This document shows, one piece after another, positions 1 to 64,000 of a DNA stretch of 64,000 nucleotides. Source of the stretch: an uncultured Gammaproteobacteria bacterium (GTDB lineage: Bacteria; Patescibacteriota; Patescibacteriia; Magasanikbacterales; GWA2-37-8). The position numbers and the translations under genes are program-made. The notes beneath the pieces are model-generated. The model was given only the letters and a program-made list of their open reading frames with translations. It was not told the DNA's origin and ran no database searches. The stretch covers positions 246 to 64,245 of the forward strand of contig CAYZGX010000005.1 in assembly GCA_964478235.1 (NCBI GenBank), given 5' to 3'. The stretch's first letter is position 1, and every line of letters begins with the position of its first letter.

Positions 1-88
1 TCCGGAACGTACCAAAAGAGCGGCGGCGACCGACGAATCGACCCCACCACTCATTGTCATCAAAATTTTTGGTTTACGCGAAGCCATA

Positions 89-706
89 TTACAGTTCAAT
101 CGGTAGAATCTTCGACTGTAATTTTTTGAGATAAAAGCGATTGATAACACCCATCATCGCCGTGTTTTTCTTGAGAATTTTTTTAGCCGTCTTGGTCATA
201 ATCCAATAATGGGAGTCGTAGACCAGCCGAATCAAATGCATCAGACGCTCTTCGTCGTGTGGCGCCGATTCCAAATGACGCTTGAGACCGACAGCCCCGA
301 ATAAATCGAGCTTGTCGGCATCACGCAAAATAATCGCTTCAAAATATTTGTCAGCGGCGTTGTTCCAATGATAGCGGATACTGTACAAAATAATCCGACG
401 CTCTTCGGGCATAAGATCAGCGAATCCTGCATCGTCGGCCAGCCAAATCCGAAACACCTGGTACGATAATTCATGGTGACGCACCCCTGGATGATCAGCT
501 TCAAACGCTCGACCGATGTCATGGATAACCGCAATAAAAGACGATAAAAAGACATTGGCTTTTTCAGCCTTAGCAATTAACATCGCCCACTTACGAACAC
601 GGTCGGCATGGTCAAAATTATGCGCTGGATACGGGCGTTCTTTGAAGAGCGCCTTGACCCGACGGGTAGCATGCGCCAGGAGTTGTTTTTCACGAGTAGT
701 AAACAT
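89..706 (-). CDS. HD-domain metal-dependent phosphohydrolase
   Basis: 205-aa ORF with H..HD motif (NFDHADRV), VIHDIGR and RDADKLD signatures of the HD superfamily. Confidence 0.75.
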   Translation of the reverse strand: MFTTREKQLLAHATRRVKALFKERPYPAHNFDHADRVRKWAMLIAKAEKANVFLSSFIAVIHDIGRAFEADHPGVRHHELSYQVFRIWLADDAGFADLMPEERRIILYSIRYHWNNAADKYFEAIILRDADKLDLFGAVGLKRHLESAPHDEERLMHLIRLVYDSHYWIMTKTAKKILKKNTAMMGVINRFYLKKLQSKILPIEL

Positions 707-753
707 ATGTGCCTAGTATAGCGAAGAACCGGGGGGATTTCAAGGTCTAGGAA

Positions 754-789
754 TAAAAAAATCCTCCCCAGTTACGGGAAGGATTTTTG
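754..789 (-). terminator. rho-independent terminator (imperfect 9-10 bp stem, flanking A/T runs)
   Basis: AAAAAAATCCTCCCCAGTTACGGGAAGGATTTTTGA sits directly downstream of the zinc-ribbon gene on the minus strand. Confidence 0.5.
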
Positions 790-802
790 AAGTGTCGTGG
801 GA

Positions 803-1273
803 TTAACCGCGGCGAGCCTTCATACAGTCTCGGCAATATACCGGTTTGTCACCTTTCGGTTCAAACGGCAACTGAGAGATTTGAGCACCACAGCCAGCAC
901 ATGTCATGTTCACTGAGAACATTTGACGAGGAGCCATACTGCGAGCACCGCCTGCACCCATTGCACTACCGCCACGAGTTTGGCGGAAAGCACGGTTACA
1001 ATCGGAACAGTATACTGGGCGATCACCGGATGGTTGGAACGGCAACTGAGAAACGTGAGCACCGCATTTACTGCAAGTGAGATCAACGTCAAACATTTGA
1101 CGAGGACCAGAAGATCCAAAAGCCATAATAGTTGTACATTTTGTTGTTCCCAAAATGTTGTTTGAGAGTTTATAAATCGACTTTTTCTTGGGAACAGGCA
1201 CTGCGTTACACAGCGCTTTTCGGCTTTTTGTAGCCTTAGTTACAAGCCTTGCGACCTGTAAGAGGTTACCCAA
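803..1273 (-). CDS. tandem double zinc-ribbon protein (2x CxxC-x18-CxxC); probable true start at 1126 (108 aa)
   Basis: Two near-identical internal modules (M-F-D/S-V-D/N-L/M-TC-x2-CGA-x-V/ISQLPF-x-P-x-GD-R/K-PVYC-x-DC). The ATG at 1126 precedes the first module; the upstream extension is K-rich and of uncertain reality. Confidence 0.6.
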   Translation of the reverse strand: MGNLLQVARLVTKATKSRKALCNAVPVPKKKSIYKLSNNILGTTKCTTIMAFGSSGPRQMFDVDLTCSKCGAHVSQLPFQPSGDRPVYCSDCNRAFRQTRGGSAMGAGGARSMAPRQMFSVNMTCAGCGAQISQLPFEPKGDKPVYCRDCMKARRG

Positions 1274-1339
1274 TTGTTACGACATCAGTATAGCAGAAAA
1301 AATCATTTCTGTCAAGCCTCCCACCTTAACCAGACTATA

Positions 1340-3130
1340 TTAGTCTACCCGCAGGTCATCAATCGTTGTGACCTGACCTGGAGAAAGTGGCTTTGGAGCA
1401 GTGTTTTCTGGGTTTTCAGGAGCTGGAGCTGGCGCCAAAACAGGGGCTGGAGGAGCTTTTTCCACCACAGGCATCGCTTGACTAAGAGATATCCCCTTTT
1501 GAGCGGTGTCTACCAGAAGAACCTTTTCTGGGGTGCCTTCAGGCGGTGTCATCGGCTTTTTAGGCTGAGAGTTACGGCGATCTGGCGGACGGTTGGCACC
1601 AGGTTTTTGGCCACCTCCCTGACGAGGCGGCTGGTTACCAGCTGGTTTGACCGGCGAAGCTGCTGCTGGTTTTGGAGGTTTTGCAAAGGTTGTAGAACGC
1701 AAATTAACGACTGGTGACGGTGCTGGCGGTGTTTTTGGCTTTTCTGGAGCCGGAACAACAGGCACACCATCGCCGTTTTCATCATCTTCGTCGGTCATAC
1801 CCGGAACAAGCCCGCTCCAACGCATGATTTTGTCTTCAATTTTTTCTCGAGCAGTTGCATAACGTTCGCGCGACACTCTGACAACTTTTTCTGAGCTATT
1901 AGTCGGGAAACCAATTGCTCCAAGCGTTTCAGCACTAAATGGTCGAGACGCCACACCGTCAATCATGAGCTTCAGATAGACTTGATACTTTGGCAAATTA
2001 ACTAAATCTTCTTCTACAAAAGTAGGGATAAATTCTTTAGCCAAAATCTCGGCGTCACTGGAACCAACTCGGAAAGTAACCATGGTACCCACATTGCCGA
2101 TAACCGCCGCCAACACCTTTTCATCCAACTGCTCCATATATTGGTGCGCCATGATGAGGTCTAAGCGGTATTTACGAGCTTCTGACAAAATATTTGCAAA
2201 ACTTTCAGTAGCAAAGTTCTGAAACTCGTCAACATACAAGAAAAAGTCATTGCGCTTGGCTTCGGGCAAATCTACGCGCTCCATCGCCGCTAGCTGCAGT
2301 TTGGTGATAAGCATACCACCGAGCAAACGGGAATTATCTTCACCAATACGACCCTTGGACAGGTTCATGATAAAAATCTTTTTCTCATCCATAATCTCAC
2401 GAATATTAATTCGTGATTTCACCTGCGCTACAATGTTACGAATAACTGAAGCCGACAAAAACTGACCGATCTTGTTTTGAATAGGCGCGACCGCTTCAGT
2501 GCGGAACTTTTCACTATAACCAGCAAATTCAGTTTGCCAGAAAGCTTTGACCACCGGATCTTTGAGCGCTTTGACCACTTTGTCGCGATAGTCTTCTTCG
2601 GCAAGCAAACGGTTGATACCAAGCAAAGTTGTGCCCGGATAATCCAACAGCGCCAAAATAGTGTTGTTGAGAATGTACTCCATACGAGCACTCCAGACAT
2701 CTGGCCAAATCTTTTTGAACACACCCATGAGGCCGGAAGCGACCAAATGACGATGCTCTGGATTGACGGTCTCTAGAATATTAAACCCAATCGGAAAGTT
2801 GATATCCGCTGGATTGAAATACACCACATCGTTGATACGGTTTGGTGGAACAAAATTAATAATCTTTTCAGCAAAATCACCGTGCGGATCAACCAAGCCG
2901 ACACCATGACCGGCGTAGATGTCGTTCAAAACCATGTTTTCAAGAAGCGTGGTCTTACCCATACCAGTTTTACCGACCACGTACATGTGACGGCGACGGT
3001 CATCAATCTTAATCCCGAATTTACGCTTTTGCGCCCGATAATTTGTGGCGGCAAAAAAATTAATGTCGGGATTGCTCACGATGGCTGGTTGTTCGGCTAT
3101 AGGTTGCTGGTCGGAATGAAGATCGCTCAT
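1340..3130 (-). CDS. type IV secretion/conjugation coupling-protein-like P-loop ATPase (TraD/TrwB/VirD4 family) with a long Pro/Ala-rich disordered C-terminal tail
   Basis: The Walker A block VVGKTGMGKTTLL followed by GLVDPHGDF matches the TrwB-type G-x-TG-x-GK-[ST] ... VDPNGD signature. YVDEFQNF is Walker-B-like. The last ~170 aa are low-complexity P/A/K-rich. Confidence 0.6.
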   Translation of the reverse strand: MSDLHSDQQPIAEQPAIVSNPDINFFAATNYRAQKRKFGIKIDDRRRHMYVVGKTGMGKTTLLENMVLNDIYAGHGVGLVDPHGDFAEKIINFVPPNRINDVVYFNPADINFPIGFNILETVNPEHRHLVASGLMGVFKKIWPDVWSARMEYILNNTILALLDYPGTTLLGINRLLAEEDYRDKVVKALKDPVVKAFWQTEFAGYSEKFRTEAVAPIQNKIGQFLSASVIRNIVAQVKSRINIREIMDEKKIFIMNLSKGRIGEDNSRLLGGMLITKLQLAAMERVDLPEAKRNDFFLYVDEFQNFATESFANILSEARKYRLDLIMAHQYMEQLDEKVLAAVIGNVGTMVTFRVGSSDAEILAKEFIPTFVEEDLVNLPKYQVYLKLMIDGVASRPFSAETLGAIGFPTNSSEKVVRVSRERYATAREKIEDKIMRWSGLVPGMTDEDDENGDGVPVVPAPEKPKTPPAPSPVVNLRSTTFAKPPKPAAASPVKPAGNQPPRQGGGQKPGANRPPDRRNSQPKKPMTPPEGTPEKVLLVDTAQKGISLSQAMPVVEKAPPAPVLAPAPAPENPENTAPKPLSPGQVTTIDDLRVD

Positions 3131-3175
3131 AGTTGTCCGATTAGTATACCATTATTCCCCTCTCGCGAGAAGAAG

Positions 3176-3871
3176 CTATTTTGTTTCAATCGAAACTTCG
3201 CTCACTACCACTGGTTCAACCGGACTAGACTTTTCGCCATTAGCAAAAGTCACCGGAGCTGAAGCAATCGCATCAACAACATCAAGACCACTAACGACTC
3301 GGCCAAAGATAACATAATTCTTTTCGAGCGGGACATCGGCATGCATGATGAAAAATTGACTGCCGTTGGTGTTTGGACCAGCGTTTGCCATCGCAACGGT
3401 GCCTCGAGTGTATTCGCCAGTAAATGGTTCGTCGTCAAAACGATAGCCTGGGCCGCCACGACCGGTGCCCATTGGGTCGCCACCTTGAATCATAAAACCT
3501 TTCATCACCCGATGAAAAATAGTTTTGTCATAAAAATCTGCTTGAGCGAGCGACACAAAGTTGTTGACGGTAATTGGTGTCCCTTTAGCATTAAGCTCAA
3601 TAGTAATATCCCCCTTAGTTGTTTTTAAAACAGCAAAATACTGTTTGGCGGTATCAATCTGCATTACAGGCTGACTTGGTGTGGTTGGCATAGTTTCTTG
3701 TTTAGTAGTTTCTGGAGCCGATGTGGCGGCTGCTGGTTGGTTAGCAAAGGTTAATTCTTCCAAAGTTGGCGGTTTAACAGTGACAGTAGATCTCGGCGGA
3801 GCAAAGAGCGCCGACAGAACCAACCACACCACCACGCCAGTGAGAGCTAAAATGATGAGTAAACGTATCAT
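3176..3871 (-). CDS. ppiB: peptidyl-prolyl cis-trans isomerase, cyclophilin type, N-terminal membrane anchor
   Basis: Cyclophilin signatures FHRVMKGFMIQGGDP, MANAGPNTNGSQFFI; N-terminal hydrophobic helix. Confidence 0.9.
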   Translation of the reverse strand: MIRLLIILALTGVVVWLVLSALFAPPRSTVTVKPPTLEELTFANQPAAATSAPETTKQETMPTTPSQPVMQIDTAKQYFAVLKTTKGDITIELNAKGTPITVNNFVSLAQADFYDKTIFHRVMKGFMIQGGDPMGTGRGGPGYRFDDEPFTGEYTRGTVAMANAGPNTNGSQFFIMHADVPLEKNYVIFGRVVSGLDVVDAIASAPVTFANGEKSSPVEPVVVSEVSIETK

Positions 3872-3882
3872 ATATATACTCC

Positions 3883-4434
3883 TTAATTAGTTTGGCAAGC
3901 TTTATACAACCCGAGCTGTTGACTACGTGCTGTTTTGGCAGCTTCGGCAAAAACTTCGCGATAGGCTACATCAGGCGGAAAGGTAGCTGGGTTCGCATAC
4001 CCTTCGCTCACCAATTTCAAATTTACAAAAGTGCCGTCTTCAAGATACACATAGCGGAGCAGCCGGCCGTACCTGTCGGTCTCGGAAACATCTTTTACTA
4101 GGCGCACCATTTTGCCAAGCACGAGCTGTTTATTATAGGCGCTCGCCTCAGCTCCAAAACATTCCACCCCTTTGGTCGGATGTTTAGTCTCTGGTGTATC
4201 TACACCAATATAACGAACTTTTTCACCCGTCGCAAGCTCAATAGTATCGCCATCAATAACTTTGGACACGAGCGTGGACGAAGTGGAAATTTTGGCACCT
4301 TGTACGGTGGTAGTAATAACAGTGTTCGGGGTAACTGATTCACTAGAAGGCATTTCCACTCCCAACTGATCAAGGATAAGCGCTAACACCACAAATGCCA
4401 ACGACGTTAGTAATGTTTTTGTTCGTTGACGCAT
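3883..4434 (-). CDS. thermonuclease (staphylococcal nuclease/SNase-like), secreted or membrane-anchored
   Basis: VIDGDTIEL...VRYIGVDTPET...DRYGRLLRYVY...NLKLVSEGYA are classic SNase motifs. Start moved to the in-frame ATG at 4434 (MRQRTKT, basic n-region plus TM), which abuts the Nudix stop. Confidence 0.85.
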   Translation of the reverse strand: MRQRTKTLLTSLAFVVLALILDQLGVEMPSSESVTPNTVITTTVQGAKISTSSTLVSKVIDGDTIELATGEKVRYIGVDTPETKHPTKGVECFGAEASAYNKQLVLGKMVRLVKDVSETDRYGRLLRYVYLEDGTFVNLKLVSEGYANPATFPPDVAYREVFAEAAKTARSQQLGLYKACQTN

Positions 4435-4436
4435 AG

Positions 4437-4988
4437 TTATTTTTGTTTTATCAATCGCTCGCGAGCAAAAAGCCAACCAGCCAACGCCTGACCATCCCAA
4501 ATTTCACCACGTTTAACCATATCATCAAATTCATCAGGACGACGCTCAATAATTTCAATTTCTTCATTCTCGGTAATCTTCGGTTCGGCAACATGTTCCA
4601 AATCAGTTGATAAAAACACATGGCACATATCTTTCACGAGCCCCATACACCCTTCAAATTCACCGAGCTTGATAAGCTCCCCCACCTGATAGCCAGTTTC
4701 TTCGAGGAGCTCACGCTTGGCCGCTTCGCTCGGCGATTCGTTCGCGTCAATGCCGCCACCCGGAAAGCTGATACTAAAACGATCGCGTAAATAGCGAAAT
4801 TGGCGAACTAAGAGAATGTTGCCGTTTGGTAAAACGGGAATAATAAACGCCGCCCCAGAACCAGGATTTTCACCGTAAAAATATTCTCCAGTGGTGCCGT
4901 CAGGGCGTTCAAAGACATCTTTTTTATACTCCCACCAAGGGTTGGTATGAATACTTTCCGTAGACAACCGTTTCAGATAATGAGACAT
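4437..4988 (-). CDS. NUDIX hydrolase (ADP-ribose pyrophosphatase-like)
   Basis: Nudix box GGGIDANESPSEAAKRELLEETG. Confidence 0.85.
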   Translation of the reverse strand: MSHYLKRLSTESIHTNPWWEYKKDVFERPDGTTGEYFYGENPGSGAAFIIPVLPNGNILLVRQFRYLRDRFSISFPGGGIDANESPSEAAKRELLEETGYQVGELIKLGEFEGCMGLVKDMCHVFLSTDLEHVAEPKITENEEIEIIERRPDEFDDMVKRGEIWDGQALAGWLFARERLIKQK

Positions 4989-4991
4989 ACA

Positions 4992-5393
4992 TTAAACAAA
5001 CAAACGAGCCACCTCTTTAACATCACCAGTGTCTTTGGAGCGGATGATAGAATGCATTGAACCTCCCCCATCGCCCTCAAAGCGAGGTAAAATGTGCCAA
5101 TGGGTATGCGGCACCGCCTGTCCCGCAGCTGGGCCATTATTGAGACCAATATTCATCGCTTCCGGCGCGAGCACTTTGTTAATTTTTTCAGCTGCCGACT
5201 TCACTCCGCGCATCACCGCCAAATAACTCGCTTCATCCATTTCTTCAAGCGTAGCAAAATGCTGTTTAGGAATCACCACCGTGTGACCTTTGGTACAGGG
5301 ATGAATATCCAAAAAAGCAATCACCGCCGAATCTTCGTAGACCGCCAAATGAGGAATCGCGCCAGAGACAATCTTACAAAACAAACAGTCCAT
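4992..5393 (-). CDS. HIT-family (histidine triad) nucleotide hydrolase
   Basis: CLFCKI N-terminal motif and HxHxHxx triad (HTHWHILPR); start at the internal ATG 5393. Confidence 0.85.
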   Translation of the reverse strand: MDCLFCKIVSGAIPHLAVYEDSAVIAFLDIHPCTKGHTVVIPKQHFATLEEMDEASYLAVMRGVKSAAEKINKVLAPEAMNIGLNNGPAAGQAVPHTHWHILPRFEGDGGGSMHSIIRSKDTGDVKEVARLFV

Positions 5394-5415
5394 ACATTTA
5401 AAAAACAAGAGTTAG

Positions 5416-7620
5416 TTACTTAGTATACCGCCAGATACTAATTGTATCAAGCACTTGGGTGAGCGTCCCTACCCCCACACTGAGCGAGCTTGGTACTACC
5501 AAAAAACACTGATCAGCCCCCGTGGCCGACAAAGCTTTGTCCCAAGCTTCTTTGGTCGGGAGCGCGGTGAGAGATGTGTAGACCTCTTCAAGAACTGGTT
5601 GAGCAAAGTACTGATTTACCGGAAACCCGCCACCAATCACCGCTCGGCCAGTGACAGCTTCGAGAGCTAGGAGCGGATAGGTGCCGGCCACCACACATGG
5701 CTTGGCCGTGAGTGTATTTGAAACATACTTCATCGCTCGAAATTCATCAACACTGACAGTGCCGGTGTCAGGGCCAAGTGTATATGAGGCAATCATAGCC
5801 AGAGACGACAGCACAACAGCGCCAACAAGAGTACGCTGAACAAACGGCGTCTCGGCGCCATAACGAGAGACAAACGCTCGAGCCAAGAGAAGAACCATAA
5901 CCACGCTTACAAGCGCGAGTAAGCTGTCCAAGCGACGAGTAAAAATCTGCTCTCCCACCAACGCATAACGAGAAATAATGTATCCACCAAACAACGAAGT
6001 AGTAAGAACAGCCATAACCGTATGTGCTGGGCGCTTGGAGCGATATGACACTACCGTACCCCAAATCACAGCAACAAAGAAAACAACGGCATAGGCGACG
6101 AGCCACCAACGCCAGGTGGTGAGGAGTGTCGGTACAAACGAATAGCTCGGCACCTGATTAAATAAAATATTACCCGTGGCAATATCGTGCGGACGCGGGC
6201 CAGATGCTAGATAAAACGCTGAAAAGTTTCCAATAAGTTGCTGTATCTGCTGAAGCCAATTAATTGATGATGAAAATTGACTATATCGAGAAATAATTTC
6301 AATTGCTGGCAAAAGAATCACCCCCAACACCGTTACTTTTATCAAAACAGCCCGCTCCACAAAGCGAGACGAACGACGCGAAGCCAGAATTGCCTCAGCG
6401 GTAAACCAGGTAAACCAATACAGCACCGCAAATAAGCTGTAGGAAAAAATCGAAGCAAACCCAATAGCTGTAAGAAGTAGAAGTTGTTTTTTATGAGGAC
6501 TGCGGACACGCTCTAGTATAAGGATAAGCGATACAATAAAAAACACGAGCCCGAGATTGACTGGCAAACTAAACGAGCCAGCCGACATGAGCGCATAGGG
6601 CAAAAGGCTGAGCCAAGCGAGCGCCAAACGACCGCGCACCTTGAGCCCCAACACCGACCCAAGAGCATACATCAAAAACGGCAATAATACTGAAACCAAC
6701 ACCGGCCCAAGCCATATCATCAACATCAAGAGATTAATCCCGGTGGTTCTATTTACTAAAGAAAATAACGACCAAAACTGGCCGTAGGTGACAGAAGTGA
6801 GATATGACCCAAGATGAGGTGTTTCGTTCAAGACCGCTTGCACCATTGGTTTTTCCTGAATAACATTTTGAATAAATCCAATATGTCGCCAGCCATCAGC
6901 GCCATAAAGAAGCTCATGCGTGGCCGGCACATAGCTATGAAGCACTAGGCTCGATAATACCAAGAAAAATAATAACACCGACGCGCGAATACGCGATCCG
7001 ATAAGGAGACCTAAGATAACTATAATTCCACCAGCGACCGGCAAAAAGCCCGGAACAATTGTTTGCCACGGTGTGGTGACATGTCCGCCAGTACGACTTA
7101 TAACAAAAAGATAAACGGCGTCGAGCAGGAGCGCGAGGAGGATTACCACTCCAAAACTAGAGGCGAGCCCAACTGGTGTTTCAAAAGACAGTGTAGCCAG
7201 AGTCGTCTCCCCTGCTGTTGGCTCGGGCGCCTGACTACCAAGAAGAAACAACGCCAAAGAAACCAGAGCAAGCACACCAGCCCAGATGAGCGGCGTCAAA
7301 ACAGCTACCGAGAGAAGCGCTCCGGCCAAAGCAGTCACAAAAAACACCACCAAAAGCGAACTAATCAAGAAAAGCGACATTCCCCGTTTACCATGAAAAT
7401 AGACAACGATAAAAGACTGGACCGGCTGAGATACGACGGCAACATAGATAACCAAAGCCAAAATACCTACCAAACTCGGGACACTCGCCTCAAACGGCAT
7501 GGTGGCAAAAATGCCAAAAACAGCCACGAGACTGGCCAAAAAGTGAAACTTTTTAAAACGGTAGAGCATAAAAGGTATGCCGTAAGTATACCACGGAGGG
7601 CTCGAAAAGAAACAGTGCAC
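5416..7620 (-). CDS. large polytopic integral membrane protein (>=14 predicted TM helices), function unknown
   Basis: 734-aa ORF dominated by hydrophobic helices with a soluble C-terminal ~100 aa; no recognisable catalytic motif; maybe a glycosyltransferase-C/PMT-like fold. Confidence 0.55.
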   Translation of the reverse strand: MHCFFSSPPWYTYGIPFMLYRFKKFHFLASLVAVFGIFATMPFEASVPSLVGILALVIYVAVVSQPVQSFIVVYFHGKRGMSLFLISSLLVVFFVTALAGALLSVAVLTPLIWAGVLALVSLALFLLGSQAPEPTAGETTLATLSFETPVGLASSFGVVILLALLLDAVYLFVISRTGGHVTTPWQTIVPGFLPVAGGIIVILGLLIGSRIRASVLLFFLVLSSLVLHSYVPATHELLYGADGWRHIGFIQNVIQEKPMVQAVLNETPHLGSYLTSVTYGQFWSLFSLVNRTTGINLLMLMIWLGPVLVSVLLPFLMYALGSVLGLKVRGRLALAWLSLLPYALMSAGSFSLPVNLGLVFFIVSLILILERVRSPHKKQLLLLTAIGFASIFSYSLFAVLYWFTWFTAEAILASRRSSRFVERAVLIKVTVLGVILLPAIEIISRYSQFSSSINWLQQIQQLIGNFSAFYLASGPRPHDIATGNILFNQVPSYSFVPTLLTTWRWWLVAYAVVFFVAVIWGTVVSYRSKRPAHTVMAVLTTSLFGGYIISRYALVGEQIFTRRLDSLLALVSVVMVLLLARAFVSRYGAETPFVQRTLVGAVVLSSLAMIASYTLGPDTGTVSVDEFRAMKYVSNTLTAKPCVVAGTYPLLALEAVTGRAVIGGGFPVNQYFAQPVLEEVYTSLTALPTKEAWDKALSATGADQCFLVVPSSLSVGVGTLTQVLDTISIWRYTK

Positions 7621-7678
7621 TGTCTACCCACAATTCCTCCCCATGTACGGCTTGCCGAAAGCTGGCCCATAGGCTACT

Positions 7679-9202
7679 ATGACTCTACTTTATAGCGCTT
7701 GTCCTATGTCCTCGGATAGTATTGAAAAAATCCCCCCGCAAAGCCTTGAAGCTGAGATGTCTCTCCTCGGCTCTATTTTGATTGACCGCGAAGCCATGCT
7801 CAAAGTGGCGGACATTGTGAAAGCTGAAGATTTTTACAAAGAATCGCACGGTAAAATCTACGAAACGATTGTTGAGCTCTACAGCCGAAGCGAACCACTC
7901 GATCTTTTGACCCTAAGTAATCGTCTTGAAGAAAAAAGTTTACTCGAGCGCATCGGTGGCCGCACCTATCTCGCCACTCTCACCAACGCCGTGCCAACCG
8001 CTTCAAACGTCGTCCACTACGCAAACATCGTCCACAAAAAAGCAACTCGCCGACGACTGCTTCAAGCTTCCCAAGAAATTACTCGCTTATCATTCCAAGA
8101 AGAAGAGGGTGACATTGAACAAGTGCTTGATCAAGCGCAACAACACCTCTACGGCGTCTCGCAGGTATATCTCAAACAAACCTTTACCCCAATTCGCGGT
8201 GTTTTGGCTGACGCTTTTGATCGCATCGACGAACTCCATAAAAACAAAGGACAATTGCGTGGTGTGCCAACTGGTTTTACCGCTCTTGATAACCTCCTCG
8301 CCGGCCTACAAAAGTCCGACTTGGTGATTATCGCTGCCCGCCCAGCTGTTGGTAAAACTTCGTTTGTGCTCGACATTGTGCGAAACGTCGCCACCAAACG
8401 CAAAGTGGCTGTCGGTATGTTTTCGCTTGAAATGAGTAAAGAACAGCTCGTAGATAGAATGCTCTGTTCCGAGGCCAATGTGGACCTCTGGAAAATGCGC
8501 ACCGGCCGATTGTCCGACCGCCCCGAAGATGAAGATTTTTCTCGTATCGGCCACGCTATCGGCACTTTGTCTGAAGCGCCAATCTTTATCGACGATTCCC
8601 CAAACTTAAATATCATGCAGATTCGCACCAAAGCTCGCCGCCTCCAGGCAGAGCACGGCTTAGGACTCATTGTTATCGACTACTTGCAGCTGATGGAATC
8701 GTCAAGTAAAGGTGATTCTGACAACCGTGTGCAAGAAGTTGCCGCTATCACTCGTGGTCTCAAAGGTATTGCTCGTGAACTCAATATTCCAGTGGTCGCC
8801 TTGTCCCAGCTCTCTCGCGTGGTAGAACAAAGCAAGCCAGCTATTCCAAAATTAGCCCACTTGCGTGAATCGGGGTCTATCGAGCAGGACGCCGACGTGG
8901 TGCTCTTTATCTATCGAAAATCAGCCGACCGCAACTACCGCCCGGAAGATATTCCACCCGACGAACGAGGGACTGGTGAAATCCATATTGCCAAACATCG
9001 TAACGGGCCAACCGGTATGGTCAAAGTGGCCTTCAACGAAGCATTTGCCTCGTATCGCAACTTGGAAACCAGCTTTAGCCAAAACGGCGGAGGCCAAGCG
9101 CCAACACAAAACAACGCCCCACAAAATAATGCGCTCAAACCAAAATCCGCTTTTGTCCGCCCACCACCAGCCAACAATCCTAACGAAATTCCACAATTTT
9201 AA
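7679..9202 (+). CDS. dnaB: replicative DNA helicase DnaB
   Basis: N-terminal SLEAEMSLLGSIL, Walker A ARPAVGKTSF, IVIDYLQLM, ALSQLSRVVEQ, RESGSIEQDADVV; alternative ATG at 7706; no intein. Confidence 0.95.
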   Translation: MTLLYSACPMSSDSIEKIPPQSLEAEMSLLGSILIDREAMLKVADIVKAEDFYKESHGKIYETIVELYSRSEPLDLLTLSNRLEEKSLLERIGGRTYLATLTNAVPTASNVVHYANIVHKKATRRRLLQASQEITRLSFQEEEGDIEQVLDQAQQHLYGVSQVYLKQTFTPIRGVLADAFDRIDELHKNKGQLRGVPTGFTALDNLLAGLQKSDLVIIAARPAVGKTSFVLDIVRNVATKRKVAVGMFSLEMSKEQLVDRMLCSEANVDLWKMRTGRLSDRPEDEDFSRIGHAIGTLSEAPIFIDDSPNLNIMQIRTKARRLQAEHGLGLIVIDYLQLMESSSKGDSDNRVQEVAAITRGLKGIARELNIPVVALSQLSRVVEQSKPAIPKLAHLRESGSIEQDADVVLFIYRKSADRNYRPEDIPPDERGTGEIHIAKHRNGPTGMVKVAFNEAFASYRNLETSFSQNGGGQAPTQNNAPQNNALKPKSAFVRPPPANNPNEIPQF

Positions 9203-9211
9203 TTATATACT

Positions 9212-9523
9212 ATGTCCATGTTCTCCAAACTCAAGCAGTTCAAAGATCTCCGCGATCAAGGTAAAAAACTCCAAGAAGCGCTCGGCACCGAAAGTGTCAC
9301 TGTCCGCGAACTTGGCGACAAAGTCGTCCTAACAATCGACGGCAACCTCCAAATGACTGGCCTGGCTATTGATCCAGAAGTGCTGACCCCAGACAAAAAA
9401 GAAAAGCTAGAAAACGCTATCAAGAACGCCCACAGCGACGCTCTCAAAAAAATGCAACGCATTATCGCAAGTAAAATGCAGGAGATGGGCGGTTTCCCTG
9501 GTCTCGGCGGTGGACAAGAATAA
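9212..9523 (+). CDS. ybaB: YbaB/EbfC family nucleoid-associated protein
   Basis: About 100 aa, characteristic fold signature, conserved position immediately upstream of recR. Confidence 0.85.
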   Translation: MSMFSKLKQFKDLRDQGKKLQEALGTESVTVRELGDKVVLTIDGNLQMTGLAIDPEVLTPDKKEKLENAIKNAHSDALKKMQRIIASKMQEMGGFPGLGGGQE

Positions 9524-9544
9524 TCCTCTCCCCTACGGGGGTAT

Positions 9545-10144
9545 ATGTACTCCCCTTCTATTCAAAAACTGATTCAGGCGCTCAAACGCCTCCCCTCGGT
9601 TGGCGAGCGCACCGCTGAACGGTTTGTTTTTCATTTTCTCAAATCGGGCAAAAAAGAAGTGACCGAGCTCATGCTCGCTCTCAAAGAAGTGACCGAGACC
9701 GTGCGAAGTTGTGAAGTCTGCTGGAATTTTAGCGACACCAGCCCCTGTCATATTTGCAACAACCCCAAACGCGACCAGCAAACTATTTGCGTGGTCACCG
9801 ATCCACCCGATCTCCAAGTGGTAGAGCGCACCGGTAGTTTCGCTGGCGTCTATCATATTTTACGCGGCGCGCTAGACCCGGGCGACGACGACAGTTTTAA
9901 CCGCACCAAAACCACCGAACTTTTGGAAAGAATTACCAAACAAAAGCCTAAAGAAGTTATTCTTGCTCTCAATCCTGACCTCGCTGGCGAAACTACCATG
10001 CTCTATATCGAAAAAGAGCTCAAAGCCACTTCGCCAGACACCACCGTCACCCGCCTAGCCCGCGGCCTCCCGCTTGGTGGCGACTTGCGCTACGCCGATG
10101 ACATCACTCTCACGAGCGCTTTCAAATATCGTGTTAAGAGATAA
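9545..10144 (+). CDS. recR: recombination protein RecR
   Basis: HhH N-terminus (LPSVGERTAERF), C4 zinc finger (CEVCWNF...CHIC), Toprim (VTDPPD). Confidence 0.95.
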   Translation: MYSPSIQKLIQALKRLPSVGERTAERFVFHFLKSGKKEVTELMLALKEVTETVRSCEVCWNFSDTSPCHICNNPKRDQQTICVVTDPPDLQVVERTGSFAGVYHILRGALDPGDDDSFNRTKTTELLERITKQKPKEVILALNPDLAGETTMLYIEKELKATSPDTTVTRLARGLPLGGDLRYADDITLTSAFKYRVKR

Positions 10145-10145
10145 A

Positions 10146-10180
10146 AAAATCCCTCGAAATTTTCGAGGGATTTTTGTTTG
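10146..10180. terminator. bidirectional rho-independent terminator between convergent recR and rplU
   Basis: AAAAAAATCCCTCGAAATTTTCGAGGGATTTTTGTTTG: 8-bp perfect stem, A-run upstream and T-run downstream. Confidence 0.8.
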
Positions 10181-10184
10181 AGAG

Positions 10185-10490
10185 TTAGGCAATCTTCACT
10201 TCTGTGAAACGCTGACGTTGACCATGTACTTTGTGGTAACGAACTTTGCGTTTGAACTTTTCAACACGGACAGTGCGATTCTTACCTTGCTTGACGAGGG
10301 TTGCTTTGACAGTAACACCTTCCAAGTATGGAGCGCCAACTTTTACATTAGAGCCATCATCGTTAGCGGTGAGGAGAACCTTATCAAAGGCCACCGAGCC
10401 ACCAGCTTCACCAAGGATTTTTTCGATTTTAAGAGTTTGACCGGAAGTAACAAGATATTGTTTACCGCCAGTAGCAATAACTGCGAGCAT
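10185..10490 (-). CDS. rplU: 50S ribosomal protein L21
   Basis: MLAVIATGGKQYLVTSGQTLKIEKI is the L21 signature; start at the internal ATG 10490. No rpmA follows. Confidence 0.9.
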   Translation of the reverse strand: MLAVIATGGKQYLVTSGQTLKIEKILGEAGGSVAFDKVLLTANDDGSNVKVGAPYLEGVTVKATLVKQGKNRTVRVEKFKRKVRYHKVHGQRQRFTEVKIA

Positions 10491-10623
10491 AAATAATGGA
10501 TAGCATGTACCCCGTCTAAGCCTGTCCAATTAAGATGGCAGCGGGAACATGAAAAATAACAATGTGCCCGTAGTATAAAGGAAGATACGCCCTTTGTCAA
10601 GCCTGTTTAGAGCCAAAAGGGTC

Positions 10624-11088
10624 TTACCGGGCTATCTCTACCCTATCCCCGATAATTAGCCCTAATTCACTAGCCAAACCAGCTCGAAGCTCAAGTACAG
10701 CATTAGCTTCGGCCCTCGGCCTATAGAGGAAGAGGTCGGCTTCGGCCACCCCCGGCTCCGGAGAGGCATTGGGGGCCATATCTACCACTACCCCACTATC
10801 AAGCCAGATAATATCTATTGGAAAACGCATATCCCGCATCACCATAGCCTGACGGCCTTTGAGCCCAAACGGGAACAGCATACCATCAACCGGATCCATT
10901 GAATCACGGTTGCTCCAACCGGTAAACTGCTGTTTATACGTCCTCGCCACATACACCGTCAGGTTTTTTTCACGCATCCGAACAACAGTCGTTTCCAAAC
11001 GACGATTAGAAAAATATGACACCACCACACCAACAAACAAAAGTGCCAAGACCACCGCATGCCATTTTTTGAACATCACTGGTTTCAT
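10624..11088 (-). CDS. DUF192 (COG1430) domain protein with N-terminal TM helix
   Basis: GMLFPF...MRDMRFPIDIIWLD...YRP...AVLEL.AG...IGDRVEI matches DUF192 conserved blocks. Confidence 0.75.
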   Translation of the reverse strand: MKPVMFKKWHAVVLALLFVGVVVSYFSNRRLETTVVRMREKNLTVYVARTYKQQFTGWSNRDSMDPVDGMLFPFGLKGRQAMVMRDMRFPIDIIWLDSGVVVDMAPNASPEPGVAEADLFLYRPRAEANAVLELRAGLASELGLIIGDRVEIAR

Positions 11089-12143
11089 ACTTTAAGGGTG
11101 CGAAGTTTAAACGACAAAATAATACCAACGACGAGCATAATGACGCTGATGAGCGCAATCAAAACGAGCTTACCAAAACTTTGCAAAAAAAGCGCCCCCA
11201 ACCCAAACACTGTAGCAGCGGTATAAAAAACCAAAATTACCTGACGCTCACTCCAACCAAGCTCCAAAAGTGCATAATGAAGATGTCGGCGATCACCCTG
11301 AAACACCGACTGCTTACGATAGACCCGCAAAATAATCACTCGCGCCAGATCAAGCATCGGCACAGCCAAAACCAAAAAAGCTGTCGCCACCTTGCTCCCT
11401 GCAATAATTGACAAAACAGCTAGAATAAAACCGAGAAACAAACTTCCCGACTCCCCCAAAAATAGTTTGGCTGGAGAAAAATTAAGCACCAAAAAACCGA
11501 GGCAGGCTCCGACAAAAATCAAAGCCAACAGCCCAACGTTTGGCTGGTAAAACTTGGTACTCATGGAAAGCGCAAAGATAATCAAAGAACCAATACTAAC
11601 AATTCCCGTAGCTAAACCGTCTAAGCCATCAACAATTTTAATGGTATACATCACCCCCATTATCCAGACAAATGCCAGCAGGCTCGGAAATAACACCGAG
11701 AGAGTGAGCGACGTAAGCTGATCAAGCGCCACCACCCCACCCCACGGATTAGTAACTTTATCAAGCACCACCCCACCAAACACGGTCACAAGAACGGCCA
11801 AGGACGTACCAACCAAGCGAGTGACTGGGCGCAATTTTAAAACGTCATCAAGAATACCAAGAATCAGGAGAAGCGTACTTCCCAAAAAAGCGGCGAGCAA
11901 CCGATCACGAAGAATATCAAACCCTAAAACCGGATAAACAAAGAGAAAAAAGCCTGCCACTGCCCAAAAACCAAGATACAAAGCAATCCCGCCAAGAAGC
12001 GGGACAGGCTGACGATGAAGATGACGCCCGTTGTCTGGGACATCAACCACTCGAAAACGACGAGCAACGCGCGCAACAATGAGCGACAAAAGCGCTACTA
12101 AAGCGACTGTAACCAGCCCAGCACTATACACAATCATATACAA
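11085..12143 (-). CDS. glycosyltransferase family 4 polyprenyl-phosphate HexNAc-1-phosphate transferase (WecA/TagO-like; MraY paralogue family)
   Basis: VDVPDNGRHLHRQPVPLLGGIALY resembles the WecA N-terminal motif, IVDGLDGLA is the DxxD-type motif, and FLGESGSLFLGF and DRRHLHYALLELGW are also shared with MraY. I scored it closer to WecA than to MraY. Confidence 0.7.
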   Translation of the reverse strand: MYMIVYSAGLVTVALVALLSLIVARVARRFRVVDVPDNGRHLHRQPVPLLGGIALYLGFWAVAGFFLFVYPVLGFDILRDRLLAAFLGSTLLLILGILDDVLKLRPVTRLVGTSLAVLVTVFGGVVLDKVTNPWGGVVALDQLTSLTLSVLFPSLLAFVWIMGVMYTIKIVDGLDGLATGIVSIGSLIIFALSMSTKFYQPNVGLLALIFVGACLGFLVLNFSPAKLFLGESGSLFLGFILAVLSIIAGSKVATAFLVLAVPMLDLARVIILRVYRKQSVFQGDRRHLHYALLELGWSERQVILVFYTAATVFGLGALFLQSFGKLVLIALISVIMLVVGIILSFKLRTLKV

Positions 12144-12146
12144 TAA

Positions 12147-14921
12147 CTAACGAGGCACCACCGTCATTACGCCTTCAGCACCCAAATGAACAGTGTCTCG
12201 TCGTCCAATCTTACCAGTGAGTAGTAATTCTGCCAACTGGTTCTCCACTCGTTCTTCCAGAGATCGGCGAAGCGGACGAGCCCCAAATTCTGGATCAAAA
12301 CCAACTCCCGCCAAAAATTCTAGAGCTGCATCATCAACTTCAAGCCCAATTCCTTTGGCTTCCAAATCCCGCGCCACTCGGCGAAGCATCAGCGAAGCAA
12401 TTTGTTTAATAGCCGATTTGGCAAGCGGTTTAAAGAGCACAATACCATCAAAACGATTGAGGAACTCAGGACGGAAGTAGTCTTTGAGCTCACCATGAAG
12501 CAAACGATCTTTAATTATATCACTCGACAGACCGGCTCGCATTTGTTCCTGGACATAGCTCGTGCCAGCGTTCGAGGTGGCAATAATAATAACATTGGTA
12601 AAATCAACTACTCGACCAGTTGAATCGGTGAGACGACCATCGTCCATGACTTGCAGAAAAACATTCAAAATATCTCGGTCAGCTTTTTCAATTTCATCAA
12701 GTAATAATAATGTAAACGGTGTACGACGAATCGCTTCCGTCAAAAGACCAGTCCCCTTTTCGCCCGGCGCCCCAATGAGACGGTACAAACTAGCCTTATC
12801 CTGGTATTCACTCATATCAAACCGCACCATTCTGTCTTCACCGCCAAAATAAACTTCGGCAATTGTTTTAGCGAGCTCAGTTTTGCCCACCCCAGTTGGC
12901 CCCAAGAATAAAAAGTTAGAAATCGGACGACTCTTGGAACGAATTTCAGCGCGAGCTCGGCGAAGGGCATTTGCCACCAACGTCACTGCTTCGTCTTGGC
13001 CAATCACGCGTTCATGAAGCGTGGTTTCAAGCGTCATAAGCTTGGTTGATTCATCGGCTGTCACGGTGGTCATCGGAATCTGGGTCTTTTGAGCAATCAC
13101 TGCACCAACTTCTTCGGCAGTCACAAAAGCATCTTTACCTTTTTTAGAACGAGTATAACTCCCCGCTTCGCTCATAATTTCTATCGCACTCCCTGGCAAA
13201 ATAGTATCTTTAATAAATCGCTTAGCGAGCTGAGCTGATTTCGCCAACGCATCATACGAATAAAAAACATCATGCTTATATTCCAAATGACCAGCGTTGG
13301 CTTCGAGCACTTGAATTGCCTGGTTCTCTTCCATTTCTTTAATCACCACACGCGAAAATACTGTCGCTAATTTAGAATTAGCAATATATTTGGTATAGGC
13401 TTCGGTTGTAGCAGTCGCAATCGTGAGAAATCGTCCACTGCCGAGATAATCAGCCATCGTACCAGCAACATCCAAACTTTGCCCGCCACCAGCCGACACT
13501 CCCATTAATTCCTGAATATTTTCAATCGTGAGAATAACATTACCAGCACGAGCAATTTCGTACATAATATTTTCAAGACGTTCCAAAGCACCAGCTGGCG
13601 TAGTACCAGCCAACAATGAGGATGAATTGAGGCGCACCATACGCTTATCAGCCAAACGAGCTGGCACTTTGTCTTCTACCATGAGTTCAGCAATGCCTTC
13701 AACAATACTTTTCTTGCCGACGCCATAATCACCAACCAACAGCACACTATTTTGACCACCTTCCACTACTTGGAAAATATTTTGAATCTCAACGTCGCGA
13801 GCAATACAAGCATTGGTGTGTCCAAATTGCGCGAGCATGGTAACATCTTCACTAAACTGATTCAAAAACGGCGTAGCCACAGCGGTCATTGCTCGATCCA
13901 TTCCATATTTAGAACGATGACGAGCCGACACTTGAAATTGCATATACTGACGATGGAGTCGCTCTTTGATTCGAGCCCACTCAATGCCGTTTTCCAGCTT
14001 ATCTTTGTCCAGCGCAAAATCATACAACACATCTTGAATTGACGATGATGAGCTCACTACTGCAAACAATAATTCCGCTGGCGTGACATATTCCTGACGA
14101 GCCAGATAGCCCGCTTCATAGGCTTGGAAAATAACCTGCGCCACTCCATCAGAAATAACTGGCGCAGTTTCGCGACCACCAGTCTTGGAATTAGCTTCAG
14201 CAAAAAACGGTGTCAATTTATCTTGGAGAGTTTTGACTGGAACCCCTAGGCGGATAAACAAAATACGCACTGACGGAATCGTCAAAAGCGCATACAGAAT
14301 ATGATAGACCGTCATTTTATTAAACATCTGCTCATCGGCCAAGGTATAGGCCACCCCAAGAGATTTGAGCGCGTCAGGCGTAAACGATTCGGTGATATTC
14401 ACCCGATCTTTAAGCGGAACACGAGTCGTATCTGTCCAAGCGGACAACCGCTCACTCGAAACATCTTTTGGTACACTGTCATAACCCAAATGTTCCACCA
14501 TTTGAGTCGCTGGCTTTTCTGAAATAATTCGATACACCAAATAGGAAAACAGCATGACACCCAACCAAAACAACACCACGATATACGCCGGCAAATACTG
14601 AAACCACTGCACAAAGGTCAAACCCATTGGCGCTGGTGAGGTTTTGAAAAACATCATCAAAGCAAAAAGCGCCCAGAGCCAAAGCGTCATTGCTAAAACA
14701 CCCACCACTACCTTGCGGATTTTGTTGGTGAGAAGGCGCGCATAAAAAAGCGCCAGATGATATCTGTCGAGCGGGTGGGCCCAATAAAACAATTTTCCAC
14801 GCGTCTTGTACGCTATGCTCAAACCATGACAATTTGGGCAGGTGCGCCACGAAACAACCCCAGTGGCATGACATGTTTCACAGAGCAAAAGTGGTAATGG
14901 TTCTCCTTGAGTAAACATCAT
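12147..14921 (-). CDS. membrane-anchored Clp/Hsp100-family AAA+ ATPase (ClpB/ClpC-like) with N-terminal zinc ribbon, 2-3 TM helices, Clp_N repeats, degenerate D1 and intact D2
   Basis: N-terminus CETCHATG...CPNCHG followed by hydrophobic helices. Clp_N-like repeats. D1 Walker A is GDYGVGKKS and the Walker B position reads ILTIENIQ (DE->EN). D2 is canonical: GPTGVGKTELAK, LLLLDEIEKA, sensor and arginine-finger region. I found no IGF/LGF ClpP-docking loop. Confidence 0.8.
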   Translation of the reverse strand: MMFTQGEPLPLLLCETCHATGVVSWRTCPNCHGLSIAYKTRGKLFYWAHPLDRYHLALFYARLLTNKIRKVVVGVLAMTLWLWALFALMMFFKTSPAPMGLTFVQWFQYLPAYIVVLFWLGVMLFSYLVYRIISEKPATQMVEHLGYDSVPKDVSSERLSAWTDTTRVPLKDRVNITESFTPDALKSLGVAYTLADEQMFNKMTVYHILYALLTIPSVRILFIRLGVPVKTLQDKLTPFFAEANSKTGGRETAPVISDGVAQVIFQAYEAGYLARQEYVTPAELLFAVVSSSSSIQDVLYDFALDKDKLENGIEWARIKERLHRQYMQFQVSARHRSKYGMDRAMTAVATPFLNQFSEDVTMLAQFGHTNACIARDVEIQNIFQVVEGGQNSVLLVGDYGVGKKSIVEGIAELMVEDKVPARLADKRMVRLNSSSLLAGTTPAGALERLENIMYEIARAGNVILTIENIQELMGVSAGGGQSLDVAGTMADYLGSGRFLTIATATTEAYTKYIANSKLATVFSRVVIKEMEENQAIQVLEANAGHLEYKHDVFYSYDALAKSAQLAKRFIKDTILPGSAIEIMSEAGSYTRSKKGKDAFVTAEEVGAVIAQKTQIPMTTVTADESTKLMTLETTLHERVIGQDEAVTLVANALRRARAEIRSKSRPISNFLFLGPTGVGKTELAKTIAEVYFGGEDRMVRFDMSEYQDKASLYRLIGAPGEKGTGLLTEAIRRTPFTLLLLDEIEKADRDILNVFLQVMDDGRLTDSTGRVVDFTNVIIIATSNAGTSYVQEQMRAGLSSDIIKDRLLHGELKDYFRPEFLNRFDGIVLFKPLAKSAIKQIASLMLRRVARDLEAKGIGLEVDDAALEFLAGVGFDPEFGARPLRRSLEERVENQLAELLLTGKIGRRDTVHLGAEGVMTVVPR

Positions 14922-14928
14922 AAGTTTC

Positions 14929-15357
14929 TCACCCTAAAAATGGCAAAATAAGACCGAGCACCACAATAAACGGCAACGTCACCCAGAAAGACACGCCAAA
15001 AATACACCCCATCGCAAACAACCCAAGAACGAGCGAACGAACAATCACTTGAAAAAACCGAATAACGAAGCTAATAACTTTTCCGGTGAAATCTCTTTGA
15101 CCATACATTGGTACAAAAATATTTTTGAGCCAGAGCCCCGGAGCAAGTCGCTGGTTGGCGCGACCAAGCCAAGCGACACACGATTTACCTGCATACGCGA
15201 GGCCGTGGGTATACCACCACAACGGAAAATACACTACATCAAGTAGTGCTTCGAGAAATAGTCGTTCAAAAAGTATCCAATACATAAGCTTGACTATAGT
15301 ATAGCACAAAAAAAGAGAATAAAAAAACGCCCCAACGGGCGTATCTTCTATCAACAA
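14929..15357 (-). CDS. small polytopic membrane protein, function unknown
   Basis: 142-aa hydrophobic ORF tightly packed between the ftsL-like gene and the Clp-like gene. Confidence 0.5.
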   Translation of the reverse strand: MLIEDTPVGAFFYSLFLCYTIVKLMYWILFERLFLEALLDVVYFPLWWYTHGLAYAGKSCVAWLGRANQRLAPGLWLKNIFVPMYGQRDFTGKVISFVIRFFQVIVRSLVLGLFAMGCIFGVSFWVTLPFIVVLGLILPFLG

Positions 15358-15720
15358 CTAGCGCTCTGCCACCGAGGTGCGTGGTGAGGTCTTAACAAAG
15401 GTGATGGAAGAAGCTGAGCGCATAGATAATTCGTTCAAACGCTTCTGAATACTAGCCATTGATTGATAGCTAGCCACTTCAGTGGAAAGTTTTTGCGTTT
15501 CTGAGGAAACTAAAGCGACTTTTTTCTCAAGACCATGAATAACATAGCCACTCGTAGACAGAGCACTGATCTGAAAGACGTAGCCAACTGAGAACACGAC
15601 AATAAGCGCAAGCATTATCAAGCGCGCCGGCAAACTAAACATCCACTGTGGCAACGACAAGGCGTCGGCCAAAGAAAGTAGATTGTTATATTGATACCGT
15701 AGTCGAGCCTCCAAAGACAT
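15358..15720 (-). CDS. ftsL: FtsL/DivIC-like cell division protein (septum formation initiator family)
   Basis: Short cytoplasmic N-terminus, single TM, coiled-coil then a small beta region; sits in the canonical position after rsmH. Confidence 0.6.
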   Translation of the reverse strand: MSLEARLRYQYNNLLSLADALSLPQWMFSLPARLIMLALIVVFSVGYVFQISALSTSGYVIHGLEKKVALVSSETQKLSTEVASYQSMASIQKRLNELSMRSASSITFVKTSPRTSVAER

Positions 15721-15723
15721 AGA

Positions 15724-16644
15724 CTAGTTTTTTATGAGCACCCGGAGCTTAGCGCTACGAGCACGTGGATTAGCTTCCAACTCTGCCTCGCTAGCTATCA
15801 CTGGTTTTTTATTGACCAGAGCAGCTTCGCGTTTCAAAGCTTTTGTTTTGTAAAAATGTTTAACGATTCTATCTTCGAGCGAATGGAAGGTGATGATCGC
15901 TAGGCGTCCACCTTTGGCCAACAGGTCAAAGGCTTGTGGCAAAACTTGCTTCACCACTTCCAACTCACGATTTGTTTCAATGCGAAGTGCTTGAAACACT
16001 TTCGTTGCCGGATGAATTCCACCAATCCAAGGAACTGCTTTATCGCTTTTTAATTTTGTTCGGTACACTTGCAAAATAATATCTACCAATTGCTTGGTGC
16101 GCTCAATCGGACCAGACCGACGAGCGACGGCGATTGCTTCAGCAATCTCTTTGCTCAAATTTTCTTCACCATATTGTTTAAATACGTGAATCAACTCAAA
16201 CACACTATAGGTATTGACGATAGTCGCGGCTGTTACTGGCTCGTCATCACTCCCAAGCTCAGGGTTATAGCGCATATCGAGCGGCTCATCACCGTCGAAG
16301 CTAAACCCTCTCCCCCGCTCCGCAAATTGCGGACTTGACCAACCAAGGTCAATCAAGATAGCGTCGGGTGCTGGTAATTTTTCGCGTGCCACAATCGCTT
16401 GCAGTGTTGAAAAGTTGTCCCGTGCAAATACGACTCGGTCACCAAAACGATACAAATGTTGTTTAGCACGAAGGAGTGATTCAGGATCAGCATCAATGCC
16501 GAGCAATTTACCTTGTGGGGCAGTTGCTTCAAGCATCGCTTCGCTGTGTCCACCATCACCAAGCGTGCAATCAATAACTGTTTCGTTGGTTTTGAGTTGT
16601 AATGATCCAAGGACTTCGGCTAGGAGAACAGGTACATGTCGCAT
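15724..16644 (-). CDS. rsmH: 16S rRNA (cytosine1402-N4)-methyltransferase RsmH (MraW)
   Basis: HVPVLL, IDCTLGDGGHS, DLGWSSPQF, FHSLEDRIVK are the RsmH motifs. Confidence 0.95.
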   Translation of the reverse strand: MRHVPVLLAEVLGSLQLKTNETVIDCTLGDGGHSEAMLEATAPQGKLLGIDADPESLLRAKQHLYRFGDRVVFARDNFSTLQAIVAREKLPAPDAILIDLGWSSPQFAERGRGFSFDGDEPLDMRYNPELGSDDEPVTAATIVNTYSVFELIHVFKQYGEENLSKEIAEAIAVARRSGPIERTKQLVDIILQVYRTKLKSDKAVPWIGGIHPATKVFQALRIETNRELEVVKQVLPQAFDLLAKGGRLAIITFHSLEDRIVKHFYKTKALKREAALVNKKPVIASEAELEANPRARSAKLRVLIKN

Positions 16645-16664
16645 ACTTCAAGAGTTCGCTTAGC

Positions 16665-17096
16665 TTAGACGCCAAGTTCGGCCATTCGTTCAGCGATAGA
16701 TCCGCTCGCCGCCTCCGTTTGTCCTTTATACTGAGCCCACGTTTTGCTATCCCATAGCTCTAACCGGTTGTATAGACCGGCGACAACCACCTCTTTTGAC
16801 AGACGTGCAAATTGACGAAGGTATTCAGGCAGGATGATTCTCCCCTGCTTGTCTACTTCAACGTCCATAGCGCCAGCTAACATAAGACGAGCAAACGCTC
16901 GACTGTCAGCTTGACTGATAGGCAGACTAGCCAATTTCTCGGCCAGCTTCTCCCATTCCGTCTTGGTGTACAAAAAGAGACAATTGTCTAATCCACGAGT
17001 GACCACAGCACCCTTCGACAAATCACGACGAAATTTGACCGGAATGGCCATTCGTCCTTTATCGTCCAGGTTGTGACTATACTCGCCGATAAACAT
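16665..17096 (-). CDS. mraZ: transcriptional regulator MraZ
   Basis: Two DXXXR-type repeats (LDDKGRMAIP / VDKQGRIILP); 143 aa; first gene of the dcw cluster. Confidence 0.95.
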   Translation of the reverse strand: MFIGEYSHNLDDKGRMAIPVKFRRDLSKGAVVTRGLDNCLFLYTKTEWEKLAEKLASLPISQADSRAFARLMLAGAMDVEVDKQGRIILPEYLRQFARLSKEVVVAGLYNRLELWDSKTWAQYKGQTEAASGSIAERMAELGV

Positions 17097-17111
17097 ACGG
17101 AAGTGAGTGAA

Positions 17112-17169
17112 ATAATTAAGTACACTTAATTATTTCCGAACGCAGTATGTTTATACTATGTATAAACAT
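17112..17169. promoter_or_regulatory. two perfect 10-bp inverted repeats in the mraZ upstream region (ATAATTAAGT-AC-ACTTAATTAT at 17112-17133; ATGTTTATAC-TAT-GTATAAACAT at 17147-17169)
   Basis: Read directly; the second overlaps a TATACT -10-like hexamer. Confidence 0.5.
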
Positions 17170-17203
17170 AGGCTTTCGTAGAGAAAATTAGTGATACAAG
17201 CAT

Positions 17204-17270
17204 TTTCACCACTTTTCACCACTTACAACCATTTTATACCACTATTCAACACCCGTCAACACACTTCACC
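17204..17270 (-). promoter_or_regulatory. candidate MraZ operator: about 7 direct repeats of GTGGTG/GTGTTG with 10-bp periodicity, 110-175 bp upstream of mraZ
   Basis: Plus strand shows CACCAC at 17207, 17217, (17228), 17237, 17247, 17257, 17267 spaced exactly 10 nt. MraZ proteins are known to bind phased direct GTG-containing repeats upstream of their own gene. Confidence 0.6.
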
Positions 17271-17282
17271 GCAGTTATTCAA

Positions 17283-17323
17283 GAAAAAACAACAAAAAAG
17301 CCCCGAAAACGATGTTTCGGGGC
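17283..17323 (-). terminator. rho-independent terminator downstream of the beta-CASP hydrolase gene
   Basis: GCCCCGAAACATCGTTTTCGGGGC followed by TTTTTTGTTGTTTTTTC on the minus strand. Confidence 0.8.
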
Positions 17324-17338
17324 TGTGGACAAGTAATT

Positions 17339-18685
17339 TTAAACTGTAAATGTAGCAGCAAGCTTAGCTGGCTCAGCGGCAACACCATGTTCACTGAGTT
17401 TATGCGCAAGCGCTTGCGAAGCTGCAGCATCGCCGTGATTGAGAATCACTCGCCGTGGCCCAGCGTCGGTAATCCACGAGACTAATTTTTTTTGATCAGC
17501 GTGCGCTGACAGCGAGCCAACCATTTTAATATGACAATTCACTCGCACATGTTCGCCGAGCACATCCACCGTCTTCGCACCGTCAGCCAAAGCACGACCG
17601 AGCGTACCGTGCGACTGGTATCCGATAAGCAACAAAGTGTTTTTTTCATCAGACAAGTATCTGAGCGCGTGATGTAAAATTCTTCCACCGTTCATCATCC
17701 CCGAGCCAGCAATAATAATTTTCGGACCAAGCATTTGATTAATTCGTTTGGACTCTTCGCGTGTGTACGTCATCGTGAGCCCCGGAAAAGCAAACAGGTC
17801 ATCACCATTACGAATATATTTTTCCGCCGCCGCGTCATAAAAATGCGGATACTTCAAATATACTTTGAGCGCATCAATCGCGAGTGGACTATCTAAAAAA
17901 ATAGGAATACGAGGTAAACGATGCTGGCGATCCACCAAATCATTTAGTTCATAAATAAGTTCTTGCGTGCGCTCGAGCGAAAATGACGGAATCATCACCA
18001 CACCACCTGGACGAAGCGCTTCCGCAATCATATTCTCCACCACCCTATCGCGACTCGCCGCGTTCTCATGCAGTCTGTCACCATAGGTTGACTCCGACAC
18101 AAGCATATCAATCCCCGCTGGCAACGGTGTGGTGTCTCGAAGAATTGGCACATTAATATTGCCAACATCACCAGTAAACACCACTCGCTTACCTTCGGCC
18201 AAAATCTCAATAAACGACGAACCAAAGACATGTCCAGCATCATGAAAAATCGCCGTCACCTCACCCGGCACGAGGGTCATCGGCTGTTCATAGTCGCCCA
18301 CTTTGAACAATTCCATAACCCGAGCAATATCTTCTAACGTATAGAGGAGCGGTGTTCCATTCTTGCGATTATTGTAGCTCATGATCTGAAAGGTGTCTTC
18401 CATGATCAACTCAGCCAAATCACGGGTTGGCGGGGTGGAATAAATAAACCCTTTGTACCCTCGCTTCACAAGAAGCGGCAATCGCCCCACATGATCGAGG
18501 TGCGCATGCGTCACCAAGACGTGCGTAATCGTGTGCGGGTCAAACGAAAAAAAATCATTCTTGGCTTCAAGCTCTGGGGTACCCTGAAACATTCCACAAT
18601 CAATCATCAAATGATGCGCGCCTATCGTCACTTCGCTACACGAACCAGTCACCTCGCCAGCGGCACCATGAAACCTAATATCCAT
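17339..18685 (-). CDS. MBL-fold beta-CASP RNA-metabolising hydrolase (RNase J/CPSF-like)
   Basis: HAHLDHVG metallo-beta-lactamase motif, beta-CASP region, C-terminal RMMBL-like segment with SAHAD. Confidence 0.8.
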   Translation of the reverse strand: MDIRFHGAAGEVTGSCSEVTIGAHHLMIDCGMFQGTPELEAKNDFFSFDPHTITHVLVTHAHLDHVGRLPLLVKRGYKGFIYSTPPTRDLAELIMEDTFQIMSYNNRKNGTPLLYTLEDIARVMELFKVGDYEQPMTLVPGEVTAIFHDAGHVFGSSFIEILAEGKRVVFTGDVGNINVPILRDTTPLPAGIDMLVSESTYGDRLHENAASRDRVVENMIAEALRPGGVVMIPSFSLERTQELIYELNDLVDRQHRLPRIPIFLDSPLAIDALKVYLKYPHFYDAAAEKYIRNGDDLFAFPGLTMTYTREESKRINQMLGPKIIIAGSGMMNGGRILHHALRYLSDEKNTLLLIGYQSHGTLGRALADGAKTVDVLGEHVRVNCHIKMVGSLSAHADQKKLVSWITDAGPRRVILNHGDAAASQALAHKLSEHGVAAEPAKLAATFTV

Positions 18686-18788
18686 ACGAAACGTACAAAA
18701 ATAACCTCCCTAGTGTACTACACAACAGAAGACCTACACAAGATAGATTTTTTCTGATAAACTACCTGTTAGTTACTCAGACGTATTT

Positions 18789-19484
18789 ATGCCACGTAAT
18801 CCTATCGACTCGGTTGAAATTGTTGAGCCGCCCATTCGCGAATTAACAAAAACACGATCCTCTTTCAAACGCGGGTGCGTCACCGGCTGTTTTTTCATTC
18901 TTATTCTTGGCGTCGCCACTGTCAGTGGTATTAAATTCCTTATCGGCGCCGGCCCGAGCACTTTCAAAAGTGTCCCGTCGATATTTCCAAAAGATATTCC
19001 TATTTATGATAAAGATGCGATTGAAAATATCACCTTTATCCCTGGAAAATATAAATACCGAAGCACCGAAATTGCCGCTTTTTTTCCTAAGATTTTATTA
19101 TCTCCAATTATTTTGCGCATCCAAGGCGTGAACGCTCCGACCCCAACCACCACCGAACAGTCGGCGTTACGCGGGCTATGGCGCATGATTTCAACTCCGG
19201 TGAGTGATTTATCAGACACCATCCACGTTGAATGGAAAAATATTGACGCTGAGCCAACCTTTGTCTATTCCTATTACAAAAAAGAGTTAACCAAAAAAGA
19301 TTACACCATCACCAACGAAGTCAGAAGCAAAACCGAACAACGCTTTTTGTTTAGTCGCGAAGATGGTATTAACGGCTTTCTTTTGGTAGAAGGCGACGAA
19401 GAAGCTAAGCCAGGCACCGATTACGCCGCCCTGATGGTCAATATTCCTCACAAACTTCTTACTTCCCCTTCACTCGATCGCTAG
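18789..19484 (+). CDS. hypothetical membrane-anchored protein
   Basis: 231-aa ORF with a single N-terminal TM (CFFILILGVATVSGIKFLIGAG); no recognisable domain. Confidence 0.5.
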   Translation: MPRNPIDSVEIVEPPIRELTKTRSSFKRGCVTGCFFILILGVATVSGIKFLIGAGPSTFKSVPSIFPKDIPIYDKDAIENITFIPGKYKYRSTEIAAFFPKILLSPIILRIQGVNAPTPTTTEQSALRGLWRMISTPVSDLSDTIHVEWKNIDAEPTFVYSYYKKELTKKDYTITNEVRSKTEQRFLFSREDGINGFLLVEGDEEAKPGTDYAALMVNIPHKLLTSPSLDR

Positions 19485-19489
19485 CTCCC

Positions 19490-21112
19490 ATGATTACCAA
19501 AATGCTCACCAATGAATCAAAGACGGTCACGGGGGCGGCTATTATAATTGGACTAGCTACACTCGGCAGTCGAATTATTGGTATTGTTCGCGACCGACTC
19601 TTTGCTCACTACTTCGGCGCTGGTCCGATGATGGACGCCTACTATGCGTCTTTTAAAATACCTGACCTTATTTATAATCTTTTAATTGTTGGCGCCCTCA
19701 CCGCTGGCTTTATTCCAACCTTCACCAAACTTCTCGACAAAGACCCGAGCCGAAAAAGTGCCTGGCGCCTCGCCAACAACATTCTCACCATCATTGCTAT
19801 CACCCTAGCTGTCGTGAGCGGTCTTGGAGCGCTATTTGCTCCACACTTAACTGGATTATTATTCCCGGGATTTCCTAACGCTACCACAGAACTGGCAGTG
19901 CTCTTCACCCGCATCATGTTTATCTCACCGATACTGCTCGGTATTTCCATGGTGCTCGGCGGGATTCTTCAGTCGCTCCGTCAATTTTTTATTTACTCAC
20001 TCGCTCCCATTTTTTATAATCTTGGGATTATCCTCGGCGCTGTCGCCCTTGTTCCACTCCTTGGCCCAGCTGGCCTCGCTTGGGGTGTTGTCCTCGGAGC
20101 ATTCTTTCATCTGCTGATACAATGCTACGGCACCTATTCCAATGGCTGGCGTTGGCGCTTCACCTTTGATTTATCCGATACTTCCACGCGAACCATCGGT
20201 GCCTTAATGCTGCCTCGCACCTTTGGTTTAGCCGCTCACCATATCAACAATATTATTATTACCAGTTTTGCATCATTTCTCTCTATCGGGTCAGTTTCGG
20301 TCTATAATTTCGCAAGCAACCTCCAAGCTGTTCCAACAGGCTTAGTCGCCATTCCTTTCGCTCTCGCTGTTTTCCCGCTTCTGTCCGAAATGAATCTCCC
20401 TAAAGACAACCAAGCGTTTTTAGAAAAAATAGTCAGTACCGCTCGTTATATTTTGTTTCTCATAGCTCCGATTATTATCATTCTTCTCCTGTTACGCGCT
20501 CAAATTGTCCGCCTTATTCTCGGCAGCGGTGCCTTTGATTGGACAGCCACCATCGCCACCGCCAACACACTCGCCTTTTTTGCTGTCGGACTTGTTGGTC
20601 AAGCACTCATTCCGCTCCTCGCTCGCGCTTTCTACGCCATGAGCAACACCAAGACACCATTTTTCATTGGGCTAGCAAGCGAAGTAGTGAGTATTACCAC
20701 CGCACTGATTGCCATGAAATTCTTGGGTGTCGCTGGCCTAGCGCTCGGCGCTTCGCTCGGCGCACTCGTCAACGCCGGCCTACTAAGCATCACTCTTCGT
20801 CAACACATCAAAGCCAATCTGCCACCGGGCAGTCTTCGTTTTGTTCTTCATCTGAGTATTGCCAGCCTCGCCATGGCCGGAACGGTGCAATTGCTCAAAT
20901 TTCCGCTCGGCACAATCTTCGACCTCGACCGGTTCTTTGAGGTCTTGCTTCAAGCTGGCATCTCTGGTACAGTAGGCCTCCTCATCTATGGCGGACTCTT
21001 AGCCTTTTTCAAAGTTGAAGAATTGAGCCAATTTGCGCTTAGTTTCAAGAAAAAATGGCTCCGCACTCCTCAGCTAGAAGAAGGTATCGATGAGGCTGAA
21101 CGACTCCAATAA
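19490..21112 (+). CDS. murJ: lipid II flippase MurJ (MviN)
   Basis: 540 aa, 14-TM MOP-superfamily pattern; N-terminal RDRLFAHYFGAG...DAYYASFKIPDL motif. Confidence 0.9.
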   Translation: MITKMLTNESKTVTGAAIIIGLATLGSRIIGIVRDRLFAHYFGAGPMMDAYYASFKIPDLIYNLLIVGALTAGFIPTFTKLLDKDPSRKSAWRLANNILTIIAITLAVVSGLGALFAPHLTGLLFPGFPNATTELAVLFTRIMFISPILLGISMVLGGILQSLRQFFIYSLAPIFYNLGIILGAVALVPLLGPAGLAWGVVLGAFFHLLIQCYGTYSNGWRWRFTFDLSDTSTRTIGALMLPRTFGLAAHHINNIIITSFASFLSIGSVSVYNFASNLQAVPTGLVAIPFALAVFPLLSEMNLPKDNQAFLEKIVSTARYILFLIAPIIIILLLLRAQIVRLILGSGAFDWTATIATANTLAFFAVGLVGQALIPLLARAFYAMSNTKTPFFIGLASEVVSITTALIAMKFLGVAGLALGASLGALVNAGLLSITLRQHIKANLPPGSLRFVLHLSIASLAMAGTVQLLKFPLGTIFDLDRFFEVLLQAGISGTVGLLIYGGLLAFFKVEELSQFALSFKKKWLRTPQLEEGIDEAERLQ

Positions 21113-21115
21113 ACT

Positions 21116-22927
21116 ATGACTAAACACATCCGCAATTTCTGTATTATTGCTCATATCGATCACGGCAAATCAACGCTCGCTGATCGTTTTTTGGAATATA
21201 CCAAAACCGTCTCTTCCCGAGAAATGAAGAGTCAGCTTCTCGACTCCATGGATCTCGAGCGTGAACGCGGAATCACCATCAAGCTCACTCCGGTGCGCAT
21301 GAAATATGAATACAAAGGTGAAGAATATACTTTGGATCTAATCGATACTCCAGGACATGTGGACTTCACCTACGAAGTTTCTCGCTCACTCGCCGCTGTC
21401 GAAGGGGCCATTCTTTTGGTCGACGCGACTCAGGGCGTCCAAGCACAAACTATTGGTAATTTGTATTTAGCTCTCGAACAAAACCTCACCATTATTCCGG
21501 TTATCAATAAAATTGATATGCCGATTGCTAATGTTGAAAAAACTAAAGAAGAAATTATCAATCTTATCGGTTGCGATGAAAAAGATATTATTTTAGCTTC
21601 CGGCAAAACCGGTGTTGGCGTGACTGAAATTTTAGCCGCTGTTATTGAAAAAATTAAGCCACCAGCAGATACGAGCGCATCCGAACCGCGCGCCATGATT
21701 TTCGACTCCATGTACAACGAATTCAAAGGCGTTGTTGCATCAGTCCGCATGACTGACGGCGAGCTCAAAAAGGGCGACAAACTCTATTTGATGTCGACCT
21801 ACGCCAAGGCGGAAGTCTTGGAAATTGGCTATTACACTCCAAAATTCAGCCCATCCGACAAAATTGCCAACGGAGAAATCGGCTATGTCGTCACTGGTCT
21901 CAAAGAAGTCCGAGATTGTCGCGTTGGTGACACTATTACCACCCTCAATAGCGATAAAGACGGCGGCACCGCTAAAAACGCCCTGCCTGGCTACCGCGAA
22001 GTAAAACCGATGGTCTATGCCGGCATCTTCCCTAAAGACGGTGATGCGTATGAAGATTTACGCACCGCCATCGACAAGCTCAAACTAAGCGATTCCTCGC
22101 TCATCTACGAACCAGAACATTCTCATGCTCTCGGTTTTGGTTTCCGTTGTGGTTTCTTGGGCATGCTTCATTTAGATATTTTTCAAGAACGCCTCAAACG
22201 CGAGCATGATTTAGATATTATTATCACCGTACCAAGCGTCGCGTATCAGCTCACCAAAACCAACCAACAAGAAATGATCGTACATAGCCCTCAAGAAATG
22301 CCAGAAGCATCGTTCATTTTGGAAATGCAAGAGCCGTGGATGAAACTCGATGTTATCACTCCCAAAGACTATGTTGGTGGCGTCATGGGCCTCATCACCG
22401 ACCGCAAAGGTAAATATATTAACACTGAATACTTAAGCTCGGGCAACGACCAGCGCGCCTTGCTTCACTATGAAATCCCTCTCGCTTCACTCATTACCGA
22501 CTTCTACGACAAACTAAAATCGGTCACCTCGGGCTACGCTTCCATGAATTACGAATTGATTGGCTACCAACCAACCGACGTTGTGAAGCTCGATATTTTA
22601 GTCGCCGAAGATCTCGTAGAATCACTCTCTACTATTGTCTGGCGCGATCAATCCTACGCTGCCGGCAAAAAAATCTGCGAATCCCTCAAAGAGTCCTTGC
22701 CAAAACAACAGTTTGACCTTAAGATACAGGCAGCCATCGGCGGAAAAGTTATCGCCTCTGAGCGACTTTCAGCTCTTCGCAAAGATGTCTTGGCCAAAAT
22801 GAGTGGCGGCGACTATACCCGCAAGCTCAAATTGCTCCAGCGTCAGAAAAAAGGTAAAAAGAACATGAAAGCGCATGGCCGAGTAGATATTCCAACCGAA
22901 GCCTATTTAGCCGTCTTAAAACGCTAA
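21116..22927 (+). CDS. lepA: elongation factor 4 (LepA)
   Basis: IRNFCIIAHIDHGKSTLADR, DTPGHVDF, NKID; LepA-specific C-terminal domain. Confidence 0.95.
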   Translation: MTKHIRNFCIIAHIDHGKSTLADRFLEYTKTVSSREMKSQLLDSMDLERERGITIKLTPVRMKYEYKGEEYTLDLIDTPGHVDFTYEVSRSLAAVEGAILLVDATQGVQAQTIGNLYLALEQNLTIIPVINKIDMPIANVEKTKEEIINLIGCDEKDIILASGKTGVGVTEILAAVIEKIKPPADTSASEPRAMIFDSMYNEFKGVVASVRMTDGELKKGDKLYLMSTYAKAEVLEIGYYTPKFSPSDKIANGEIGYVVTGLKEVRDCRVGDTITTLNSDKDGGTAKNALPGYREVKPMVYAGIFPKDGDAYEDLRTAIDKLKLSDSSLIYEPEHSHALGFGFRCGFLGMLHLDIFQERLKREHDLDIIITVPSVAYQLTKTNQQEMIVHSPQEMPEASFILEMQEPWMKLDVITPKDYVGGVMGLITDRKGKYINTEYLSSGNDQRALLHYEIPLASLITDFYDKLKSVTSGYASMNYELIGYQPTDVVKLDILVAEDLVESLSTIVWRDQSYAAGKKICESLKESLPKQQFDLKIQAAIGGKVIASERLSALRKDVLAKMSGGDYTRKLKLLQRQKKGKKNMKAHGRVDIPTEAYLAVLKR

Positions 22928-22957
22928 TAACAGCGTGGGGGGGGTAAACATTTGTAT

Positions 22958-23554
22958 ATGATTAAGGTAGCCTTATTCGACATCGACGGGGTTATCGTCA
23001 AAGACCCCATCTTTAGTACGGTCTACGCACAAGAGTTTGGGCTGACCCCCGAATCAATGTTGCCTTTTTTTACCAAAGCCTTTCAAGAATGCATGGTCGG
23101 CAAAGCCGATCTCAAAGAAGCTGTCGCCCCATTTCTTAAAGACTGGAAATGGACCGGCACCGTTGATGAGTTTGTCACCTACTGGCTTGAGCATCATCGC
23201 ACCCTTGATCCTGACGTTACTACCATACTAGAGAATCTCCGTGCCAAAGGCATAAAAATTGTTTTAGCCACCAATCAAGAAAAATATCGCGCCGACTATT
23301 TATGGAATGTGGTGGGGCTCAAAAACTACTGCGACGACAAGATTGTTTCCTACGCTCTCGGAGTGCGCAAACCCAACAAAGACTATTTTATACAGACCCT
23401 TAAAATACTAGGTTTAGCTCACGAACCAAACGCTGTTCTACTAGTTGATGATTCGCTCAACTTTATCATGAGCGCCGAAACCTGCGGTATTCAAACCCAT
23501 TATTATAAAAACGCGAGCGGTCTTCGCTCAGCTCTCCACAAACTTGGATTATGA
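22958..23554 (+). CDS. HAD-superfamily hydrolase
   Basis: Motif I FDIDGV, motif III K.., motif IV VDDS; ORF-track start at 22952 is TTG; ATG at 22958. Confidence 0.8.
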   Translation: MIKVALFDIDGVIVKDPIFSTVYAQEFGLTPESMLPFFTKAFQECMVGKADLKEAVAPFLKDWKWTGTVDEFVTYWLEHHRTLDPDVTTILENLRAKGIKIVLATNQEKYRADYLWNVVGLKNYCDDKIVSYALGVRKPNKDYFIQTLKILGLAHEPNAVLLVDDSLNFIMSAETCGIQTHYYKNASGLRSALHKLGL

Positions 23555-23649
23555 AACACAAAACAAAAAAAGCTCTCTGGTCGGTGGTAGCCATTCTCGG
23601 CATTATCGCTATGCTCGGCCTCACTATCATGCCAGCCTTCCAGTACTAA
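23551..23649 (+). CDS. possible 32-aa membrane micropeptide (MKHKTKKALWSVVAILGIIAMLGLTIMPAFQY)
   Basis: ATG overlaps the HAD stop (ATGA). Lys-rich n-region plus one TM helix. Below the ORF-track size cutoff. Sits in the recJ 5' region. Confidence 0.3.
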   Translation: MKHKTKKALWSVVAILGIIAMLGLTIMPAFQY

Positions 23650-23679
23650 TCCGTTATTTCTCTAGCTTGTCGAAAACGT

Positions 23680-25452
23680 ATGTCGAAAAAATGGATTTTT
23701 CAAGACGCTCCGCCGGAAGATTTTGTTATCGCTCACCCAGAAATCCCTCAAAGTGTCACTCGCCTTCTCTGGAACCGAGGACTGCGCACTCAAGAAAAAA
23801 TTGACGAATTCTTACAACCAGACTACACCAACGACGTCCACGACCCGTTTCTTTTTAAAGATATGGAAAAAGCGGTGGCGCTGGTTTTTGACGCCATCAA
23901 ACTCAACAAAAAAATCGTGGTTCATGGCGACTATGATGCTGATGGCGTGTGTGCGGCTGCCGTCATTATGACCACCATCAAAAAACTTGGCGCAGCCTAC
24001 ACCGATGTCTTTCTCCCCCACCGCGAAACCGACGGCTACGGCCTCAACAACCGCACGGTACAAATGCTCAAAGATAAAAACACTGAACTGATTATCACCT
24101 GCGATTGCGGAATTAGTAATACCGAAGAAATCTCTCTAGCCAAACAGCTCGGCATGCACGTGATTGTTACCGATCACCATGCCATGCCGGCCGTCTTTCC
24201 ACCGGCTGATGCGATTATCCATCCGCTAGTGCCAGGCGAACCATACCCCGACAAAACACTCGCTGGTGGCGGAGTCGCTTTTAAACTTATCCAAGCTCTT
24301 CTCATTGAGCATAAAAAAACCAACACCACACTCCCCGACGGACAAACGCACGAAGCCTTTGAAAAATGGCTGCTTGATTTAGTATCTATCTCCACTGTTG
24401 GCGATATGGTACCGCTGGTTGGCGAATCACGCACCCTCGTGCGCTACGGCCTGACTGTACTCAACAAAACACGCAACCTCGGCCTCCAAAAGCTCATGGT
24501 GCACACAGGCCTCATTGACGACAACGGCAAAGCTAAACGAGCTTTCGATACTCAAACCATTGGTTTTCAAATTGCTCCACGCATCAACGCTGCTGGCCGA
24601 ATGAAGCATGCCAATGTTGCTTTTGAGCTTCTTATGGCCGAAACGCCAGAAGAAGCTGAACGTCTCGCTGCTGAACTTGATCAAAACAATGTTGACCGCC
24701 AAAAACTCACTGAAAAATTGGTCACCCAAGCTCGGAGGCAGGTGAAAGAAACCAACCAGCAGGACAACTCGATTCTTTTTGTCTTTGGCGAAGATTGGGG
24801 CACAGGCATTCTTGGGCTTATCGCTAGCCGCATTAAAGAAGAATTTTTCAAACCAACACTCGCTATGGGCGTCAACGGCGGTACGATTACCGGCTCTGGG
24901 CGAAGCGTTCCCGGATTCAATCTGATTGAATCGCTCAAAACCATGCCAGAGTTTTTCCACAAATTCGGCGGCCATCCCCAAGCCTGTGGTTTTTCTCTAA
25001 AAACTCGAGACAACTTTGAAGAATTCAAACAAACACTGCTAGCAAAAGCAGTCATTGGGACTGAAAATATCGACCTTACTCCACAAATTAAAATTGACGC
25101 CGTCGTTGATCTTGATGAAATCAACTGGAAACTCTACGACATTCTCCAAAAATTTGAACCGTTTGGCATGGCCAACGCCGAACCACTCTATGCAGCGCTC
25201 GGCCTGACGGTAATCAGTGTCGCTCCGGTCGGCAAAGACAATAAACACCTACGCATTCTCGTCAAACACAATTCGCACGTCGCTCGAAAAACTATCGCCT
25301 TTGGCTTTGGCAACATCGATCGTCACCCGGCCAATTGGAAAGAGCTCCAACCAGGCGCTAAAATTGACCTAGCTTTCACTGTCAGCGTCAACGAGTGGAA
25401 CGGTAACCGCGAACTACAACTCATGGTGGAAGATATTCGCCACGCTGAGTAA
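23680..25452 (+). CDS. recJ: single-stranded-DNA-specific exonuclease RecJ
   Basis: DHH motifs (VVHGDYDADGV, VTDHH), DHHA1 region GGHPQACG. Confidence 0.9.
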   Translation: MSKKWIFQDAPPEDFVIAHPEIPQSVTRLLWNRGLRTQEKIDEFLQPDYTNDVHDPFLFKDMEKAVALVFDAIKLNKKIVVHGDYDADGVCAAAVIMTTIKKLGAAYTDVFLPHRETDGYGLNNRTVQMLKDKNTELIITCDCGISNTEEISLAKQLGMHVIVTDHHAMPAVFPPADAIIHPLVPGEPYPDKTLAGGGVAFKLIQALLIEHKKTNTTLPDGQTHEAFEKWLLDLVSISTVGDMVPLVGESRTLVRYGLTVLNKTRNLGLQKLMVHTGLIDDNGKAKRAFDTQTIGFQIAPRINAAGRMKHANVAFELLMAETPEEAERLAAELDQNNVDRQKLTEKLVTQARRQVKETNQQDNSILFVFGEDWGTGILGLIASRIKEEFFKPTLAMGVNGGTITGSGRSVPGFNLIESLKTMPEFFHKFGGHPQACGFSLKTRDNFEEFKQTLLAKAVIGTENIDLTPQIKIDAVVDLDEINWKLYDILQKFEPFGMANAEPLYAALGLTVISVAPVGKDNKHLRILVKHNSHVARKTIAFGFGNIDRHPANWKELQPGAKIDLAFTVSVNEWNGNRELQLMVEDIRHAE

Positions 25453-25486
25453 CAAAAAAGCTCCGATTGAGTCGGAGCTTTTTTTA
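25453..25486. terminator. bidirectional rho-independent terminator between convergent recJ and ytxH-like gene
   Basis: AAAAAAGCTCCGATTGAGTCGGAGCTTTTTTTATT. Confidence 0.8.
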
Positions 25487-25795
25487 TTATTTCGTAATAT
25501 CTTTTTCAATCTCTGCCCACTTTTTTTTGAGTTGGCGGATAAGCTGACTTTTAACATCTTCAGCTAATTCTTTTTTGGAAGCATATTCAGCCACAGCGCG
25601 TTCCACCAAAGCATTATACATTTCTTTGGTTGGACCCTCGAGTTGGGAAATACTTTGTCTCAACTGCTGAAACAACGGATCGAGGTGCGTAGCGATTTTG
25701 GCGCGTAATTCTTTGCCTTTCGGAGTGGCGTTAAGCCACATCAAAGCAGCACCAACGGCACCACCAAGTAATAATCCTTTGTTAAAGCGTCCCAT
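25487..25795 (-). CDS. YtxH-like small membrane-associated stress protein
   Basis: MGRFNKGLLLGGAVGAALMWLNATPKGKELR N-terminus then an extended amphipathic helix; start at the internal ATG 25795. Confidence 0.65.
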   Translation of the reverse strand: MGRFNKGLLLGGAVGAALMWLNATPKGKELRAKIATHLDPLFQQLRQSISQLEGPTKEMYNALVERAVAEYASKKELAEDVKSQLIRQLKKKWAEIEKDITK

Positions 25796-25815
25796 AGAAA
25801 CAAGTGTTAAGTGAG

Positions 25816-26685
25816 TTAGAAAGTACCACAACCAGCTTGAGCGGTAGCGATAGCGGCATTGCCGACACTAACTTCAGTACCAAAGCCAGGACCAAAGGAT
25901 GAATTGCTGAGGACAGTCTGACATTCTGCTGGAGGGGTGTTAAACGCCCCGCAGATAGCCTGCTTCACTGCTTCTGGAGTACGAGCCACCGAAGCCTCTA
26001 CACCGTTGATAATGAGCGTTGGAGAGCCTTGGACGCCATACTGGTTGTTGAGCTCCTCTTGAAGCGGATACAGTGGGTATTGACCACTGAGCCAAGTGTT
26101 TTGATCGTTGTATTTGGTAGTAATAGCAAATTTCTTATCTGTTCGAGAAATACAACTGTTCAAAGTTGTCTGGTTTACTCCAGTTGATTGCAAACATTTC
26201 TTATAATCAGCTTCAGCACCAGTGTTCTGACCAGCCCCAAAGAAACATTTCAAATATGCTTGGAATTTAGCTGGCTGTTCAGATTGAATACAGTACTGAC
26301 GAGTATTTTCATCAATTTCTTTTTTACCATGCATGATATATGACACGAATTTCACATCCATATCAGCTTTGTTCTTGAGAAGCTCCCAAGCTGGCACATA
26401 AGCTTTTTCCATTTGCAAACCATATGGGCAGTAGGACATAACAAACAGCTCTACTTTTGGTTTGTCGGATTTTGGCACCACTGGTGCTGGAGCGCTTGGA
26501 GCAGCTGGTTGAGCGGCGGTCGGTGCTGGAGCGGTGGCAACTTTAAAAGTATCACTCTTTGATAAAGCCGAAACACCTAAAACAACAAAACCGACAGTTC
26601 CAAGAGTGAGAATCCCACCGACCACCCCAAGAATAAGGGCGCTTTTCGGATCAAGGAGTTCAAAAAAACTTTTCTGCTGTTCCAT
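25816..26685 (-). CDS. membrane-anchored thioredoxin-fold thiol-disulfide oxidoreductase (DsbA-like)
   Basis: TM anchor, Pro/Ala linker, CPYG active-site CxxC (FVMSYCPYGLQ), several additional Cys pairs; start at ATG 26685. Confidence 0.7.
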   Translation of the reverse strand: MEQQKSFFELLDPKSALILGVVGGILTLGTVGFVVLGVSALSKSDTFKVATAPAPTAAQPAAPSAPAPVVPKSDKPKVELFVMSYCPYGLQMEKAYVPAWELLKNKADMDVKFVSYIMHGKKEIDENTRQYCIQSEQPAKFQAYLKCFFGAGQNTGAEADYKKCLQSTGVNQTTLNSCISRTDKKFAITTKYNDQNTWLSGQYPLYPLQEELNNQYGVQGSPTLIINGVEASVARTPEAVKQAICGAFNTPPAECQTVLSNSSFGPGFGTEVSVGNAAIATAQAGCGTF

Positions 26686-26695
26686 AAGGAAAAAA

Positions 26696-27268
26696 TTAAT
26701 AAATAAGGGTGCTGTAGAGCGTAGTATAGAGCTCTCCTGCGTCATCTAATTGTACCTGACCAGAGCTATTCGTCAAGTCAATAAAGCTCTGGGGCGATGG
26801 TTTAGCTATAAAAGAGCGATACGGGCAGGCTGACAAGGCGACAACAGCGCTCGCTAGCGGAAAAAGGCGACGCATATACCAGGCGGTATAGCCCATAATA
26901 ACGAGACTGAAGAGATCAGACCACTTCGGCGACCGATGCCAGGTAATAACAAACGGAATCGTTGGGTGGGCTTTTTTCCAAGCGATTAATTGCCGAGCTA
27001 CACCCAATGTTGGACAGTGAATATGGATAATATCAAACTCGGCTAGCTTCAAAAAAGCCTGCGCCGAAGATGATAGCGACTGAAAAGAATGTGTTGAAGC
27101 CTTTAGGCTTGTTTCAAGGCGCTCTTTGGCAGTCACTGTGCCATATTGGATAGTCAGTGCTTCACTTTCAACCCCCTGTTTACCTTCAGCCGCAATCAGC
27201 GCAAAAGCGGACGACCTAATATCATCAAAATAGTCAAACGCTGAAGGAATAATATGAACAACTCGCAT
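26696..27268 (-). CDS. glycosyltransferase family 4 N-terminal-domain-only protein (truncated paralogue of the adjacent GT4)
   Basis: MRVVHIIPS...FDIIHIHCP...PFVITWH parallels MKIAHVVATLP...FDIVHVHYP...PYVVTYH of the 28091-29218 GT4; no C-terminal EX7E catalytic domain. Confidence 0.55.
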   Translation of the reverse strand: MRVVHIIPSAFDYFDDIRSSAFALIAAEGKQGVESEALTIQYGTVTAKERLETSLKASTHSFQSLSSSAQAFLKLAEFDIIHIHCPTLGVARQLIAWKKAHPTIPFVITWHRSPKWSDLFSLVIMGYTAWYMRRLFPLASAVVALSACPYRSFIAKPSPQSFIDLTNSSGQVQLDDAGELYTTLYSTLIY

Positions 27269-27270
27269 AC

Positions 27271-28089
27271 CTATTTACGTGCTGTACTGTGAACGTTCGG
27301 TGACGGCACCCGATTAAACACGACAGATTCAAAATACACAAGACTATTAATTATTTTTTTGAAGATACTAAATAATCCAGGCGCTTTAACGGTGGCTGAT
27401 AATGATTGAAAATACTCTTCGCCATTCACCTGCGACACTCCCCGTTTCTTTGCCGCTCTATCCATCAGATTAAAAGCGACAAACATAAGCATTTGTCCAA
27501 GCACGTGTTCGCTGTAACGAAACTGTATTTGAGAAAACCCAACTCGACGGTACAGGTCTTTAAGTGTCGCCCGAGAAAAATAATTAATATGACCAGCATG
27601 GCGACGGGTGAGATCACCCCTCAAACCAAAACGGCGACAAAAACCCCACAGCGACGTTACATCGCCTTCACATGGAACATAAGCATAGAATACACCACCC
27701 GGCTTGAGTACACGATAGATTTCTCTCAAAACACTCGCTGGATCGGGCACGTGCTCTAATACATCAAAGATAAGGACGGCATCCATTGAAGCATCGGCAT
27801 AGGGCAAACTATCACCATTTACCGCATAGACCACACCATCAGGCACTTCACGAGCCAAAGCAATAGCTGACTCACTAATATCACACCCAAAACAGTCTAG
27901 GTCCTGACGCAATTTTTTAATAGACCGAATAAACTGCCCCGCTCCCGAACCAACTTCAAGTACACTACCACCAGAGCGGACAGTATCGAGCGCTCGCCAA
28001 GCCGAACGCAGACGAAAACTAGCTAAATCAGCTGGCGACAAGCCAGCGTAGCCTCTTCCCCAAATAGATTGTTCGTAATTAAAGGCCAT
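27271..28089 (-). CDS. class I SAM-dependent methyltransferase
   Basis: Motif I VLEVGSGAGQF, motif II/post-I DAVLIFDVLEH, motif III LKPGGVF. Confidence 0.85.
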   Translation of the reverse strand: MAFNYEQSIWGRGYAGLSPADLASFRLRSAWRALDTVRSGGSVLEVGSGAGQFIRSIKKLRQDLDCFGCDISESAIALAREVPDGVVYAVNGDSLPYADASMDAVLIFDVLEHVPDPASVLREIYRVLKPGGVFYAYVPCEGDVTSLWGFCRRFGLRGDLTRRHAGHINYFSRATLKDLYRRVGFSQIQFRYSEHVLGQMLMFVAFNLMDRAAKKRGVSQVNGEEYFQSLSATVKAPGLFSIFKKIINSLVYFESVVFNRVPSPNVHSTARK

Positions 28090-28090
28090 A

Positions 28091-29218
28091 CTACAAAACT
28101 TTATAGACCCGCATAAGAGCTGACATATGAGTGTCCCACGAGCATTCTTCTACAACTCTTTCGCGACCAGCGAGACCAAAAGCATTGCGTTCTTCAGGAG
28201 ACATCTCCCCCATTCGTTTCATCACTGCGACCAACATATCCAAACTGGTACTTTCAAACAAAAAACCGTCTTGACTGTCGCGGACACGAGATCGCACGCC
28301 AGGAATATTACTGGCTATTACCGGACACCCGGCCGACAAAGCTTCAGCCGCTACAAGCGCAAACGATTCCGCCGCCCCAACTGACGCCACCACCAAACAA
28401 TGTGCCGATTGATAATATTGATTAAGCGCTATCTGCGAAGGCAAACGACCGACAAAACGTACCCGGTCTTGAAGCCCTAACTCCAAAGCTAACGCTCGGT
28501 ATTCATTAATACTATATCCCCCACTCACCACCGCGAGCACCATGTTTTCGGGCAAGCGAGCAAGTGCTTTTATTACCCAATCAAGACGTTTAAACGGTAA
28601 TGGGTTGCCAACAAATAAAAAAATCTTTTTATGTTGAAAACCATCAAGCGCTGACGGTACAGGCGCTCCAGCTTCAGGGTGAAAGACAGTGGTATCAACG
28701 GCATTAGAAATAACTTCCAACCGCTCTTCACTTAATCGTTTGCCAAATCGACTAGAACGAATATGTTGAGCGTCAACGGCAATCACTCGCTCAGCCATAG
28801 ACAAAAACAAACGCGCCCACACCGTGTCGTAGACCACTTGAATAAAATGTTTCAATAAACCAGTTGGCGCCGCATCCATATGATACGTCACCACATACGG
28901 CACACGAAACATAATCCGAGCAATGAGTACCCACTCGAGCGCCCCATACCATGGATAATGTACGTGGACGATATCAAATCCACGCAAACGCCAAGCGAGC
29001 TGGGGCACAAGGCCAGCATCACCAACTTTGAGCCACGTTTTTAAACGTACCACTGTGTAAGGTAAAGTCTCATCCTGCTCATAGGAAATACCGTGATCAA
29101 GCGTAAAAACAGTGACGTCCTCTCCAAGCGCTGTCAGACGTTTAGCCTCTTCGTGAACGACCACCCCCATACCACCAACGTGCGGTGGTAATGTGGCAAC
29201 AACATGCGCTATTTTCAT
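28091..29218 (-). CDS. glycosyltransferase family 4 (GT-B, retaining)
   Basis: N-terminal HVV..P...GG, C-terminal FVG...K......A and E...FAL...EALSAGCPVIAS (EX7E). Confidence 0.85.
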   Translation of the reverse strand: MKIAHVVATLPPHVGGMGVVVHEEAKRLTALGEDVTVFTLDHGISYEQDETLPYTVVRLKTWLKVGDAGLVPQLAWRLRGFDIVHVHYPWYGALEWVLIARIMFRVPYVVTYHMDAAPTGLLKHFIQVVYDTVWARLFLSMAERVIAVDAQHIRSSRFGKRLSEERLEVISNAVDTTVFHPEAGAPVPSALDGFQHKKIFLFVGNPLPFKRLDWVIKALARLPENMVLAVVSGGYSINEYRALALELGLQDRVRFVGRLPSQIALNQYYQSAHCLVVASVGAAESFALVAAEALSAGCPVIASNIPGVRSRVRDSQDGFLFESTSLDMLVAVMKRMGEMSPEERNAFGLAGRERVVEECSWDTHMSALMRVYKVL

Positions 29219-29550
29219 ACTTTTCTATCACTATTTTTGAGTGCTACTTCACGAGTAAGCGTGGTAATATCCCGTTTTGCCCGCTCCAAAGCGACCACCA
29301 AGCGAAAAACAGTAAAAAATAAAATAAAGAGCGAGACATACACTACCAAATCGGCTCCGCGGCCAACACCGAGGAGTTTGGCCGACTGCGAGGCCACTTC
29401 GGGAATAATAACCACTACCAAGGCCGATAAAAACACGCCGGCCCACACGAGCAGGCTACCAAGCGACACATCGTTGGCCCGGAAACGAGCCAACACCCGA
29501 ACGAGCGCAAGAAGACAAAAAATGATTAAAACAATTTGAATCGGCATCAT
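29215..29550 (-). CDS. DUF2304-like small membrane protein (GT2-associated)
   Basis: 111 aa, 3 TM, LVRVLARFR motif. This arrangement immediately downstream of a GtrB-type GT2 is the common DUF2304 context. Confidence 0.55.
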   Translation of the reverse strand: MMPIQIVLIIFCLLALVRVLARFRANDVSLGSLLVWAGVFLSALVVVIIPEVASQSAKLLGVGRGADLVVYVSLFILFFTVFRLVVALERAKRDITTLTREVALKNSDRKV

Positions 29551-29555
29551 ACTCC

Positions 29556-30218
29556 TTATTTAATAAATGAACCAAAGATGAGATCGGCGACAATACGAAG
29601 ACCGCCAAGCACACCTTGGCCATATTCATGGTACGTCACTTCCACCGGAAATTCAATAAACGGCAGGGCATTAGCGTGTACTTGGCGGACAATGTCGGTG
29701 TTATGAGCCATACCGTCATAGCGAATAACAATTTTTTTGACGGCCGAGCGAGTGAGAATGCGAAAACCATTATGAGCGTCAGATAAATACAAGCCAGTAA
29801 AGAAAAAATTCAATACTCGCGCTACTGGCAAAATAACCACTCGCTTAAACCATGGCAATTTAGAACGTGCATCAAGAAAGCGAGATCCGAAGAGCACCTC
29901 TGCTTGTGCCTTAGTAAGCGCCTCAATCGCTGGTGCAATATCGGCTGGATTAAATTGTAAGTCAGCATCAAAATGAACCACGAGTGTCGCCCCCTGAGAC
30001 AAGGCATATTCATCCCCCGTCTGAAGCGCCGCTCCTTGCCCACGATTGACAACATGGCGAAGCACCGTTGCCCCAGAAGAGCGCGCCTCCCCCGCCGTAT
30101 CGTCAGTTGAGCCATCATCCACCACTACAACGTGAGTAAAACCATGTTCAAAAAGGCCGCGGATAACGCGACCTATTTTTTGACCTTCATTATAGGCTGG
30201 GATAACGACAACCTGCAT
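29556..30218 (-). CDS. glycosyltransferase family 2 (polyprenyl-phosphate sugar synthase, DPM1/GtrB-like)
   Basis: VVIPAYNE, VVVDDGSTD, DAD..F GT-A motifs. Confidence 0.85.
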   Translation of the reverse strand: MQVVVIPAYNEGQKIGRVIRGLFEHGFTHVVVVDDGSTDDTAGEARSSGATVLRHVVNRGQGAALQTGDEYALSQGATLVVHFDADLQFNPADIAPAIEALTKAQAEVLFGSRFLDARSKLPWFKRVVILPVARVLNFFFTGLYLSDAHNGFRILTRSAVKKIVIRYDGMAHNTDIVRQVHANALPFIEFPVEVTYHEYGQGVLGGLRIVADLIFGSFIK

Positions 30219-30223
30219 ACAGC

Positions 30224-31258
30224 TTATCTAAGCGTCGGTGAACCAAAATCATTATTAAACATCAAGGCTTCGCGGTGGGCAATAACGTAATCAATCGTCT
30301 TGCGCAAACCGTCTTCAAGACGAACCAGAGGCATCCAACCCATTGTTTCCTTAGTATAAGTTAAATCAGGAATACCCTTGCGTGTCAAGAAGAGAAGCGG
30401 TTTTTCAAAGACCAGTTTTGACTTAGAATTGGTCATAGAAATAACCATCTCTGCCACCTCTTTGTAAGGCACTTCACGATCACCACCAAGATTAGCAATC
30501 AATGTTGAAGGCTCAGCCGACATCAAACGCACCAAACCATCAACCATATCAGTCACATAACAGAGCGACGTGGAAAATGACTCGTCGCCATAAATTACCA
30601 AATCTTTGCCTTGAAGCGCGTTGTAGATAAAATCAGGGATCAGCCGCTTTTCAAGCAGTGCCATGTTCGGGCCATACGTGGTAAAGACACGGGCAATTTT
30701 AGCATCAATCCCATAGACCTGACGATAGGTGTCCACGCATGTTTCCGCAAAACGCTTACCTTCATCATAACAAGCGCGTGGCGAAATATGGTGCACCACC
30801 CCATGATCGGTTTCTTTAAAGGTGCGGCGATTATCAACACTTTCGCCATAAACCACTGAGCTGGAAGTAAACAAATATTTAGCTCGATATTTTACCGCTA
30901 AATCAAGGGAGTTAATCATCGTAACCGAGTTGGCACGAAGCGCATCCATTTTCATCTTTTCAAAATTTTCTGGGTTAGCACTACAAGCCAAATTATATAC
31001 CTCTTGAATCCCCTGAAACTTCACCCGGAACTTATCCAGCTCATCAAAAGCGTTCAAATCAATCGGTGTCGTAACATCATGATTGATAAATTCAAAATCA
31101 GGATACTGTAATAAATGTTTAATATTGTTCGGGTGCGAATTAGTGAAGTTATCAATACAGATAACATTCGCATCACGAAGCAGGCGCTCACACAAATGCG
31201 AGCCGATAAACCCAGCCCCTCCGAGGACAAGGACGTTCTTTTTTTCAAAAATTGGCAT
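30224..31258 (-). CDS. NAD-dependent UDP-sugar epimerase/dehydratase (UDP-glucuronate decarboxylase/UXS-like SDR)
   Basis: VLVLGGAGFIGSHL Rossmann motif, YDEGKR catalytic YxxxK; start at ATG 31258. Confidence 0.85.
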   Translation of the reverse strand: MPIFEKKNVLVLGGAGFIGSHLCERLLRDANVICIDNFTNSHPNNIKHLLQYPDFEFINHDVTTPIDLNAFDELDKFRVKFQGIQEVYNLACSANPENFEKMKMDALRANSVTMINSLDLAVKYRAKYLFTSSSVVYGESVDNRRTFKETDHGVVHHISPRACYDEGKRFAETCVDTYRQVYGIDAKIARVFTTYGPNMALLEKRLIPDFIYNALQGKDLVIYGDESFSTSLCYVTDMVDGLVRLMSAEPSTLIANLGGDREVPYKEVAEMVISMTNSKSKLVFEKPLLFLTRKGIPDLTYTKETMGWMPLVRLEDGLRKTIDYVIAHREALMFNNDFGSPTLR

Positions 31259-31315
31259 TGAGTCCACCATACGATAGGTTTATATAAAGAGTACGTACCA
31301 AGAAGTATACCATTT

Positions 31316-33247
31316 TTAGCGCGAAACTGGCAAAACAACCTTACCCTGCTCAGCGTTACGATTATCACGAACACCAAACTTCCCCCCAAGCGAAGTATAC
31401 GGGACAAATCCGAGTCGTCCATGAGCCCCACGAACAATCAGAAGACGCCAAATCTTTTTAGAATTAACAGCGCCTAAAGTGTCAAAACGACTCGTCTTTA
31501 AAGAAACATCAATGATAGCCTGAAGTGTATCTTTGCCGCGCGTAAATAGCAGAACTACCTGTTCTCCCCCATCGCCTTGAAGTGGTGCCATTGTCATAGT
31601 GACAAAAGATCGCACATTTGGAATGGTGTATGACGTCGCCTCATCATCAAGCAAATTAAACTGTTCTAAAAGCAATCCTTTATTTTTAGCATTTCGCGCA
31701 AACACCACAACTGGCGATTGAATACCAGTCGACCATGCAACAACACTATCATTAACAATATACCCTTTACGTTCAACTCCCTTAGCGTCATACATCGCAA
31801 AGGTAGATTTCTTACTCTTCATATTATACCGGCCAACCATCACCGCTCCCGGATACTGCGTGAGTGAAACTTGGCGAATGCCAAGTAGTTTTTCATTAGC
31901 ACTAGGGGCAAAAGGCAGTGAATATTCACTCTCTAAGCCGCCGTCTGGGCGAAGCAGACGAATATAGTAGGTTTTATCACGCTGCAACAATAGTGCTACT
32001 GTTTTATCTAAAGGATCAGAAGATAGACTCAAAATACGTGAACCAGAAACAAAAGCGAGCGTAGAAGTCGCACCGGTTACAACATCGCGCGAGAATACCT
32101 GATTACCTGAAAAGGTATACAGCATTCCTTCGGGCTCAGGGCTCGGAGCACTATCAGCCGATTGAAGAGCTCGACCAACATTGAGCCGGCTAACGGTAAA
32201 TCCAGAGTTTACCCCCGTGATTGAGTCTGCACTAGAAATAAGCGTAGAAATAATGGTTGGCGCTACCCAATCCGGTCGACGAGCTTTGAGAAGCGCGGCA
32301 GCACCAGCAATCAAAGGGGCGGCAAATGATGTCCCGCGCCACGGCCCACCAAATGAATTGGTGTAACCATATTGCGGAGCGTAGCGCTCCGTCGAATACA
32401 AACCATCACCCGGCGCCATAATATCAATACAACTATGGGTATTACTAAAATCACTAACAACATCGCGACCATCTACCGAACCAACGGCTAGAATCCAATT
32501 TTCAACCGAGCCTTTGTCGTAGCAAGCGGGAAACGTATTGATAAGACCACTCACGTCTGAAGTATGATTGCCGGCTGCTGCCACAATCACAATGCCTTTT
32601 TTATATGCCTGATAGAGCGTTTCTTTAAGGAGTGCATCACTCATTTCAGAAACAAAACTCATACTAATTACATCAACCCCCTCCGCAACAGCATAGTCAA
32701 CCGCTTTAATAACGTTACTAATCGCTCCAGAGCCATGGCTATTAATCGCTCGAAGAGGCATCATTTGAACATTCCAGTTCAAACCCACACCATCTCGACT
32801 ATTATCACCACGAGCGCCGATGAGACCGGCAATAATGGTGCCATGACTCACTGATTCTTTATCATCGCGAGAATCAAACACCGACGTTCGAGGATCGTTG
32901 GTATTCTCCACAAAGTTCCAACCATGAACATCGTCAACATACCCATTTCTATCATCATCAATATTATTATCTGGAACCTCTTTTTTATTTGTCCAAACAT
33001 TAGATGCTAAATCATCATGCCAGCTATCAAAGCCGGTATCAATAATAGCAACAATCACCTGCTTTGACCCCGTAGAAATATCCCAGGCTGTGGGCGCATT
33101 AATCTGCGACCACATCATCTGCTGATCGGCAAAACGCGGATCATTTGGAGTGCGAGCCATAACGCTTCCTGGAAACGAAAAAACAGTCGCAAGACTAGCG
33201 ACCGTAAGGATTGCCTTTTTTGCTACTGTGCGATATACTCTGACCAT
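31316..33247 (-). CDS. secreted subtilisin-like serine protease (peptidase S8) with ~290-aa C-terminal beta-rich extension
   Basis: Catalytic triad blocks AIIDTGFD (Asp), HGTIIAGLIG (His), GTSFAAPLIAGAAALL (Ser). Start trimmed to ATG 33247, which yields a signal peptide MVRVYRTVAKKAILTVASLATVFSFPGSVMA. Confidence 0.85.
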   Translation of the reverse strand: MVRVYRTVAKKAILTVASLATVFSFPGSVMARTPNDPRFADQQMMWSQINAPTAWDISTGSKQVIVAIIDTGFDSWHDDLASNVWTNKKEVPDNNIDDDRNGYVDDVHGWNFVENTNDPRTSVFDSRDDKESVSHGTIIAGLIGARGDNSRDGVGLNWNVQMMPLRAINSHGSGAISNVIKAVDYAVAEGVDVISMSFVSEMSDALLKETLYQAYKKGIVIVAAAGNHTSDVSGLINTFPACYDKGSVENWILAVGSVDGRDVVSDFSNTHSCIDIMAPGDGLYSTERYAPQYGYTNSFGGPWRGTSFAAPLIAGAAALLKARRPDWVAPTIISTLISSADSITGVNSGFTVSRLNVGRALQSADSAPSPEPEGMLYTFSGNQVFSRDVVTGATSTLAFVSGSRILSLSSDPLDKTVALLLQRDKTYYIRLLRPDGGLESEYSLPFAPSANEKLLGIRQVSLTQYPGAVMVGRYNMKSKKSTFAMYDAKGVERKGYIVNDSVVAWSTGIQSPVVVFARNAKNKGLLLEQFNLLDDEATSYTIPNVRSFVTMTMAPLQGDGGEQVVLLFTRGKDTLQAIIDVSLKTSRFDTLGAVNSKKIWRLLIVRGAHGRLGFVPYTSLGGKFGVRDNRNAEQGKVVLPVSR

Positions 33248-33265
33248 AGATACATACAGTATACT

Positions 33266-34636
33266 ATGTATTATCGCGTCAAACAACTCACCCTTATTCT
33301 CGGCGATTTGAGCATGCTCTATGCCGGTTTTTTTATTGGCGTCTATGTGCGCTATGGCGGTCAGCCGCTTCCGGGAATTGTAGAAGGCCTTCTCCCCCAC
33401 CTGAGCTTTCTGTTTGTTGGTGCCTTGAGCATTCTTTTTATTATCGGCCTCTACGACATCGGCAAAAACAGAAACACCGCAGGATTTTTCAAAAAAATAC
33501 TTATCTCCGCCGTTATTTGGATGATGCTCGCCGTTATCTTCTTCTATACTAACACCACTCAAAACGTTACCCCAAAAACCACCCTAGCCCTTGTTACCTT
33601 ATTTAGTTTTGGCTTCATCGCTTTGTGGCGCGCTTTATATAACCAATTCATTTCTACAGCTTTTCTCACCACTAAAGTTATTTTTGCCGGCGCTGTGGCC
33701 GAAACAATCGAAGTGATGAAACTGCTCACCTCTGGACGAGAACACGGCTACGAAGTTTTGGGCTATGTTAGTAAATCAGCTCAAGCTGAACTTGGCGATT
33801 TGCCACACCACACCACCATCAACGGACTTATTAAAAAAGTTGGCTTTCCTGAACTCATCGTCGTTTCACCACCACTCACCAATAACCAAGCAGTTCTGAA
33901 CGAACTCTACGAAGCAATTTTCCGCCAAACGAGCGTCGTGATGCTCAGTGATTTTTATGAGCAACTTTTTGGTCGCGTCCCGTCATTTATCTTTTCCGAA
34001 AGCTGGTTTATCACCAATCTACGCGAACAACAGAAAAAAATATATGACCGTCTGCGCATTTTCCTAGACTACGCCGCAGCGATTCTTATGGGTGCCTTCT
34101 TTGTTGTCACCTTCCCACTCGTCGCTCTCGCTATCAAACTAAGCTCTCGCGGACCAGTTCTTTTCCGCCAAGTGCGCATCGGTCGGGGTGGTCAAAAATT
34201 CACTATCGTGAAATATCGCACAATGCAGGCACTCAGCTCTGACGGTAGCGCCGAAGTAGCTGGCCCAGAATTTGCCAAAATTGGCGACAGTCGCGTCACC
34301 GCTGTTGGCACACTTCTCCGCCGGACTCGCATTGATGAAATCCCTCAATTTTGGAATATCCTGCGTGGCGAAATGGGGCTCATCGGCCCACGCCCTGAGC
34401 GACCAGAGTTTGTTGAACAACTTACTCAAGAAATGCCATTCTACACTCTCCGCCACCTGATTAAGCCAGGGCTCACTGGCTGGGCACAAGTACAACACTC
34501 CTATTACGGCACCCTGTCAGAAAATCTCCTCAAGCTTCAATATGACCTCTATTATGTGAAGCACCGCGGTCCGCTGATTGACCTCTCTATTGCTCTCAAA
34601 ACCATCAACGTCCTCGCTCGTTTCATGGGACGCTAA
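33266..34636 (+). CDS. polyprenyl-phosphate hexose-1-phosphate (sugar) transferase, WbaP/CpsE family
   Basis: 4-5 N-terminal TM helices, then the bacterial sugar transferase domain (GPVLFRQVRIGRGGQKFTIVKYRTM, DEIPQFWNILRGEMGLIGPRPERPEF); alternative start at 33314. Confidence 0.9.
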   Translation: MYYRVKQLTLILGDLSMLYAGFFIGVYVRYGGQPLPGIVEGLLPHLSFLFVGALSILFIIGLYDIGKNRNTAGFFKKILISAVIWMMLAVIFFYTNTTQNVTPKTTLALVTLFSFGFIALWRALYNQFISTAFLTTKVIFAGAVAETIEVMKLLTSGREHGYEVLGYVSKSAQAELGDLPHHTTINGLIKKVGFPELIVVSPPLTNNQAVLNELYEAIFRQTSVVMLSDFYEQLFGRVPSFIFSESWFITNLREQQKKIYDRLRIFLDYAAAILMGAFFVVTFPLVALAIKLSSRGPVLFRQVRIGRGGQKFTIVKYRTMQALSSDGSAEVAGPEFAKIGDSRVTAVGTLLRRTRIDEIPQFWNILRGEMGLIGPRPERPEFVEQLTQEMPFYTLRHLIKPGLTGWAQVQHSYYGTLSENLLKLQYDLYYVKHRGPLIDLSIALKTINVLARFMGR

Positions 34637-34672
34637 AAAACAGACCATTCGTGGTCTGTTTTTTTATTTTTT
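34637..34672. terminator. bidirectional rho-independent terminator between convergent sugar transferase and pyrG
   Basis: AAAAAACAGACCATTCGTGGTCTGTTTTTTTATTTTTT. Confidence 0.85.
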
Positions 34673-34675
34673 ACA

Positions 34676-36310
34676 CTACACACTCCGCTTCAACGCTGCC
34701 TGTACCAACCCAACAAAGAGCGGGTGCGGACGAAGTGGGCGCGATTTAAATTCTGGATGAAACTGTACCCCGATAAAATACGGATGATCTTTTAGTTCTA
34801 CAATTTCTACTAAATCAGTTTCGGGATTGACCCCCACAATCTGCATACCATTTTTTTCTAGAGCCTCACGGTAGTCATTATTAAATTCATACCGATGACG
34901 GTGGCGCTCATGAATAACTGATTCGCCATACGCTTTGAGCGCTTTACTCCCCGGACGCAAATCACATTGATACGATCCAAGACGCATCGTCCCACCATAT
35001 TTATGATTTTTAACGTTCTTCGCTTGCTTCGGATTAATATGGATAATTGGATCTGGTGTTTGTTTATCAACTTCAACAGTGTGTGCTTTAGTAGCACCGA
35101 CAACATTGCGTGCAAATTCAACAGTAGCCAACTGCATGCCATAACACAAACCTAAGTACGGAATATTTTTCTCGCGAGCAAACCGAATGGCTCGGATAAT
35201 TCCCTCAATACCACGCGTCCCAAAACCACCCGGCACAATCACGGCATGAAACGCAGATAGCTCACTCACTTTTTTAGGATTTTTTTCATACGCCTCAGAA
35301 TCTATCCAAGTGAGCTCGGGTTTGGCGCCCTTTGACCAAGCAGCATGCTTAATCGCTTCAATCACCGAATGATACGAATCGGACAAAGTGTAATTCCCTG
35401 TCCCAAAATATTTACCAATCACCGCAATTTTTACTGGCTTATCGGCTGTTTTAAAACTCTTAGCAAAAGTCTGCCAAGCTGTGTCGGTTTTGCTAGAAAA
35501 TTTCAATTTCAAACGCCGACCAATTTTCTGACTAAAATCTTGTCGTTCAAATAACGCAGGGATATCGTAAATACTTGGCACATCTGGCGCCGAAATAATA
35601 CTATCCTCAGAGCGAAGACCGCAGAAAAGCGCTAATTTTTCACGACGAGGGGCATCTAATTCCTCTGGACCACGGGCCACAATAAAATCCGCCTGAATAC
35701 CGCTCGAGTTGAGCGTATGCGAAGCGTATTGTGTCGGCTTAGTTTTCATCTCGCCCAAATGACCCGGCACCGGCATATAACTCACGAGTACAAACGCCAC
35801 ATCATCTGGTGTGTCGAGCTTCATCATGCGGGCTGCTTCCAAAAACAAAATGTTTTGGTACTCCCCCACTGTGCCACCAACTTCAACAATCATTACTTCG
35901 GCTTTATCGGCTTTGGCTGCTCGCTTGATACGACTAACCACTTCCATCGGAATGTGTGGTACTACTTCCACACATTTACCTTTGTAGTACATGCTTCGCT
36001 CTTGTTCAATTACACTCAAATACACCCGACCGGTGGTCATGTAGTTTGGCGAATTAATATCTCTATTTAAAAAACGTTCGTAGTTGCCGATATCCTGATC
36101 AGTTTCGTCACCATCATCGGTGACAAATACTTCACCGTGTTCAATCGGATTCATCGTCCCTGCATCAATATTGATATACGGATCAATCTTAATCGCCGAG
36201 ACGGCAATCCCTCGATTGTTGAGAATACGTCCAATCGACGCCGCCGTCACCCCTTTACCAACACCACTCAATACCCCACCAACAACAAAGATATATTTTG
36301 TTTTCAACAT
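34676..36310 (-). CDS. pyrG: CTP synthase
   Basis: N-terminal FVVGGVLSGVGKG, GATase domain with GLCYGMQ. Confidence 0.95.
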   Translation of the reverse strand: MLKTKYIFVVGGVLSGVGKGVTAASIGRILNNRGIAVSAIKIDPYINIDAGTMNPIEHGEVFVTDDGDETDQDIGNYERFLNRDINSPNYMTTGRVYLSVIEQERSMYYKGKCVEVVPHIPMEVVSRIKRAAKADKAEVMIVEVGGTVGEYQNILFLEAARMMKLDTPDDVAFVLVSYMPVPGHLGEMKTKPTQYASHTLNSSGIQADFIVARGPEELDAPRREKLALFCGLRSEDSIISAPDVPSIYDIPALFERQDFSQKIGRRLKLKFSSKTDTAWQTFAKSFKTADKPVKIAVIGKYFGTGNYTLSDSYHSVIEAIKHAAWSKGAKPELTWIDSEAYEKNPKKVSELSAFHAVIVPGGFGTRGIEGIIRAIRFAREKNIPYLGLCYGMQLATVEFARNVVGATKAHTVEVDKQTPDPIIHINPKQAKNVKNHKYGGTMRLGSYQCDLRPGSKALKAYGESVIHERHRHRYEFNNDYREALEKNGMQIVGVNPETDLVEIVELKDHPYFIGVQFHPEFKSRPLRPHPLFVGLVQAALKRSV

Positions 36311-36319
36311 AGTGTGTAA

Positions 36320-36760
36320 TTAGGAGACCAACACATGGAGAGTGAGACTAGCCTCAATCCCATGCTTAAAAACGACCGTCACTGCATAAGTGCCCGGCTC
36401 TTTAATAGACTTCATTTGAATTTGTTCTTTTTTGACGCTAAATCCGGATTTGCGCAAACCATCAGCCACCCGAACAGGTGTGATAGCCGCAAACAGTTTA
36501 CCGCTTGGACTTACCTTATCTACAATTTCGAGTTCAAAGCCATCGAGCCGACTAGCCAATTTTTGCTCCACAGCAAGCTCCCCAGCCACTTCTTTGGCTT
36601 CGCGAGCATGTTTACCCTGCACCGCCTGAAGCTTTTTCTGGTCAGCTGGCACAGCCAGATGATTGGGAAACAAAAAATTACGAGCGTATCCCTCGGACAC
36701 CTCTTTTACCTCATCAATTCGACCGACCCCCTTTACGGCCGCGAGTAGAATCACTTTCAT
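36320..36760 (-). CDS. rplI: 50S ribosomal protein L9
   Basis: MKVILLAAVKGVGRIDEVKEVSEGYARNFLFP; start at the internal ATG 36760. Confidence 0.9.
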   Translation of the reverse strand: MKVILLAAVKGVGRIDEVKEVSEGYARNFLFPNHLAVPADQKKLQAVQGKHAREAKEVAGELAVEQKLASRLDGFELEIVDKVSPSGKLFAAITPVRVADGLRKSGFSVKKEQIQMKSIKEPGTYAVTVVFKHGIEASLTLHVLVS

Positions 36761-36871
36761 AGCCATTATCAGACTGGTCGGCCAAAACAAGGTCGCCAGC
36801 TTTACTTAAATGTAAAAGTAGTATACTATATGGGCGCAAATATAGCCAAGGGCTAGTTAATCACTTTTTGT

Positions 36872-37774
36872 ATGGCCGAAGGCCTCGAAACCACAACTGA
36901 AAAAACAGCTGAAAATCCGAAGAAATCCGGTATTATTACGCTTATCGGACGCTCCAACGTAGGTAAATCAACCCTCCTTAATACTGTCGTTGGGACCAAA
37001 ATCGCCGCTGTCACCGACAAACCTCAAACCACCCGTAACGTTATTCATGGGGTTTTGAACCACCCCCTCGGTCAGGCGGTGTTTGTTGACACTCCAGGTG
37101 TCTTTAAAGACCACCACAACCACCTTTCCGCTCAAATGAACGAAAGTGTCCACCAAGCGGTCAAAGACATCGACGTGGCCGTCTACGTGGTTGACCCGAC
37201 CAAATCGCTTGGCGCCGAAGAACGCTCTGTTTTGGCTCTCGTTCGCCAGTTGTCCATGCCAAAAATCTTGATTATCAATAAAAGTGACCTCCCAACCAAA
37301 GAAAAAGAATACTTGGCCGATTACGAAGCACTCAAAGAAGAATTTGATGCCACCTTCGAACTCTCTGCCCTCCGCAACCGCCACATCAAGCCATTGGTGG
37401 ATAAAATCTTCGAACTCCTGCCTGAAGGCGAGCCACTCTATCCAGATGACCAGCTCACCAACATGGACAAAGAATTTTGGATCGCTGAGCTTATTCGAGA
37501 AAAAATCTTCTTAGCCCTTCGCAAAGAAGTGCCATATACCACTCATGTAGAAGTCCAAGGCATTGAAGATAAAAAGGATATCTTGGTTATCAAAGCTATC
37601 ATCTTCACCTACGACCGCAAATACAAAGAAATGATCATCGGCGCTGGTGGACGAGCTATCAAAGAAATTGGTATCGCCGCTCGCAAAGAATTAGAACAGG
37701 CGACCAACAAAAAAGTCTATCTTGAGCTTGAAGTAGAAACCGACAAGCATTGGATGAACCGCATCGGTGAATAA
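36872..37774 (+). CDS. era: GTPase Era
   Basis: G1 GRSNVGKST, G3 DTPG, G4 NKSD, C-terminal KH domain. Confidence 0.95.
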   Translation: MAEGLETTTEKTAENPKKSGIITLIGRSNVGKSTLLNTVVGTKIAAVTDKPQTTRNVIHGVLNHPLGQAVFVDTPGVFKDHHNHLSAQMNESVHQAVKDIDVAVYVVDPTKSLGAEERSVLALVRQLSMPKILIINKSDLPTKEKEYLADYEALKEEFDATFELSALRNRHIKPLVDKIFELLPEGEPLYPDDQLTNMDKEFWIAELIREKIFLALRKEVPYTTHVEVQGIEDKKDILVIKAIIFTYDRKYKEMIIGAGGRAIKEIGIAARKELEQATNKKVYLELEVETDKHWMNRIGE

Positions 37775-37786
37775 TCCGCACAACAA

Positions 37787-37820
37787 ATAAAAACCAGCCA
37801 CATTTGGCTGGTTTTTTGTT
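37787..37820. terminator. bidirectional rho-independent terminator between convergent era and ctpA
   Basis: AAAAACCAGCCACATTTGGCTGGTTTTTTGTT. Confidence 0.85.
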
Positions 37821-37826
37821 ATCTAC

Positions 37827-39077
37827 TTATTTTTTGAGAATCTCGAGGGCTTTGTCAATCATGACATCTTCGCCAATTTTTTCCTTAGAGAAATCTTCTT
37901 TTACTTCAACATCTGGTTTAATACCCGTATGATTGATATTACCACCATTTGGGGTGTGCCATTCGGCCACAGTAATCTTGAGAGCTGAACCATCGTTAAA
38001 GGTTTCATAATCTTGCACCGAACCTTTACCGAATGATTTTTCACCAACTAACGTGGCTACTTTGTGATCTTGTAAGGCGCCAGCAACAATTTCCGAAGCC
38101 GAGGCTGATCCGCCGTTGATAAGCACTACTGTCTTCATACCAACCAAACGATGATCCCCTTCTGTTTCGTGAGTATTTTCATTGCCGCCATTAAACTTCT
38201 CACTGACAATTTTACCAGACTTTACCCATTCACTCGCCATAGTGACCGCAGCATCAAGATAGCCACCGGGATTGTTGCGCAAATCAAGAATAATACCCGT
38301 TACTTTTTTTGCTTTTAAATCAGTAATTGCTTTATCAAACTGCGGAATCGTGCGGTCGTTAAACTGCATCACGCGCAAATGAGCCACATTGCCCGGCTTC
38401 ATAGTCATAATCACCGCCGGTACATTAATTTTTGCTCGATGAATCGTCATTTCAATTGGCTTTTGTACGCCTTCGCGCATAATCGTCAATTTGACGCTGC
38501 TTGTCGCTGTACCGCGAATATGTTGCACAGCAGTTTCAACAGTCATTCCAATAGCCGACAACTCGTCGATCGCAATAATTTTATCACCTGGACGAAGACC
38601 GGCTTTTTCAGCTGGGGTATCAGGCAGTGGGGCTACGACCACCAAATCATTATTTTTTAAACCAATTTCCGCCCCAATACCACTCAATTCACCAGATAAA
38701 CTTTTGGTAAACTCAGTCGCTGCCTGCGGAGGCAAAAACACAGAATAAGGATCTTTGAGACCGTAGACCAAACCCTGCATCGCTCCATAAAAAAGATCTG
38801 TTTCAACAACTGGCTGTTTAACGTATTTTGTTTTAATTCTATCCCACACTTCCCAAAACTGACGGAACTCCACTGTATCCGAACCGTTGACCGAGCGATC
38901 AACGATCAGCGCTTTTGGCAAACCAGACAAACCGTCTGTTTCCGCTACAGCTTGTTTTACCAGCAAACTTTGTCCGACAACAATACCTAAACCAAACGAG
39001 CCAATCAAAAGCACCACCCCCATGTACGTCTTGATATACGAGCTAGCTCGAGCTTTTGTCGGAGATGATGGTGACAT
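37827..39077 (-). CDS. ctpA: carboxyl-terminal processing protease (S41) with PDZ domain, membrane-anchored
   Basis: PDZ (GLRPGDKIIAID), S41 catalytic blocks LDLRNNPGG and GGSASASEI, K in FGKGSVQ. Confidence 0.9.
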   Translation of the reverse strand: MSPSSPTKARASSYIKTYMGVVLLIGSFGLGIVVGQSLLVKQAVAETDGLSGLPKALIVDRSVNGSDTVEFRQFWEVWDRIKTKYVKQPVVETDLFYGAMQGLVYGLKDPYSVFLPPQAATEFTKSLSGELSGIGAEIGLKNNDLVVVAPLPDTPAEKAGLRPGDKIIAIDELSAIGMTVETAVQHIRGTATSSVKLTIMREGVQKPIEMTIHRAKINVPAVIMTMKPGNVAHLRVMQFNDRTIPQFDKAITDLKAKKVTGIILDLRNNPGGYLDAAVTMASEWVKSGKIVSEKFNGGNENTHETEGDHRLVGMKTVVLINGGSASASEIVAGALQDHKVATLVGEKSFGKGSVQDYETFNDGSALKITVAEWHTPNGGNINHTGIKPDVEVKEDFSKEKIGEDVMIDKALEILKK

Positions 39078-39082
39078 ACAAA

Positions 39083-40405
39083 TTATTCATTGATAAGAGT
39101 AATATCGGCGCCAACTGAAGCGAGTGTATCGTAGAGTCGTTCATAGCCTCGGTCAATCACATAGGTATTGCGAAGCACTGATTTACCTTTAGCTGCCAAC
39201 ATGCACAACAGCACGTTAACTGCCGGGCGAAGCGCTGGCGGAGCCATAAGCTCAGCTGGCTTGAAATCTGTTGCCCCTTCCACCCACACACGATGCGTAT
39301 CAATAAGCGTAATGTTAGCGCCTACTTTTTTGAGATCCAAACTATACATCACCCGATCTTCATAGACCCAGTCATGCACCAAGGTGCGCCCGGTGGCCGT
39401 TGCTAAAATCGGAATAAACAGAGGTAAGTTATCAATATTTAAACCAGGATACGGGCGACACTCCAATTTGTCTGGCAAAGCTTTGAGTTTACTTGGAGCC
39501 AGCTCAATATCCACAACTGCAAACTTGCCATTTTTACTTTGGCGAGGATTTTTAAGAGTATATTTTTGTCCCATCACTTCCAATTTCAACAATTCCAAAC
39601 GTAAAAAATCCAACGGACAATTTTCTACCGTCAAAGTAGACTTAGTAACAATTGCCGCCGACACAAAGGTCATGGCGACAATCGGATCAGGCATCACCGG
39701 ATAATTGGCCACTGATTTTAGTTTAGAAACACCATCAATCGTGAGAGTGGTAGTACCAATACCATGAATTTTTGCTCCAGCCTTCTGAAGGAAAAAACAC
39801 AGATCTTGTACCATGTAATTAGCCGATGCCATACGAATGGTGGTCGTGCCATGAGCCAAGACCGCGCCCAAAATAGCATTAACTGTTGCAGTGTCACCTG
39901 ATTCGTACATCACAATATCACTAGCGATGAGCTTCGTTGGATTCTTCACTTCATAAAAACCTGGAGATGTCTTGACCTGCACTCCAAATTTTTCAAGAGC
40001 AAACAAATGCGGACGCACCGTGCGCTGACCGAGTTTACATCCGCCAGAACGATATAATTTATAGTGTTTTTCACGAGATGACAGAGCACCCAAAAACAAA
40101 AGTGAGGCACGAGTCATTTCACAGGCTCGTTTATCAATCGTTGCCAAGGTTAAATCTTTAGAGGCATCAATTAAAAGTTCGCCAGGAATACTTGTGTCCA
40201 CCTGTACGTTAATACTACGGAGTAATTCAATAATTCGCTCCACTTCTTCAATGAGTGGAACATCGGTAAAACGAACTTTACCACGCACCATAACAGCCGC
40301 AGCCAAAAGAGCCACCGCCGCATTTTTTGACGATTGTGTAACGACTGATCCGTGGAGCTTTTTACCCCCATTAATGACTAAATATGACATAGAAGTAAGG
40401 GACAA
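39083..40405 (-). CDS. murA: UDP-N-acetylglucosamine 1-carboxyvinyltransferase
   Basis: EPSP-synthase-fold repeats, KNAAV, catalytic Cys region RSGGCKLGQRTV. Confidence 0.9.
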   Translation of the reverse strand: MSLTSMSYLVINGGKKLHGSVVTQSSKNAAVALLAAAVMVRGKVRFTDVPLIEEVERIIELLRSINVQVDTSIPGELLIDASKDLTLATIDKRACEMTRASLLFLGALSSREKHYKLYRSGGCKLGQRTVRPHLFALEKFGVQVKTSPGFYEVKNPTKLIASDIVMYESGDTATVNAILGAVLAHGTTTIRMASANYMVQDLCFFLQKAGAKIHGIGTTTLTIDGVSKLKSVANYPVMPDPIVAMTFVSAAIVTKSTLTVENCPLDFLRLELLKLEVMGQKYTLKNPRQSKNGKFAVVDIELAPSKLKALPDKLECRPYPGLNIDNLPLFIPILATATGRTLVHDWVYEDRVMYSLDLKKVGANITLIDTHRVWVEGATDFKPAELMAPPALRPAVNVLLCMLAAKGKSVLRNTYVIDRGYERLYDTLASVGADITLINE

Positions 40406-40490
40406 TTCTTTGACTGAGAAGTCTTTTTATGATAGTAATAAGTATACTCTATTCGCCTTCTTTTGGCAAACCTTTGCTTAAAAACCTCGT

Positions 40491-41828
40491 ATGGAATATC
40501 CTGGAGCTCGCTTCACCAGACCCGTTCGCCTGACCGTGCTTATCATTTGGGTGTCACTCTTCCTCATTGGCGCCCCACTCACCGTCCTCTACGCTGCCGG
40601 CTATCGCTTTGATACCACCTACGGCTTTTTTCGTGAAACCGGAGGCTTGAGCATTGATATCCTCCCGGCCACGGCCAAGGTTTATTTAGACAACGAACTC
40701 GTTGAAAAAAATATTCCCATCCGACTCCAAAATATCACCCCGCGCGATTATCATATCCGCCTCAGCCTTGATGGCTATTATGATTGGGAAAAAACAGTGA
40801 CGGTCAAACCTCGCCAAACCAGATATATCAAAGATATTACCCTCATCAAACAAACAACGCCGACTCAAATCGCCACCGGTACCATTCACAGCCTGTCAGG
40901 ATCGTTTGATGGTCGTTTTATTCTCTATATCAAAAACGGCGCCCACCCTACTCTCACGAGCTATGACAGCAAAAGCGCTCGCTCTACACAATTAATCGAA
41001 ATCTCCACCACCAGCACTCTCAAAACTACCTGGTCAGAAAAACACAACTTCTTTTTTATTACCCTCTCTCCCAACAGTGTTATTGTTGGCAACGCTAATA
41101 ATGCCAAAAATACCACTCGCCTCATTTCTTTTCCAGAACCACTCACCAAAATCATCTGGCAAGAAACTGATGAACCACTTCTCTACCTTAGCACTTCCGC
41201 TACTATTTTCTCTTTTTCTCCCACACTCAACGAAAAACGAACTGTTACCAAAAATACCTTTCTTGACTGGACGATTGAAGGCGGCGCGCTCTGGACTTTA
41301 ACTAAAAGCACCAACACGCTCCACATCACCAAAGACACTCTTGGTTTCAACGAAGCATTTGCTGATATAACTACAACATCACTCCAAATAAGCGACGACA
41401 TTTTTTCACCAGCTGATTGGCGCATTGAAACCATTCACAATAACACTGTCCTTTTACAATCAAACAAAGAATCACGAATGGTAATCGTACGCCAAGATGG
41501 TCAACACTCTCTCCCAACTAATACTTGGCTCATCTCCCCCTTTGACAGTTGGTGGATGCTCAAAAATGACGCCGAACTCTGGACATATATTGAAGGCGAA
41601 AAACCACAACTCCTCACCAGAAGCGGCGAACACCTAAGCCAAGTACTCCCGCTTGATAAAGAAAACACCCTCGGCATAGTCAACGGCGGCAATGTCTGGA
41701 GCCTCTTTTCCTATGAGCTGGTCCAACAAAAAATAGTGTCGGGACCAATCAAAGAAGCAGTTGCCGATCCCTACAGCCGCCAACTCTACTACACCACAGC
41801 CGACAGCCTCTTTGTACTCGCTTACTAA
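40491..41828 (+). CDS. membrane-anchored PEGA-domain protein with C-terminal beta-rich region
   Basis: N-terminal TM; PEGA-like block AKVYLDNELV...TPRDYHIRLSLDGYYDWEKTVTV. Confidence 0.55.
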   Translation: MEYPGARFTRPVRLTVLIIWVSLFLIGAPLTVLYAAGYRFDTTYGFFRETGGLSIDILPATAKVYLDNELVEKNIPIRLQNITPRDYHIRLSLDGYYDWEKTVTVKPRQTRYIKDITLIKQTTPTQIATGTIHSLSGSFDGRFILYIKNGAHPTLTSYDSKSARSTQLIEISTTSTLKTTWSEKHNFFFITLSPNSVIVGNANNAKNTTRLISFPEPLTKIIWQETDEPLLYLSTSATIFSFSPTLNEKRTVTKNTFLDWTIEGGALWTLTKSTNTLHITKDTLGFNEAFADITTTSLQISDDIFSPADWRIETIHNNTVLLQSNKESRMVIVRQDGQHSLPTNTWLISPFDSWWMLKNDAELWTYIEGEKPQLLTRSGEHLSQVLPLDKENTLGIVNGGNVWSLFSYELVQQKIVSGPIKEAVADPYSRQLYYTTADSLFVLAY

Positions 41829-41840
41829 CCTTCTTACACT

Positions 41841-42248
41841 ATGAAATTCACCACCTACACCGACGGCGGAGCCCGTGGTAACCCAGGGCCAGCAGCTTCG
41901 GGAATTGTTGTAAAAGACGAGACCGGTAAAACCATCTCTGCTTTTGGAGTCTATCTCGGACACCAAACCAACAATGTCGCCGAATATACCGCTCTTCTTG
42001 AAGCCCTCAAAAAAGCCAAAGAGCTTGGTGCCACCGAAGTTGATTGCGTCCTAGATAGTGAATTAGTGGTCAAACAAATGCGCGGCGAATACAAAGTCAA
42101 AGAACCAACACTCCAAAAATTATTTATCGCTGTCTACAACACAGCTGCTCAATTTAAAAAAGTTACTTATCGCCATGTGCTTCGAGCTCAGAATAAAGAA
42201 GCCGATGCTGAAGTCAACAAAATACTAGATGCCAAAGCTGGCCAATAA
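41841..42248 (+). CDS. rnhA: ribonuclease H (RNase HI-like)
   Basis: TDGGARGNPGPA, NNVAEYTALLEAL, DSELVV, ADAEVN (DEDD catalytic residues). Confidence 0.85.
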   Translation: MKFTTYTDGGARGNPGPAASGIVVKDETGKTISAFGVYLGHQTNNVAEYTALLEALKKAKELGATEVDCVLDSELVVKQMRGEYKVKEPTLQKLFIAVYNTAAQFKKVTYRHVLRAQNKEADAEVNKILDAKAGQ

Positions 42249-42280
42249 AAAATCTCCCCGAGTCGGGGAGATTTTTCTTT
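42246..42280. terminator. bidirectional rho-independent terminator between convergent rnhA and dnaJ
   Basis: AAAAAATCTCCCCGAGTCGGGGAGATTTTTCTTTT. Confidence 0.85.
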
Positions 42281-43359
42281 TATAAATCTTCTTTGAGAGC
42301 TTCGAGAGCTTGCTTAACTGTTTTTGGTAATTTACGCGGTACACGAATTTTAACCCGCACGTAGTGATCACCGCGAGAAGAACTATTCAAATGTTGAATA
42401 CCTTTGCCTTTAAGACGAATCAGCTGGCCAGATTCAGTGCCATCAGGGACCACCATTTTGACCATACCATCAATCGTTTCCACTTCAATCGTGTCACCAA
42501 GCACTGCCTGAACGAAACTCACTTCTTTGGTGGTATAAACATCCACGCCGTCACGTTCAAACACTTTGGATGGTTTAATATGTACCCGAACGTACAGATC
42601 ACCTGACGTACCAGCGTGCGGAGCCGCTTCGCCATGGCCAGTGAGACGAATTGACTGAGTATCGTCAATACCGGCTGGGATTTTAACCTGAACATCTACT
42701 TTTTGAGCGAGAACTCCATCACCTCCGCAGTGGGTACATTTTTTAGTTGGAAATTTACCACGACCATGACAAGTGCTACAGGTAACCACTGTCTGCATCG
42801 TACCGAGGAACGTTCGCTGATTCTGCACTGTCTGCCCTTGCCCCTTACAAGCGCTACAGGTGTCTACCTTGCTTCCCGGCTCAGCACCCTCACCTTTACA
42901 GGTGACACACTTTGCCTGCTTGCGAAGGCTCACTGTGCGCTCCACACCAAAAGCTGCTTCTTTAAAATCCAATTCAACATCCACTTGAATATCTCGTCCA
43001 CGATTCTCGCGCTGTCCACGGCCACCGCCAAAGATATCTCCGAAGTCCATTCCCCCAAAATTGAAATCAAAACCACCACCACCTTGACCATTACGAGCGG
43101 CTCGCATAAAGTCTTCCCAGCCAGCGCCACCACCAAAACCACCCTGCTGTTCAAAGTCAGAGCCATATTGATCATAGCGAGCGCGTTTATCTTTGTCAGA
43201 TAGCACCTGATAAGCTTCGTTTACTTCTTTAAACTTCGCTTCATTGCCACCTTGTCTATCAGGGTGATGTTGCATCGCTGCCTTCTTAAAGGCTTTCTTA
43301 ACCTCATCATCCGAAGCACCCTTTTCCACGCCTAAAATTTTATAATAATCTTTGGACAT
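42280..43359 (-). CDS. dnaJ: molecular chaperone DnaJ
   Basis: J domain with HPD, G/F region, four CxxCxGxG zinc-finger repeats. Confidence 0.95.
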
Positions 43360-43362
43360 ACC

Positions 43363-43791
43363 TTATGAGCCGAAATATTCGTTTAATTCGTTAGTGATAT
43401 CCTGAATAATATCTTTCGTAAATTTTTCTTCTGAGGCAATTGGTAGATTCATAGCTAATACAGACAAACGATTAATCATCCAATTGTAATAAAAACTCCG
43501 ACTAACCTTGTCGTCGGCGTTAGCTTGTAGAAGTCGCGTGCGAAAATCTTTAGCAATCATCATTGTTTCCTTAGCCAAATCTGCGTATGACGACGCTCCG
43601 GAAGCAATCGATTTACGAAGTAAATCGCCGTACAATTCCCAAGCCTGCAGCTCGCTAGCGCCAAGCTCACCAACATCGGTGACATGAACTATTGTTCCGT
43701 CTATTTTAGAACATCTTTCCACAATTTGAGCGATCTTTTTTTGAAAAGACGCCACCGCACCTTCGCGTGATCCTTCAAATGATTCAGACAT
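43363..43791 (-). CDS. hypothetical protein encoded between dnaK and dnaJ
   Basis: 143-aa ORF from ATG 43791 (MSESFEGSREG...); the longer upstream extension overlaps the dnaK 3' end; no recognisable domain. Confidence 0.5.
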   Translation of the reverse strand: MSESFEGSREGAVASFQKKIAQIVERCSKIDGTIVHVTDVGELGASELQAWELYGDLLRKSIASGASSYADLAKETMMIAKDFRTRLLQANADDKVSRSFYYNWMINRLSVLAMNLPIASEEKFTKDIIQDITNELNEYFGS

Positions 43792-43858
43792 AGTATGACA
43801 AGCTACTAAGTAAACAGCCAACCCCGACAAGTGTCGGGGGCAGCGTCTCATCAGTATA

Positions 43859-45757
43859 CTAAGCTTGTGGTTTATCGTCCACCACTTCGCCTTCAATCGG
43901 ACCATCTTTCTTTGGTTCACCACCAGGAGGGGTTGCGCCCTTAGCTTGCTCAGCTTGATACATTTTTGTACCAATCACCTGAGCCGCTTTGGAAAGCTCG
44001 TCGCCCGCTTGTTTGATGGCTTCAGCATCATCTTTGTCTTTCACTTCTTTTACTTTAGCGAGAGCGTCGTTGACCGCTTTCTTTTCATCGTCGGTTACAA
44101 CAACTTTTTTCTCATCAATTTCTTTCATCATTTTTTCAGTGGTATACACCATAGTATCGGCGATATTACGTGCTTCGATAAGTTCTTGTTTTTTCTTATC
44201 ATCAGCAGCATGAAGCTCAGCGTCTTTTTTCATCTTTTCAATTTCTTCTTTACTAAGACCAGAGGATGATTCAATCTTGATAGATTGTTCTTTGTTGGTC
44301 GCCTTGTCTTTGGCTTTCACATGCAAAATACCGTTGGCATCAATATCAAACGACACTTCAATTTGCGGTACGCCACGAGGAGCTGGAGGAATACCAGCAA
44401 GCTCAAATTGACCGAGTACTTTATTATCGTTAAACATTGGGCGTTCACCTTGGGCGACGCGAATAGACACCGCTGGCTGGTTGTCAGCCGCTGTCGAGAA
44501 CACTTGGGATTTAGAAGTTGGGATAGTGGTGTTTCGTTCAATGAGTTTGGTGAAAACACTGCCCATTGTTTCAAGACCAAGAGATAGCGGGGTGACATCG
44601 AGGAGTAACACATCTTTAACATCGCCTTTGAGCACACCACCTTGCACAGCAGCACCAATTGCCACTACTTCATCTGGGTTCACGCTAATATTTGGTTTCT
44701 TACCAAAGAATTTTTCAACTGTTGAATAGACCAACGGCATACGAGTCATACCGCCGACCATCACAATTTCATCAATTTTAGAGATTTCCAATTTCGCATC
44801 TTGCAAAGCGAGCTTCACCGGGCCCATACTCTTTTCTACAAAATCGTGGACCAATTCTTCGAGTTTCGCACGAGTAAGTTTGAGATCCAAATGTTTTGGA
44901 CCATTCGCATCAGACGAAATAAATGGTTGGTTGATTTGTGTTTCTTGAGAAGTAGACAATTCAATCTTAGCTTTTTCAGCCGCTTCTTTGATGCGACCAA
45001 GCGCCAACATATCTTTGCCCAAATCAACACCATCAGATTTCTTGAATTCATCAATAATCCATTGCATGATGCGCTGGTCAAAGTCGTCACCACCAAGGTG
45101 AGTGTCGCCATTTGTCGCGAGCACCTGCACTGAATCTTCACTCACTTCCAAAACAGACACATCGAAGGTACCACCACCGAGATCGTACACCACAATTCGC
45201 TGATCTTTCTTTTTATCAAAACCATAAGCGAGAGCAGCGGCAGTTGGCTCGTTAATAATACGGAGCACATTCAAACCGGCAATTTCACCAGCCACTTTGG
45301 TAGCCGAGCGTTGCGCGTCGTTGAAATATGCTGGCACCGTGATAACCGCTTCAGTGATTTTTTCACCAAGACGCTCTTCGGCATCAGCTTTGAGCTTGGA
45401 GAGAACCATCGCCCCAATTTGTTCTGGAGCAAATTTCTCGCCATTCATCAAAATACGAACGCCTTCACCTTCTTGGGTAATTTCATACGGCAAAGAGCCT
45501 TTGGTGCGAGATACTTCAGCATCACCAAAACTGCGGCCAACCATGCGTTTTGCCGAGTAAATAGTGTTCTTTGGGTTGGTGACAGCCTGGCGTTTTGCCA
45601 ATTGACCGACCAAACGCTCTCCACTTTTGGAGATAGCCACCACCGAAGGAGTGGTACGAGCCCCTTCTTTGTTTTCCAAAACTTTCGGCTGACCACCTTC
45701 AATGATAGCCATGCACGAGTTTGTTGTACCTAAATCGATTCCGAGTACTTTTGACAT
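43859..45757 (-). CDS. dnaK: molecular chaperone DnaK (Hsp70)
   Basis: [24 protein letters not shown] motifs; 632 aa. Confidence 0.97.
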
Positions 45758-45775
45758 ACAGTGTGTAATAAGTAA

Positions 45776-46219
45776 TTATTTTTTATCTTTTTTAACAATC
45801 TTCACCGCTACCTTTTTTGTTTCCACCGAAGTTACTTTCGGACAAGAGATTTTGAGCATCCCGTCTTCAAACTCGGCTGAAACTTTGTCTTCTAAAACAG
45901 CGGTTGGGAGCGGAATAGTGCGATAGAACGAACCGCTACGAACTTCTTTACGGTAATAATTCTTTTCATCAACTTCATGCTCGCTATTGCTTTCACCTTT
46001 GATACTGAGCATCCCCTGTTGCACATTGACTTCGACATTTTCTGGCTTTACCCCAGCAAGTGGCATCTCAACGATAAGCGCCTTATCGTTTTCATACATA
46101 TTAATCGCCGGTACAAACGCCTGAAGCGAAGTGCTGCCGCTAACAGCCGGGAGGCGATTAAACATATCATCAATTTCACCAAACGGATCCATCATCGGAG
46201 TCCAACGAATGAGTGACAT
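45776..46219 (-). CDS. Hsp20/alpha-crystallin family small heat shock protein
   Basis: Alpha-crystallin domain (DKALIVEMPLAGV...GMLKISCPK); start at ATG 46219. Confidence 0.85.
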   Translation of the reverse strand: MSLIRWTPMMDPFGEIDDMFNRLPAVSGSTSLQAFVPAINMYENDKALIVEMPLAGVKPENVEVNVQQGMLSIKGESNSEHEVDEKNYYRKEVRSGSFYRTIPLPTAVLEDKVSAEFEDGMLKISCPKVTSVETKKVAVKIVKKDKK

Positions 46220-46238
46220 ATATAAAAAATTAAATGAA

Positions 46239-46751
46239 TTATTCGGCAATAATGACTTTAGCAACTTTGACCACGCGACCAGCCATAGTGTATCCCCCAT
46301 CAACTTCACGGAGAATCGTGCCCGGAGCTTTGTCGCTTTTTTCTTGCCCCGCTGATTCATGGAGCTTTGGATCAAAGGTTTCGCCAACAGTTTTAATTTC
46401 TTCCAGCTTATGTGCTTTAAAGACTTCGGCGAAGAGTTTCATAATAAACCCAACACCCATCACCCAATTCTTTATCTGCTTATCTTCACTCGCTGGTGGC
46501 TGACCAAACGCTTTTTTAAAACTATCGTACACAGGGATAAACTCTTCCAAAATCTGAATTTCACTCATCGACGCCCATTCTTGGCGACGACTAGCAGTTT
46601 CTTTTTGTAAATTAGCGTAATCGGCGAGAGCGCGTTGCCAACTCACTTTATATTCATCTCGCTCTTTCAAAGCTTGCTCGAGCGGATCAGGTGTTGATTT
46701 CTCAACCGGCGCTTCAACAACCTCTTCTTGTTTATTTTGTTCGTCTGACAT
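46239..46751 (-). CDS. grpE: nucleotide exchange factor GrpE
   Basis: RALADYANLQKETASRRQ coiled-coil and C-terminal beta domain. Confidence 0.9.
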   Translation of the reverse strand: MSDEQNKQEEVVEAPVEKSTPDPLEQALKERDEYKVSWQRALADYANLQKETASRRQEWASMSEIQILEEFIPVYDSFKKAFGQPPASEDKQIKNWVMGVGFIMKLFAEVFKAHKLEEIKTVGETFDPKLHESAGQEKSDKAPGTILREVDGGYTMAGRVVKVAKVIIAE

Positions 46752-46757
46752 ACGGGT

Positions 46758-47447
46758 TTAAATAAGTTCACGAATTTTTTTAAGCAAACTCCAATTATGT
46801 TTGTAATTCATGCGTTGCGGGCCAAGGAGAATAAGAAGCGATTCACCGTTCTCACCCAATCGAGTCGCTACGCAGGATAACATTTCACCAAACGGATGAT
46901 CACTACCAAGGTAACAGCGCGGTGTGTTGTCGGTACTGTCATAAAACCGCGGTAAATATTCTTCACAACGATCAAACACTCGCGAAACATTAGCCACCAA
47001 CTGCATTTCTGCAAAATCTGGCTTACTAAACAAATTAGACAAACCAGTGTAATACATTTTTTCAGAAGAAAAAGCGAGAATAGCTGTTTCACCGGACAAA
47101 GCAACCAATGTTTTTGCCAAAAGTTTATATTTAGCTTCGGTATCAACTTCTGCCCCGAGAGTTTTTTCAAGCGCACCCATTTCTGCTTTTGATACTTTTA
47201 ATTTTTCCGGAGAGATGGTGTCGATATAAAAACGGTACCCATCAATTGTCGGGATACGCCCCGCTGAAGTATGTGGGTGCGTCAAATAACCAGCTTCTTC
47301 CAAAGTGCGAAGTTCGTTCCGCACTGTGGCTTCGCTCCAATCAAGCCCGCCGACTTCAACCAAAAATCGTGACCCTACCGGTTCGGCAGTGGCCACATAC
47401 TGTTCAATCACGAGTTCAAGTAATTTTTGCTGGCGTTCTTCTAGCAT
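46758..47447 (-). CDS. hrcA: heat-inducible transcription repressor HrcA (short form)
   Basis: N-terminal winged helix (RQQKLLELVIEQYVATAEPVGSR); operon position and CIRCE upstream. Confidence 0.8.
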   Translation of the reverse strand: MLEERQQKLLELVIEQYVATAEPVGSRFLVEVGGLDWSEATVRNELRTLEEAGYLTHPHTSAGRIPTIDGYRFYIDTISPEKLKVSKAEMGALEKTLGAEVDTEAKYKLLAKTLVALSGETAILAFSSEKMYYTGLSNLFSKPDFAEMQLVANVSRVFDRCEEYLPRFYDSTDNTPRCYLGSDHPFGEMLSCVATRLGENGESLLILLGPQRMNYKHNWSLLKKIRELI

Positions 47448-47448
47448 A

Positions 47449-47493
47449 CTTAGCGCTCAAGTGTCGTTAGCACTCAATAGTTCTGAGTGATAA
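47449..47493. promoter_or_regulatory. CIRCE operator (TTAGCACTC-N9-GAGTGaTAA) plus an upstream extra half-site TTAGCGCTC
   Basis: 47467-47493 TTAGCACTCAATAGTTCTGAGTGATAA matches the CIRCE consensus TTAGCACTC-N9-GAGTGCTAA with one mismatch; sits directly upstream of hrcA. Confidence 0.85.
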
Positions 47494-47556
47494 TATAGCG
47501 CTCCCCCACCAACCTGTCAAGAGCCCATCTATACACAGCAGACTTGGCTAAAATTA

Positions 47557-47592
47557 AACAAAAAAGCCCCGTTATACAGGGCTTTTTATTCA
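47557..47592 (-). terminator. rho-independent terminator downstream of SPFH gene
   Basis: AAAAAAGCCCCGTTATACAGGGCTTTTTATT. Confidence 0.75.
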
Positions 47593-47610
47593 ACAAAGCA
47601 ATCCGCTACA

Positions 47611-48183
47611 TTACGAGTGAATAGATTGAATTTCAGAAAGCAAGACATTTTCTACATAAATCCCACGAGAGTAGAAAATACGCTCTAATTCATTTTTAAT
47701 TTCTGTTTCTACCTGATCGCGTTTTGCACCAACGATATCGTTGTAATCAAAACGACTCACTACCATACGAATACGACTGCGAATAGCTGGGCGAACAATT
47801 TTCGCGACGAAATCTTCACCAATTGTCTGCCAAATACTTGGCACCTGGTGAATATCTAAGCGAAGAAGAATAGTCCCCTCCACACCAGCACGCTTACCAT
47901 CTTGGGTAACAGTCGCAATTGGAATGTCGCCGAGTGAACGTTCGTGTTCAGGGTTAAATTGGCGAGAAATACTGTATTCCAATGTTTGTACATTGAAAAG
48001 TTTAGCTTTCTGCCAAAACGGAATCTTGAGGTGAAGACCTGGGGTCAACACTTTCTTCAAAACACCGCGACCAAGGTCGTACACACAAGCAACATAGCCC
48101 GGTGGTACATAGATAAACAAACCCTTGAGCACGTCATCAACAACGAATGAATACATCAATTTGTCTAAAGATTCGGCAGCCAT
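47611..48183 (-). CDS. SPFH/band-7 domain protein (short)
   Basis: SPFH-like core; 190 aa; no clear N-terminal TM. Confidence 0.65.
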   Translation of the reverse strand: MAAESLDKLMYSFVVDDVLKGLFIYVPPGYVACVYDLGRGVLKKVLTPGLHLKIPFWQKAKLFNVQTLEYSISRQFNPEHERSLGDIPIATVTQDGKRAGVEGTILLRLDIHQVPSIWQTIGEDFVAKIVRPAIRSRIRMVVSRFDYNDIVGAKRDQVETEIKNELERIFYSRGIYVENVLLSEIQSIHS

Positions 48184-48203
48184 AGATAAAGACAGTTAAA
48201 AAA

Positions 48204-48926
48204 TTAATGGTGACTTGATCCGTGCGCTTCAGCCGGCGCTTTCTTTTTGAAGAAAGCGTGACGAAGCAAACTAATCACGTCAGAAAAAATCATGGTGGTC
48301 AAGATAAACAGCGATTTGACCATCGGCAAATACCAAAGCAAAGCAAAAGTGGCGAGCGGGAAAAAAATGAAATAATACATCTCAGATTTATTCCAAGCCT
48401 TTTTAGCTCGAGTTTCAATAACAATAGAACCAAGCAGATAGAGGGCTACAATCCCCGCCCAGATATAATCATGGGTATGGCCGATATCAAAACCATAGAA
48501 ACTAACATTTACCCGACCAGGAAAATCAACTGACGGATAGAGATTTTTCATCATCTTGTCGCCAGTAATACCACCAACGAACACTTGGTACAACAACAAG
48601 AAGATAACCGCCTGCACCCCAACCGACAAAGCTTTGGCCCATGGTGAGACTTTATATTTTTTCATGATTTTACGCACTACTTCTTGCTGTGCGACACGAT
48701 CATTTTTGTAGGCCTTGATAGCGAGAGCAGCTTCAGCTTCAGCTGTTTCACGACGCTGATCGCTTGATTCAGACAAAATAGTTAACGGCAATAAGACGAT
48801 GCGCAAAAAGACAGTTAACCAAATAACTGCCCAGCCAAGATTTTGGTCGGCAATGTTCGAGTAAATCCAAATCAACGCGTTAAATAACGGTTGATAGAAA
48901 AACGTGAACCAAAGCATTGAAAACAT
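48204..48926 (-). CDS. yidC: membrane protein insertase YidC/Oxa1 family (short Gram-positive type)
   Basis: QPLFNALIWIY...GWAVIWLTVFLRIVLLPLT conserved TM2 region, 5 TM, basic C-terminal tail. Confidence 0.8.
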   Translation of the reverse strand: MFSMLWFTFFYQPLFNALIWIYSNIADQNLGWAVIWLTVFLRIVLLPLTILSESSDQRRETAEAEAALAIKAYKNDRVAQQEVVRKIMKKYKVSPWAKALSVGVQAVIFLLLYQVFVGGITGDKMMKNLYPSVDFPGRVNVSFYGFDIGHTHDYIWAGIVALYLLGSIVIETRAKKAWNKSEMYYFIFFPLATFALLWYLPMVKSLFILTTMIFSDVISLLRHAFFKKKAPAEAHGSSHH

Positions 48927-49055
48927 AGATATATATTCAGTATACCAGCTCTGACACTAAAAAACTATAGTAGCGTTCACAGTATACCACAAAACAGCCT
49001 ATTTGTCAACGCTTCTGTGCCTTAAAAAATGGCTAAGATTAGAGGAAAGAAGCTC

Positions 49056-50246
49056 TTACACGATCATATCCCAGACATACTGGGCGACATTATTGGTTTT
49101 ACCAATCAAAGGCATGTGATGCAGATTGATAAACGGCACACCATTACACTCGATAATCCCCCATTTCTGCCCACCTGGATCTTTGGTAACATCGGCAATG
49201 ATGAAGTCAAAACCAATCAACGGGTCGCCAACTACCTTGGCTGCAGCTTCAAGTACCTCTTTGATAGCCGGATGTGTTTCGTCGGTTATTTCATAACTTG
49301 ACCCACCATACGACACTCCAATTTTTTCAGTCATATCAATCGTCGTGCCGGCAGGCAAGACTGTTCCTAACGTATAACCACTACGCGCCAAAAAATCGAG
49401 CGTCACCGGTGTAACCGGAATATCCTTAACTGGCGCAACCTTAAGAGTATTTTTTATCGTCACGAGCTCAGCAATTGTTTTAACTCCATCACCTGTCACT
49501 CGAGGCGGATCACCGCCCAAAACACCGCGCAAACGCCCATCAATCATCGTCCCGCGATAGACACTGCCCACCAAATGTTCCTCCACCACCACCCAATGAC
49601 ATAATTGTTTAGCGATAGTAAACGCTTCTCGAAGTTGATCTTCGGTATAAATAAAGGTTGTAGTATGACGCCCCCGCGAACCCAAGCGAGGCTTCACAAT
49701 CACCGGCTTTGAAGCCGTCGCAAACCAAGCTCGCGCCATTTCAAAATTAGAAAATCCACCACCTTGCGGAGCAGGCAAACCAGCTTCGCGCAGTCGAGTT
49801 TTCAAAATCGCTTTATCGTCCATCCACACGAGCGCTCGATTATCCACCTTTTTTGGACGAGGCAAACCATTAAAGTATAACGTCTTATCGTTTATTTTCG
49901 CTCGATAAAAATCTATCGGTCGCCCCATAAACTCAGCGCCTTCCATCGGTATCCCCCGCCGCTCCGCATCCTCCCAGAGCACATTCGCTCGAGCGATAGT
50001 GCATTTTTTCCTATCAGCATAAAAACGCACCAAGCCAACCAACCGAAACGAATGAAGCATACCATAAAGCACCAGATCAGTAAGCCAATTAAAAAATCGC
50101 CCAAACAACGAAGTGGCGAGAAAATAATTAAATGGTGTCATGACAACTACCAAAGTAGAGTTCACCCACGTGAGCGTGTGTGGTACCGGATTATTTCCGC
50201 AATACAAACATTTAGCTGGCATAAACAATCGGCAAAAGAGATTCAA
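49056..50246 (-). CDS. ATP-grasp ligase (RimK/cyanophycin-synthetase-like) with N-terminal TM segment
   Basis: ATP-grasp blocks VIVKPRLGSRGRHT, EEHLVGSVYRGTMIDG, GFDFIIADVT...IIECNGVPFINLH. Confidence 0.65.
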   Translation of the reverse strand: MNLFCRLFMPAKCLYCGNNPVPHTLTWVNSTLVVVMTPFNYFLATSLFGRFFNWLTDLVLYGMLHSFRLVGLVRFYADRKKCTIARANVLWEDAERRGIPMEGAEFMGRPIDFYRAKINDKTLYFNGLPRPKKVDNRALVWMDDKAILKTRLREAGLPAPQGGGFSNFEMARAWFATASKPVIVKPRLGSRGRHTTTFIYTEDQLREAFTIAKQLCHWVVVEEHLVGSVYRGTMIDGRLRGVLGGDPPRVTGDGVKTIAELVTIKNTLKVAPVKDIPVTPVTLDFLARSGYTLGTVLPAGTTIDMTEKIGVSYGGSSYEITDETHPAIKEVLEAAAKVVGDPLIGFDFIIADVTKDPGGQKWGIIECNGVPFINLHHMPLIGKTNNVAQYVWDMIV

Positions 50247-51615
50247 AAGGCTGAGACGGCAAAACCGGCTTTTCTCCTTGAACGATAGTATAGAACTCAG
50301 GCATCAAATTGTCGAGCGCTACCCCAAGAGGCAAGGTGCGAAGAGCGTCAGACATCGTCCGAGCAGTGGTCTGGTCGCCATACAGCATCAAATCAAGGGC
50401 GGTCGCGAGGACTCGTTCTTCCGTCTTCCCACCCGCTATATAACAAGCTATATCAGAGCTCAAAAAGTCAGCCCGCACGCTAGTCACTACCGTATCAAAG
50501 CATCCCATTTCAGCAAGAAGCGCTGACCAGGCGTCGCGCAATTCTGGCAAGTAATCAACTTGGCTAAACCCGCCGCCACAGGTGAGACCATAATAAAAAC
50601 TAAGGACAATAAACGACAGCGCCATGCTCGGCATCAAGACACCGGCTTGGAGCGCTTCGCCGACGGCTTCGGGCGTGAGCGCAACTTCCACCGTACCATC
50701 ATGCGACACTAGCTGACCATCTTTGATGATCAGTGGAATACGAAGAGTTTTGTATAACCCCCAAAACAAATACGTCCCCCGCTGAGTGAGCGAGGTAAAC
50801 GAGCCCACCAACCCGTCAAAATGACGAACAAAGGCATCGCGCCACAGAGGGTTAAACAGTAATTCAAAAATAACTGTCGGCGTTTGCAAATGAAAAGAAA
50901 CAATCAGATCAGCCACCATTCGCTCCTGAGGAATATAGAGCATATTAGTGGACTGTTCGCCCGGCACTTGTTTCCACAAAATATAATTAACCAAACTTAA
51001 TTGATCGGCAAACGACCCTTGCATCACCACTGCTGGAGAAGCAAACACTCGCTCCAGCGCATACGACGGCGCCGAAGGTAGCAACGCTTCACATTCTAAA
51101 GTAAATCGCTCCAAATCATCCAAGGTATACGGAAACAAGCCATACACCGACCCAGCGCGATATTTCCACGGCAAAACATGCGCCCGAGATTCTTCGAGCG
51201 TCGCCGTATGCCAAAAAACACCACGGGGAAACGAGGAATTATTCAAAGAGATACTAGCGCAAGAAAAAACAATCACGTTATTACATCCGCGCGACCGATT
51301 CACCAGCGCTTGCGCAGTAGAACCACTCACCACAAAGGGATGGCACACTGGGGCATGGTGTTCGGCTGTAGAAACATACCACTGCTCCTCGAGCTGAAGT
51401 GCTGCTTCGCGCGCCACCGACGAGCCAAACAAACGAGTCGCCTCATGTTCAAAAACCGATAACAATTCCTGCTTTCGCTCTTTTGGGACAACAGTCGGCG
51501 CTGACCAGGCACTATCAAAATACGAAAAAACGCTCATGTCACCATGTTCACGAATAATCTTTTTAAGCCCCGGCTTATGTACCAAGACCACGCGCCGTAC
51601 TTCGTCGAGTGTCAT
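50212..51615 (-). CDS. hypothetical 467-aa protein, translationally coupled to the ATP-grasp gene
   Basis: Long ORF with no recognisable motif; its 3' end overlaps the ATP-grasp ORF start by 35 nt. Confidence 0.5.
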   Translation of the reverse strand: MTLDEVRRVVLVHKPGLKKIIREHGDMSVFSYFDSAWSAPTVVPKERKQELLSVFEHEATRLFGSSVAREAALQLEEQWYVSTAEHHAPVCHPFVVSGSTAQALVNRSRGCNNVIVFSCASISLNNSSFPRGVFWHTATLEESRAHVLPWKYRAGSVYGLFPYTLDDLERFTLECEALLPSAPSYALERVFASPAVVMQGSFADQLSLVNYILWKQVPGEQSTNMLYIPQERMVADLIVSFHLQTPTVIFELLFNPLWRDAFVRHFDGLVGSFTSLTQRGTYLFWGLYKTLRIPLIIKDGQLVSHDGTVEVALTPEAVGEALQAGVLMPSMALSFIVLSFYYGLTCGGGFSQVDYLPELRDAWSALLAEMGCFDTVVTSVRADFLSSDIACYIAGGKTEERVLATALDLMLYGDQTTARTMSDALRTLPLGVALDNLMPEFYTIVQGEKPVLPSQPFESLLPIVYAS

Positions 51616-51629
51616 AGGCTACGCTAGTA

Positions 51630-52976
51630 TTATCTAAACGAAGAGATAAAATCATGAACGCGGGTATCGAGCCAAACATGCTCTGGACCAACTGGGCGTT
51701 TGAGTACCAAGCCCTCAAGCGATGTGGCACGAGACAGTGCAACATATAATTGCCCCGGAGAAAATGTCCCTCGCCCGATATCCACAATCACATTATCAAA
51801 CGTTTTACCCTGACTTTTATGAATCGTAATCGCCCAGGCCAAACGCATTGGGTATTGAGTAAACGATCCCACCGATTCTGATTCAATCTTGCCAAGATCG
51901 CGATTAAAACTAAACGAGTAAATATCCCATTGATGACGCGTCACTCGGACCGTCTCCCCTGTTTCGAGCTCCACCGACAAAATCTGTGGTGCTCGTTTAT
52001 CTGTTGTATCATCTTCCACACTCTTAATCACCCCAACCGTGCCATTAATCCAGCGCCCCGATACATCATTGTTAAGCATCATAACCTGCGCCCCCACCTT
52101 AAGATGAAGTTCGCTCTCTGTTGGTAAATATTTAGCGTCAAATGTCCCCTGTGTATCCCCGCGATATACCAGCTCCTGACCTTTGAGCCGAGCCAGTGCT
52201 TCGTAGTTAATTTCATCAGCCGCTTTGTTGGTGGTGGTGAGTGTTACGTACACATTATTTTTCGGCGGAACAAACGATCTATCCAAACGCTTGTTAAGAG
52301 CCGTATACACACTTTGGTCAGCTGTGTTGGTTCGGACAGCGTTAAGTAGGGCAATAAAAGCGGCATCACGTTGACGATACACTTTTTCTAATTCCACACA
52401 CTCCATTTTGAGCGGATCAACTGCAAATAAATCACGCTTCTTCGGACTAATCGCATGCGCTGAGAAAAAATACGGACTTTCATAATGCTCACGAAACGCC
52501 GACGATTCATCGTTGGTAGTCACCGGTGGCAACTGATAGAGGTCGCCGATAAAAATCATTTGCACTCCACCAAATACCATCCCCTTCTTTGGACCATGTA
52601 GGCGCAAAAAAGTATCAACACAATCAAGCACATCAGCTCTGACCATGGAGATTTCATCAATCACGATAGCTTGTAATTTTCGATAGAGCTCATCGCGCCC
52701 ACCCACTTTAATCTTGCGCACTTTTTCCACGGTAATATCTGGTTTGAAACGAAAAAATGAGTGGATAGTTTGTCCAGCAATATTCACCGCCGCCACCCCC
52801 GTTGGAGCGAGGAGAACGACATTTTTTACCGTATGTTTTTTAAAATGATTGAGAAGCGTGGATTTCCCTGTGCCAGCTCGCCCCGTGACAAACACATGTT
52901 TAGTAGTGTTTTCCATGAGATGCAGGGCCTCTTGAAAAGCCTCGTTCAGATCAACAGTCGTTTTGAGTCGTGCCAT
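51630..52976 (-). CDS. PIF1/RecD-family SF1 DNA helicase
   Basis: Walker A GRAGTGKST, LAPTGVAA, VIDEISMV, QLPPV, C-terminal ALSRA motif characteristic of Pif1-like helicases. Confidence 0.8.
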   Translation of the reverse strand: MARLKTTVDLNEAFQEALHLMENTTKHVFVTGRAGTGKSTLLNHFKKHTVKNVVLLAPTGVAAVNIAGQTIHSFFRFKPDITVEKVRKIKVGGRDELYRKLQAIVIDEISMVRADVLDCVDTFLRLHGPKKGMVFGGVQMIFIGDLYQLPPVTTNDESSAFREHYESPYFFSAHAISPKKRDLFAVDPLKMECVELEKVYRQRDAAFIALLNAVRTNTADQSVYTALNKRLDRSFVPPKNNVYVTLTTTNKAADEINYEALARLKGQELVYRGDTQGTFDAKYLPTESELHLKVGAQVMMLNNDVSGRWINGTVGVIKSVEDDTTDKRAPQILSVELETGETVRVTRHQWDIYSFSFNRDLGKIESESVGSFTQYPMRLAWAITIHKSQGKTFDNVIVDIGRGTFSPGQLYVALSRATSLEGLVLKRPVGPEHVWLDTRVHDFISSFR

Positions 52977-53002
52977 ATCGTTCCACTATACACTAAGTAT
53001 TC

Positions 53003-53257
53003 TTAATCGCCAAACAGGGCTTCTTTTTCTGCTCGACGCAGGCGCTTTATAGCCACCTCCCGTTTCAAAGCCCCCGAGCGAGTGGCAAATTTCTGAGAAT
53101 AGACGAGAGTCACCGGTCGACGAGCGCGGGTATACTTCGCCCCTCGTGACGACGTGTTGTGGGCGACCACACGACTAGCTATATCAGTGGTAAAACCAGT
53201 ATACAGCGTTCCATCGTGACAACGCACAATGTACACATAAAAGACTTTTTTAGACAT
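53003..53257 (-). CDS. GIY-YIG nuclease domain protein (UPF0213-like)
   Basis: FYVYIVRCHDGTLYTGFTTDIASRVVAHN...AKYTRARRP...LVY matches the GIY-YIG consensus. Confidence 0.8.
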   Translation of the reverse strand: MSKKVFYVYIVRCHDGTLYTGFTTDIASRVVAHNTSSRGAKYTRARRPVTLVYSQKFATRSGALKREVAIKRLRRAEKEALFGD

Positions 53258-53262
53258 ACCCA

Positions 53263-53460
53263 CTACCTCTTCAAAAGCTCCATAATAAACGCTCTCGTCC
53301 CCGCAGCAAATTTACCGGTCCCTTTGGTGAGGCCAAGCGGGGTGAGAATTGACTTAGCGTTCGCTTCTTGGAAGCGAATAAGGGCGAGTCGAGTGGCCGA
53401 GCCAAAATAGTTAGTTTCTTTACCTGGTGACCCTGGGCCAGATTTAGCGACGGTGAAACC
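53263..53460. repeat. about 200-bp segment near-identical (about 3 mismatches) to 56919-57116 (3' ends of the two giant genes)
   Basis: Direct comparison of the two sequences; divergence rises sharply further upstream. Confidence 0.85.
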
Positions 53461-56400
53461 AAGAGCGTTTAACACTCGCTGCAACAATCGAACCTGGGTG
53501 TCATTCATACCGAGCTGCAATACTTTGGTGAGACGAGCGGTGCCAAGAGCCTGCTTGAGAGCGTTAATCGACAGAGTTTGAATGGAGGGTACCAAAGGAA
53601 CAACTGGTTTAGCCATCGTTGAGGTTGCAGGGGATGTTGAAGTAGCTGGAGTAATAATTTGCACCGTTGTCGTTGTGGTCGGAACAAAAACCTCTTGGTC
53701 AGAATAGCCAACAAGAGGTGGACTTGAACCGCCATAGGACGGAGTTGCAACAGTCGTCGCCGAAGGAGGAACGAAAGACAATGTCACGTTGCTTAGAACT
53801 GGACTTGTAACCCCACTCGAAGAAGTTAAATAGGCTTTATACTGAACAAATTGATCGTCAACACCATCAGTAAAAGCTGAATTAAGCACTTCTCCACCAG
53901 AAGTAACAAAATACGTTGAGGTGGTATTATCTGGGCCAACCCATTCAGCAGCATCCAATGTGGTAGTAGTATTCCCCGTTCTAATCTGAAAACGAACCGT
54001 CGTGCTAGTTGAGGTGGCCGCCGTCCATTCCAAGCTATCTATAACACTTGCCGAATTACTACTGTCGTAGACCGAAGAGATTAATGTGCCAGACGAAGTG
54101 TACGACACAAAATTAAAAGTGAGATTCTTTAATTGTGGTGATTTGGTTGTGTCAGAAGTAGACAAAAATGCTTTATACTTTACATACTTTGCAGCCGTAG
54201 TCAGCCCCTCAGCCAAAGTTGAAGAACCGGTTGTAAAATAGGTACTCGCTGTTCCGTCAGTTCCAAAAAAACTTGAGTAACTAACATTGTCTGTTGATGT
54301 GGCGATCTGTAAACGAAGAGAGTCACTACCAATAGATCTAGGCGTTGAAGATGACCAGCTGAAACTGTACGGTCGAGTACCGTCAAAAGAAAAAGGGGCT
54401 GAAGTAAAATTACCAGAAGACTGATACGTTTTTTGATTAATGACGTATTTAATGTAGGCAGTACTTGTATTGCTGGTATACAGATGATAGTAAAAAGAAC
54501 TATGATCTGCATCGGGTATAAGGTACCCGCACGCCCCAGTAGGAAAAGGCATCTGCGGTAACACTTGCCAAGCAGAAGAGGTCTCAGATAGTGGGTGTCT
54601 CCAAAAACCGGTGGCCGCACTAGTACCTTGAACAACATACGCAAACCCATCAAGAATAGTGAGGGAGGCACAGGAACTGAGCGTGCCAGGCAGAGTTGAA
54701 AATGTATCCCAAGCACTCGATGTGTTAGCCAACGTATGGCGATAAAACGCCGTACCCCCATTACGCATAACATACAAATAGTCATCATCAATGCCCATAT
54801 ATTTGTTACCAACAAAAGTAAAGATATTTGCTGGAGTATTAGCTAGTGATTCCCATGGAGTTGAGGTGTTGGTCAACACATGACGATAGGTACTCGACGT
54901 ATTTCCACCACGCAGTACGTAAACATGATCATTGCTAAAAGAAATAGACGCAGCATTACCAACAGCTGCTGGTAAATCAACAAAAACATCCCATGGAGAA
55001 GAGGTGCTGTTGATATCGCGTCGATACAAACTTTTTGCAGAACCAACTGCTCCAGGAAGATAGTAGAAATAGCCATCTCGTATTTCCGCTGAGCCGTATT
55101 GCCCTGTAGTTGTTGGTAGAGTAATGTAAGATTCCCAAGCACTCGACGTATTGGCTTTAGTATGCCGATACAGGGCGTCAGCTCGTAGTGCTGCTAAAAA
55201 ATAAACATAATTATCGTCACTTAAAATAGCCACACCGTTGCTAACGGTAGCAACTGTTGTGGGAAATCCACTAGTTGTTGTAATAGTGGCAAAAATTTCC
55301 CAAGGGGTTGAAGTAAGAGCGTAGTCGCGCCGATAAAACTGAGAGCTGCTCGCACCAGCATACATATAGTGATCATCAACATGAAAAGAGATGCCGGATA
55401 AAAAAGGAAGGTTCTGGATAAAATGATTATCTAGCCCACCAATCCAATTACTTGAAGTGTTGGTGAGCACATGTCGATACATAGCGGTATTACCACCGCC
55501 TTGTATAACATGAATAAATGAATCATCAACTGCCAAAGCAGCGCCTGCTCCCGGCGTTGCAGGAAGTGAAGAAAAGAGCTCCCAAGCCGTAGATGTTTCT
55601 GACAAAGTATGTCTAAGAAATTGCGCAGCACCGCTGCGTAACATGTAAATATAATTAGCATCGACAGCAATAGCCCCACCAGCCGAAAGACCATACGGCG
55701 TAGTGGAAGCAAAAAAATCCCAAGGTGTTGAGGTATTGCTTAATTCGTGACGATATGTGGTCGTAGCAAAGCCAGTGGTCGTACCGAGAAGAATATATAT
55801 ATAATTAGCATCAATCGCAGCCGTACTTCCCGTTGTAACAATTTTAGGTAGCACCGCAAAAGGTTCCCAAGCGGTCGATGTTGCCGACGTTGTGTGACGA
55901 TACGACGTAGTCGCATTACCTGTAAACACATACACATAGTTAGAATCGGCCAACAATTGACCGCCAGTACTAACGCTGGCTGGCAATACAGTAAATGATT
56001 CCCACGATGTAGAAGTATTGGCCAGAGTGTGGCGATAAAATGCTGTACTACTTCCTCGTAAAACATAGAGGTATTGACTGTCAATTGCCAGGCCAGTTCC
56101 AGTACCTGTCGCCCCAGGCAGAGCTGTAAATGATTGCCATCCAGCCGAAGTATTAGTTATCGAATGACGGTAGACATCGGTACTAGTACCACGTAATACA
56201 TACAAATAATCTGAATCAATTGCCAAAAAGACGGTCGAACCAACTGTTGCTGGTAAATCAGAATACGAAACCCAGGTATTATTAGTTGTATCGAAACGAC
56301 TCATCTTACCAACAAAGCTGGTGCTGGTTGAGTGTAGTACGTACACATACGTACCCGTGACCGCCATATCACTAATACCAACCGTGCCAGGGATTGGCGG

Positions 56401-56811
56401 ATAGGGAACTTCAAAAGCATCAACCTGCACTTCAGTAGTCGTAGCGAGAGAAATAAAACCAGTGGCATTCAAATTAGAATACCGTAATTGCAACTGACTA
56501 AGTGTACCATTCAAAAAACCACCGCCTGTCACCACGCCAGACAAAGTTGAAGTAACATCATCAACAGCAGGAAAATAAGACGCTGAAAGACGCAAATTTC
56601 CAATATTTCCAAAATCTATATTCGTTGAAGTTGAAAAATACAACCACCCCGTCCGATCACCCGGATCAACTGCTGCCGTCGAAGTTGTGTCCCCACTCCA
56701 ATCAGCTTGATAAAATGCCACTGAAGTAGCGGCATAAACAATTTGTTGAACAGAGACAAAAAAAGCTAAAAAAGAGAGGAGACCTAATAAAAAAACACGA
56801 GGAAAAGACAT
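53263..56811 (-). CDS. giant secreted/anchored Kelch-like-repeat surface protein with C-terminal peptidoglycan-binding (PG_binding_1-like) domain
   Basis: 1182 aa. N-terminal signal/TM. More than 16 copies of an approximately 46-aa unit (YLYVLRG-x-ST-x-YRH-x-L-x-NTS-x-W-E/D-x-F-x-x-LP-x-G-x-A-x-D) resembling divergent Kelch blades. Two jelly-roll-like middle modules. Thr/Pro linker. C-terminal VLQLGMNDTQVRLLQRVLNALGF...GKETNYFGSATRLALIRFQEANA. Confidence 0.85.
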   Translation of the reverse strand: MSFPRVFLLGLLSFLAFFVSVQQIVYAATSVAFYQADWSGDTTSTAAVDPGDRTGWLYFSTSTNIDFGNIGNLRLSASYFPAVDDVTSTLSGVVTGGGFLNGTLSQLQLRYSNLNATGFISLATTTEVQVDAFEVPYPPIPGTVGISDMAVTGTYVYVLHSTSTSFVGKMSRFDTTNNTWVSYSDLPATVGSTVFLAIDSDYLYVLRGTSTDVYRHSITNTSAGWQSFTALPGATGTGTGLAIDSQYLYVLRGSSTAFYRHTLANTSTSWESFTVLPASVSTGGQLLADSNYVYVFTGNATTSYRHTTSATSTAWEPFAVLPKIVTTGSTAAIDANYIYILLGTTTGFATTTYRHELSNTSTPWDFFASTTPYGLSAGGAIAVDANYIYMLRSGAAQFLRHTLSETSTAWELFSSLPATPGAGAALAVDDSFIHVIQGGGNTAMYRHVLTNTSSNWIGGLDNHFIQNLPFLSGISFHVDDHYMYAGASSSQFYRRDYALTSTPWEIFATITTTSGFPTTVATVSNGVAILSDDNYVYFLAALRADALYRHTKANTSSAWESYITLPTTTGQYGSAEIRDGYFYYLPGAVGSAKSLYRRDINSTSSPWDVFVDLPAAVGNAASISFSNDHVYVLRGGNTSSTYRHVLTNTSTPWESLANTPANIFTFVGNKYMGIDDDYLYVMRNGGTAFYRHTLANTSSAWDTFSTLPGTLSSCASLTILDGFAYVVQGTSAATGFWRHPLSETSSAWQVLPQMPFPTGACGYLIPDADHSSFYYHLYTSNTSTAYIKYVINQKTYQSSGNFTSAPFSFDGTRPYSFSWSSSTPRSIGSDSLRLQIATSTDNVSYSSFFGTDGTASTYFTTGSSTLAEGLTTAAKYVKYKAFLSTSDTTKSPQLKNLTFNFVSYTSSGTLISSVYDSSNSASVIDSLEWTAATSTSTTVRFQIRTGNTTTTLDAAEWVGPDNTTSTYFVTSGGEVLNSAFTDGVDDQFVQYKAYLTSSSGVTSPVLSNVTLSFVPPSATTVATPSYGGSSPPLVGYSDQEVFVPTTTTTVQIITPATSTSPATSTMAKPVVPLVPSIQTLSINALKQALGTARLTKVLQLGMNDTQVRLLQRVLNALGFTVAKSGPGSPGKETNYFGSATRLALIRFQEANAKSILTPLGLTKGTGKFAAGTRAFIMELLKR

Positions 56812-56817
56812 AGTAGA

Positions 56818-56827
56818 GGGGGGGGGG
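56818..56827. repeat. homopolymeric G10 (C10 on coding strand) tract 6 nt upstream of the giant-protein-1 start codon
   Basis: Read directly: ...CCTG-C10-TCTACT-ATG on the minus strand. Confidence 0.9.
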
Positions 56828-56915
56828 CAGGAACAACCAGAAAAATAAAAATCGCTTACTTATTTTATCAAAAATAATGGGAAGAAGCAATTGGTCAAGA
56901 TTTTTAAACTAAACG

Positions 56916-59900
56916 CTAGCGCCGAAGCAAGTCCATAATAAACGCTCTCGTCCCCGCAGCAAATTTACCGGTCCCTTTGGTGAGGCCAAGCGGGGTGAGA
57001 ATTGACTTAGCGTTCGCTTCTTGGAAGCGAATGAGGGCGAGTCGAGTAGCCGAGCCAAAATAGTTAGTTTCTTTACCAGGTGACCCTGGGCCAGATTTAG
57101 CGACGGTGAAACCAAGAGCGTTCAGAGCGCGCTGGAGAAGGCGGACTTGTGAATCCACAGTGCCCGTTTGAAGAACTTTAGTGAGGCGAGCAGTGCCGAG
57201 GGCTTGTTTGAGAGCGACGACGGGTGCGAGGGCTACCCCTGGCGATGTAGGTTGAGTTGGGATAACTGGTGCGACTTCTGGTAAGACTGGTGACACAACT
57301 GGTTCAGTGGTTGTTGGGGCTACCGGTAGTGTTGAAGTGGCAGGGGTAGTGGTTGGAGCGACGACTACCACGGTAGTCGTCGGCGTAGAGACAGCTGCCT
57401 CAAGATCTGAGTAGCCAATCAAAGGCGGGCTTGAACCGCCGTATACTGGAGCTGAATTGTTCGGAGGAATAAACGACAGAGCAACATCACTCAAAACAGG
57501 ACTCGTCGCTCCACTTGAAGAAAAGAGAGCTTTGTACTGTACAAATTGATCGCCAGCCCCGTCGGTAAATGCTGAATTAAGTGTTTCACTACCCGAAGTA
57601 GAAAAATACGTTGAAGAAGTATTGTCTGGACCAACCCATTCAGCCGCGTCCAAAGTTATTGTGCTATCCCCTGTTCGAATTTGAAAACGAAGGGTGGCGC
57701 TCGCTGAGGTAGTGCCTGTCCACTCTAAACCAGAAATCTTACTTCCAGAATCATTACTATTATACACTGACGAAATAAGCGTACCGCTCGCCGAATAGGC
57801 CGAATAATTAAAGGTAATATCTTCTAAACGCGGAGAAAAATCAGTATTATCAGTGCTCAAATACGCTTTGTATTTAAGATATTGTGTAGGGGCAGTTATT
57901 GCGCCGGTCAAAGTTGTCGACCCGGTCGTAAAATAAGTACCAACTGTCCCGTCGGGGCCAAAATAACTGGAATAAGTACTATTATCTGACGAAGTAGCTA
58001 TTTGTAAACGAAGCGCTGAGCTTCCGGTGACAACCGGAGTTGAAGATGACCAGCGAACACTCTCAAGACGAGCTGCGCCAAGTGACAAAGCGGGTGAAGT
58101 AAAATCACCAGAAGAAGAATAAACTAAATCATTAACAACAAATCTAAATATTAAATCAGACGAGCTACCACAAATAAGATAAATAATATCTTTATCCTGC
58201 GAAAAAACCATACCACCACCATTACTCACACTGCATGGTTGAGCTTGAAGAACCTCCCAAGCAGTAGAGGTGCTCGCCAGAGTATGTCGCCAAAAACCAA
58301 CCCCCGAACTATTCCCTTGTAACACATACGCATAAGTATCGGTCAGAAGAACAGTCGCTCGAGAAGCAGTGTTACCCGGCATAGCAGTAAACGATTCCCA
58401 AGCACTAGAAGTGTTAGAAAGCACATGCCGATAAAACCCCGTACTCCCACCTTGTACAACATACAAATGAGTATCGTTTATAGCCATCAACGAATTTGAT
58501 CCAGCGGCGACAGAAACATTTCCTGGCAAATTAGTGAAAGTATCCCACGCCGTGGAAGTGGAATTAAGAGCGTGGCGGTAGGTGCTTGAAGTAGAGCCAC
58601 CGCGCACCACATACACATAGTCGTTATCAAAAACAAACGAAGCTCCTCCGCCCATAGCAGCGGGCAGTGCCGTAAATGACTCCCACGCAGACGAAGTTAC
58701 CGCCGAAAGATGGCGGTACAACCCAGTTTTTTCAGCTGTATTTCCTTGAAGGAAATAAAGGTAATCACCGTTAACAGCTATTGAGGCGGTTGACCCTGTT
58801 GAAGTTGGAGCTGCAGCATACGAATCCCACGAAGATGTCGGTGTAGCCGACAAAGATCGACGATAAAAACCGGTTGTCGACCCAAGCATGGCATAGGCAA
58901 AATTTTCATCAACAACCAACGAAGTTCCATTGCCCAAGGTAGCGGCCGGCGCTGTTGAAGACGCCCAAGCCGAAGTCGTACTTATCAAATCATGCCGAAA
59001 AAATCCTATTGCCGGAGAAGAACCAGCTAATACATACAAATTGTTTTTATTAATAGAAAAGGTAGGCAAAGCACCGCCACCAACAAGAGCGGGCAGTGGG
59101 GGGAAATTTGGCGATGTTGACCCAATCCAAGCGCTTGATGTGTCAGATATAGCATGTCTCGCTATACTTGTTGGATATGCAAATACATGCAAAAAATCAG
59201 TGCCAAGAGATAAGCCAGCGGCTGTAGAAGAAAACGCCACGGTAGATGTTATTGTATCCCAAGCGCTTGAAGTATTAGCTGTGGTATGGCGATATACCTG
59301 AGCCGCTGAGCCACGGGAGAAAAATAAATAATTAGCATTAACCTCCAAACCACTGACAGTGGCGGCAGCGGCCGGAAGTGTTGTAAACGCCTCCCAAGCT
59401 GAAGATGTATTTGTTAAATCATGACGCAAAGTTGTAGTTCCCGCTCCACCAGCTGCCGTGCTAGCAATAACATACAAATAATTAGCATCGAGAGCTGCCT
59501 GCGAACCAGAAGTCACTACATACGGTAAATTAGTGAAAGCTTCCCACGAAGTAGAAGTGCTTGTTTTTGAATGACGATAGGTTGTGCTAACACTATTGCC
59601 CGGAAGAACATACAGATAATTGGCATCGACCAATAATTTACCCCCACTACTCAATGTCGAAGGAAGAACTGTAAATGAATCCCATGAAGCCGAGGTATTT
59701 GAAACAGCATGACGATAAATATTTGTACTAGAACCACGAGCTACATAGAGATAAGTTTCATCGACAACTACAGCAGCGGCTGTCCCAACTGAGCCGGGCA
59801 GCGCAGTGAACGACTCCCACCCTGCCAAAGTATTAGAAATAGCATGACGATAAAAACTCGTACCAGTACCTAGCAACAGATAGATATAAGTGTCATCAAT

Positions 59901-60551
59901 AGTCATGGTCACATTAGTACCAGCAGCTGACGGCGAATCAGTGTAAGAAGCCATTACATTAGCGGAGTAATCATAGCGGTGCACCTTAGCTACAAAACTT
60001 GTACTCGTAACCTGCAGTATATATATATAAGTGCTTGTCGCAATAATTTTTCCATTCAATCCCATTTGACCGGGGATAGCTGGCACAAGACTATCAAATG
60101 CATTAATTGCAACTTCAGTCGTAGTTGCAAGCGCAACATAACCAGTCGTATTTAAGCTCGAGCGCAGAAGCTGAACCTGATTGAGGGTGCCACTCAAAAA
60201 CCCACCACCAAAAGCAAGGCCAGAGTAAGTAGAGGTGATATCATCAACAAACGAAAACGTTGATGAAGTCAGGCGAAGAGCGTTCGTGATGGTAAAATCA
60301 AGGTAGGTTGAAGTAGAATAGCCATTCCAACCAGTACGATCGGTTGGATCACTGGCGGCAGTTGAGGTAACTCCCCCACTCCAACTTTCCTGATAAAAGG
60401 CAACTGATGTGGCGGCAAGAGCAATTTGTTGGGCTAAAAATACAAAACCAAGAATAGCTACAAAACCAAAAATAAGACTATTTTTAATGGTCTCGGAAAA
60501 GAATCTAGCGATAGATAATTTTGAGGAAATTTTAGATAATAGCAATTTCAT
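56916..60551 (-). CDS. giant secreted/anchored Kelch-like-repeat surface protein, paralogue of 53263-56811, with C-terminal peptidoglycan-binding domain
   Basis: 1211 aa; same architecture and the same YRH/NTS/W/LP/LYV repeat; C-terminal about 70 aa nearly identical to the downstream paralogue. Confidence 0.85.
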   Translation of the reverse strand: MKLLLSKISSKLSIARFFSETIKNSLIFGFVAILGFVFLAQQIALAATSVAFYQESWSGGVTSTAASDPTDRTGWNGYSTSTYLDFTITNALRLTSSTFSFVDDITSTYSGLAFGGGFLSGTLNQVQLLRSSLNTTGYVALATTTEVAINAFDSLVPAIPGQMGLNGKIIATSTYIYILQVTSTSFVAKVHRYDYSANVMASYTDSPSAAGTNVTMTIDDTYIYLLLGTGTSFYRHAISNTLAGWESFTALPGSVGTAAAVVVDETYLYVARGSSTNIYRHAVSNTSASWDSFTVLPSTLSSGGKLLVDANYLYVLPGNSVSTTYRHSKTSTSTSWEAFTNLPYVVTSGSQAALDANYLYVIASTAAGGAGTTTLRHDLTNTSSAWEAFTTLPAAAATVSGLEVNANYLFFSRGSAAQVYRHTTANTSSAWDTITSTVAFSSTAAGLSLGTDFLHVFAYPTSIARHAISDTSSAWIGSTSPNFPPLPALVGGGALPTFSINKNNLYVLAGSSPAIGFFRHDLISTTSAWASSTAPAATLGNGTSLVVDENFAYAMLGSTTGFYRRSLSATPTSSWDSYAAAPTSTGSTASIAVNGDYLYFLQGNTAEKTGLYRHLSAVTSSAWESFTALPAAMGGGASFVFDNDYVYVVRGGSTSSTYRHALNSTSTAWDTFTNLPGNVSVAAGSNSLMAINDTHLYVVQGGSTGFYRHVLSNTSSAWESFTAMPGNTASRATVLLTDTYAYVLQGNSSGVGFWRHTLASTSTAWEVLQAQPCSVSNGGGMVFSQDKDIIYLICGSSSDLIFRFVVNDLVYSSSGDFTSPALSLGAARLESVRWSSSTPVVTGSSALRLQIATSSDNSTYSSYFGPDGTVGTYFTTGSTTLTGAITAPTQYLKYKAYLSTDNTDFSPRLEDITFNYSAYSASGTLISSVYNSNDSGSKISGLEWTGTTSASATLRFQIRTGDSTITLDAAEWVGPDNTSSTYFSTSGSETLNSAFTDGAGDQFVQYKALFSSSGATSPVLSDVALSFIPPNNSAPVYGGSSPPLIGYSDLEAAVSTPTTTVVVVAPTTTPATSTLPVAPTTTEPVVSPVLPEVAPVIPTQPTSPGVALAPVVALKQALGTARLTKVLQTGTVDSQVRLLQRALNALGFTVAKSGPGSPGKETNYFGSATRLALIRFQEANAKSILTPLGLTKGTGKFAAGTRAFIMDLLRR
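56919..57116. repeat. second copy of the near-identical 3' segment
   Basis: See 53263-53460. Confidence 0.85.
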
Positions 60552-60687
60552 TAAAACAGATACTAAACCACTGCTAGCATATCAAAAAAACAAGGTCAAA
60601 ACAATGGAAAAAAGGGGGATAAAAAGACACACCTCTCGTTAAAAAAGAGGTGCGTCTTGCTGATTGGAAGCCTGCTGAAAAAAAATC

Positions 60688-61098
60688 TTAGGAAACAGCG
60701 TCCTTTTTGAGCAAAAGAGGTAAAAGACGATTTTTACCCTGCCACAAGAAGTACAAATTAAGAAGAAGCATTACATTGCCCATAACTGCTCCGCCAGTGA
60801 GGAGTCCACCATCGAGAAAAGCATGAAAACCAACGATATTAAGCGTAATCGGTAAAAGAAGAAAAGCGGCGAGAGCTGTTCGATCTATCCAGATAAGCAC
60901 CAAGCTGATCGCAAAAACCAAGGACATGAGGTAGTTAATGTACTTTCCCTGCATCAGCGCCTCAATAAAGGCAAACGCTTCTTTTGAGGTGTACATATCA
61001 GCTGTTGGCGGTGGGAAAATCCCTAGCACCCCCAGCAGTGGCATAATTAAAATCAGACTCAAAAGAACCTTGAGAAAGATAGTCAGATATTTTTTCAT
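60688..61098 (-). CDS. small polytopic membrane protein (DoxX-like?), function unknown
   Basis: About 136 aa from ATG 61098 (MKKYLTIFLKVLL...), 3-4 TM; the ORF-track extension to 61155 begins with TTG. Confidence 0.5.
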   Translation of the reverse strand: MKKYLTIFLKVLLSLILIMPLLGVLGIFPPPTADMYTSKEAFAFIEALMQGKYINYLMSLVFAISLVLIWIDRTALAAFLLLPITLNIVGFHAFLDGGLLTGGAVMGNVMLLLNLYFLWQGKNRLLPLLLKKDAVS

Positions 61099-61155
61099 AG
61101 AGTATATAAAATAATTAACACATATAGTGTACAGGACAGGGTATAAATAGGGCAA

Positions 61156-61239
61156 GTGAGAGCGCTTCGCTATTCAGAGATTCGGCTTCGCCTCTCGGTG
61201 AGAGCGCTTCGCTATTCGAAGATTCGGCTTCGCCTCTCG
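61156..61239. repeat. 2 x 42-bp tandem direct repeat (2 mismatches) inside a GC-rich (about 65-70%) 190-nt leader/spacer
   Basis: GTGAGAGCGCTTCGCTATTCAGAGATTCGGCTTCGCCTCTCG repeated at 61156-61197 and 61198-61239; each unit has internal short hairpins (GGC-GAA-GCC, AGCG-AAG-CGCT on the minus sense). Confidence 0.85.
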
Positions 61240-61342
61240 TCGACTTCCGTCTCCTCGGGCTAGCCACCGCCTCGCGGTCGCGCTCGCCCGACTGCGTCGC
61301 GCGACATCGCTCCGGCGTTCGAATCTCTCCTCTTTCTTCTAC

Positions 61343-61378
61343 AAAACAAATGACACCCACTAGGGTGTCATTTGTTTT
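61343..61378. terminator. rho-independent terminator (12-bp perfect stem) downstream of the coiled-coil/2TM gene
   Basis: CAAATGACACCC-ACTA-GGGTGTCATTTG flanked by A-run and T-run. Confidence 0.8.
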
Positions 61379-61407
61379 GCGGGGATGGGGAGACTTCCTT
61401 GAAACCC
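61379..61407. repeat. 29-nt exact dispersed repeat copy 1 (GCGGGGATGGGGAGACTTCCTTGAAACCC)
   Basis: Identical to 62977-63005. Both copies lie in the 3' UTR of a minus-strand gene, between the stop codon and a terminator. Confidence 0.9.
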
Positions 61408-61444
61408 GGTTACGGAACGAAGGCCTCGTGTCGTCCTAGGTTCC

Positions 61445-62530
61445 CTACTCGGAATCGGCTTCCTTATCCTCACCACTGACAAGTTTCTTGATTGGACCAA
61501 GAATCTTATCGAATAGCGGCGGGTCCTCGCGATGCGTTTCGTTGTCCAGTGTACCGCTTGGGTTGAAAGCGGAGGATGTCACCATGTTACTTAAGAGAGA
61601 AACGAGAATCTCCCTGTTTTCATCGACTTCTCCCAGTTGGTCGAGCTGCTTTTTGTAACCGATGTAGGACTTCGCAACACTTTCCTTATGTGCATATTCC
61701 TGGGCAAGGCGCTTGTTCTGACTCTGTTGCTTGCTAGCAAAATGAGCCAACCAAACGGCTGGAATAAAAAATGGCAATCTTGCGATCACACGCGAAAGGG
61801 TCTCTGTGAGAGTAGCCCCGATAACAACACTCGGCTTGAGGCTGAGGATTGCATACAGCGCCATGGAAGCAATCGTAACGATGAACGTGCCTGTCCAAAA
61901 CTTATTCGGCTTATCATAGCTCGTCTTCTGGTTTTCGTAGACAGCCGCCAAACCCGCACTGGTTGCACCAGGCAACAACCCCTCAATTTGTTCGATTAGC
62001 GAATCGTATCGCTTCTTAGTGTCCAGTCGCAACTGCTCGAGTTCGGTCTTGTTGGATTCGATCTCTTGTTTGAGTCCTCCCACTACTTTGCCTGCATCAT
62101 CAGGAATACCAAATATTTTGGCATAGTACTCGTCGAATTCCTTCTTCGCCTTCTCGACGGACTTGAGGATACCATCAAACTCAGCCGACGCATCTCGAAT
62201 ACCCTGTTCGATGGATACTTCGTCCCCCTCGCCAGAAAAGACTTCGTCGTGAAACTCGCTAATATCTGCGCTAGCAGTTTTCACTGCATCCCATTTAGTT
62301 TTGATATCAACCGATGCCTCGTCAATCTGAGTTTTGACACTTTTTTGGTTTGCCGAATCCGTCAACAAGTAATCCTTGTAAGTGGTGAGGTCGAGAATCA
62401 GCTTGTTGCCGACCGTTCTTAACTCATTTACGGCTCTGGAGATCTGAATTTTCTGACTTCGCGGCAACTCTTCAGCGACGGACAGAGCCGGTGCTGGTAT
62501 CTCAAGAGGGGGAAGTGGTGCGTTTTCCAT
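61445..62530 (-). CDS. hypothetical protein: about 200-aa N-terminal coiled-coil, 2-TM hairpin, about 90-aa C-terminal tail
   Basis: Heptad-rich N-terminus (KTELEQLRLDTKKRYDSLIEQIEG), two helices FWTGTFIVTIASMALYAILSL and LPFFIPAVWLAHFA separated by a short loop. Confidence 0.6.
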   Translation of the reverse strand: MENAPLPPLEIPAPALSVAEELPRSQKIQISRAVNELRTVGNKLILDLTTYKDYLLTDSANQKSVKTQIDEASVDIKTKWDAVKTASADISEFHDEVFSGEGDEVSIEQGIRDASAEFDGILKSVEKAKKEFDEYYAKIFGIPDDAGKVVGGLKQEIESNKTELEQLRLDTKKRYDSLIEQIEGLLPGATSAGLAAVYENQKTSYDKPNKFWTGTFIVTIASMALYAILSLKPSVVIGATLTETLSRVIARLPFFIPAVWLAHFASKQQSQNKRLAQEYAHKESVAKSYIGYKKQLDQLGEVDENREILVSLLSNMVTSSAFNPSGTLDNETHREDPPLFDKILGPIKKLVSGEDKEADSE

Positions 62531-62566
62531 ATGCTTCGGAAAATATAAGAATGTAATGAATCAAGC

Positions 62567-62776
62567 CTATGCCTTGGCACAGGTATTGTCAAATGGTGGC
62601 GGAGTAGGTTGAACGAAGACAGCGAGGGCCGCGATAGCGTCGATCGTATTCACAGCCATTTCGCTAATCTCCTGGTCGGTGTAGCCGGTTGGTGCGCCAA
62701 GGTCCGCCTCCAATGCTTCACGAAATCTGACAACGTCTTCCCTGCTCAGAGCCGTGGCTAGAATGGTATTAATCAT
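62567..62776 (-). CDS. hypothetical 69-aa protein
   Basis: Small ORF in the same orientation between the Abi-like gene and the coiled-coil/2TM gene. Confidence 0.4.
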   Translation of the reverse strand: MINTILATALSREDVVRFREALEADLGAPTGYTDQEISEMAVNTIDAIAALAVFVQPTPPPFDNTCAKA

Positions 62777-62910
62777 GCCTATTTTTTACCGGACCTACCG
62801 CGATCTGTCAATCCCGAACACGATGCCACCAAAAGTGGCTTAACTTAGCCAAGTGGGTTCTAACTGTCTCGCTCTCCTGGCCATCTTTTGAAAGGTCGAA
62901 AAAGTGAGGG

Positions 62911-62938
62911 TCAAAAAAGCCCGCAACGATGCGGGCTA
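62911..62938 (-). terminator. rho-independent terminator downstream of the Abi-like gene
   Basis: GCCCGCATCGTTGCGGGCTTTTTTGA on the minus strand. Confidence 0.8.
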
Positions 62939-62976
62939 GAGGGTCAGTCCAAATTTTTACAAATTTGTGACTCTTG

Positions 62977-63005
62977 GCGGGGATGGGGAGACTTCCTTGA
63001 AACCC
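62977..63005. repeat. 29-nt exact dispersed repeat copy 2
   Basis: See 61379-61407. Confidence 0.9.
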
Positions 63006-63056
63006 AGTTCACCAAACTTTCTGGTTCAGCCGAGTCGCCGCCGGCTGCATAGTCAA

Positions 63057-63938
63057 TTAGCGTACCGGCAAAATCTTTCCTGCTGCGACTTGGGCCTCAA
63101 AGGTGTCGAGCAAAAAATCGCATACGGTCTTTGCTGCATTCACGACGAGCTTGGCATGCCGACGAGCAGGCCGATAGAGTAGTGGATGCGAATCGCTCAT
63201 TCTGTTTCGGATAGGAGCAAGTCCAGAAACAATGTTGGTCAACCCGGTAAGAACGAGATGAAACGGTTGGTTTTCAGGCGTCTTTGGATCGATGTTCAGA
63301 GCGATCTGGACACGTCTCATTAATTGGCCCAGTTCGCCATTGTAGGGAGGTGGTGAGAGGACGGCACGTCGTTCCATCTCCTGAAGGACAGTCTCAACTA
63401 AAGTTCTTGCCGAAGTGATCGCACCAGTAAAATCATCGCCGAGCAGGCGCGTTTCCGATTTTTCAACGTGTTCATGGATAAATTCGTGTGATAACGGATC
63501 CAACCCGCCGCTCCTCGCTTCCATAGAAACGAGCCCTTCGTCCGCACGTCGAACTACATAGCCACTTTTCCCCTCTAGAAGTGACCACCCATCTCGCTCA
63601 AGATAACGCCTAACGTAGTCTACCGCCGTGTCGATCGAAATATTGTGGTCCTGAAAATACGCAGGGTCGAGGGCTGCCGCAACCATCGGCTCAAAATGTG
63701 GAGTTCCGACTAGGGAGCGTACACGTTCCTCGGCGAGCATCCATCGTGATTTTCCACCGCTTCCCGAATAAACATCATTGAAGCCGAACTCATTGAAGAA
63801 CCGCAAAATCTCCGGTCCCGTCCGATAGGGTGCAACGGCCGGCTTGTGAACTGACACCCAGTCTCCTGTAATTACTTTTTGAATCGCCTCGATTGTCTTT
63901 TCCGAAACCATGGGCTTCGCGGTCTGTGAGTTTGTCAT
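63057..63938 (-). CDS. Abi_C/HEPN-like abortive-infection-type protein (AbiJ-like architecture)
   Basis: C-terminal block IVSGLAPIRNRMSDSHP contains an Rx4-6H motif (RNRMSDSH), as in HEPN/Abi_C domains; N-terminal region is unassigned. Confidence 0.55.
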   Translation of the reverse strand: MTNSQTAKPMVSEKTIEAIQKVITGDWVSVHKPAVAPYRTGPEILRFFNEFGFNDVYSGSGGKSRWMLAEERVRSLVGTPHFEPMVAAALDPAYFQDHNISIDTAVDYVRRYLERDGWSLLEGKSGYVVRRADEGLVSMEARSGGLDPLSHEFIHEHVEKSETRLLGDDFTGAITSARTLVETVLQEMERRAVLSPPPYNGELGQLMRRVQIALNIDPKTPENQPFHLVLTGLTNIVSGLAPIRNRMSDSHPLLYRPARRHAKLVVNAAKTVCDFLLDTFEAQVAAGKILPVR

Positions 63939-64000
63939 AGCGAATCAATTATATTACACACACCGATTCCGTCAACCGGGATCTTTCAGCCGACCATCCG

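What the first reader, a model, noticed from the sequence alone, without database searches (positions are those of the whole stretch)
12147..14921. Membrane-anchored, zinc-ribbon-fused ClpB/ClpC-like AAA+ protein with an inactivated D1 ring
The N-terminus has a C4 zinc ribbon (CETCHATG...CPNCHG) and 2-3 TM helices. These are fused to Clp_N repeats and two AAA+ modules. D1 has Walker A GVGKKS and a Walker B position reading IENIQ (DE replaced by EN). D2 is fully canonical. No IGF/LGF ClpP-binding loop is visible. A membrane-tethered Hsp100 with only one active ring, encoded inside the dcw operon, is not a described configuration. It could act as a division/envelope-associated unfoldase, or as an FtsH-like quality-control factor lacking a protease domain.
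Basis: partly seen in the sequence, partly recalled or inferred. Interest (0 to 1): 0.6.

Follow-up and report, generated by a model that had tools for sequence, protein, structure and literature searches.

The report
Membrane-anchored Clp-like ATPase with partner protein
This is a real, widely conserved but undescribed variant of the Clp/Hsp100 protein-remodelling ATPases in ultra-small Patescibacteria: it is anchored in the membrane, has one dead motor ring and no normal substrate-gripping loops, and is always encoded next to a small membrane protein and usually next to cell-wall synthesis genes.

Summary
The 924-aa ORF (12147-14921, minus strand) is real. Its N-terminal extension is genuine: four near-invariant Cys and two TM helices are conserved in over 120 homologue clusters.

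D1 is dead family-wide. Walker A is GK[K/R/M][S/T], Walker B DE is [H/N/E]-N, the Arg fingers are lost, and the pore-loop Tyr is lost. There is no M-domain and no extended ClpP-docking loop.

- D2 keeps all ATPase motifs, but its GYVG pore loop is shortened by 4 aa to G-E-K-G, with no aromatic in 121/121 close homologues.
- A 118-aa helical-hairpin membrane protein (14929-15285) lies directly upstream in 85/85 fetched loci, including relatives with only 22-28% N-terminal identity.
- The pair sits beside mraY (67/85 loci) or ftsW. One relative encodes a Clp::MraY fusion.

Best reading: a ClpP-independent, D2-powered, membrane-tethered two-component remodelling machine. It probably serves the membrane steps of wall synthesis or division and probably does not use classical threading.

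Verdict: a new variant of a known kind. The client and the mechanism are inferred.

The parts
12147..14921 (-). Gene for the 924-aa zinc-ribbon / 2-TM / Clp_N / D1 / D2 Hsp100-like ATPase (stop codon at 12147-12149)
   Evidence: AF2 model: pLDDT 83.4, pTM 0.70. Foldseek matches ClpC/ClpB protomers with TM ~0.8.
14817..14888 (-). C4 zinc ribbon, aa 12-35 (C14, C17, C28, C31). Two CxxCxGxG-like half-sites.
   Evidence: The four Cys are near-invariant. Two CxxC motifs occur in 104/121 close and 55/70 distant homologues. There is a sub-threshold hit to DnaJ_CXXCXGXG (E 0.013).
14715..14816 (-). Conserved juxtamembrane segment, aa 36-69 (consensus R-G-x-W-L-Y-W-x-Y-P-L-T-R-Y-H-L). A beta-hairpin followed by the start of the long helix that becomes TM1.
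   Evidence: Mean top-residue frequency is 0.61.
14646..14714 (-). TM helix 1, about aa 70-92
   Evidence: Hydropathy peak 2.36. It lies within AF2 helix 53-94.
14520..14588 (-). TM helix 2, about aa 112-134. It is preceded by a short, variable, nearly uncharged external loop (aa 93-111).
14019..14438 (-). Clp_N-type helical N-domain, aa 162-301
   Evidence: TIGR02639 (ClpA) aligns from aa 186. PF02861 is recorded for homologues. AF2 shows about 10 helical segments.
13872..14018 (-). Family-specific, strongly conserved pre-D1 segment, aa 302-350. It contains a 30-residue helix and the motif S-K-x-G-M-D-R-A-M-T-A-V-A-T-P.
   Evidence: Conservation is 0.74.
13137..13871 (-). D1 AAA+ module, aa 351-595. 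It is catalytically degenerate but strongly conserved.
13707..13733 (-). D1 Walker A, aa 397-405: G-D-Y-G-V-G-K-K-S. The Mg-ligand Thr is replaced by K/R/M across the family.
13518..13538 (-). D1 Walker B position, aa 462-468: V-I-L-T-I-E-N. DE is replaced by [H/N/E]-N.
   Evidence: DE occurs in 0/121 close and 0/70 distant homologues.
12150..13136 (-). D2 AAA+ module plus D2-small domain, aa 596-924. ATPase motifs are intact: GPTGVGKT, LLLDEIEK, TSN, NRFD, GAR.
   Evidence: PF07724 E 5.8e-52 and PF10431 E 1.4e-23. The motif columns are invariant.
12744..12773 (-). D2 pore-loop 1, aa 717-726: G-A-P-G-E-K-G-T-G-L. It is 4 aa shorter than GAPPGYVG and has no aromatic residue.
   Evidence: Gapped alignment to ClpC. 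No aromatic in 0/121 close homologues.
12528..12539 (-). Position of the ClpP-docking tripeptide in ClpC/ClpA, aa 795-798: R-A-G-L. Here it is a 4-residue inter-helix turn.
14929..15285 (-). Partner gene: a 118-aa helical-hairpin membrane protein with no Pfam family. Its stop codon is 7 nt before the ATPase start codon. The true start is Met25 of the 142-aa ORF 14929-15357.
   Evidence: AF2 pLDDT is 96.2. It lies directly upstream of the ATPase in 85/85 loci and in L086-L088.
15327..15342 (-). GC-rich hairpin followed by a T-run, between the ftsL-like gene and the partner gene. It is a possible attenuator or terminator. It lies inside the over-long 142-aa ORF call, which supports the shorter partner start.
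   Evidence: This is a consensus scan only.
11085..12143 (-). mraY (phospho-MurNAc-pentapeptide translocase). It starts 3 nt after the ATPase stop codon.
   Evidence: PF00953 E 5.4e-29. It is downstream of the ATPase in 67/85 loci.
10624..11088 (-). DUF192 gene, overlapping the mraY end by 4 nt. It is a conserved operon member.
   Evidence: 64/85 loci
15358..17096 (-). Upstream dcw genes: mraZ (16665-17096), rsmH (15724-16644) and an ftsL-like 120-aa single-TM gene (15358-15720).
   Evidence: Pfam hits for MraZ and MraW. The ftsL-like label rests on position and architecture only. Present in 69, 70 and 58 of 85 loci respectively.

Best explanation
The gene encodes a Patescibacteria-specific member of the class-I Hsp100/Clp ATPases that has been rebuilt into a membrane machine. 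In what follows, shown steps are separated from inferred ones.

Topology (inferred from hydropathy and charge):
- A cytoplasmic DnaJ-type C4 zinc knuckle and a TM hairpin tether it to the inner face of the membrane.
- As in FtsH, the N-terminal (entry) face of the presumed hexamer would therefore look at the membrane.

D1 (loss of motifs is shown; its role is inferred):
- D1 is a conserved pseudo-ATPase ring.
- It has lost the Mg-ligand Thr, both Walker B acidic residues, the Arg fingers and the pore-loop Tyr.
- It most likely serves as an assembly or regulatory scaffold.
- It may bind nucleotide without Mg, with the K/R at the Thr position compensating.

D2 (shown):
- D2 is the only motor.
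- All of its ATPase motifs are invariant.

ClpP independence (inferred):
- There is no extended docking loop.
- There is also no M-domain for DnaK coupling.

Partner (genetic coupling is shown; physical complex is inferred):
- The ATPase works as an obligate two-gene module with the 118-aa protein encoded 7 nt upstream.
- That protein is a membrane-embedded helical hairpin.
- Its strongly basic cytoplasmic stalk carries an invariant tip, P-G-L-W-L-x-N-I-F-V-P-M-Y-G-Q.

Clients (inferred from gene order and one fusion):
- The clients are most likely the integral-membrane enzymes or divisome proteins of the lipid-linked steps of wall synthesis: MraY, FtsW and an FtsL-like protein.

Mechanism (inferred):
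- In this lineage both pore loops lack aromatic residues.
- I therefore infer that D2 ATP cycles drive assembly, disassembly or activation of these membrane complexes.
- This would resemble Torsin or SpoVK, rather than processive threading into a protease.

The N-terminal extension is genuine:
- The Cys, the juxtamembrane motif and the TM helices are conserved.
- There is a 7-nt spacer with a GGGTGAG Shine-Dalgarno-like sequence before the ATG.
- The N-terminal 350 aa alone finds 207 clusters, many of them 870-940 aa long.

D1 is dead but under selection:
- DE is present in 0/191 homologues.
- Mean top-residue frequency (column conservation) in D1 is 0.73.

D2 is active:
- The motif columns are invariant.

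Pore loops:
-. Only 12/70 distant relatives keep a D2 pore-loop aromatic.

No ClpP loop:
- The tripeptide sits in a 4-residue turn between helices 787-795 and 800-809 at pLDDT ~82.
- In distant relatives the residue after the Gly is polar or charged.
- No clpP was found among the 51 window ORFs scanned (nearly all non-nested ORFs of at least 100 aa).

Partner:
- It is homologous across all loci.
- It is adjacent in 85/85 loci and in three more distant loci.
- Gaps or overlaps between partner and ATPase are at most 10-11 nt.
- The AF2 hairpin model has pLDDT 96.
- Charge distribution is 8 K/R versus 1 D/E in aa 31-83.

Link to wall synthesis:
- mraY is downstream in 67/85 loci.
- It is also downstream in Parcubacteria-type relatives that lack mraZ, rsmH and ftsL.
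- Where mraY is not downstream, ftsW/rodA is.
- P0175 is a natural Clp::MraY fusion. It joins at the cytoplasmic loop before MraY TM2, which is topologically consistent.

Precedents:
- TorsinA lacks aromatic pore loops yet is a functional membrane-associated Clp-like ATPase (PMC5425593).
- The AAA+ protein SpoVK activates MurG for lipid II synthesis (PMC13598258, citing Delerue 2024).
Against: - No experiment or interaction prediction links the ATPase to the partner, MraY or FtsW. Gene order and a single fusion, found in one assembly, are circumstantial.
- One relative (L005) has the pair with no wall-synthesis gene nearby.
- 12/70 distant relatives keep a PPG[Y/F] D2 pore loop. Threading may therefore be ancestral and still used in part of the family. 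A non-aromatic loop does not strictly exclude translocation.
- Whether these genomes carry clpP could not be tested.
- The G-[L/V/I] at the ClpP-loop position is kept in about 100/121 close homologues.
- Hexamer formation and orientation relative to the membrane are assumed. The C-terminal MraY fusion would require D2 to be near the membrane as well, which sits awkwardly with a simple FtsH-like orientation.
Confidence: 0.5

Rival explanations
1. It is a membrane-localised ClpA/ClpC-type unfoldase that delivers membrane or divisome proteins to ClpP. That would make it a two-piece functional analogue of FtsH.
For: - Databases name the family 'ATP-dependent Clp protease ATP-binding subunit'.
- The architecture without an M-domain is ClpA-like.
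- A-G-L aligns with the F-A-G-F of S. aureus ClpC. G-[L/V/I] is kept in most close homologues.
Against: - The tripeptide sits in a 4-residue helix-helix turn instead of a long flexible loop.
- Its first position is A/Q/N.
- In distant relatives the residue after the Gly is polar or charged, so the motif is not conserved there.
- Both pore loops lack the aromatic residue needed to thread substrate into ClpP.
- No clpP was found among the 51 window ORFs scanned.
- Scores are far below the ClpA and ClpB equivalog cut-offs.
Confidence: 0.1
2. It is a general membrane-protein quality-control extractase or holdase, comparable to Msp1/ATAD1 or to protease-less FtsH. It would have no special link to wall synthesis, and the dcw/mraY neighbourhood would be inherited gene order.
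For: - It has an N-terminal TM anchor and an FtsH-like topology.
- The DnaJ-type zinc knuckle could bind non-native chains.
- L005 lacks any wall-synthesis neighbour.
- Many unrelated housekeeping genes (rplU, recR, dnaB) are also syntenic around it.
Against: - Extraction by known AAA+ dislocases depends on aromatic pore loops (established knowledge of AAA+ dislocases), which are absent here.
- mraY or ftsW adjacency persists where the upstream dcw genes have been replaced by tgt or ATP-synthase genes.
- There is one Clp::MraY fusion.
Confidence: 0.2
3. It is the lineage's ClpB-type disaggregase, merely tethered to the membrane, and cooperates with the DnaK/DnaJ/GrpE system encoded in the same window.
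For: - The best NCBIfam hit is ClpB (545.6 bits).
- dnaK, dnaJ, hsp20 and hrcA lie 27-32 kb away in the window.
Against: - There is no M-domain, which ClpB needs for Hsp70 coupling according to established knowledge.
- There are no pore-loop tyrosines.
- D1 is dead.
- The score is less than half the ClpB cut-off of 1232.
- The gene lies in a wall-synthesis operon, not in the heat-shock cluster.
Confidence: 0.05
4. The N-terminal extension is an artefact of a mis-called start, or of fusing two genes.
For: None found.
Against: - The four Cys, the juxtamembrane motif and both TM helices are conserved in frame in >100 homologues from independent assemblies.
- The upstream gene ends 7 nt before the ATG.
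- The AF2 model is confident over aa 10-135.
Confidence: 0.01

Closest known systems
ClpA (class-I Hsp100, ClpP partner)
   Same: Both have a Clp_N N-domain, D1, D2 and a D2-small domain, with no M-domain. The protein aligns to TIGR02639 in a single end-to-end stretch (aa 186-911).
   Different: - The score of 526.8 is below the 993 cut-off.
- There is no IGL docking loop.
- D1 is dead.
- There are no pore-loop tyrosines.
- It has an added zinc ribbon and TM hairpin.
- It has a dedicated membrane partner.
ClpC / ClpE / ClpB
   Same: These are the best sequence and fold matches among solved structures: ClpC at 1.2e-124, and Foldseek TM ~0.8 to ClpC1 and ClpB protomers. ClpE, and also ClpX, carry an N-terminal zinc-binding domain (established knowledge).
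   Different: - It lacks the M-domain of ClpB, ClpC and ClpE.
- It lacks the VGF-type loop.
- The zinc element is a DnaJ-like CxxCxGxG pair and is followed by TM helices.
- None of these relatives is membrane-integral.
FtsH
   Same: It has an N-terminal two-TM anchor that places an AAA+ ring at the cytoplasmic face of the membrane. In both, the entry face would be toward the membrane.
   Different: - FtsH has a single classic-clade AAA module with an aromatic pore loop and a fused M41 protease.
- The protein here has two HCLR/Clp-type modules, no protease and no aromatic pore loop.
- It is not a homologous architecture.
Torsin ATPases with LAP1/LULL1
   Same: Both are Clp/Hsp100-D2-related ATPases that are membrane-associated and lack aromatic pore loops. 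Torsin depends on transmembrane cofactor proteins (PMC5425593).
   Different: - Torsins are single-module, ER-luminal and eukaryotic, and they lack their own Arg finger.
- Here the D2 Arg finger (R823) is invariant.
- The partner here is a small helical hairpin, not a degenerate AAA fold.
SpoVK (sporulation AAA+ chaperone that activates MurG)
   Same: It is a precedent for an AAA+ ATPase acting on an enzyme of the lipid-linked peptidoglycan precursor pathway at a membrane (PMC13598258).
   Different: SpoVK is a soluble single-module AAA+ protein of Bacillota. No homology beyond the AAA+ fold is implied. The client link here is only inferred from gene order.
Two-ring AAA+ proteins with one inactive ring (NSF D2, PEX1/PEX6 D1, p97 D1) and degenerate Hsp100s (plant SMAX1/D53)
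   Same: One ring is retained as a structural, non-hydrolysing scaffold (established knowledge). SMAX1 appears among the sequence matches.
   Different: These belong to different clades and cellular roles. None combines a dead D1 with a TM anchor and the loss of both pore-loop aromatics.

Membership tests
Class-I Hsp100/Clp ATPases (ClpA/B/C superfamily) | Clp_N N-domain, two AAA+ modules (D1 with AAA_lid_9; D2 of the AAA_2 type) and a ClpB_D2-small domain | tested here: met
   - PF07724 5.8e-52, PF10431 1.4e-23 and PF17871 3.3e-11.
- The ClpA model aligns over aa 186-911.
- Foldseek matches ClpC/ClpB protomers.
Class-I Hsp100/Clp ATPases | Aromatic pore-loop-1 residues in D1 (K-Y-R) and D2 (G-Y-V-G), used for substrate threading | tested here: not met
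   - D1 reads T-T-P-A.
- D2 reads G-E-K-G with a 4-aa deletion.
- 0/121 close homologues have an aromatic in either loop.
Class-I Hsp100/Clp ATPases | Two hydrolysis-competent nucleotide sites (Walker A GKT, Walker B DE, Arg fingers in both rings) | tested here: not met
   D2 meets this. In D1, GKT is GK[K/R/M], DE is [H/N/E]-N, and RR is [T/N/S]-V.
ClpB (TIGR03346) | Score above the equivalog cut-off, and a long coiled-coil M-domain between D1 and D2 | tested here: not met
   The score is 545.6 against a cut-off of 1232.1, and the match is split into two stretches. No residues correspond to the M-domain.
ClpA (TIGR02639) | Score above the equivalog cut-off | tested here: not met
   The score is 526.8 against a cut-off of 993.15.
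ClpP-dependent Clp ATPases (ClpA/ClpC/ClpE/ClpX) | A flexible surface loop carrying a conserved [LIV]-G-[FL] tripeptide that docks into ClpP | tested here: not met
   - A-G-L lies in a 4-residue inter-helix turn at pLDDT ~82.
- Position 1 is A/Q/N.
- The motif is not conserved in 70 distant relatives.
ClpP-dependent Clp ATPases | Co-occurrence with clpP in the same genome | not testable with these tools
   Only the 64-kb window (no clpP found among the ORFs scanned) and flanks of at most 10 kb in other genomes could be read.
ClpG / ClpK stand-alone disaggregases | NCBIfam exception-model cut-off of 1900 bits | tested here: not met
   The scores are 450.5 and 439.1 bits.
FtsH | A single AAA module followed by an M41 zinc-protease domain | tested here: not met
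   There is no Peptidase_M41 hit, and there are two Clp-type modules instead. Only the N-terminal two-TM topology is analogous.
DnaJ cysteine-rich zinc-finger domain (PF00684) | Repeated CxxCxGxG motifs scoring above the Pfam gathering threshold | tested here: inconclusive
   The motifs are C-E-T-C-H-A-T-G and C-P-N-C-H-G-L-S. The family consensus is CxxCx[GSA][TS]G...CxxCxG. The Pfam hit is E 0.013 at 16.1 bits against a cut-off of 32.7.
Proposed new family: ZnR-TM-Clp plus hairpin partner module | Partner gene immediately upstream (at most ~10 nt or overlapping) of a ZnR/2-TM/dead-D1 Clp gene | tested here: met
   This holds in 85/85 loci and in L086-L088. The window spacer is 7 nt.

The most novel reading that the evidence does not exclude
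The ATPase and its hairpin partner may form a dedicated membrane-embedded AAA+ machine of Patescibacteria. It would control the lipid-linked stage of peptidoglycan synthesis, acting on MraY and/or FtsW by assembly, activation or turnover. It would use a non-threading D2 motor. The partner's basic coiled-coil stalk with its invariant aromatic tip would act in trans as the missing regulatory (M-domain-like) element, or as the coupling rod between the ring and the client. If true, this would be a previously unknown mode of wall-synthesis control and a new mechanistic class within Hsp100.
Probability: 0.25. Interest if true: 0.8.

Novelty: new variant of a known kind. Interest (0 to 1): 0.65.

Why it matters
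Hsp100/Clp ATPases are textbook soluble threading machines with two active rings and tyrosine pore loops. This family breaks several of those rules:
- It is integral to the membrane.
- It keeps a dead D1 ring under purifying selection.
- It has lost the gripping residues in both rings while keeping a pristine D2 ATPase.
- It is genetically locked to a small membrane protein of unknown fold family.

It is also one of the most stably positioned genes next to mraY or ftsW in a huge, uncultured, reduced-genome radiation whose division and envelope biology is almost unknown.

If the link to MraY or FtsW is real, it identifies a lineage-specific regulator of an essential, drug-targeted pathway. It would also provide a natural test case for how Clp-type motors can work without threading.

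At minimum, several hundred database entries named 'Clp protease ATP-binding subunit' probably have nothing to do with ClpP.

Tried and rejected
- **Mis-called start.** Rejected because of in-frame conservation of the N-terminus in >100 homologues and the 7-nt spacer.
- **ClpP-docking loop.** I took the A-G-L aligned to ClpC F-A-G-F seriously. I rejected it on loop length in the model and lack of conservation in distant relatives.
- **Membership of ClpB, ClpA, ClpG or ClpK.** Rejected on curated cut-offs.
- **Pfam, NCBIfam and Foldseek-PDB searches for the partner.** There was no Pfam family. The fold matches were only non-significant generic helical hairpins, all with E > 3.
- **The afdb50 fold library.** It was unavailable.
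- **Pfam hit PF20030 listed for some homologues.** It turned out to be a weak P-loop match (bpMoxR) in D1, not an N-terminal domain.
- **Literature.** Eight full-text searches found no description of a TM-anchored Hsp100 or of this gene pair. The lipocone paper that mentions Patescibacteria and ClpP was irrelevant.
- **clpP census in the genomes.** This was not possible. No tool reads whole genomes, and searching with a generic ClpP would not target these lineages, so I ran no further search on it.
- **First MAFFT run.** It timed out and was repeated with faster settings.

Full report
**1. The observation**

The ORF at 12147-14921 on the minus strand is real and encodes 924 aa.
- A 100%-identical protein exists in public data. 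More than 120 further clusters at 50-96% identity exist, nearly all 850-935 aa long (one listed hit is a 733-aa fragment).
- Where these are named, they come from Candidatus Magasanikbacteria or Patescibacteria and are called 'ATP-dependent Clp protease ATP-binding subunit'.
- Pfam finds AAA_2 (E 5.8e-52), ClpB_D2-small (1.4e-23) and AAA_lid_9 (3.3e-11).
- NCBIfam aligns ClpA end to end over aa 186-911. However, ClpA (526.8 vs 993), ClpB (545.6 vs 1232) and ClpG/ClpK (about 450 vs 1900) are all far below their curated cut-offs.
- The best solved relatives are ClpC, ClpB and ClpE.
- An AlphaFold2 model built on 72 homologues has pLDDT 83.4 and pTM 0.70. It superposes on ClpC1 and ClpB protomers with TM about 0.8.

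**2. The N-terminal extension is genuine**

In a 121-sequence alignment:
- C14, C17, C28 and C31 are present in 105-106 of the ~106 sequences that have an N-terminus.
- The following segment (consensus RGxWLYWxYPLTRYHL) is strongly conserved.
- Two hydrophobic helices follow.

Hydropathy gives two TM segments, at about aa 70-92 and 108-134, not three.
- The N-terminal 69 residues carry 8 K/R against 3 D/E.
- The loop between the helices is short, variable and almost uncharged.
- The zinc ribbon and the ATPase are therefore both cytoplasmic.

The cysteine motifs read CxxCx[GSA][TS]G ... CxxCxG. That is one DnaJ-type zinc centre, and Pfam's DnaJ_CXXCXGXG model hits it only below threshold (E 0.013).

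The upstream gene stops 7 nt before the ATG, with a GGGTGAG Shine-Dalgarno-like sequence.

**3. D1 is dead, family-wide**

Direct alignment to ClpC and column counts show four losses:
- Walker A GEPGVGKTA becomes G-[D/E]-x-G-V-G-K-[K/R/M]-[S/T], so the Mg-ligand Thr is replaced.
- Walker B ILFIDE becomes I-L-x-I-[H/N/E]-N, with N468 in 118/121 sequences.
- The pore loop K-Y-R becomes T-P-A.
- The Arg-finger pair RR becomes [T/N/S]-V.

No homologue has DE at the D1 Walker B position: 0/121 close and 0/70 distant. D1 is nevertheless as conserved as the rest of the protein, with a mean top-residue frequency of 0.73. It is therefore kept for a structural or regulatory role.

A basic residue has been gained exactly where the Mg ligand sat, and both acidic Walker B residues have been lost. 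This suggests Mg-free nucleotide binding, but that is my inference only.

There is no M-domain. ClpC residues 407-459 have no counterpart.

**4. D2 is an intact ATPase but not 'fully canonical'**
- GPTGVGKT, LLLDEIEKA, TSN, NRFD and GAR are invariant.
- The pore-loop-1 segment GAPPGYVG(x)5GG is replaced by G-A-P-G-E-K-G-T-G, with a 4-residue deletion.
- No close homologue has an aromatic residue there (0/121).
- Among 70 distant full-length relatives, only 12 keep a PPG[Y/F] loop. The rest carry short, variable, non-aromatic loops.
- In this lineage, then, both rings lack the residues that Clp/Hsp100 proteins use to grip and thread substrates.

**5. The ClpP loop**
- ClpC has a loop at least 7 residues longer at this point.
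- In the model, the tripeptide lies in a 4-residue turn between helices 787-795 and 800-809 at pLDDT about 82.
- Its first position is A/Q/N.
- In distant relatives the residue after the Gly is often T, K, E, R or D.
- I conclude there is no ClpP-docking loop.
- Whether the genomes carry clpP could not be tested. No clpP was found among the 51 window ORFs scanned, which cover nearly all non-nested ORFs of at least 100 aa.

**6.

The ORF immediately upstream (14929-15357) is over-called. Homologues start at its Met25, which gives a 118-aa protein at 14929-15285. A GC-rich hairpin with a T-run lies in the discarded part.

Properties of this protein:
- It has no Pfam family and is 'hypothetical' in 199 clusters.
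- It has invariant residues, including F-P-L-W-W-Y and P-G-L-W-L-x-N-I-F-V-P-M-Y-G-Q.
- AlphaFold2 models it as a two-helix hairpin (helices 2-47 and 66-117) at pLDDT 96.2, with the invariant motif at the tip.
- Residues 31-83 carry 8 K/R against 1 D/E, and residues 84-118 are purely hydrophobic.
- I read it as a membrane-embedded hairpin with a basic cytoplasmic stalk.
- Foldseek finds nothing significant for it.

Distribution and linkage:
- A scan of 185,579 species genomes with its profile found 571 genomes that encode it.
- In all 85 loci then in hand (80 from that scan plus 5 fetched earlier), the zinc-ribbon/TM/Clp gene is the next gene downstream.
- The same holds in relatives whose N-terminal region is only 22-28% identical to the window protein and that are named Parcubacteria.
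- Spacers are at most about 10 nt, or the genes overlap.
- This is an obligate two-gene module.

**7. Genomic context**

The window order is mraZ, rsmH, ftsL-like, partner, ATPase, mraY, DUF192. Across the 85 loci, the counts are:

| Gene | Loci with it |
|---|---|
| mraZ | 69 |
| rsmH | 70 |
| mraY | 67 |
| DUF192 | 64 |

- Where mraY is not downstream, the next genes are a 117-aa membrane protein and ftsW/rodA (PF01098, E 1e-96).
- In distant relatives the upstream dcw genes are replaced by tgt or by the ATP-synthase operon. The order partner, ATPase, mraY persists in L004, L086 and L087. Only L005 lacks any wall gene.
- In L088 the ATPase and MraY are one 1231-aa protein (PF00953 at aa 968-1124). 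MraY TM1 is deleted, so the junction falls in the cytoplasmic loop before TM2, which is topologically consistent.
- This fusion is a single case in one assembly and could be an error.
- The invariant feature is therefore the partner. The next most stable link is to the integral-membrane enzymes of lipid-linked peptidoglycan synthesis.

**8. How it most likely works**

Shown:
- The protein is a membrane-anchored Hsp100 with only D2 catalytically competent, no M-domain and no ClpP loop.
- It has no aromatic pore loops in this lineage.
- It is strictly genetically coupled to a hairpin membrane protein.
- It is frequently coupled to mraY or ftsW.

Inferred:
- It forms a ring at the inner face of the membrane together with the partner.
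- It uses D2 ATP cycles to assemble, activate, disassemble or otherwise remodel membrane complexes of wall synthesis or division, rather than threading proteins into a protease.

Precedents for the two unusual aspects exist:
- TorsinA is a membrane-associated Clp-like ATPase without aromatic pore loops that depends on transmembrane cofactors (PMC5425593).
- The AAA+ protein SpoVK activates MurG for lipid II synthesis (PMC13598258).

I put 0.5 on this package overall. Within it:
- The architectural statements are at about 0.85-0.9.
- The partner complex is at about 0.7.
- The MraY/FtsW client link is at about 0.4.
- Non-threading action is at about 0.4.

Rivals:
- A general membrane quality-control extractase (0.2).
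- A ClpP-dependent membrane unfoldase (0.1).
- A tethered ClpB-like disaggregase (0.05).
- An annotation artefact (0.01).

**9. Comparison with what is known, and novelty**

The protein is a member of the class-I Hsp100 superfamily by fold and domain order. It fails the tests for ClpA, ClpB, ClpC/E, ClpG/K and FtsH. It also fails two features usually taken as defining for functional Hsp100 unfoldases: two active rings and aromatic pore loops.

Eight full-text searches found no description of a transmembrane Hsp100 or of this gene pair. The library does not cover subscription journals, so prior description cannot be fully excluded.

I rate it a new variant of a known kind, with interest 0.65. 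The anatomy would surprise AAA+ specialists, and the family is large and well conserved. But its function is inferred only from sequence, models and gene order.

Noticed in passing
L088:4240-7935 (contig CAYXZR010000015.1, GCA_964470025.1): This is a 1231-aa natural fusion of the Clp-like ATPase with MraY. MraY TM1 is deleted, so the junction falls in a cytoplasmic loop. It is a single occurrence and could be an assembly error or a genuine Rosetta-stone fusion.
   Followed up: partly
window 5416-7620 (-): A 734-aa ORF has no Pfam hit. It is kept in synteny next to dnaB in relatives, at 701-714 aa, also with no Pfam hit (L001 17075-19219, L002 20613-22718).
   Followed up: no
window 42280-47447 (-): This is a heat-shock cluster: an hrcA-like gene (46758-47447), hsp20 (45776-46387), dnaK (43859-45757), a 203-aa ORF with no Pfam hit in the grpE position (43363-43974), and dnaJ (42280-43359). 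The Clp-like gene is not part of it.
   Followed up: partly
L001:3504-9596: In one relative, a 2030-aa FG-GAP / PG_binding_1 protein is inserted between the ftsL-like gene and the partner gene. The partner-ATPase pair is left intact.
   Followed up: no
L012, L014, L018, L031, L040, L045, L046, L048, L057, L083 (about 11130-11580 in most): A conserved 117-aa membrane protein with no Pfam hit lies between the ATPase gene and ftsW/rodA, in the sub-clade that lacks mraY at this position.
   Followed up: partly
record titles of L006, L010, L012 and many others; L047: Many of the MAG contigs carrying this Patescibacteria operon are titled 'uncultured Gammaproteobacteria bacterium', and one is titled 'Candidatus Udaeobacter sp.'. 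Gene content and identity to Magasanikbacteria loci indicate mislabelled or mis-binned records.
   Followed up: no
window 14479-14874 (-) and 12193-12480, 12562-12852, 13752-14042 (+): ORFs of 95-131 aa lie inside the Clp-like gene in other frames or on the other strand. They are low-complexity or Ser/Arg-rich translations and are almost certainly not genes.
   Followed up: no
window 1340-3130 (-), 63057-63938 (-), 41841-42248 (+): Three other genes were noted: a TrwB/VirD4-like coupling-protein homologue, an Abi_C (abortive infection) domain protein, and a stand-alone RNase H / RVT_3 protein. They may be mobile-element or defence related.
   Followed up: no
window 17299-17324 (-) and 17231-17259 (-); 10145-10175 (-): A strong terminator-like hairpin lies after the beta-CASP gene and is followed by a promoter-like site upstream of mraZ. 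Another strong hairpin lies after the ORF at 10185-10529, which sits in the position rplU holds in relatives. Together they bracket the dcw-like block. These come from consensus scans only.
   Followed up: no
window 49056-50246 and 50212-51615 (-); 25816-26745 (-); 18789-19484 (+); 61445-62530 (-): Several ORFs of 230-470 aa have no Pfam family.
   Followed up: no

Follow-up and report, generated by a model that had tools for sequence, protein, structure and literature searches.

Two large, repeat-rich proteins encoded side by side in an uncultured bacterium raise the question of what they are built from and what they might do for the cell. Within a 64-kb stretch of DNA, analysed here as a whole and referred to as the window, the minus strand carries two long ORFs, 53263..56811 (copy A, 1182 aa) and 56916..60551 (copy B, 1211 aa). 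A preliminary description had placed a pair of about 1200 aa each at 53263-60551 and put its share at 11% of the window; the two ORFs lie exactly there, and together make up 7185 nt (11.2%). A and B are paralogues over their full length (52% identity, 1123 bits) with predicted masses of about 122-124 kDa. Both have the same layout, namely a signal peptide, an N-terminal (N) module, Kelch-type repeats, two middle modules (M1 and M2), a Thr/Pro linker and a PG_binding_1 domain. The side-by-side arrangement of the two genes is specific to this genome.

The neighbouring genes (GIY-YIG, a Pif1 helicase, a small membrane protein, YidC and the DnaK operon) offer no hint to the function of A and B. 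Promoter and terminator counts between 52900 and 61500 were no higher than in shuffled sequence, and tRNA and Rfam scans of the window found nothing. LepA puts the genome in Patescibacteria, near Magasanikbacteria, since its named LepA relatives belong to one or the other, in keeping with the reduced genome that had been supposed. The genome also encodes MurJ and therefore the cell makes peptidoglycan. Cultivated Patescibacteria are obligate epibionts, and a propeller-bearing pilin is used for host binding (PMC11623550).

Domain architecture of the paralogues

Each protein has one hydrophobic segment, at the N-terminus, followed by an AxA-type site (VYA before AT in A, ALA before AT in B); a second hydrophobic segment was not found in either. 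By inspection, we called a signal peptide at aa 1-27 of copy A (56731..56811, minus strand, as are all features below), consisting of MSFPR, a hydrophobic core and QQIVYA ahead of AT, and at aa 1-46 of copy B (60414..60551), where a long n-region leads into NSLIFGFVAILGFVFLAQQIALA ahead of AT. The signal or anchor proposed earlier is thus present in both proteins. AxA-type sites can be read directly in A, B and the relatives P0004 and P0005. Moreover, in 31 relatives the next module begins 22-27 residues past the start of a hydrophobic segment, which is closely trailed by a conserved mature start, AT(Y/S)xFxQxxWSGG. The long N-terminus of copy B is retained in the L002 orthologue.

The putative mature N-terminus is formed by the N module (~113 aa), which occupies aa 28-140 in copy A (56392..56730) and aa 47-159 in copy B (60075..60413), the two being 61% identical. 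Our own HMM of this module matches 37 of 165 fetched proteins, and profile searches against Pfam and PDB matched no known family, the best hits being non-significant (5eo7 at E=0.029; DUF6160 in 1 of 23 members). Kinship with the M modules was ruled out (hhalign probability 0.1-0.2%). The AF2 model is of low confidence over the copy A module.

The repeat region spans aa 141-790 in copy A (54442..56391; 13 units of 45-55 aa and terminal strands) and aa 160-804 in copy B (58140..60074; 12 strong units and a divergent first unit). A repeat HMM recovers 12 strong units per protein (i-Evalues 1e-12 to 1e-24, far outside what chance would produce), one divergent N-terminal unit in copy A (i-E 1.8e-4) and a remnant. 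This gives 13-14 blades per protein, fewer than the more than 16 copies first reported. The unit is ~46 aa long at a spacing of 44-55 aa, with the consensus (Y/F)(L/V)Y(V/L)xxG ... (Y/F)RH ... NTSxxW ... LP, and the consensus given previously (LYVLRG..YRH.L.NTS..W..F..LP) is correct. DNA-level tandem repeats were not found in A and B; the repeats are old and detectable at the protein level only.

The preliminary description had seen a likeness to Kelch or beta-propeller blades without recognising a described family. The likeness is borne out by Pfam NANM (PF24996), which scores 60.9 bits in A and 56.9 in B against a gathering score of 45, by the KLHL22 Kelch as the sole sequence match in a PDB profile search (E=3e-5), and by relatives aligned over the whole core, which match Kelch_6 (97 bits), Kelch_4 (67 bits) and Kelch_1 (55 bits). 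Since each NANM match takes in no more than ~73 of the 350 positions of the profile, in short stretches, the likeness is at the level of the repeat only. The GG doublet of Kelch is usually cut to a single Gly in these units, making the repeat a divergent Kelch variant. Judged from its sequence, it belongs with the standard Kelch repeat as a divergent subfamily and is not a new family. Of the prospect raised at the outset, that the repeat might resolve to a family such as standard Kelch with a known function, the first part came about; the second did not, because this architecture has no characterised member. NxS/T sequons number 21 in A (12.4±3.0 in shuffled sequence) and 16 in B (13.3±3.0). 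The idea of N-glycosylation was rejected, as the excess was traced to the NTS motif in the blades and is therefore more likely structural.

A structure model and fold search indicate that the repeat region folds as two seven-bladed propellers with four-stranded blades. Outside the propellers the full-length AF2 model is poor: the N module, M1, the linker and PG_binding_1 all have pLDDT below 50. Both the overall shape and the division into 7+7 blades are therefore no more than predictions. The best whole-model fold matches are Aip1/WDR1, Gemin5, Utp21, EML1 and Bacteroides BT4673 (3va6).

Downstream of the repeats lie M1 (aa 791-902, 54106..54441) and M2 (aa 903-1016, 53764..54105) in copy A, and M1 (aa 805-917) and M2 (aa 918-1030) at 57462..58139 in copy B. 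The two jelly-roll-like modules noted earlier are real, and the ~113-aa M1 and M2 are homologous duplicates of one another (BLASTP 3e-16; hhalign 98.4%). As modelled (pLDDT 93), each is a galactose-binding-domain-like jelly-roll, with the beta-sandwich fold of the superfamily that includes F5/8 type C (discoidin), CBM32 and CBM6. Between copies, M1 is 55% and M2 74% identical, and the module is present in ~127 of 165 relatives. No curated sequence family among F5_F8_type_C, CBM_6 and CBM32 matched the window's own M modules; F5_F8_type_C was reached by just 2 of 37 M-module sequences (E=3.4e-5), and the match to the PDB CBM6 structure 1uy1 is weak (E=0.18).

The stalk proposed earlier corresponds to a Thr/Pro-rich linker of 68 aa in copy A (aa 1017-1084, 53560..53763, 34% Thr+Pro), where the model is without secondary structure, and to a Thr/Pro/Val-rich linker of 83 aa in copy B (aa 1031-1113, 57213..57461, 36% Thr+Pro). 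The C-terminal region matches PG_binding_1 (PF01471), as had been surmised, with 30.1 bits in copy A (aa 1085-1182, 53266..53559, pI 11.4) and 31.9 bits in copy B (aa 1114-1211, 56919..57212, pI 11.6), above the gathering score of 23. In the copy A model this end has helices at aa 1083-1088, 1104-1116 and 1170-1181, at pLDDT below 50. PG_binding_1 is a recognised wall-anchor domain among monoderm surface proteins (PMC5817068; PMC8286594). A phage or defence origin of A and B was also considered and rejected, since the PHROG scan matches the endolysin-type C-terminal wall-binding tail alone.

Family membership and divergence

At E<=1e-30 an exhaustive HMMER search recovered 250 cluster representatives, of which most are giant proteins with FN3 arrays at the C-terminal end. 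Until then the family had seemed rare, as a word-indexed search found 5 clusters with the full protein and 7 small fragments with the M-module profile. Across the family the core of N module, propellers and paired M modules is conserved, followed at the C-terminus by either FN3 arrays or PG_binding_1. Automatic family names mislead here: relatives go under 'fibronectin type III domain-containing protein', and the JGI label of the orthologue cluster is 'N-acetylneuraminic acid mutarotase'.

The PG_binding_1 tail is 93% identical between A and B and 91-97% across all paralogue and orthologue pairs, with a codon identity at conserved residues of 78% vs about 45% elsewhere (A vs B). In the propellers, identity between paralogues is just 38-51%, and orthologues show a mosaic pattern. 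Moreover, the ectodomain has a pI of about 5, vs 11.4-11.6 for the anchor. A near-invariant tail joined to diverging, mosaic propellers fits a wall-docked protein with a variable binding head.

The 5′ leader of copy A contains a C10 homopolymer (56818..56827, minus strand, -7 to -16 from the ATG); no homopolymer in the window is longer. The tract is C8 in an independent assembly, and the alignment with L001, over 13,384 nt, has no other indel. Either a switch or an error of sequencing may account for it. A G13 run in a related Magasanikbacteria gene (L003) abuts a run of N and was treated as an assembly artefact.

Possible roles of the pair

We favour, with moderate confidence, the reading that A and B are secreted, wall-docked envelope proteins with a variable propeller head, adhesin-like or part of a surface coat. 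From the architecture and conservation pattern we infer localisation, orientation and ligand binding as follows. The Sec signal peptide would be cut off after the AxA site, as its sequence suggests. The basic, near-invariant PG_binding_1, going by its domain identity, would dock non-covalently on the cell's own peptidoglycan, and the linker of 68-83 residues would span the wall. The acidic ectodomain would then face outward and comprise the two jelly-rolls, the two seven-bladed propellers and, as its distal tip, the N module. The ligand-binding surface would be made up by the propellers, which are mosaic and diverge fast, perhaps together with the jelly-rolls and the N module; the likeliest ligand would sit on a host or partner cell, either as a glycan or as a protein. 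In such an arrangement A and B would presumably mediate adhesion, and the two paralogues would offer two specificities. The attachment or surface-layer role suggested at the outset is thus a reasonable supposition. PG_binding_1 could bind the wall of another cell instead, which counts against the wall-docking proposal.

It is unlikely that A and B are structural surface-layer or coat proteins, forming a protective lattice or dense coat with the propellers as lattice contacts, an option already contained in the preliminary description. The ectodomains are large and acidic, poor in Cys (2 Cys) and rich in Ser/Thr (27%), and carry a conserved non-covalent wall anchor, all of which would suit an S-layer. 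S-layer genes also commonly occur as tandem paralogues, as A and B do. However, scans of Pfam and NCBIfam found no SLH, CWB2 or other S-layer anchor or family, and the relatives are heterogeneous giants with variable ends, unlike a lattice-forming unit. Moreover, mosaic blade divergence also occurs in adhesins.

Less probable still is a reversed orientation, whereby an uncleaved N-terminal membrane anchor would hold the protein and the tethered PG_binding_1 would grip host peptidoglycan in the manner of an endolysin wall-binding domain, stapling epibiont and host together. Endolysins and other wall-targeting enzymes typically contain PG_binding_1, as the PHROG match illustrates, the n-regions of copy B and of many relatives are long, charged and signal-anchor-like (up to about 100 aa or more), and Patescibacteria are epibionts (PMC11623550). 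However, in A, B, P0004 and P0005 the AxA-type sites directly precede the invariant mature start, at a spacing kept in 31 relatives. Most relatives, moreover, are without PG_binding_1 and end in FN3 arrays; therefore it is the N-terminal core, and not the tail, that is conserved as the working part. We give equally little credence to a broader idea, in which this core would be a host-recognition device widespread among Patescibacteria and further bacteria that make giant surface proteins, copy A having been recruited as a second specificity beside a resident copy B and being switched or tuned through slipped-strand changes of the C8/C10 tract. If true, this would amount to phase-variable host attachment in an uncultivated epibiont.

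Lastly, it is very improbable that A and B are wall-tethered Kelch carbohydrate-active enzymes, whether a NanM-type sialic-acid mutarotase, as the JGI name and the top Pfam and NCBIfam matches (NANM and YjhT) would have it, or a galactose-oxidase-like radical copper oxidase: in NCBIfam (NF010730, TIGR03547) the NanM score is 51 bits where 416 are required and the YjhT score 49 where 256 are required, the Pfam match is confined to the short stretches described above, there are 14 blades in two predicted propellers and not one six- or seven-bladed enzyme domain, NanM is a single propeller of about 350-390 aa and A and B carry four other modules, fast propeller divergence is unusual for an active site, and the just two Cys are non-conserved, so that no Tyr-Cys cofactor is evident.

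Known systems compared and implications

As presumed wall-docked proteins with a propeller head, A and B resemble several known systems in part. With Kelch proteins (E. coli NanM/YjhT, Keap1/KLHL, fungal galactose oxidase) they share the ~46-aa unit, the strand-Gly motif, the conserved Tyr and Trp, a NANM score above gathering and predicted four-stranded blades; galactose oxidase, too, joins a seven-bladed Kelch propeller to a jelly-roll of the galactose-binding-like kind. However, the blade signature is Y-R-H...N-T-S..W and not Y-D-P...W, a single Gly usually stands in for GG, the propellers are in tandem (14 blades) and the state is predicted to be extracellular and wall-anchored. No sign of the NanM or galactose oxidase catalytic apparatus was seen in A and B, NanM residues being not reliably alignable, and scores fall below the NanM cut-offs. 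The fold matches Aip1/WDR1, Gemin5, Utp21, EML1 and BT4673 likewise place two propellers side by side from about 640 residues, as the model does. These have WD40 or other repeats and cytoplasmic or signalling roles, and the likeness is at the level of the fold, at 5-13% identity. Aip1/WDR1, Gemin5, Utp21 and EML1 have tandem seven-bladed propellers, and BT4673 is the double-propeller periplasmic sensor domain of a Bacteroides hybrid two-component system.

Fibrillar adhesins and other non-covalently wall-anchored surface proteins of monoderms share with A and B a signal peptide, a distal region, a spacer and a C-terminal wall-binding domain, and accepted anchor domains include PG_binding_1, LysM, SLH and GW (PMC5817068, PMC8286594). 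Those proteins have a long stalk of Ig-like repeats, whereas A and B have a short Thr/Pro linker and two jelly-rolls. Moreover, the head of A and B is a predicted double Kelch propeller, Kelch or propeller domains being unmentioned in the text of the adhesin paper, and A and B come from a Patescibacteria lineage. In the literature we found no paper that joins Kelch repeats to surface proteins of Patescibacteria or the candidate phyla radiation. Within the phylum, the closest precedent by function is PilX2 of the Saccharibacteria TM7x, a minor pilin whose C-terminal seven-bladed RCC1-type propeller is needed for efficient host binding (PMC11623550). Both cases place a beta-propeller on a Patescibacteria surface, predicted for A and B, and the attachment role of PilX2 has experimental support. 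No homology between PilX2 and A and B is shown: PilX2 has RCC1 repeats and a single propeller on a type IV pilus, and A and B have Kelch repeats, two propellers and a wall-binding domain.

It is plausible that A and B are surface adhesins made almost wholly of known parts and not a new kind of system. All recognisable parts are of a known class and no unexpected mechanism appears; the general significance is therefore modest. Two conserved modules missing from Pfam are now defined, the N-terminal tip module and the paired jelly-roll, and over 100 cluster representatives contain the latter. Little has been established on the means by which ultra-small Patescibacteria find and grip their hosts, the sole tested adhesin candidate being the propeller-bearing pilin of Saccharibacteria. 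With A and B, relatives of Magasanikbacteria, another class, provide concrete and testable candidates for a second device of surface recognition, one independent of pili.

Architecture of the gene pair and its upstream regions

Two paralogous genes lie 104 nt apart on the minus strand, A (53263..56811, 1182 aa) and B (56916..60551, 1211 aa), with ORF limits exactly as the preliminary description had given them, and jointly occupy 11.2% of the window. The two proteins are 52% identical over their full length, and none of the remaining window ORFs carries any of their modules. No nucleotide-level tandem repeat was found in either gene, so their internal repeats are ancient. Each protein has a single, N-terminal hydrophobic segment and none elsewhere, followed by the site VYA-AT in A and ALA-AT in B. 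Across 31 relatives the N module starts 22–27 residues past the start of a hydrophobic segment, and an AxA-like site precedes it in the four proteins read directly (A, B, P0004 and P0005). The N-termini look like Sec signal peptides, which we infer to be cleaved. The N module itself (~113 aa; consensus ATYxFxQxxWSGG...TDD...GGGFxNGT) was found in 37 of the 165 fetched proteins; its profile has no counterpart in Pfam or the PDB, and no relationship to the middle modules was detected. Towards the C-terminus, a linker of 68 aa (A) or 83 aa (B), 34–36% Thr+Pro, leads to a PG_binding_1 domain scoring above the Pfam gathering score (30.1 and 31.9 bits vs 23). With a pI of ~5.0 the ectodomain is acidic, while the tail, at pI 11.4–11.6, is very basic.

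The leader of A contains C10 on the coding strand, -7 to -16 from its ATG (plus-strand G10, 56818-56827), the longest homopolymer of the 64-kb window. In an independent assembly (L001) this tract is C8, the sole indel in 13,384 aligned nt that otherwise differ by 5 substitutions (99.95% identical). Both lengths leave the start codon unchanged, while C9 or C12 would put upstream TTG codons in frame. No C tract is present at the orthologue loci. The tract may act as a slipped-strand switch of expression, or its length may reflect an error in sequencing the homopolymer. Within a related Magasanikbacteria gene (L003, 11864-11916) a G13 run abuts a run of N; rather than a second switch of this type, it is probably an artefact of a scaffold gap. 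Comparison of the region upstream of B (60552-60700) with its counterparts in loci L002 and L005 revealed an extended -10-like element, TTTTTTG(c/a)TAT(a/g)CT, conserved ~25–45 nt upstream of B and of both orthologues. At B, a hairpin and T run resembling a terminator of the neighbouring gene for a 155-aa membrane protein come before the element. Neither A nor B has an evident Shine-Dalgarno sequence.

Repeats and middle modules

An HMM built from the ~46-aa repeat units (YRH units) found 12 strong copies per protein, with i-Evalues of 1e-12 to 1e-24, and, in A, one divergent first repeat and a remnant. The total is thus 13–14 units, fewer than the more than 16 counted previously. The Pfam family NANM, a Kelch-type propeller family, scores above gathering on A, B and an orthologue, and the sole sequence match of the family profile in the PDB is the KLHL22 Kelch domain, where YV(L)xG aligns to YVxGG, Y(RH) to Y(R/D), and W..LP to W..LP. 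Moreover, relatives that align along the entire core in one piece (P0030, P0035, P0036, P0043 and P0050) score as high as 97 bits against Kelch_6, 67 against Kelch_4 and 55 against Kelch_1. Because of these matches to NANM, KLHL22 and Kelch_6/4/1, the YRH unit is a divergent Kelch subfamily. The Kelch or beta-propeller likeness first suspected is therefore borne out, while the idea of an undescribed repeat family is not; the repeat of this functionally uncharacterised architecture is a member of the familiar Kelch superfamily, a result that the preliminary description had listed as one that would refute it. Identity with NanM itself was rejected (NCBIfam 51 vs 416 and 49 vs 256, with matches spanning one or two blades each), and the JGI name 'N-acetylneuraminic acid mutarotase' is an over-annotation.

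A full-length AF2 model from five sequences was poor overall (pLDDT 53.6) and usable over aa 150–780 (pLDDT ~70–85), with 3–4 strands per unit. The top Foldseek matches, LRP6, Utp proteins, Gemin5, Aip1 and BT4673, all have two propellers in tandem. The sequence units number 13, extra strands occur at both ends (aa 143–151 and 772–790), and the model has a low-confidence break around aa 459–525. On the best reading of this model, the repeat region would form two seven-bladed propellers. The middle modules M1 and M2, ~113 aa each, are duplicates of one another (BLASTP 3e-16; hhalign 98.4%), and M2 was modelled confidently from a 37-sequence alignment (pLDDT 93.1, pTM 0.85). The M2 model supports the earlier description of these modules as jelly-roll-like, and weak hints agree: F5_F8_type_C (3.4e-5 in 2 of 37 members), CBM_6 (0.07) and, in the PDB, CBM6 1uy1 (E=0.18).

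Conservation and a proposed role

In all four pairwise comparisons identity is 91–97% for PG_binding_1, 74–88% for M2 and 60–89% for the N module; between the paralogues A and B it is 38–51% for the propellers. Among orthologues the propellers are mosaic: A and its orthologue are 96–100% identical over blades 1–4 vs 47–62% over blades 6–8, and B and its orthologue 45–53% over blades 1–2 vs 76–89% over blades 9–13. An invariant basic dock with a fast-changing head is the pattern expected for a wall-tethered recognition protein. The best explanation, which we hold with modest confidence, is an exported, wall-docked protein. It would leave by Sec export with cleavage of the signal peptide, PG_binding_1 would dock non-covalently on the cell's own peptidoglycan, the Thr/Pro spacer would span the wall, and the binding surface on display would consist of the double propeller, jelly-rolls and tip module. 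PG_binding_1 is a recognised anchor domain (PMC5817068; PMC8286594). The window encodes MurJ, which implies that the cell makes peptidoglycan, so a PG-binding anchor makes sense. There is also precedent within the phylum for a propeller in host binding: the propeller-bearing pilin PilX2 is required for efficient host binding in Saccharibacteria TM7x (PMC11623550).

The preliminary description had offered a surface layer beside attachment; that A and B are S-layer or coat proteins we consider unlikely. That the orientation is reversed, so that the tail grips the peptidoglycan of the host, is a decidedly improbable reading. Least credible of all is a Kelch-type enzyme.

Genomic setting and family

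The window is ordinary chromosome (genes for DnaB, ClpB, MurJ, LepA, RecJ, CTP synthase, YidC and HrcA-GrpE-DnaK-DnaJ). The pair's immediate neighbours give no functional clue: the gene upstream encodes the 155-aa membrane protein, and those downstream encode GIY-YIG and Pif1 helicase. Further upstream, a 293-aa Abi_C (abortive-infection C-terminus) protein (63057-63938, minus) and an adjoining 361-aa protein with no Pfam match (61445-62530, minus) may form a small defence locus. Elsewhere on the minus strand are a 596-aa TrwB/VirD4-like coupling protein or HerA-like ATPase (1340-3130), a type IV secretion or DNA-translocation component within a reduced genome; a 748-aa subtilase (Peptidase_S8; 31316-33562) with a long C-terminal extension, likely secreted or surface-located; and ORFs of 734 aa (5416-7620) and 467 aa (50212-51615) lacking Pfam matches, the latter kept in position beside Pif1 in the syntenic locus L002.

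All named close relatives of the window LepA (75–80% identity) are 'Patescibacteria group' or 'Candidatus Magasanikbacteria', and one of the two reference genomes with an A/B relative is a Magasanikbacteria MAG. L002 (CAYUBH010000001.1), from a MAG titled 'uncultured Gammaproteobacteria bacterium', is syntenic with the window, shares a 90%-identity DnaK cluster with it, and carries a B orthologue (70% identity); given these and the LepA relatives, its taxonomic label looks wrong. At that locus the B orthologue has no A counterpart beside it, and GIY-YIG and Pif1 come next. On four metagenome contigs the A orthologue (P0016, 77%-identity P0002 cluster) is solitary, flanked by a DEAD-box helicase and an M13 peptidase. 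The tandem arrangement is therefore not conserved, and A was either moved beside B in the window's lineage or lost from the L002 position. Codon identity at conserved residues between A and B is 78% in the PG_binding_1 region vs ~45% elsewhere, which, speculatively, is compatible with recombination via that segment.

A word-indexed search returned five clusters only. With E-value cut-offs of 1e-3, 1e-10 and 1e-30, an exhaustive profile search yielded 6249, 1753 and 250 proteins, respectively, many of them 1500–5600 aa long. In a census of the best 150 matches and other fetched proteins, the M module occurred in ~127, usually paired and after a propeller, and YRH-type units in 76. Several relatives have the entire core, made up of the N module, the propellers and the M-M pair, and then run on into arrays of FN3 and Pur_ac_phosph_N type; only a handful end in PG_binding_1 as A and B do. 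With the core shared and the C-terminal ends differing, what is conserved is the N-terminal core, with an exchangeable anchor. One 1628-aa protein with the same core (P0004, NCBI MFA6076442.1), on a 5.4 kb contig, is labelled 'Negativicutes bacterium'; either the family reaches beyond Patescibacteria or the contig is mis-binned.

In summary, A and B are probably multidomain surface proteins of an already known kind, non-covalently wall-anchored with propeller heads and put together from familiar parts; two modules of the architecture are absent from Pfam. Both make good candidates for recognising the host or the environment in an uncultivated Patescibacteria lineage.

Follow-up and report, generated by a model that had tools for sequence, protein, structure and literature searches.

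A run of ten cytosines (C10) lies just ahead of the ATG in the downstream gene of a tandem surface-protein pair, within a 64-kb stretch of DNA (the whole stretch analysed, hereafter the window). The explanation that we tentatively prefer is that this run is a slippage-prone leader tract, variable in length within the population, which possibly tunes expression of the downstream paralogue in a graded manner at a translation start that does not depend on a Shine-Dalgarno (SD) sequence. In this sense the tract is a plausible candidate for an expression switch of a type already known. The window encodes DnaB, ClpB, MurJ, LepA, RecJ, CTP synthase and the DnaK/DnaJ/GrpE set, which identifies it as part of a cellular chromosome, and its DnaK is 76-81% identical to that of MAGs labelled Candidatus Magasanikbacteria or Magasanikiibacteriota, with other best matches also in Patescibacteria. 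The source is an uncultured, ultra-small bacterium of the Patescibacteria (CPR), close to Magasanikbacteria. Scanning the window for Rfam families and tRNAs gave no matches. Also encoded are an abortive-infection C-terminal domain (Abi_C) protein (63057..63938, - strand) and a TrwB-like type IV coupling protein (1340..3130, - strand).

The poly-C tract and the paralogous surface proteins

The features around the tract are as follows.

53263..56811, - strand: downstream paralogue, 1182 aa, with a signal peptide (MSFPRVFLLGLLSFLAFFVSVQQIVYA/A), Kelch/NANM-like repeats and a C-terminal PG_binding_1
53275..53469, - strand: 3' coding segment of the downstream paralogue, with 98% DNA identity to 56929..57122 of the upstream paralogue
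56812..56817, - strand: 6-nt spacer TCTACT from tract to ATG, which gives the genome-typical start context of C at -2 and T at -1
56818..56827, - strand: C10 homopolymer (C8 in an independent ENA assembly)
56916..60551, - strand: upstream paralogue, 1211 aa, with the same architecture as the downstream one

The tract is G10 on the + strand and C10 on the - strand, where the sequence running into the start is ...TTCCTG-C10-TCTACT-ATG and the longer reading across the tract is ...TTTTCTGGTTGTTCCTG-CCCCCCCCCC-TCTACT-ATGTCTTTTCCT.... With exactly 6 nt between it and the ATG (56811..56809) of the downstream paralogue, the tract occupies positions -16 to -7 relative to the start codon, in a gap of 104 nt (56812..56915) that separates the two genes. 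An earlier note on this DNA had placed a C10 run 6 nt upstream of an ATG and between two giant paralogues; the sequence agrees exactly as to position, and the two proteins are indeed paralogues, while "giant" overstates proteins of 1.2 kaa.

Over their full length the two tandem proteins are 52% identical, and each consists of an N-terminal signal peptide (cleaved in the downstream paralogue at MSFPRVFLLGLLSFLAFFVSVQQIVYA/ATS), a long array of Kelch/NANM-like repeats and a C-terminal PG_binding_1. Judged from these sequence features, both should be secreted, cell-wall-binding proteins, and the downstream paralogue, having all three elements, is a surface gene of the sort that a contingency locus controls, which bears out the claim that a surface-protein gene follows the tract. 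Although the two proteins have diverged overall, their genes share 98% DNA identity over the last ~195 nt, which suggests that the PG-binding 3' ends may have been homogenised by recent gene conversion. Tandem, diverged paralogues with a homogenised 3' end are a common pattern in variable surface-protein families, and this favours the reading of the run as a leader tract. The protein family itself is rare, with 5 relatives at E<=1e-10 in a single-sequence search and 18 at E<=1e-20 in a profile search. Between the upstream regions of the two paralogues no homology was found except a shared TTGACC.

C10 is the longest G/C homopolymer within the window, followed by G8 at 22937..22944 and then by four 6-mers. 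With the instability threshold for G/C simple-sequence repeats set at a run of 7-8 or more, both the C10 of the window and the C8 of the ENA assembly qualify, which upholds the claim that the tract is long enough for slippage. The chance expectation for a 10-mer is 0.06 per 64-kb window, and a G/C 10-mer was present in 5 of 100 dinucleotide-preserving shuffles of the window, so that the run is unusual, not extreme; with roughly one expected per Mb, it is unremarkable for one genome. These numbers favour another explanation, in which the tract is neutral and hypermutable, having arisen by chance or drift in a pyrimidine-rich spacer and slipping (C8, C10) with no meaningful effect on expression. 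This explanation is somewhat doubtful, and nearly as likely as the tuning of expression through the leader. Against it stands the placement of the two longest G/C runs of the window, C10 and G8, both of which are intergenic and immediately 5' of gene starts.

The G8 run (+ strand) precedes a HAD-hydrolase gene, at a distance of 13 nt from its ATG (22958) and of 7 nt from an in-frame TTG (22952). On the - strand, a C6 run (731..736) forms part of the spacer of a canonical promoter, TTGAAA-17-TATACT, which ends 8 nt before the ATG of the ORF at 89..706 (- strand).

Tract length in a second assembly and in relatives

The exact protein of the downstream paralogue is also encoded in an independent assembly of the same organism, ENA ERZ4216102, on contig NODE_1231 (k-mer coverage 4.7), where the tract is C8 as opposed to the C10 of the window. 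When the overlapping contigs NODE_1231 and NODE_994 were compared with window positions 11116..61119 (49,123 bases compared), 10 single-base substitutions and one true indel were found, the latter being the 2-nt difference in the tract. A second apparent indel, at 47707..47735, proved to be a 10-N scaffold gap in the ENA contig. Unchanged in the same span were 121 6-mers, 33 7-mers and 4 8-mers of A/T, as well as 41 5-mers, one 6-mer and one 8-mer (the G8 at 22937..22944) of G/C. Since these ~200 other homopolymers are invariant and C8/C10 is the sole true indel, the indel is clearly tract-driven. The unchanged G8 is at the same time a point against the leader-tract reading.

All 10 substitutions are transversions, six of them of the C>A/G>T type when the window is read against ENA, a pattern more suggestive of damaged DNA or of errors from low coverage than of natural variation, with at least one of the two consensus sequences imperfect. 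The k-mer coverage of the ENA contigs is ~4.3 to 4.7 and both assemblies look low-coverage; taken with the error-like substitutions, this means that the calls of tract length are not robust. The same two observations, low coverage and substitutions that point to errors in at least one assembly, support the explanation that the tract is real and stable, and that the C8/C10 difference arose in vitro, through PCR or sequencing slippage or through the choice made in a low-coverage assembly. This is unlikely, though a serious rival: to differ by 2 nt, the tract must have slipped twice, or the two consensus sequences must err in opposite directions, and no other homopolymer differs over 49 kb, the G8 and the A/T 8-mers included. 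An artefact of poly-G read tails was rejected, the run being shorter than the assembly k-mers and the flanks on both sides being identical in the two assemblies. Given that the difference is one of 2 nt, pure error appears less likely than real heterogeneity as its source, a judgement that rests on two low-coverage assemblies. Of the proposal that the tract varies by slippage, the difference in length and its standing as the sole indel in ~49 kb hold, and the low coverage of the assemblies weakens it.

Searches with the protein, with the flank pattern and with an N-terminal alignment recovered no orthologous upstream region from genome or metagenome contigs: the scan of genome contigs with the protein gave no relatives, the scans of metagenome contigs with the flank pattern and with the N-terminal alignment gave 0 matches each, and a protein search with the N-terminal 140 aa alone gave no matches. 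The contigs of two closer relatives, L002 (P0002; 77% aa identity) and L087 (P0015; 84% nt identity, syntenic), break inside the gene and carry no upstream region. In L089 and L090, two distant homologues whose 5' ends are intact, the promoters are ordinary and a tract is lacking; a family-wide link to such tracts was rejected on these grounds, and the lack of a tract in distant family members is also what would be expected if the tract were neutral.

A further distant homologue, L086 (P0005, ENA ERZ4903137), has a G14 inside its coding region (7166..7179), followed by two in-frame stops and then by family sequence in the same frame. It was considered as a working switch and rejected, as no tract length removes the two stops and restores the ORF; L086 is a pseudogene or a low-quality or poly-G assembly artefact.

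Transcription and translation start of the downstream paralogue

Three features of the gap between the paralogues bear on how the tract would be transcribed.

56812..56915, - strand: intergenic region between the paralogues, pyrimidine-rich, with no terminator-like hairpin and no significant RNA structure
56842..56871, - strand: P2, TTGATA-18-TATTTT, sigma-70-like, a consensus match with a putative transcription start near 56835
56871..56898, - strand: P1, TTGACC-16-TATTTT, sigma-70-like, a consensus match only

A scan of the - strand for sigma-70-like consensus sequences gave these two sites, against 0.4 expected in shuffles. Both lie wholly upstream of the C10 tract, and neither the consensus scan nor manual inspection gave a plausible hexamer pair flanking it. 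It had been proposed that the tract forms a promoter spacer, and this is contradicted by the position of P1 and P2 and by the lack of a -35/-10 pair around the tract. With both promoter-like sites upstream, transcripts would include the tract, which, for a start at P2, would take up about +8..+17 in a leader of ~24 nt; read-through from the upstream paralogue gene would likewise transcribe it.

The terminator scan found no terminator-like hairpin in the gap, and the structure of the intergenic RNA is not significant (z = -0.46). Modelled with three alternative 5' ends, leaders show no change in predicted minimum free energy from C5 to C14, and the tract remains unpaired throughout. An RNA structural switch was therefore rejected, predicted leader folding and start accessibility being constant across C5 to C14. 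That length has no predicted structural consequence, and that no SD or promoter element is interrupted by the tract, again fit a neutral, hypermutable run.

Elsewhere near the pair, a hairpin (CACCTCT...AGAGGTG) followed by a T-rich stretch was seen by eye at 60600..60660 (- strand), 3' of the ORF at 60688..61155; it may be the intrinsic terminator of that ORF, while the terminator scan reported none there. The upstream paralogue has a -10-like TAGTAT 8 nt before its ATG, with A as base -1, and given this short distance may be leaderless, unlike the downstream paralogue.

The lack of an intrinsic terminator between the paralogue genes, the pyrimidine-rich, unstructured leader (the intergenic RNA is C-rich and G-poor) and the position of the tract just after the putative P2 start are all compatible with control at the level of transcription, where the intergenic RNA would load Rho (at a rut-like site) or make RNA polymerase pause or slip, and the length of the tract would set read-through from the upstream paralogue or escape from P2. 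This explanation is purely inferential, and rut sites normally span about 80 nt as opposed to one homopolymer, so that we regard it as highly unlikely.

With respect to translation, the genome makes very little use of SD sequences. Among 35 ATG-initiated genes of the window, a single one has an SD-like motif (GGAG, GAGG or AGGA at -20..-5). What these starts share is their immediate context, with T at -1 in 32 of the 35 and G or C at -2 in 25 of the 35, and T at -1 was also found at all 37 dnaK starts examined in related Patescibacteria MAGs. In several first genes the ATG follows a TATACT-type -10 box at a distance of no more than 8-12 nt, which points to mRNAs that are leaderless or have very short leaders. 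The downstream paralogue keeps the start context of the genome (CT-ATG) and has no SD, and the suggestion that the tract sits at a ribosome-binding site is thus not borne out; nor is there an SD whose spacing to the start could be altered by the length of the tract. In the other genes of the window, positions -16..-7 are A/T-rich; here they are filled by the tract. As these positions fall inside the ribosome footprint, their unusual composition speaks against a tract that is merely neutral.

The tract could also be envisaged as an intragenic frameshift switch, in which translation would begin further upstream, at a TTG (caaTTG; 78 nt from the ATG at C9), and both C8 and C10 would be OFF for the long form. 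A length of C6, C9 or C12 opens the TTG frame, adding an extension of 26 aa in which the tract encodes prolines, and this extension (...DKISKRF...) is faintly like the longer N-terminus of the upstream paralogue (...SKISSKLSIARFF...). However, the likeness is short and of low complexity, with serines from different codon classes, T at -1, seen in 32 of 35 starts, is missing from both upstream TTGs, the protein read from the ATG has a textbook signal peptide as it is, and neither C8 nor C10 is in frame. Such a switch is most improbable, and the tract lies upstream of the ATG rather than within the translated ORF.

Under the preferred reading, that of a leader tract tuning translation, the C10 run would be a simple-sequence repeat prone to slippage and transcribed as part of the downstream paralogue's 5' leader; its length would drift in the population (C8, C10), presumably in vivo. 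It would lie within the stretch of mRNA that is covered by the 30S subunit, in a genome that initiates without SD pairing, and for these two reasons changes in length would most likely tune translation initiation, of the downstream paralogue alone. A change in length would alter both the distance and the composition between the U-rich leader (UUUUUAUUUUU) and the AUG, and graded expression would be expected rather than a clean ON/OFF output. We infer both the effect of tract length on expression and the transcription start. Of the ON/OFF switch that the earlier note had proposed, the surface gene, the slippable tract and its C8/C10 difference between assemblies remain; ON/OFF behaviour is unproven, and expression could just as well respond in a graded way or not at all.

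A bolder version of this reading, which we consider distinctly unlikely, is that the locus is a genuine contingency locus in CPR/Patescibacteria, in which poly-C in the ribosome-docking zone of an SD-less leader stochastically sets translation of one of two tandem, cell-wall-anchored paralogues. If true, it would be a case of surface variation driven by simple-sequence repeats in an episymbiotic lineage, through an undescribed SD-independent mechanism of initiation. CPR bacteria are mostly uncultured and are thought to be attached to hosts, and to our knowledge the means by which they vary their surfaces are largely unknown. Searches of the literature turned up no homopolymer-based phase variation in CPR/Patescibacteria. 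Confirmation would provide a concrete, testable surface paralogue under tract control, a known kind of system in a new lineage, and also a route to studying how mRNAs without SD sequences are recruited to ribosomes in the CPR lineage. Should the tract be neutral, or the difference in length an artefact, the locus is an ordinary one.

Comparison with known homopolymer systems

Several bacterial systems are known in which a homopolymer upstream of a surface-protein gene varies by slipped-strand mispairing. Among the promoter-spacer homopolymers are the poly-C tract of Neisseria opc, the poly-G tract of porA and the poly-C tract of Bordetella fim, which separate the -35 from the -10 or an activator site from the -10. 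The tract of the window is like these in being a poly-C/G tract upstream of a surface-protein gene, as opposed to which both of its promoter-like sites are found wholly upstream of the tract, with none of it between -35 and -10 hexamers. Another example is found in Treponema pallidum, where the poly-G tracts of tpr subfamily II are variable and act on promoter activity around the transcription start. This is like the present case in that a G/C homopolymer closely precedes surface-protein genes that are paralogues, in a bacterium that is uncultivable and has a reduced genome, and it is different in that the effect of the window tract would probably be on the leader or on translation rather than on the promoter. 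The C10 tract lacks the defining features of the promoter-spacer, SD-spacing, structural-switch and intragenic classes.

In Mycobacterium tuberculosis, the poly-G tract in the 5'UTR of espR undergoes recurrent single-nucleotide indels with a post-transcriptional (translational) effect; this tract is 144 bp upstream of the gene and re-folds a hairpin that masks SD sequences (PMC11898584). The window tract is likewise a G/C homopolymer within a transcribed leader, while differing from espR in lying 6 nt from the AUG, in a genome without SD sites, and in having no predicted change of structure, so that it is not a 5'UTR structural switch of the espR kind. In Moraxella catarrhalis, a G(n) tract upstream of the uspA1 ORF is reported to have a graded effect on expression (PMC7302503 and its ref. 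20). The likeness lies in a poly-G/C tract, 9 to 12 long, ahead of the gene for a large surface adhesin, and in an output that in uspA1 is graded (high/low) rather than ON/OFF, as it is expected to be here. The effect in uspA1 is exerted at the mRNA level by a tract far from the start codon, and M. catarrhalis, unlike the organism of the window, is a proteobacterial pathogen with ordinary SD usage. The homopolymers in the leader of espR and upstream of uspA1 are mechanistically the nearest counterparts of the C10 tract.
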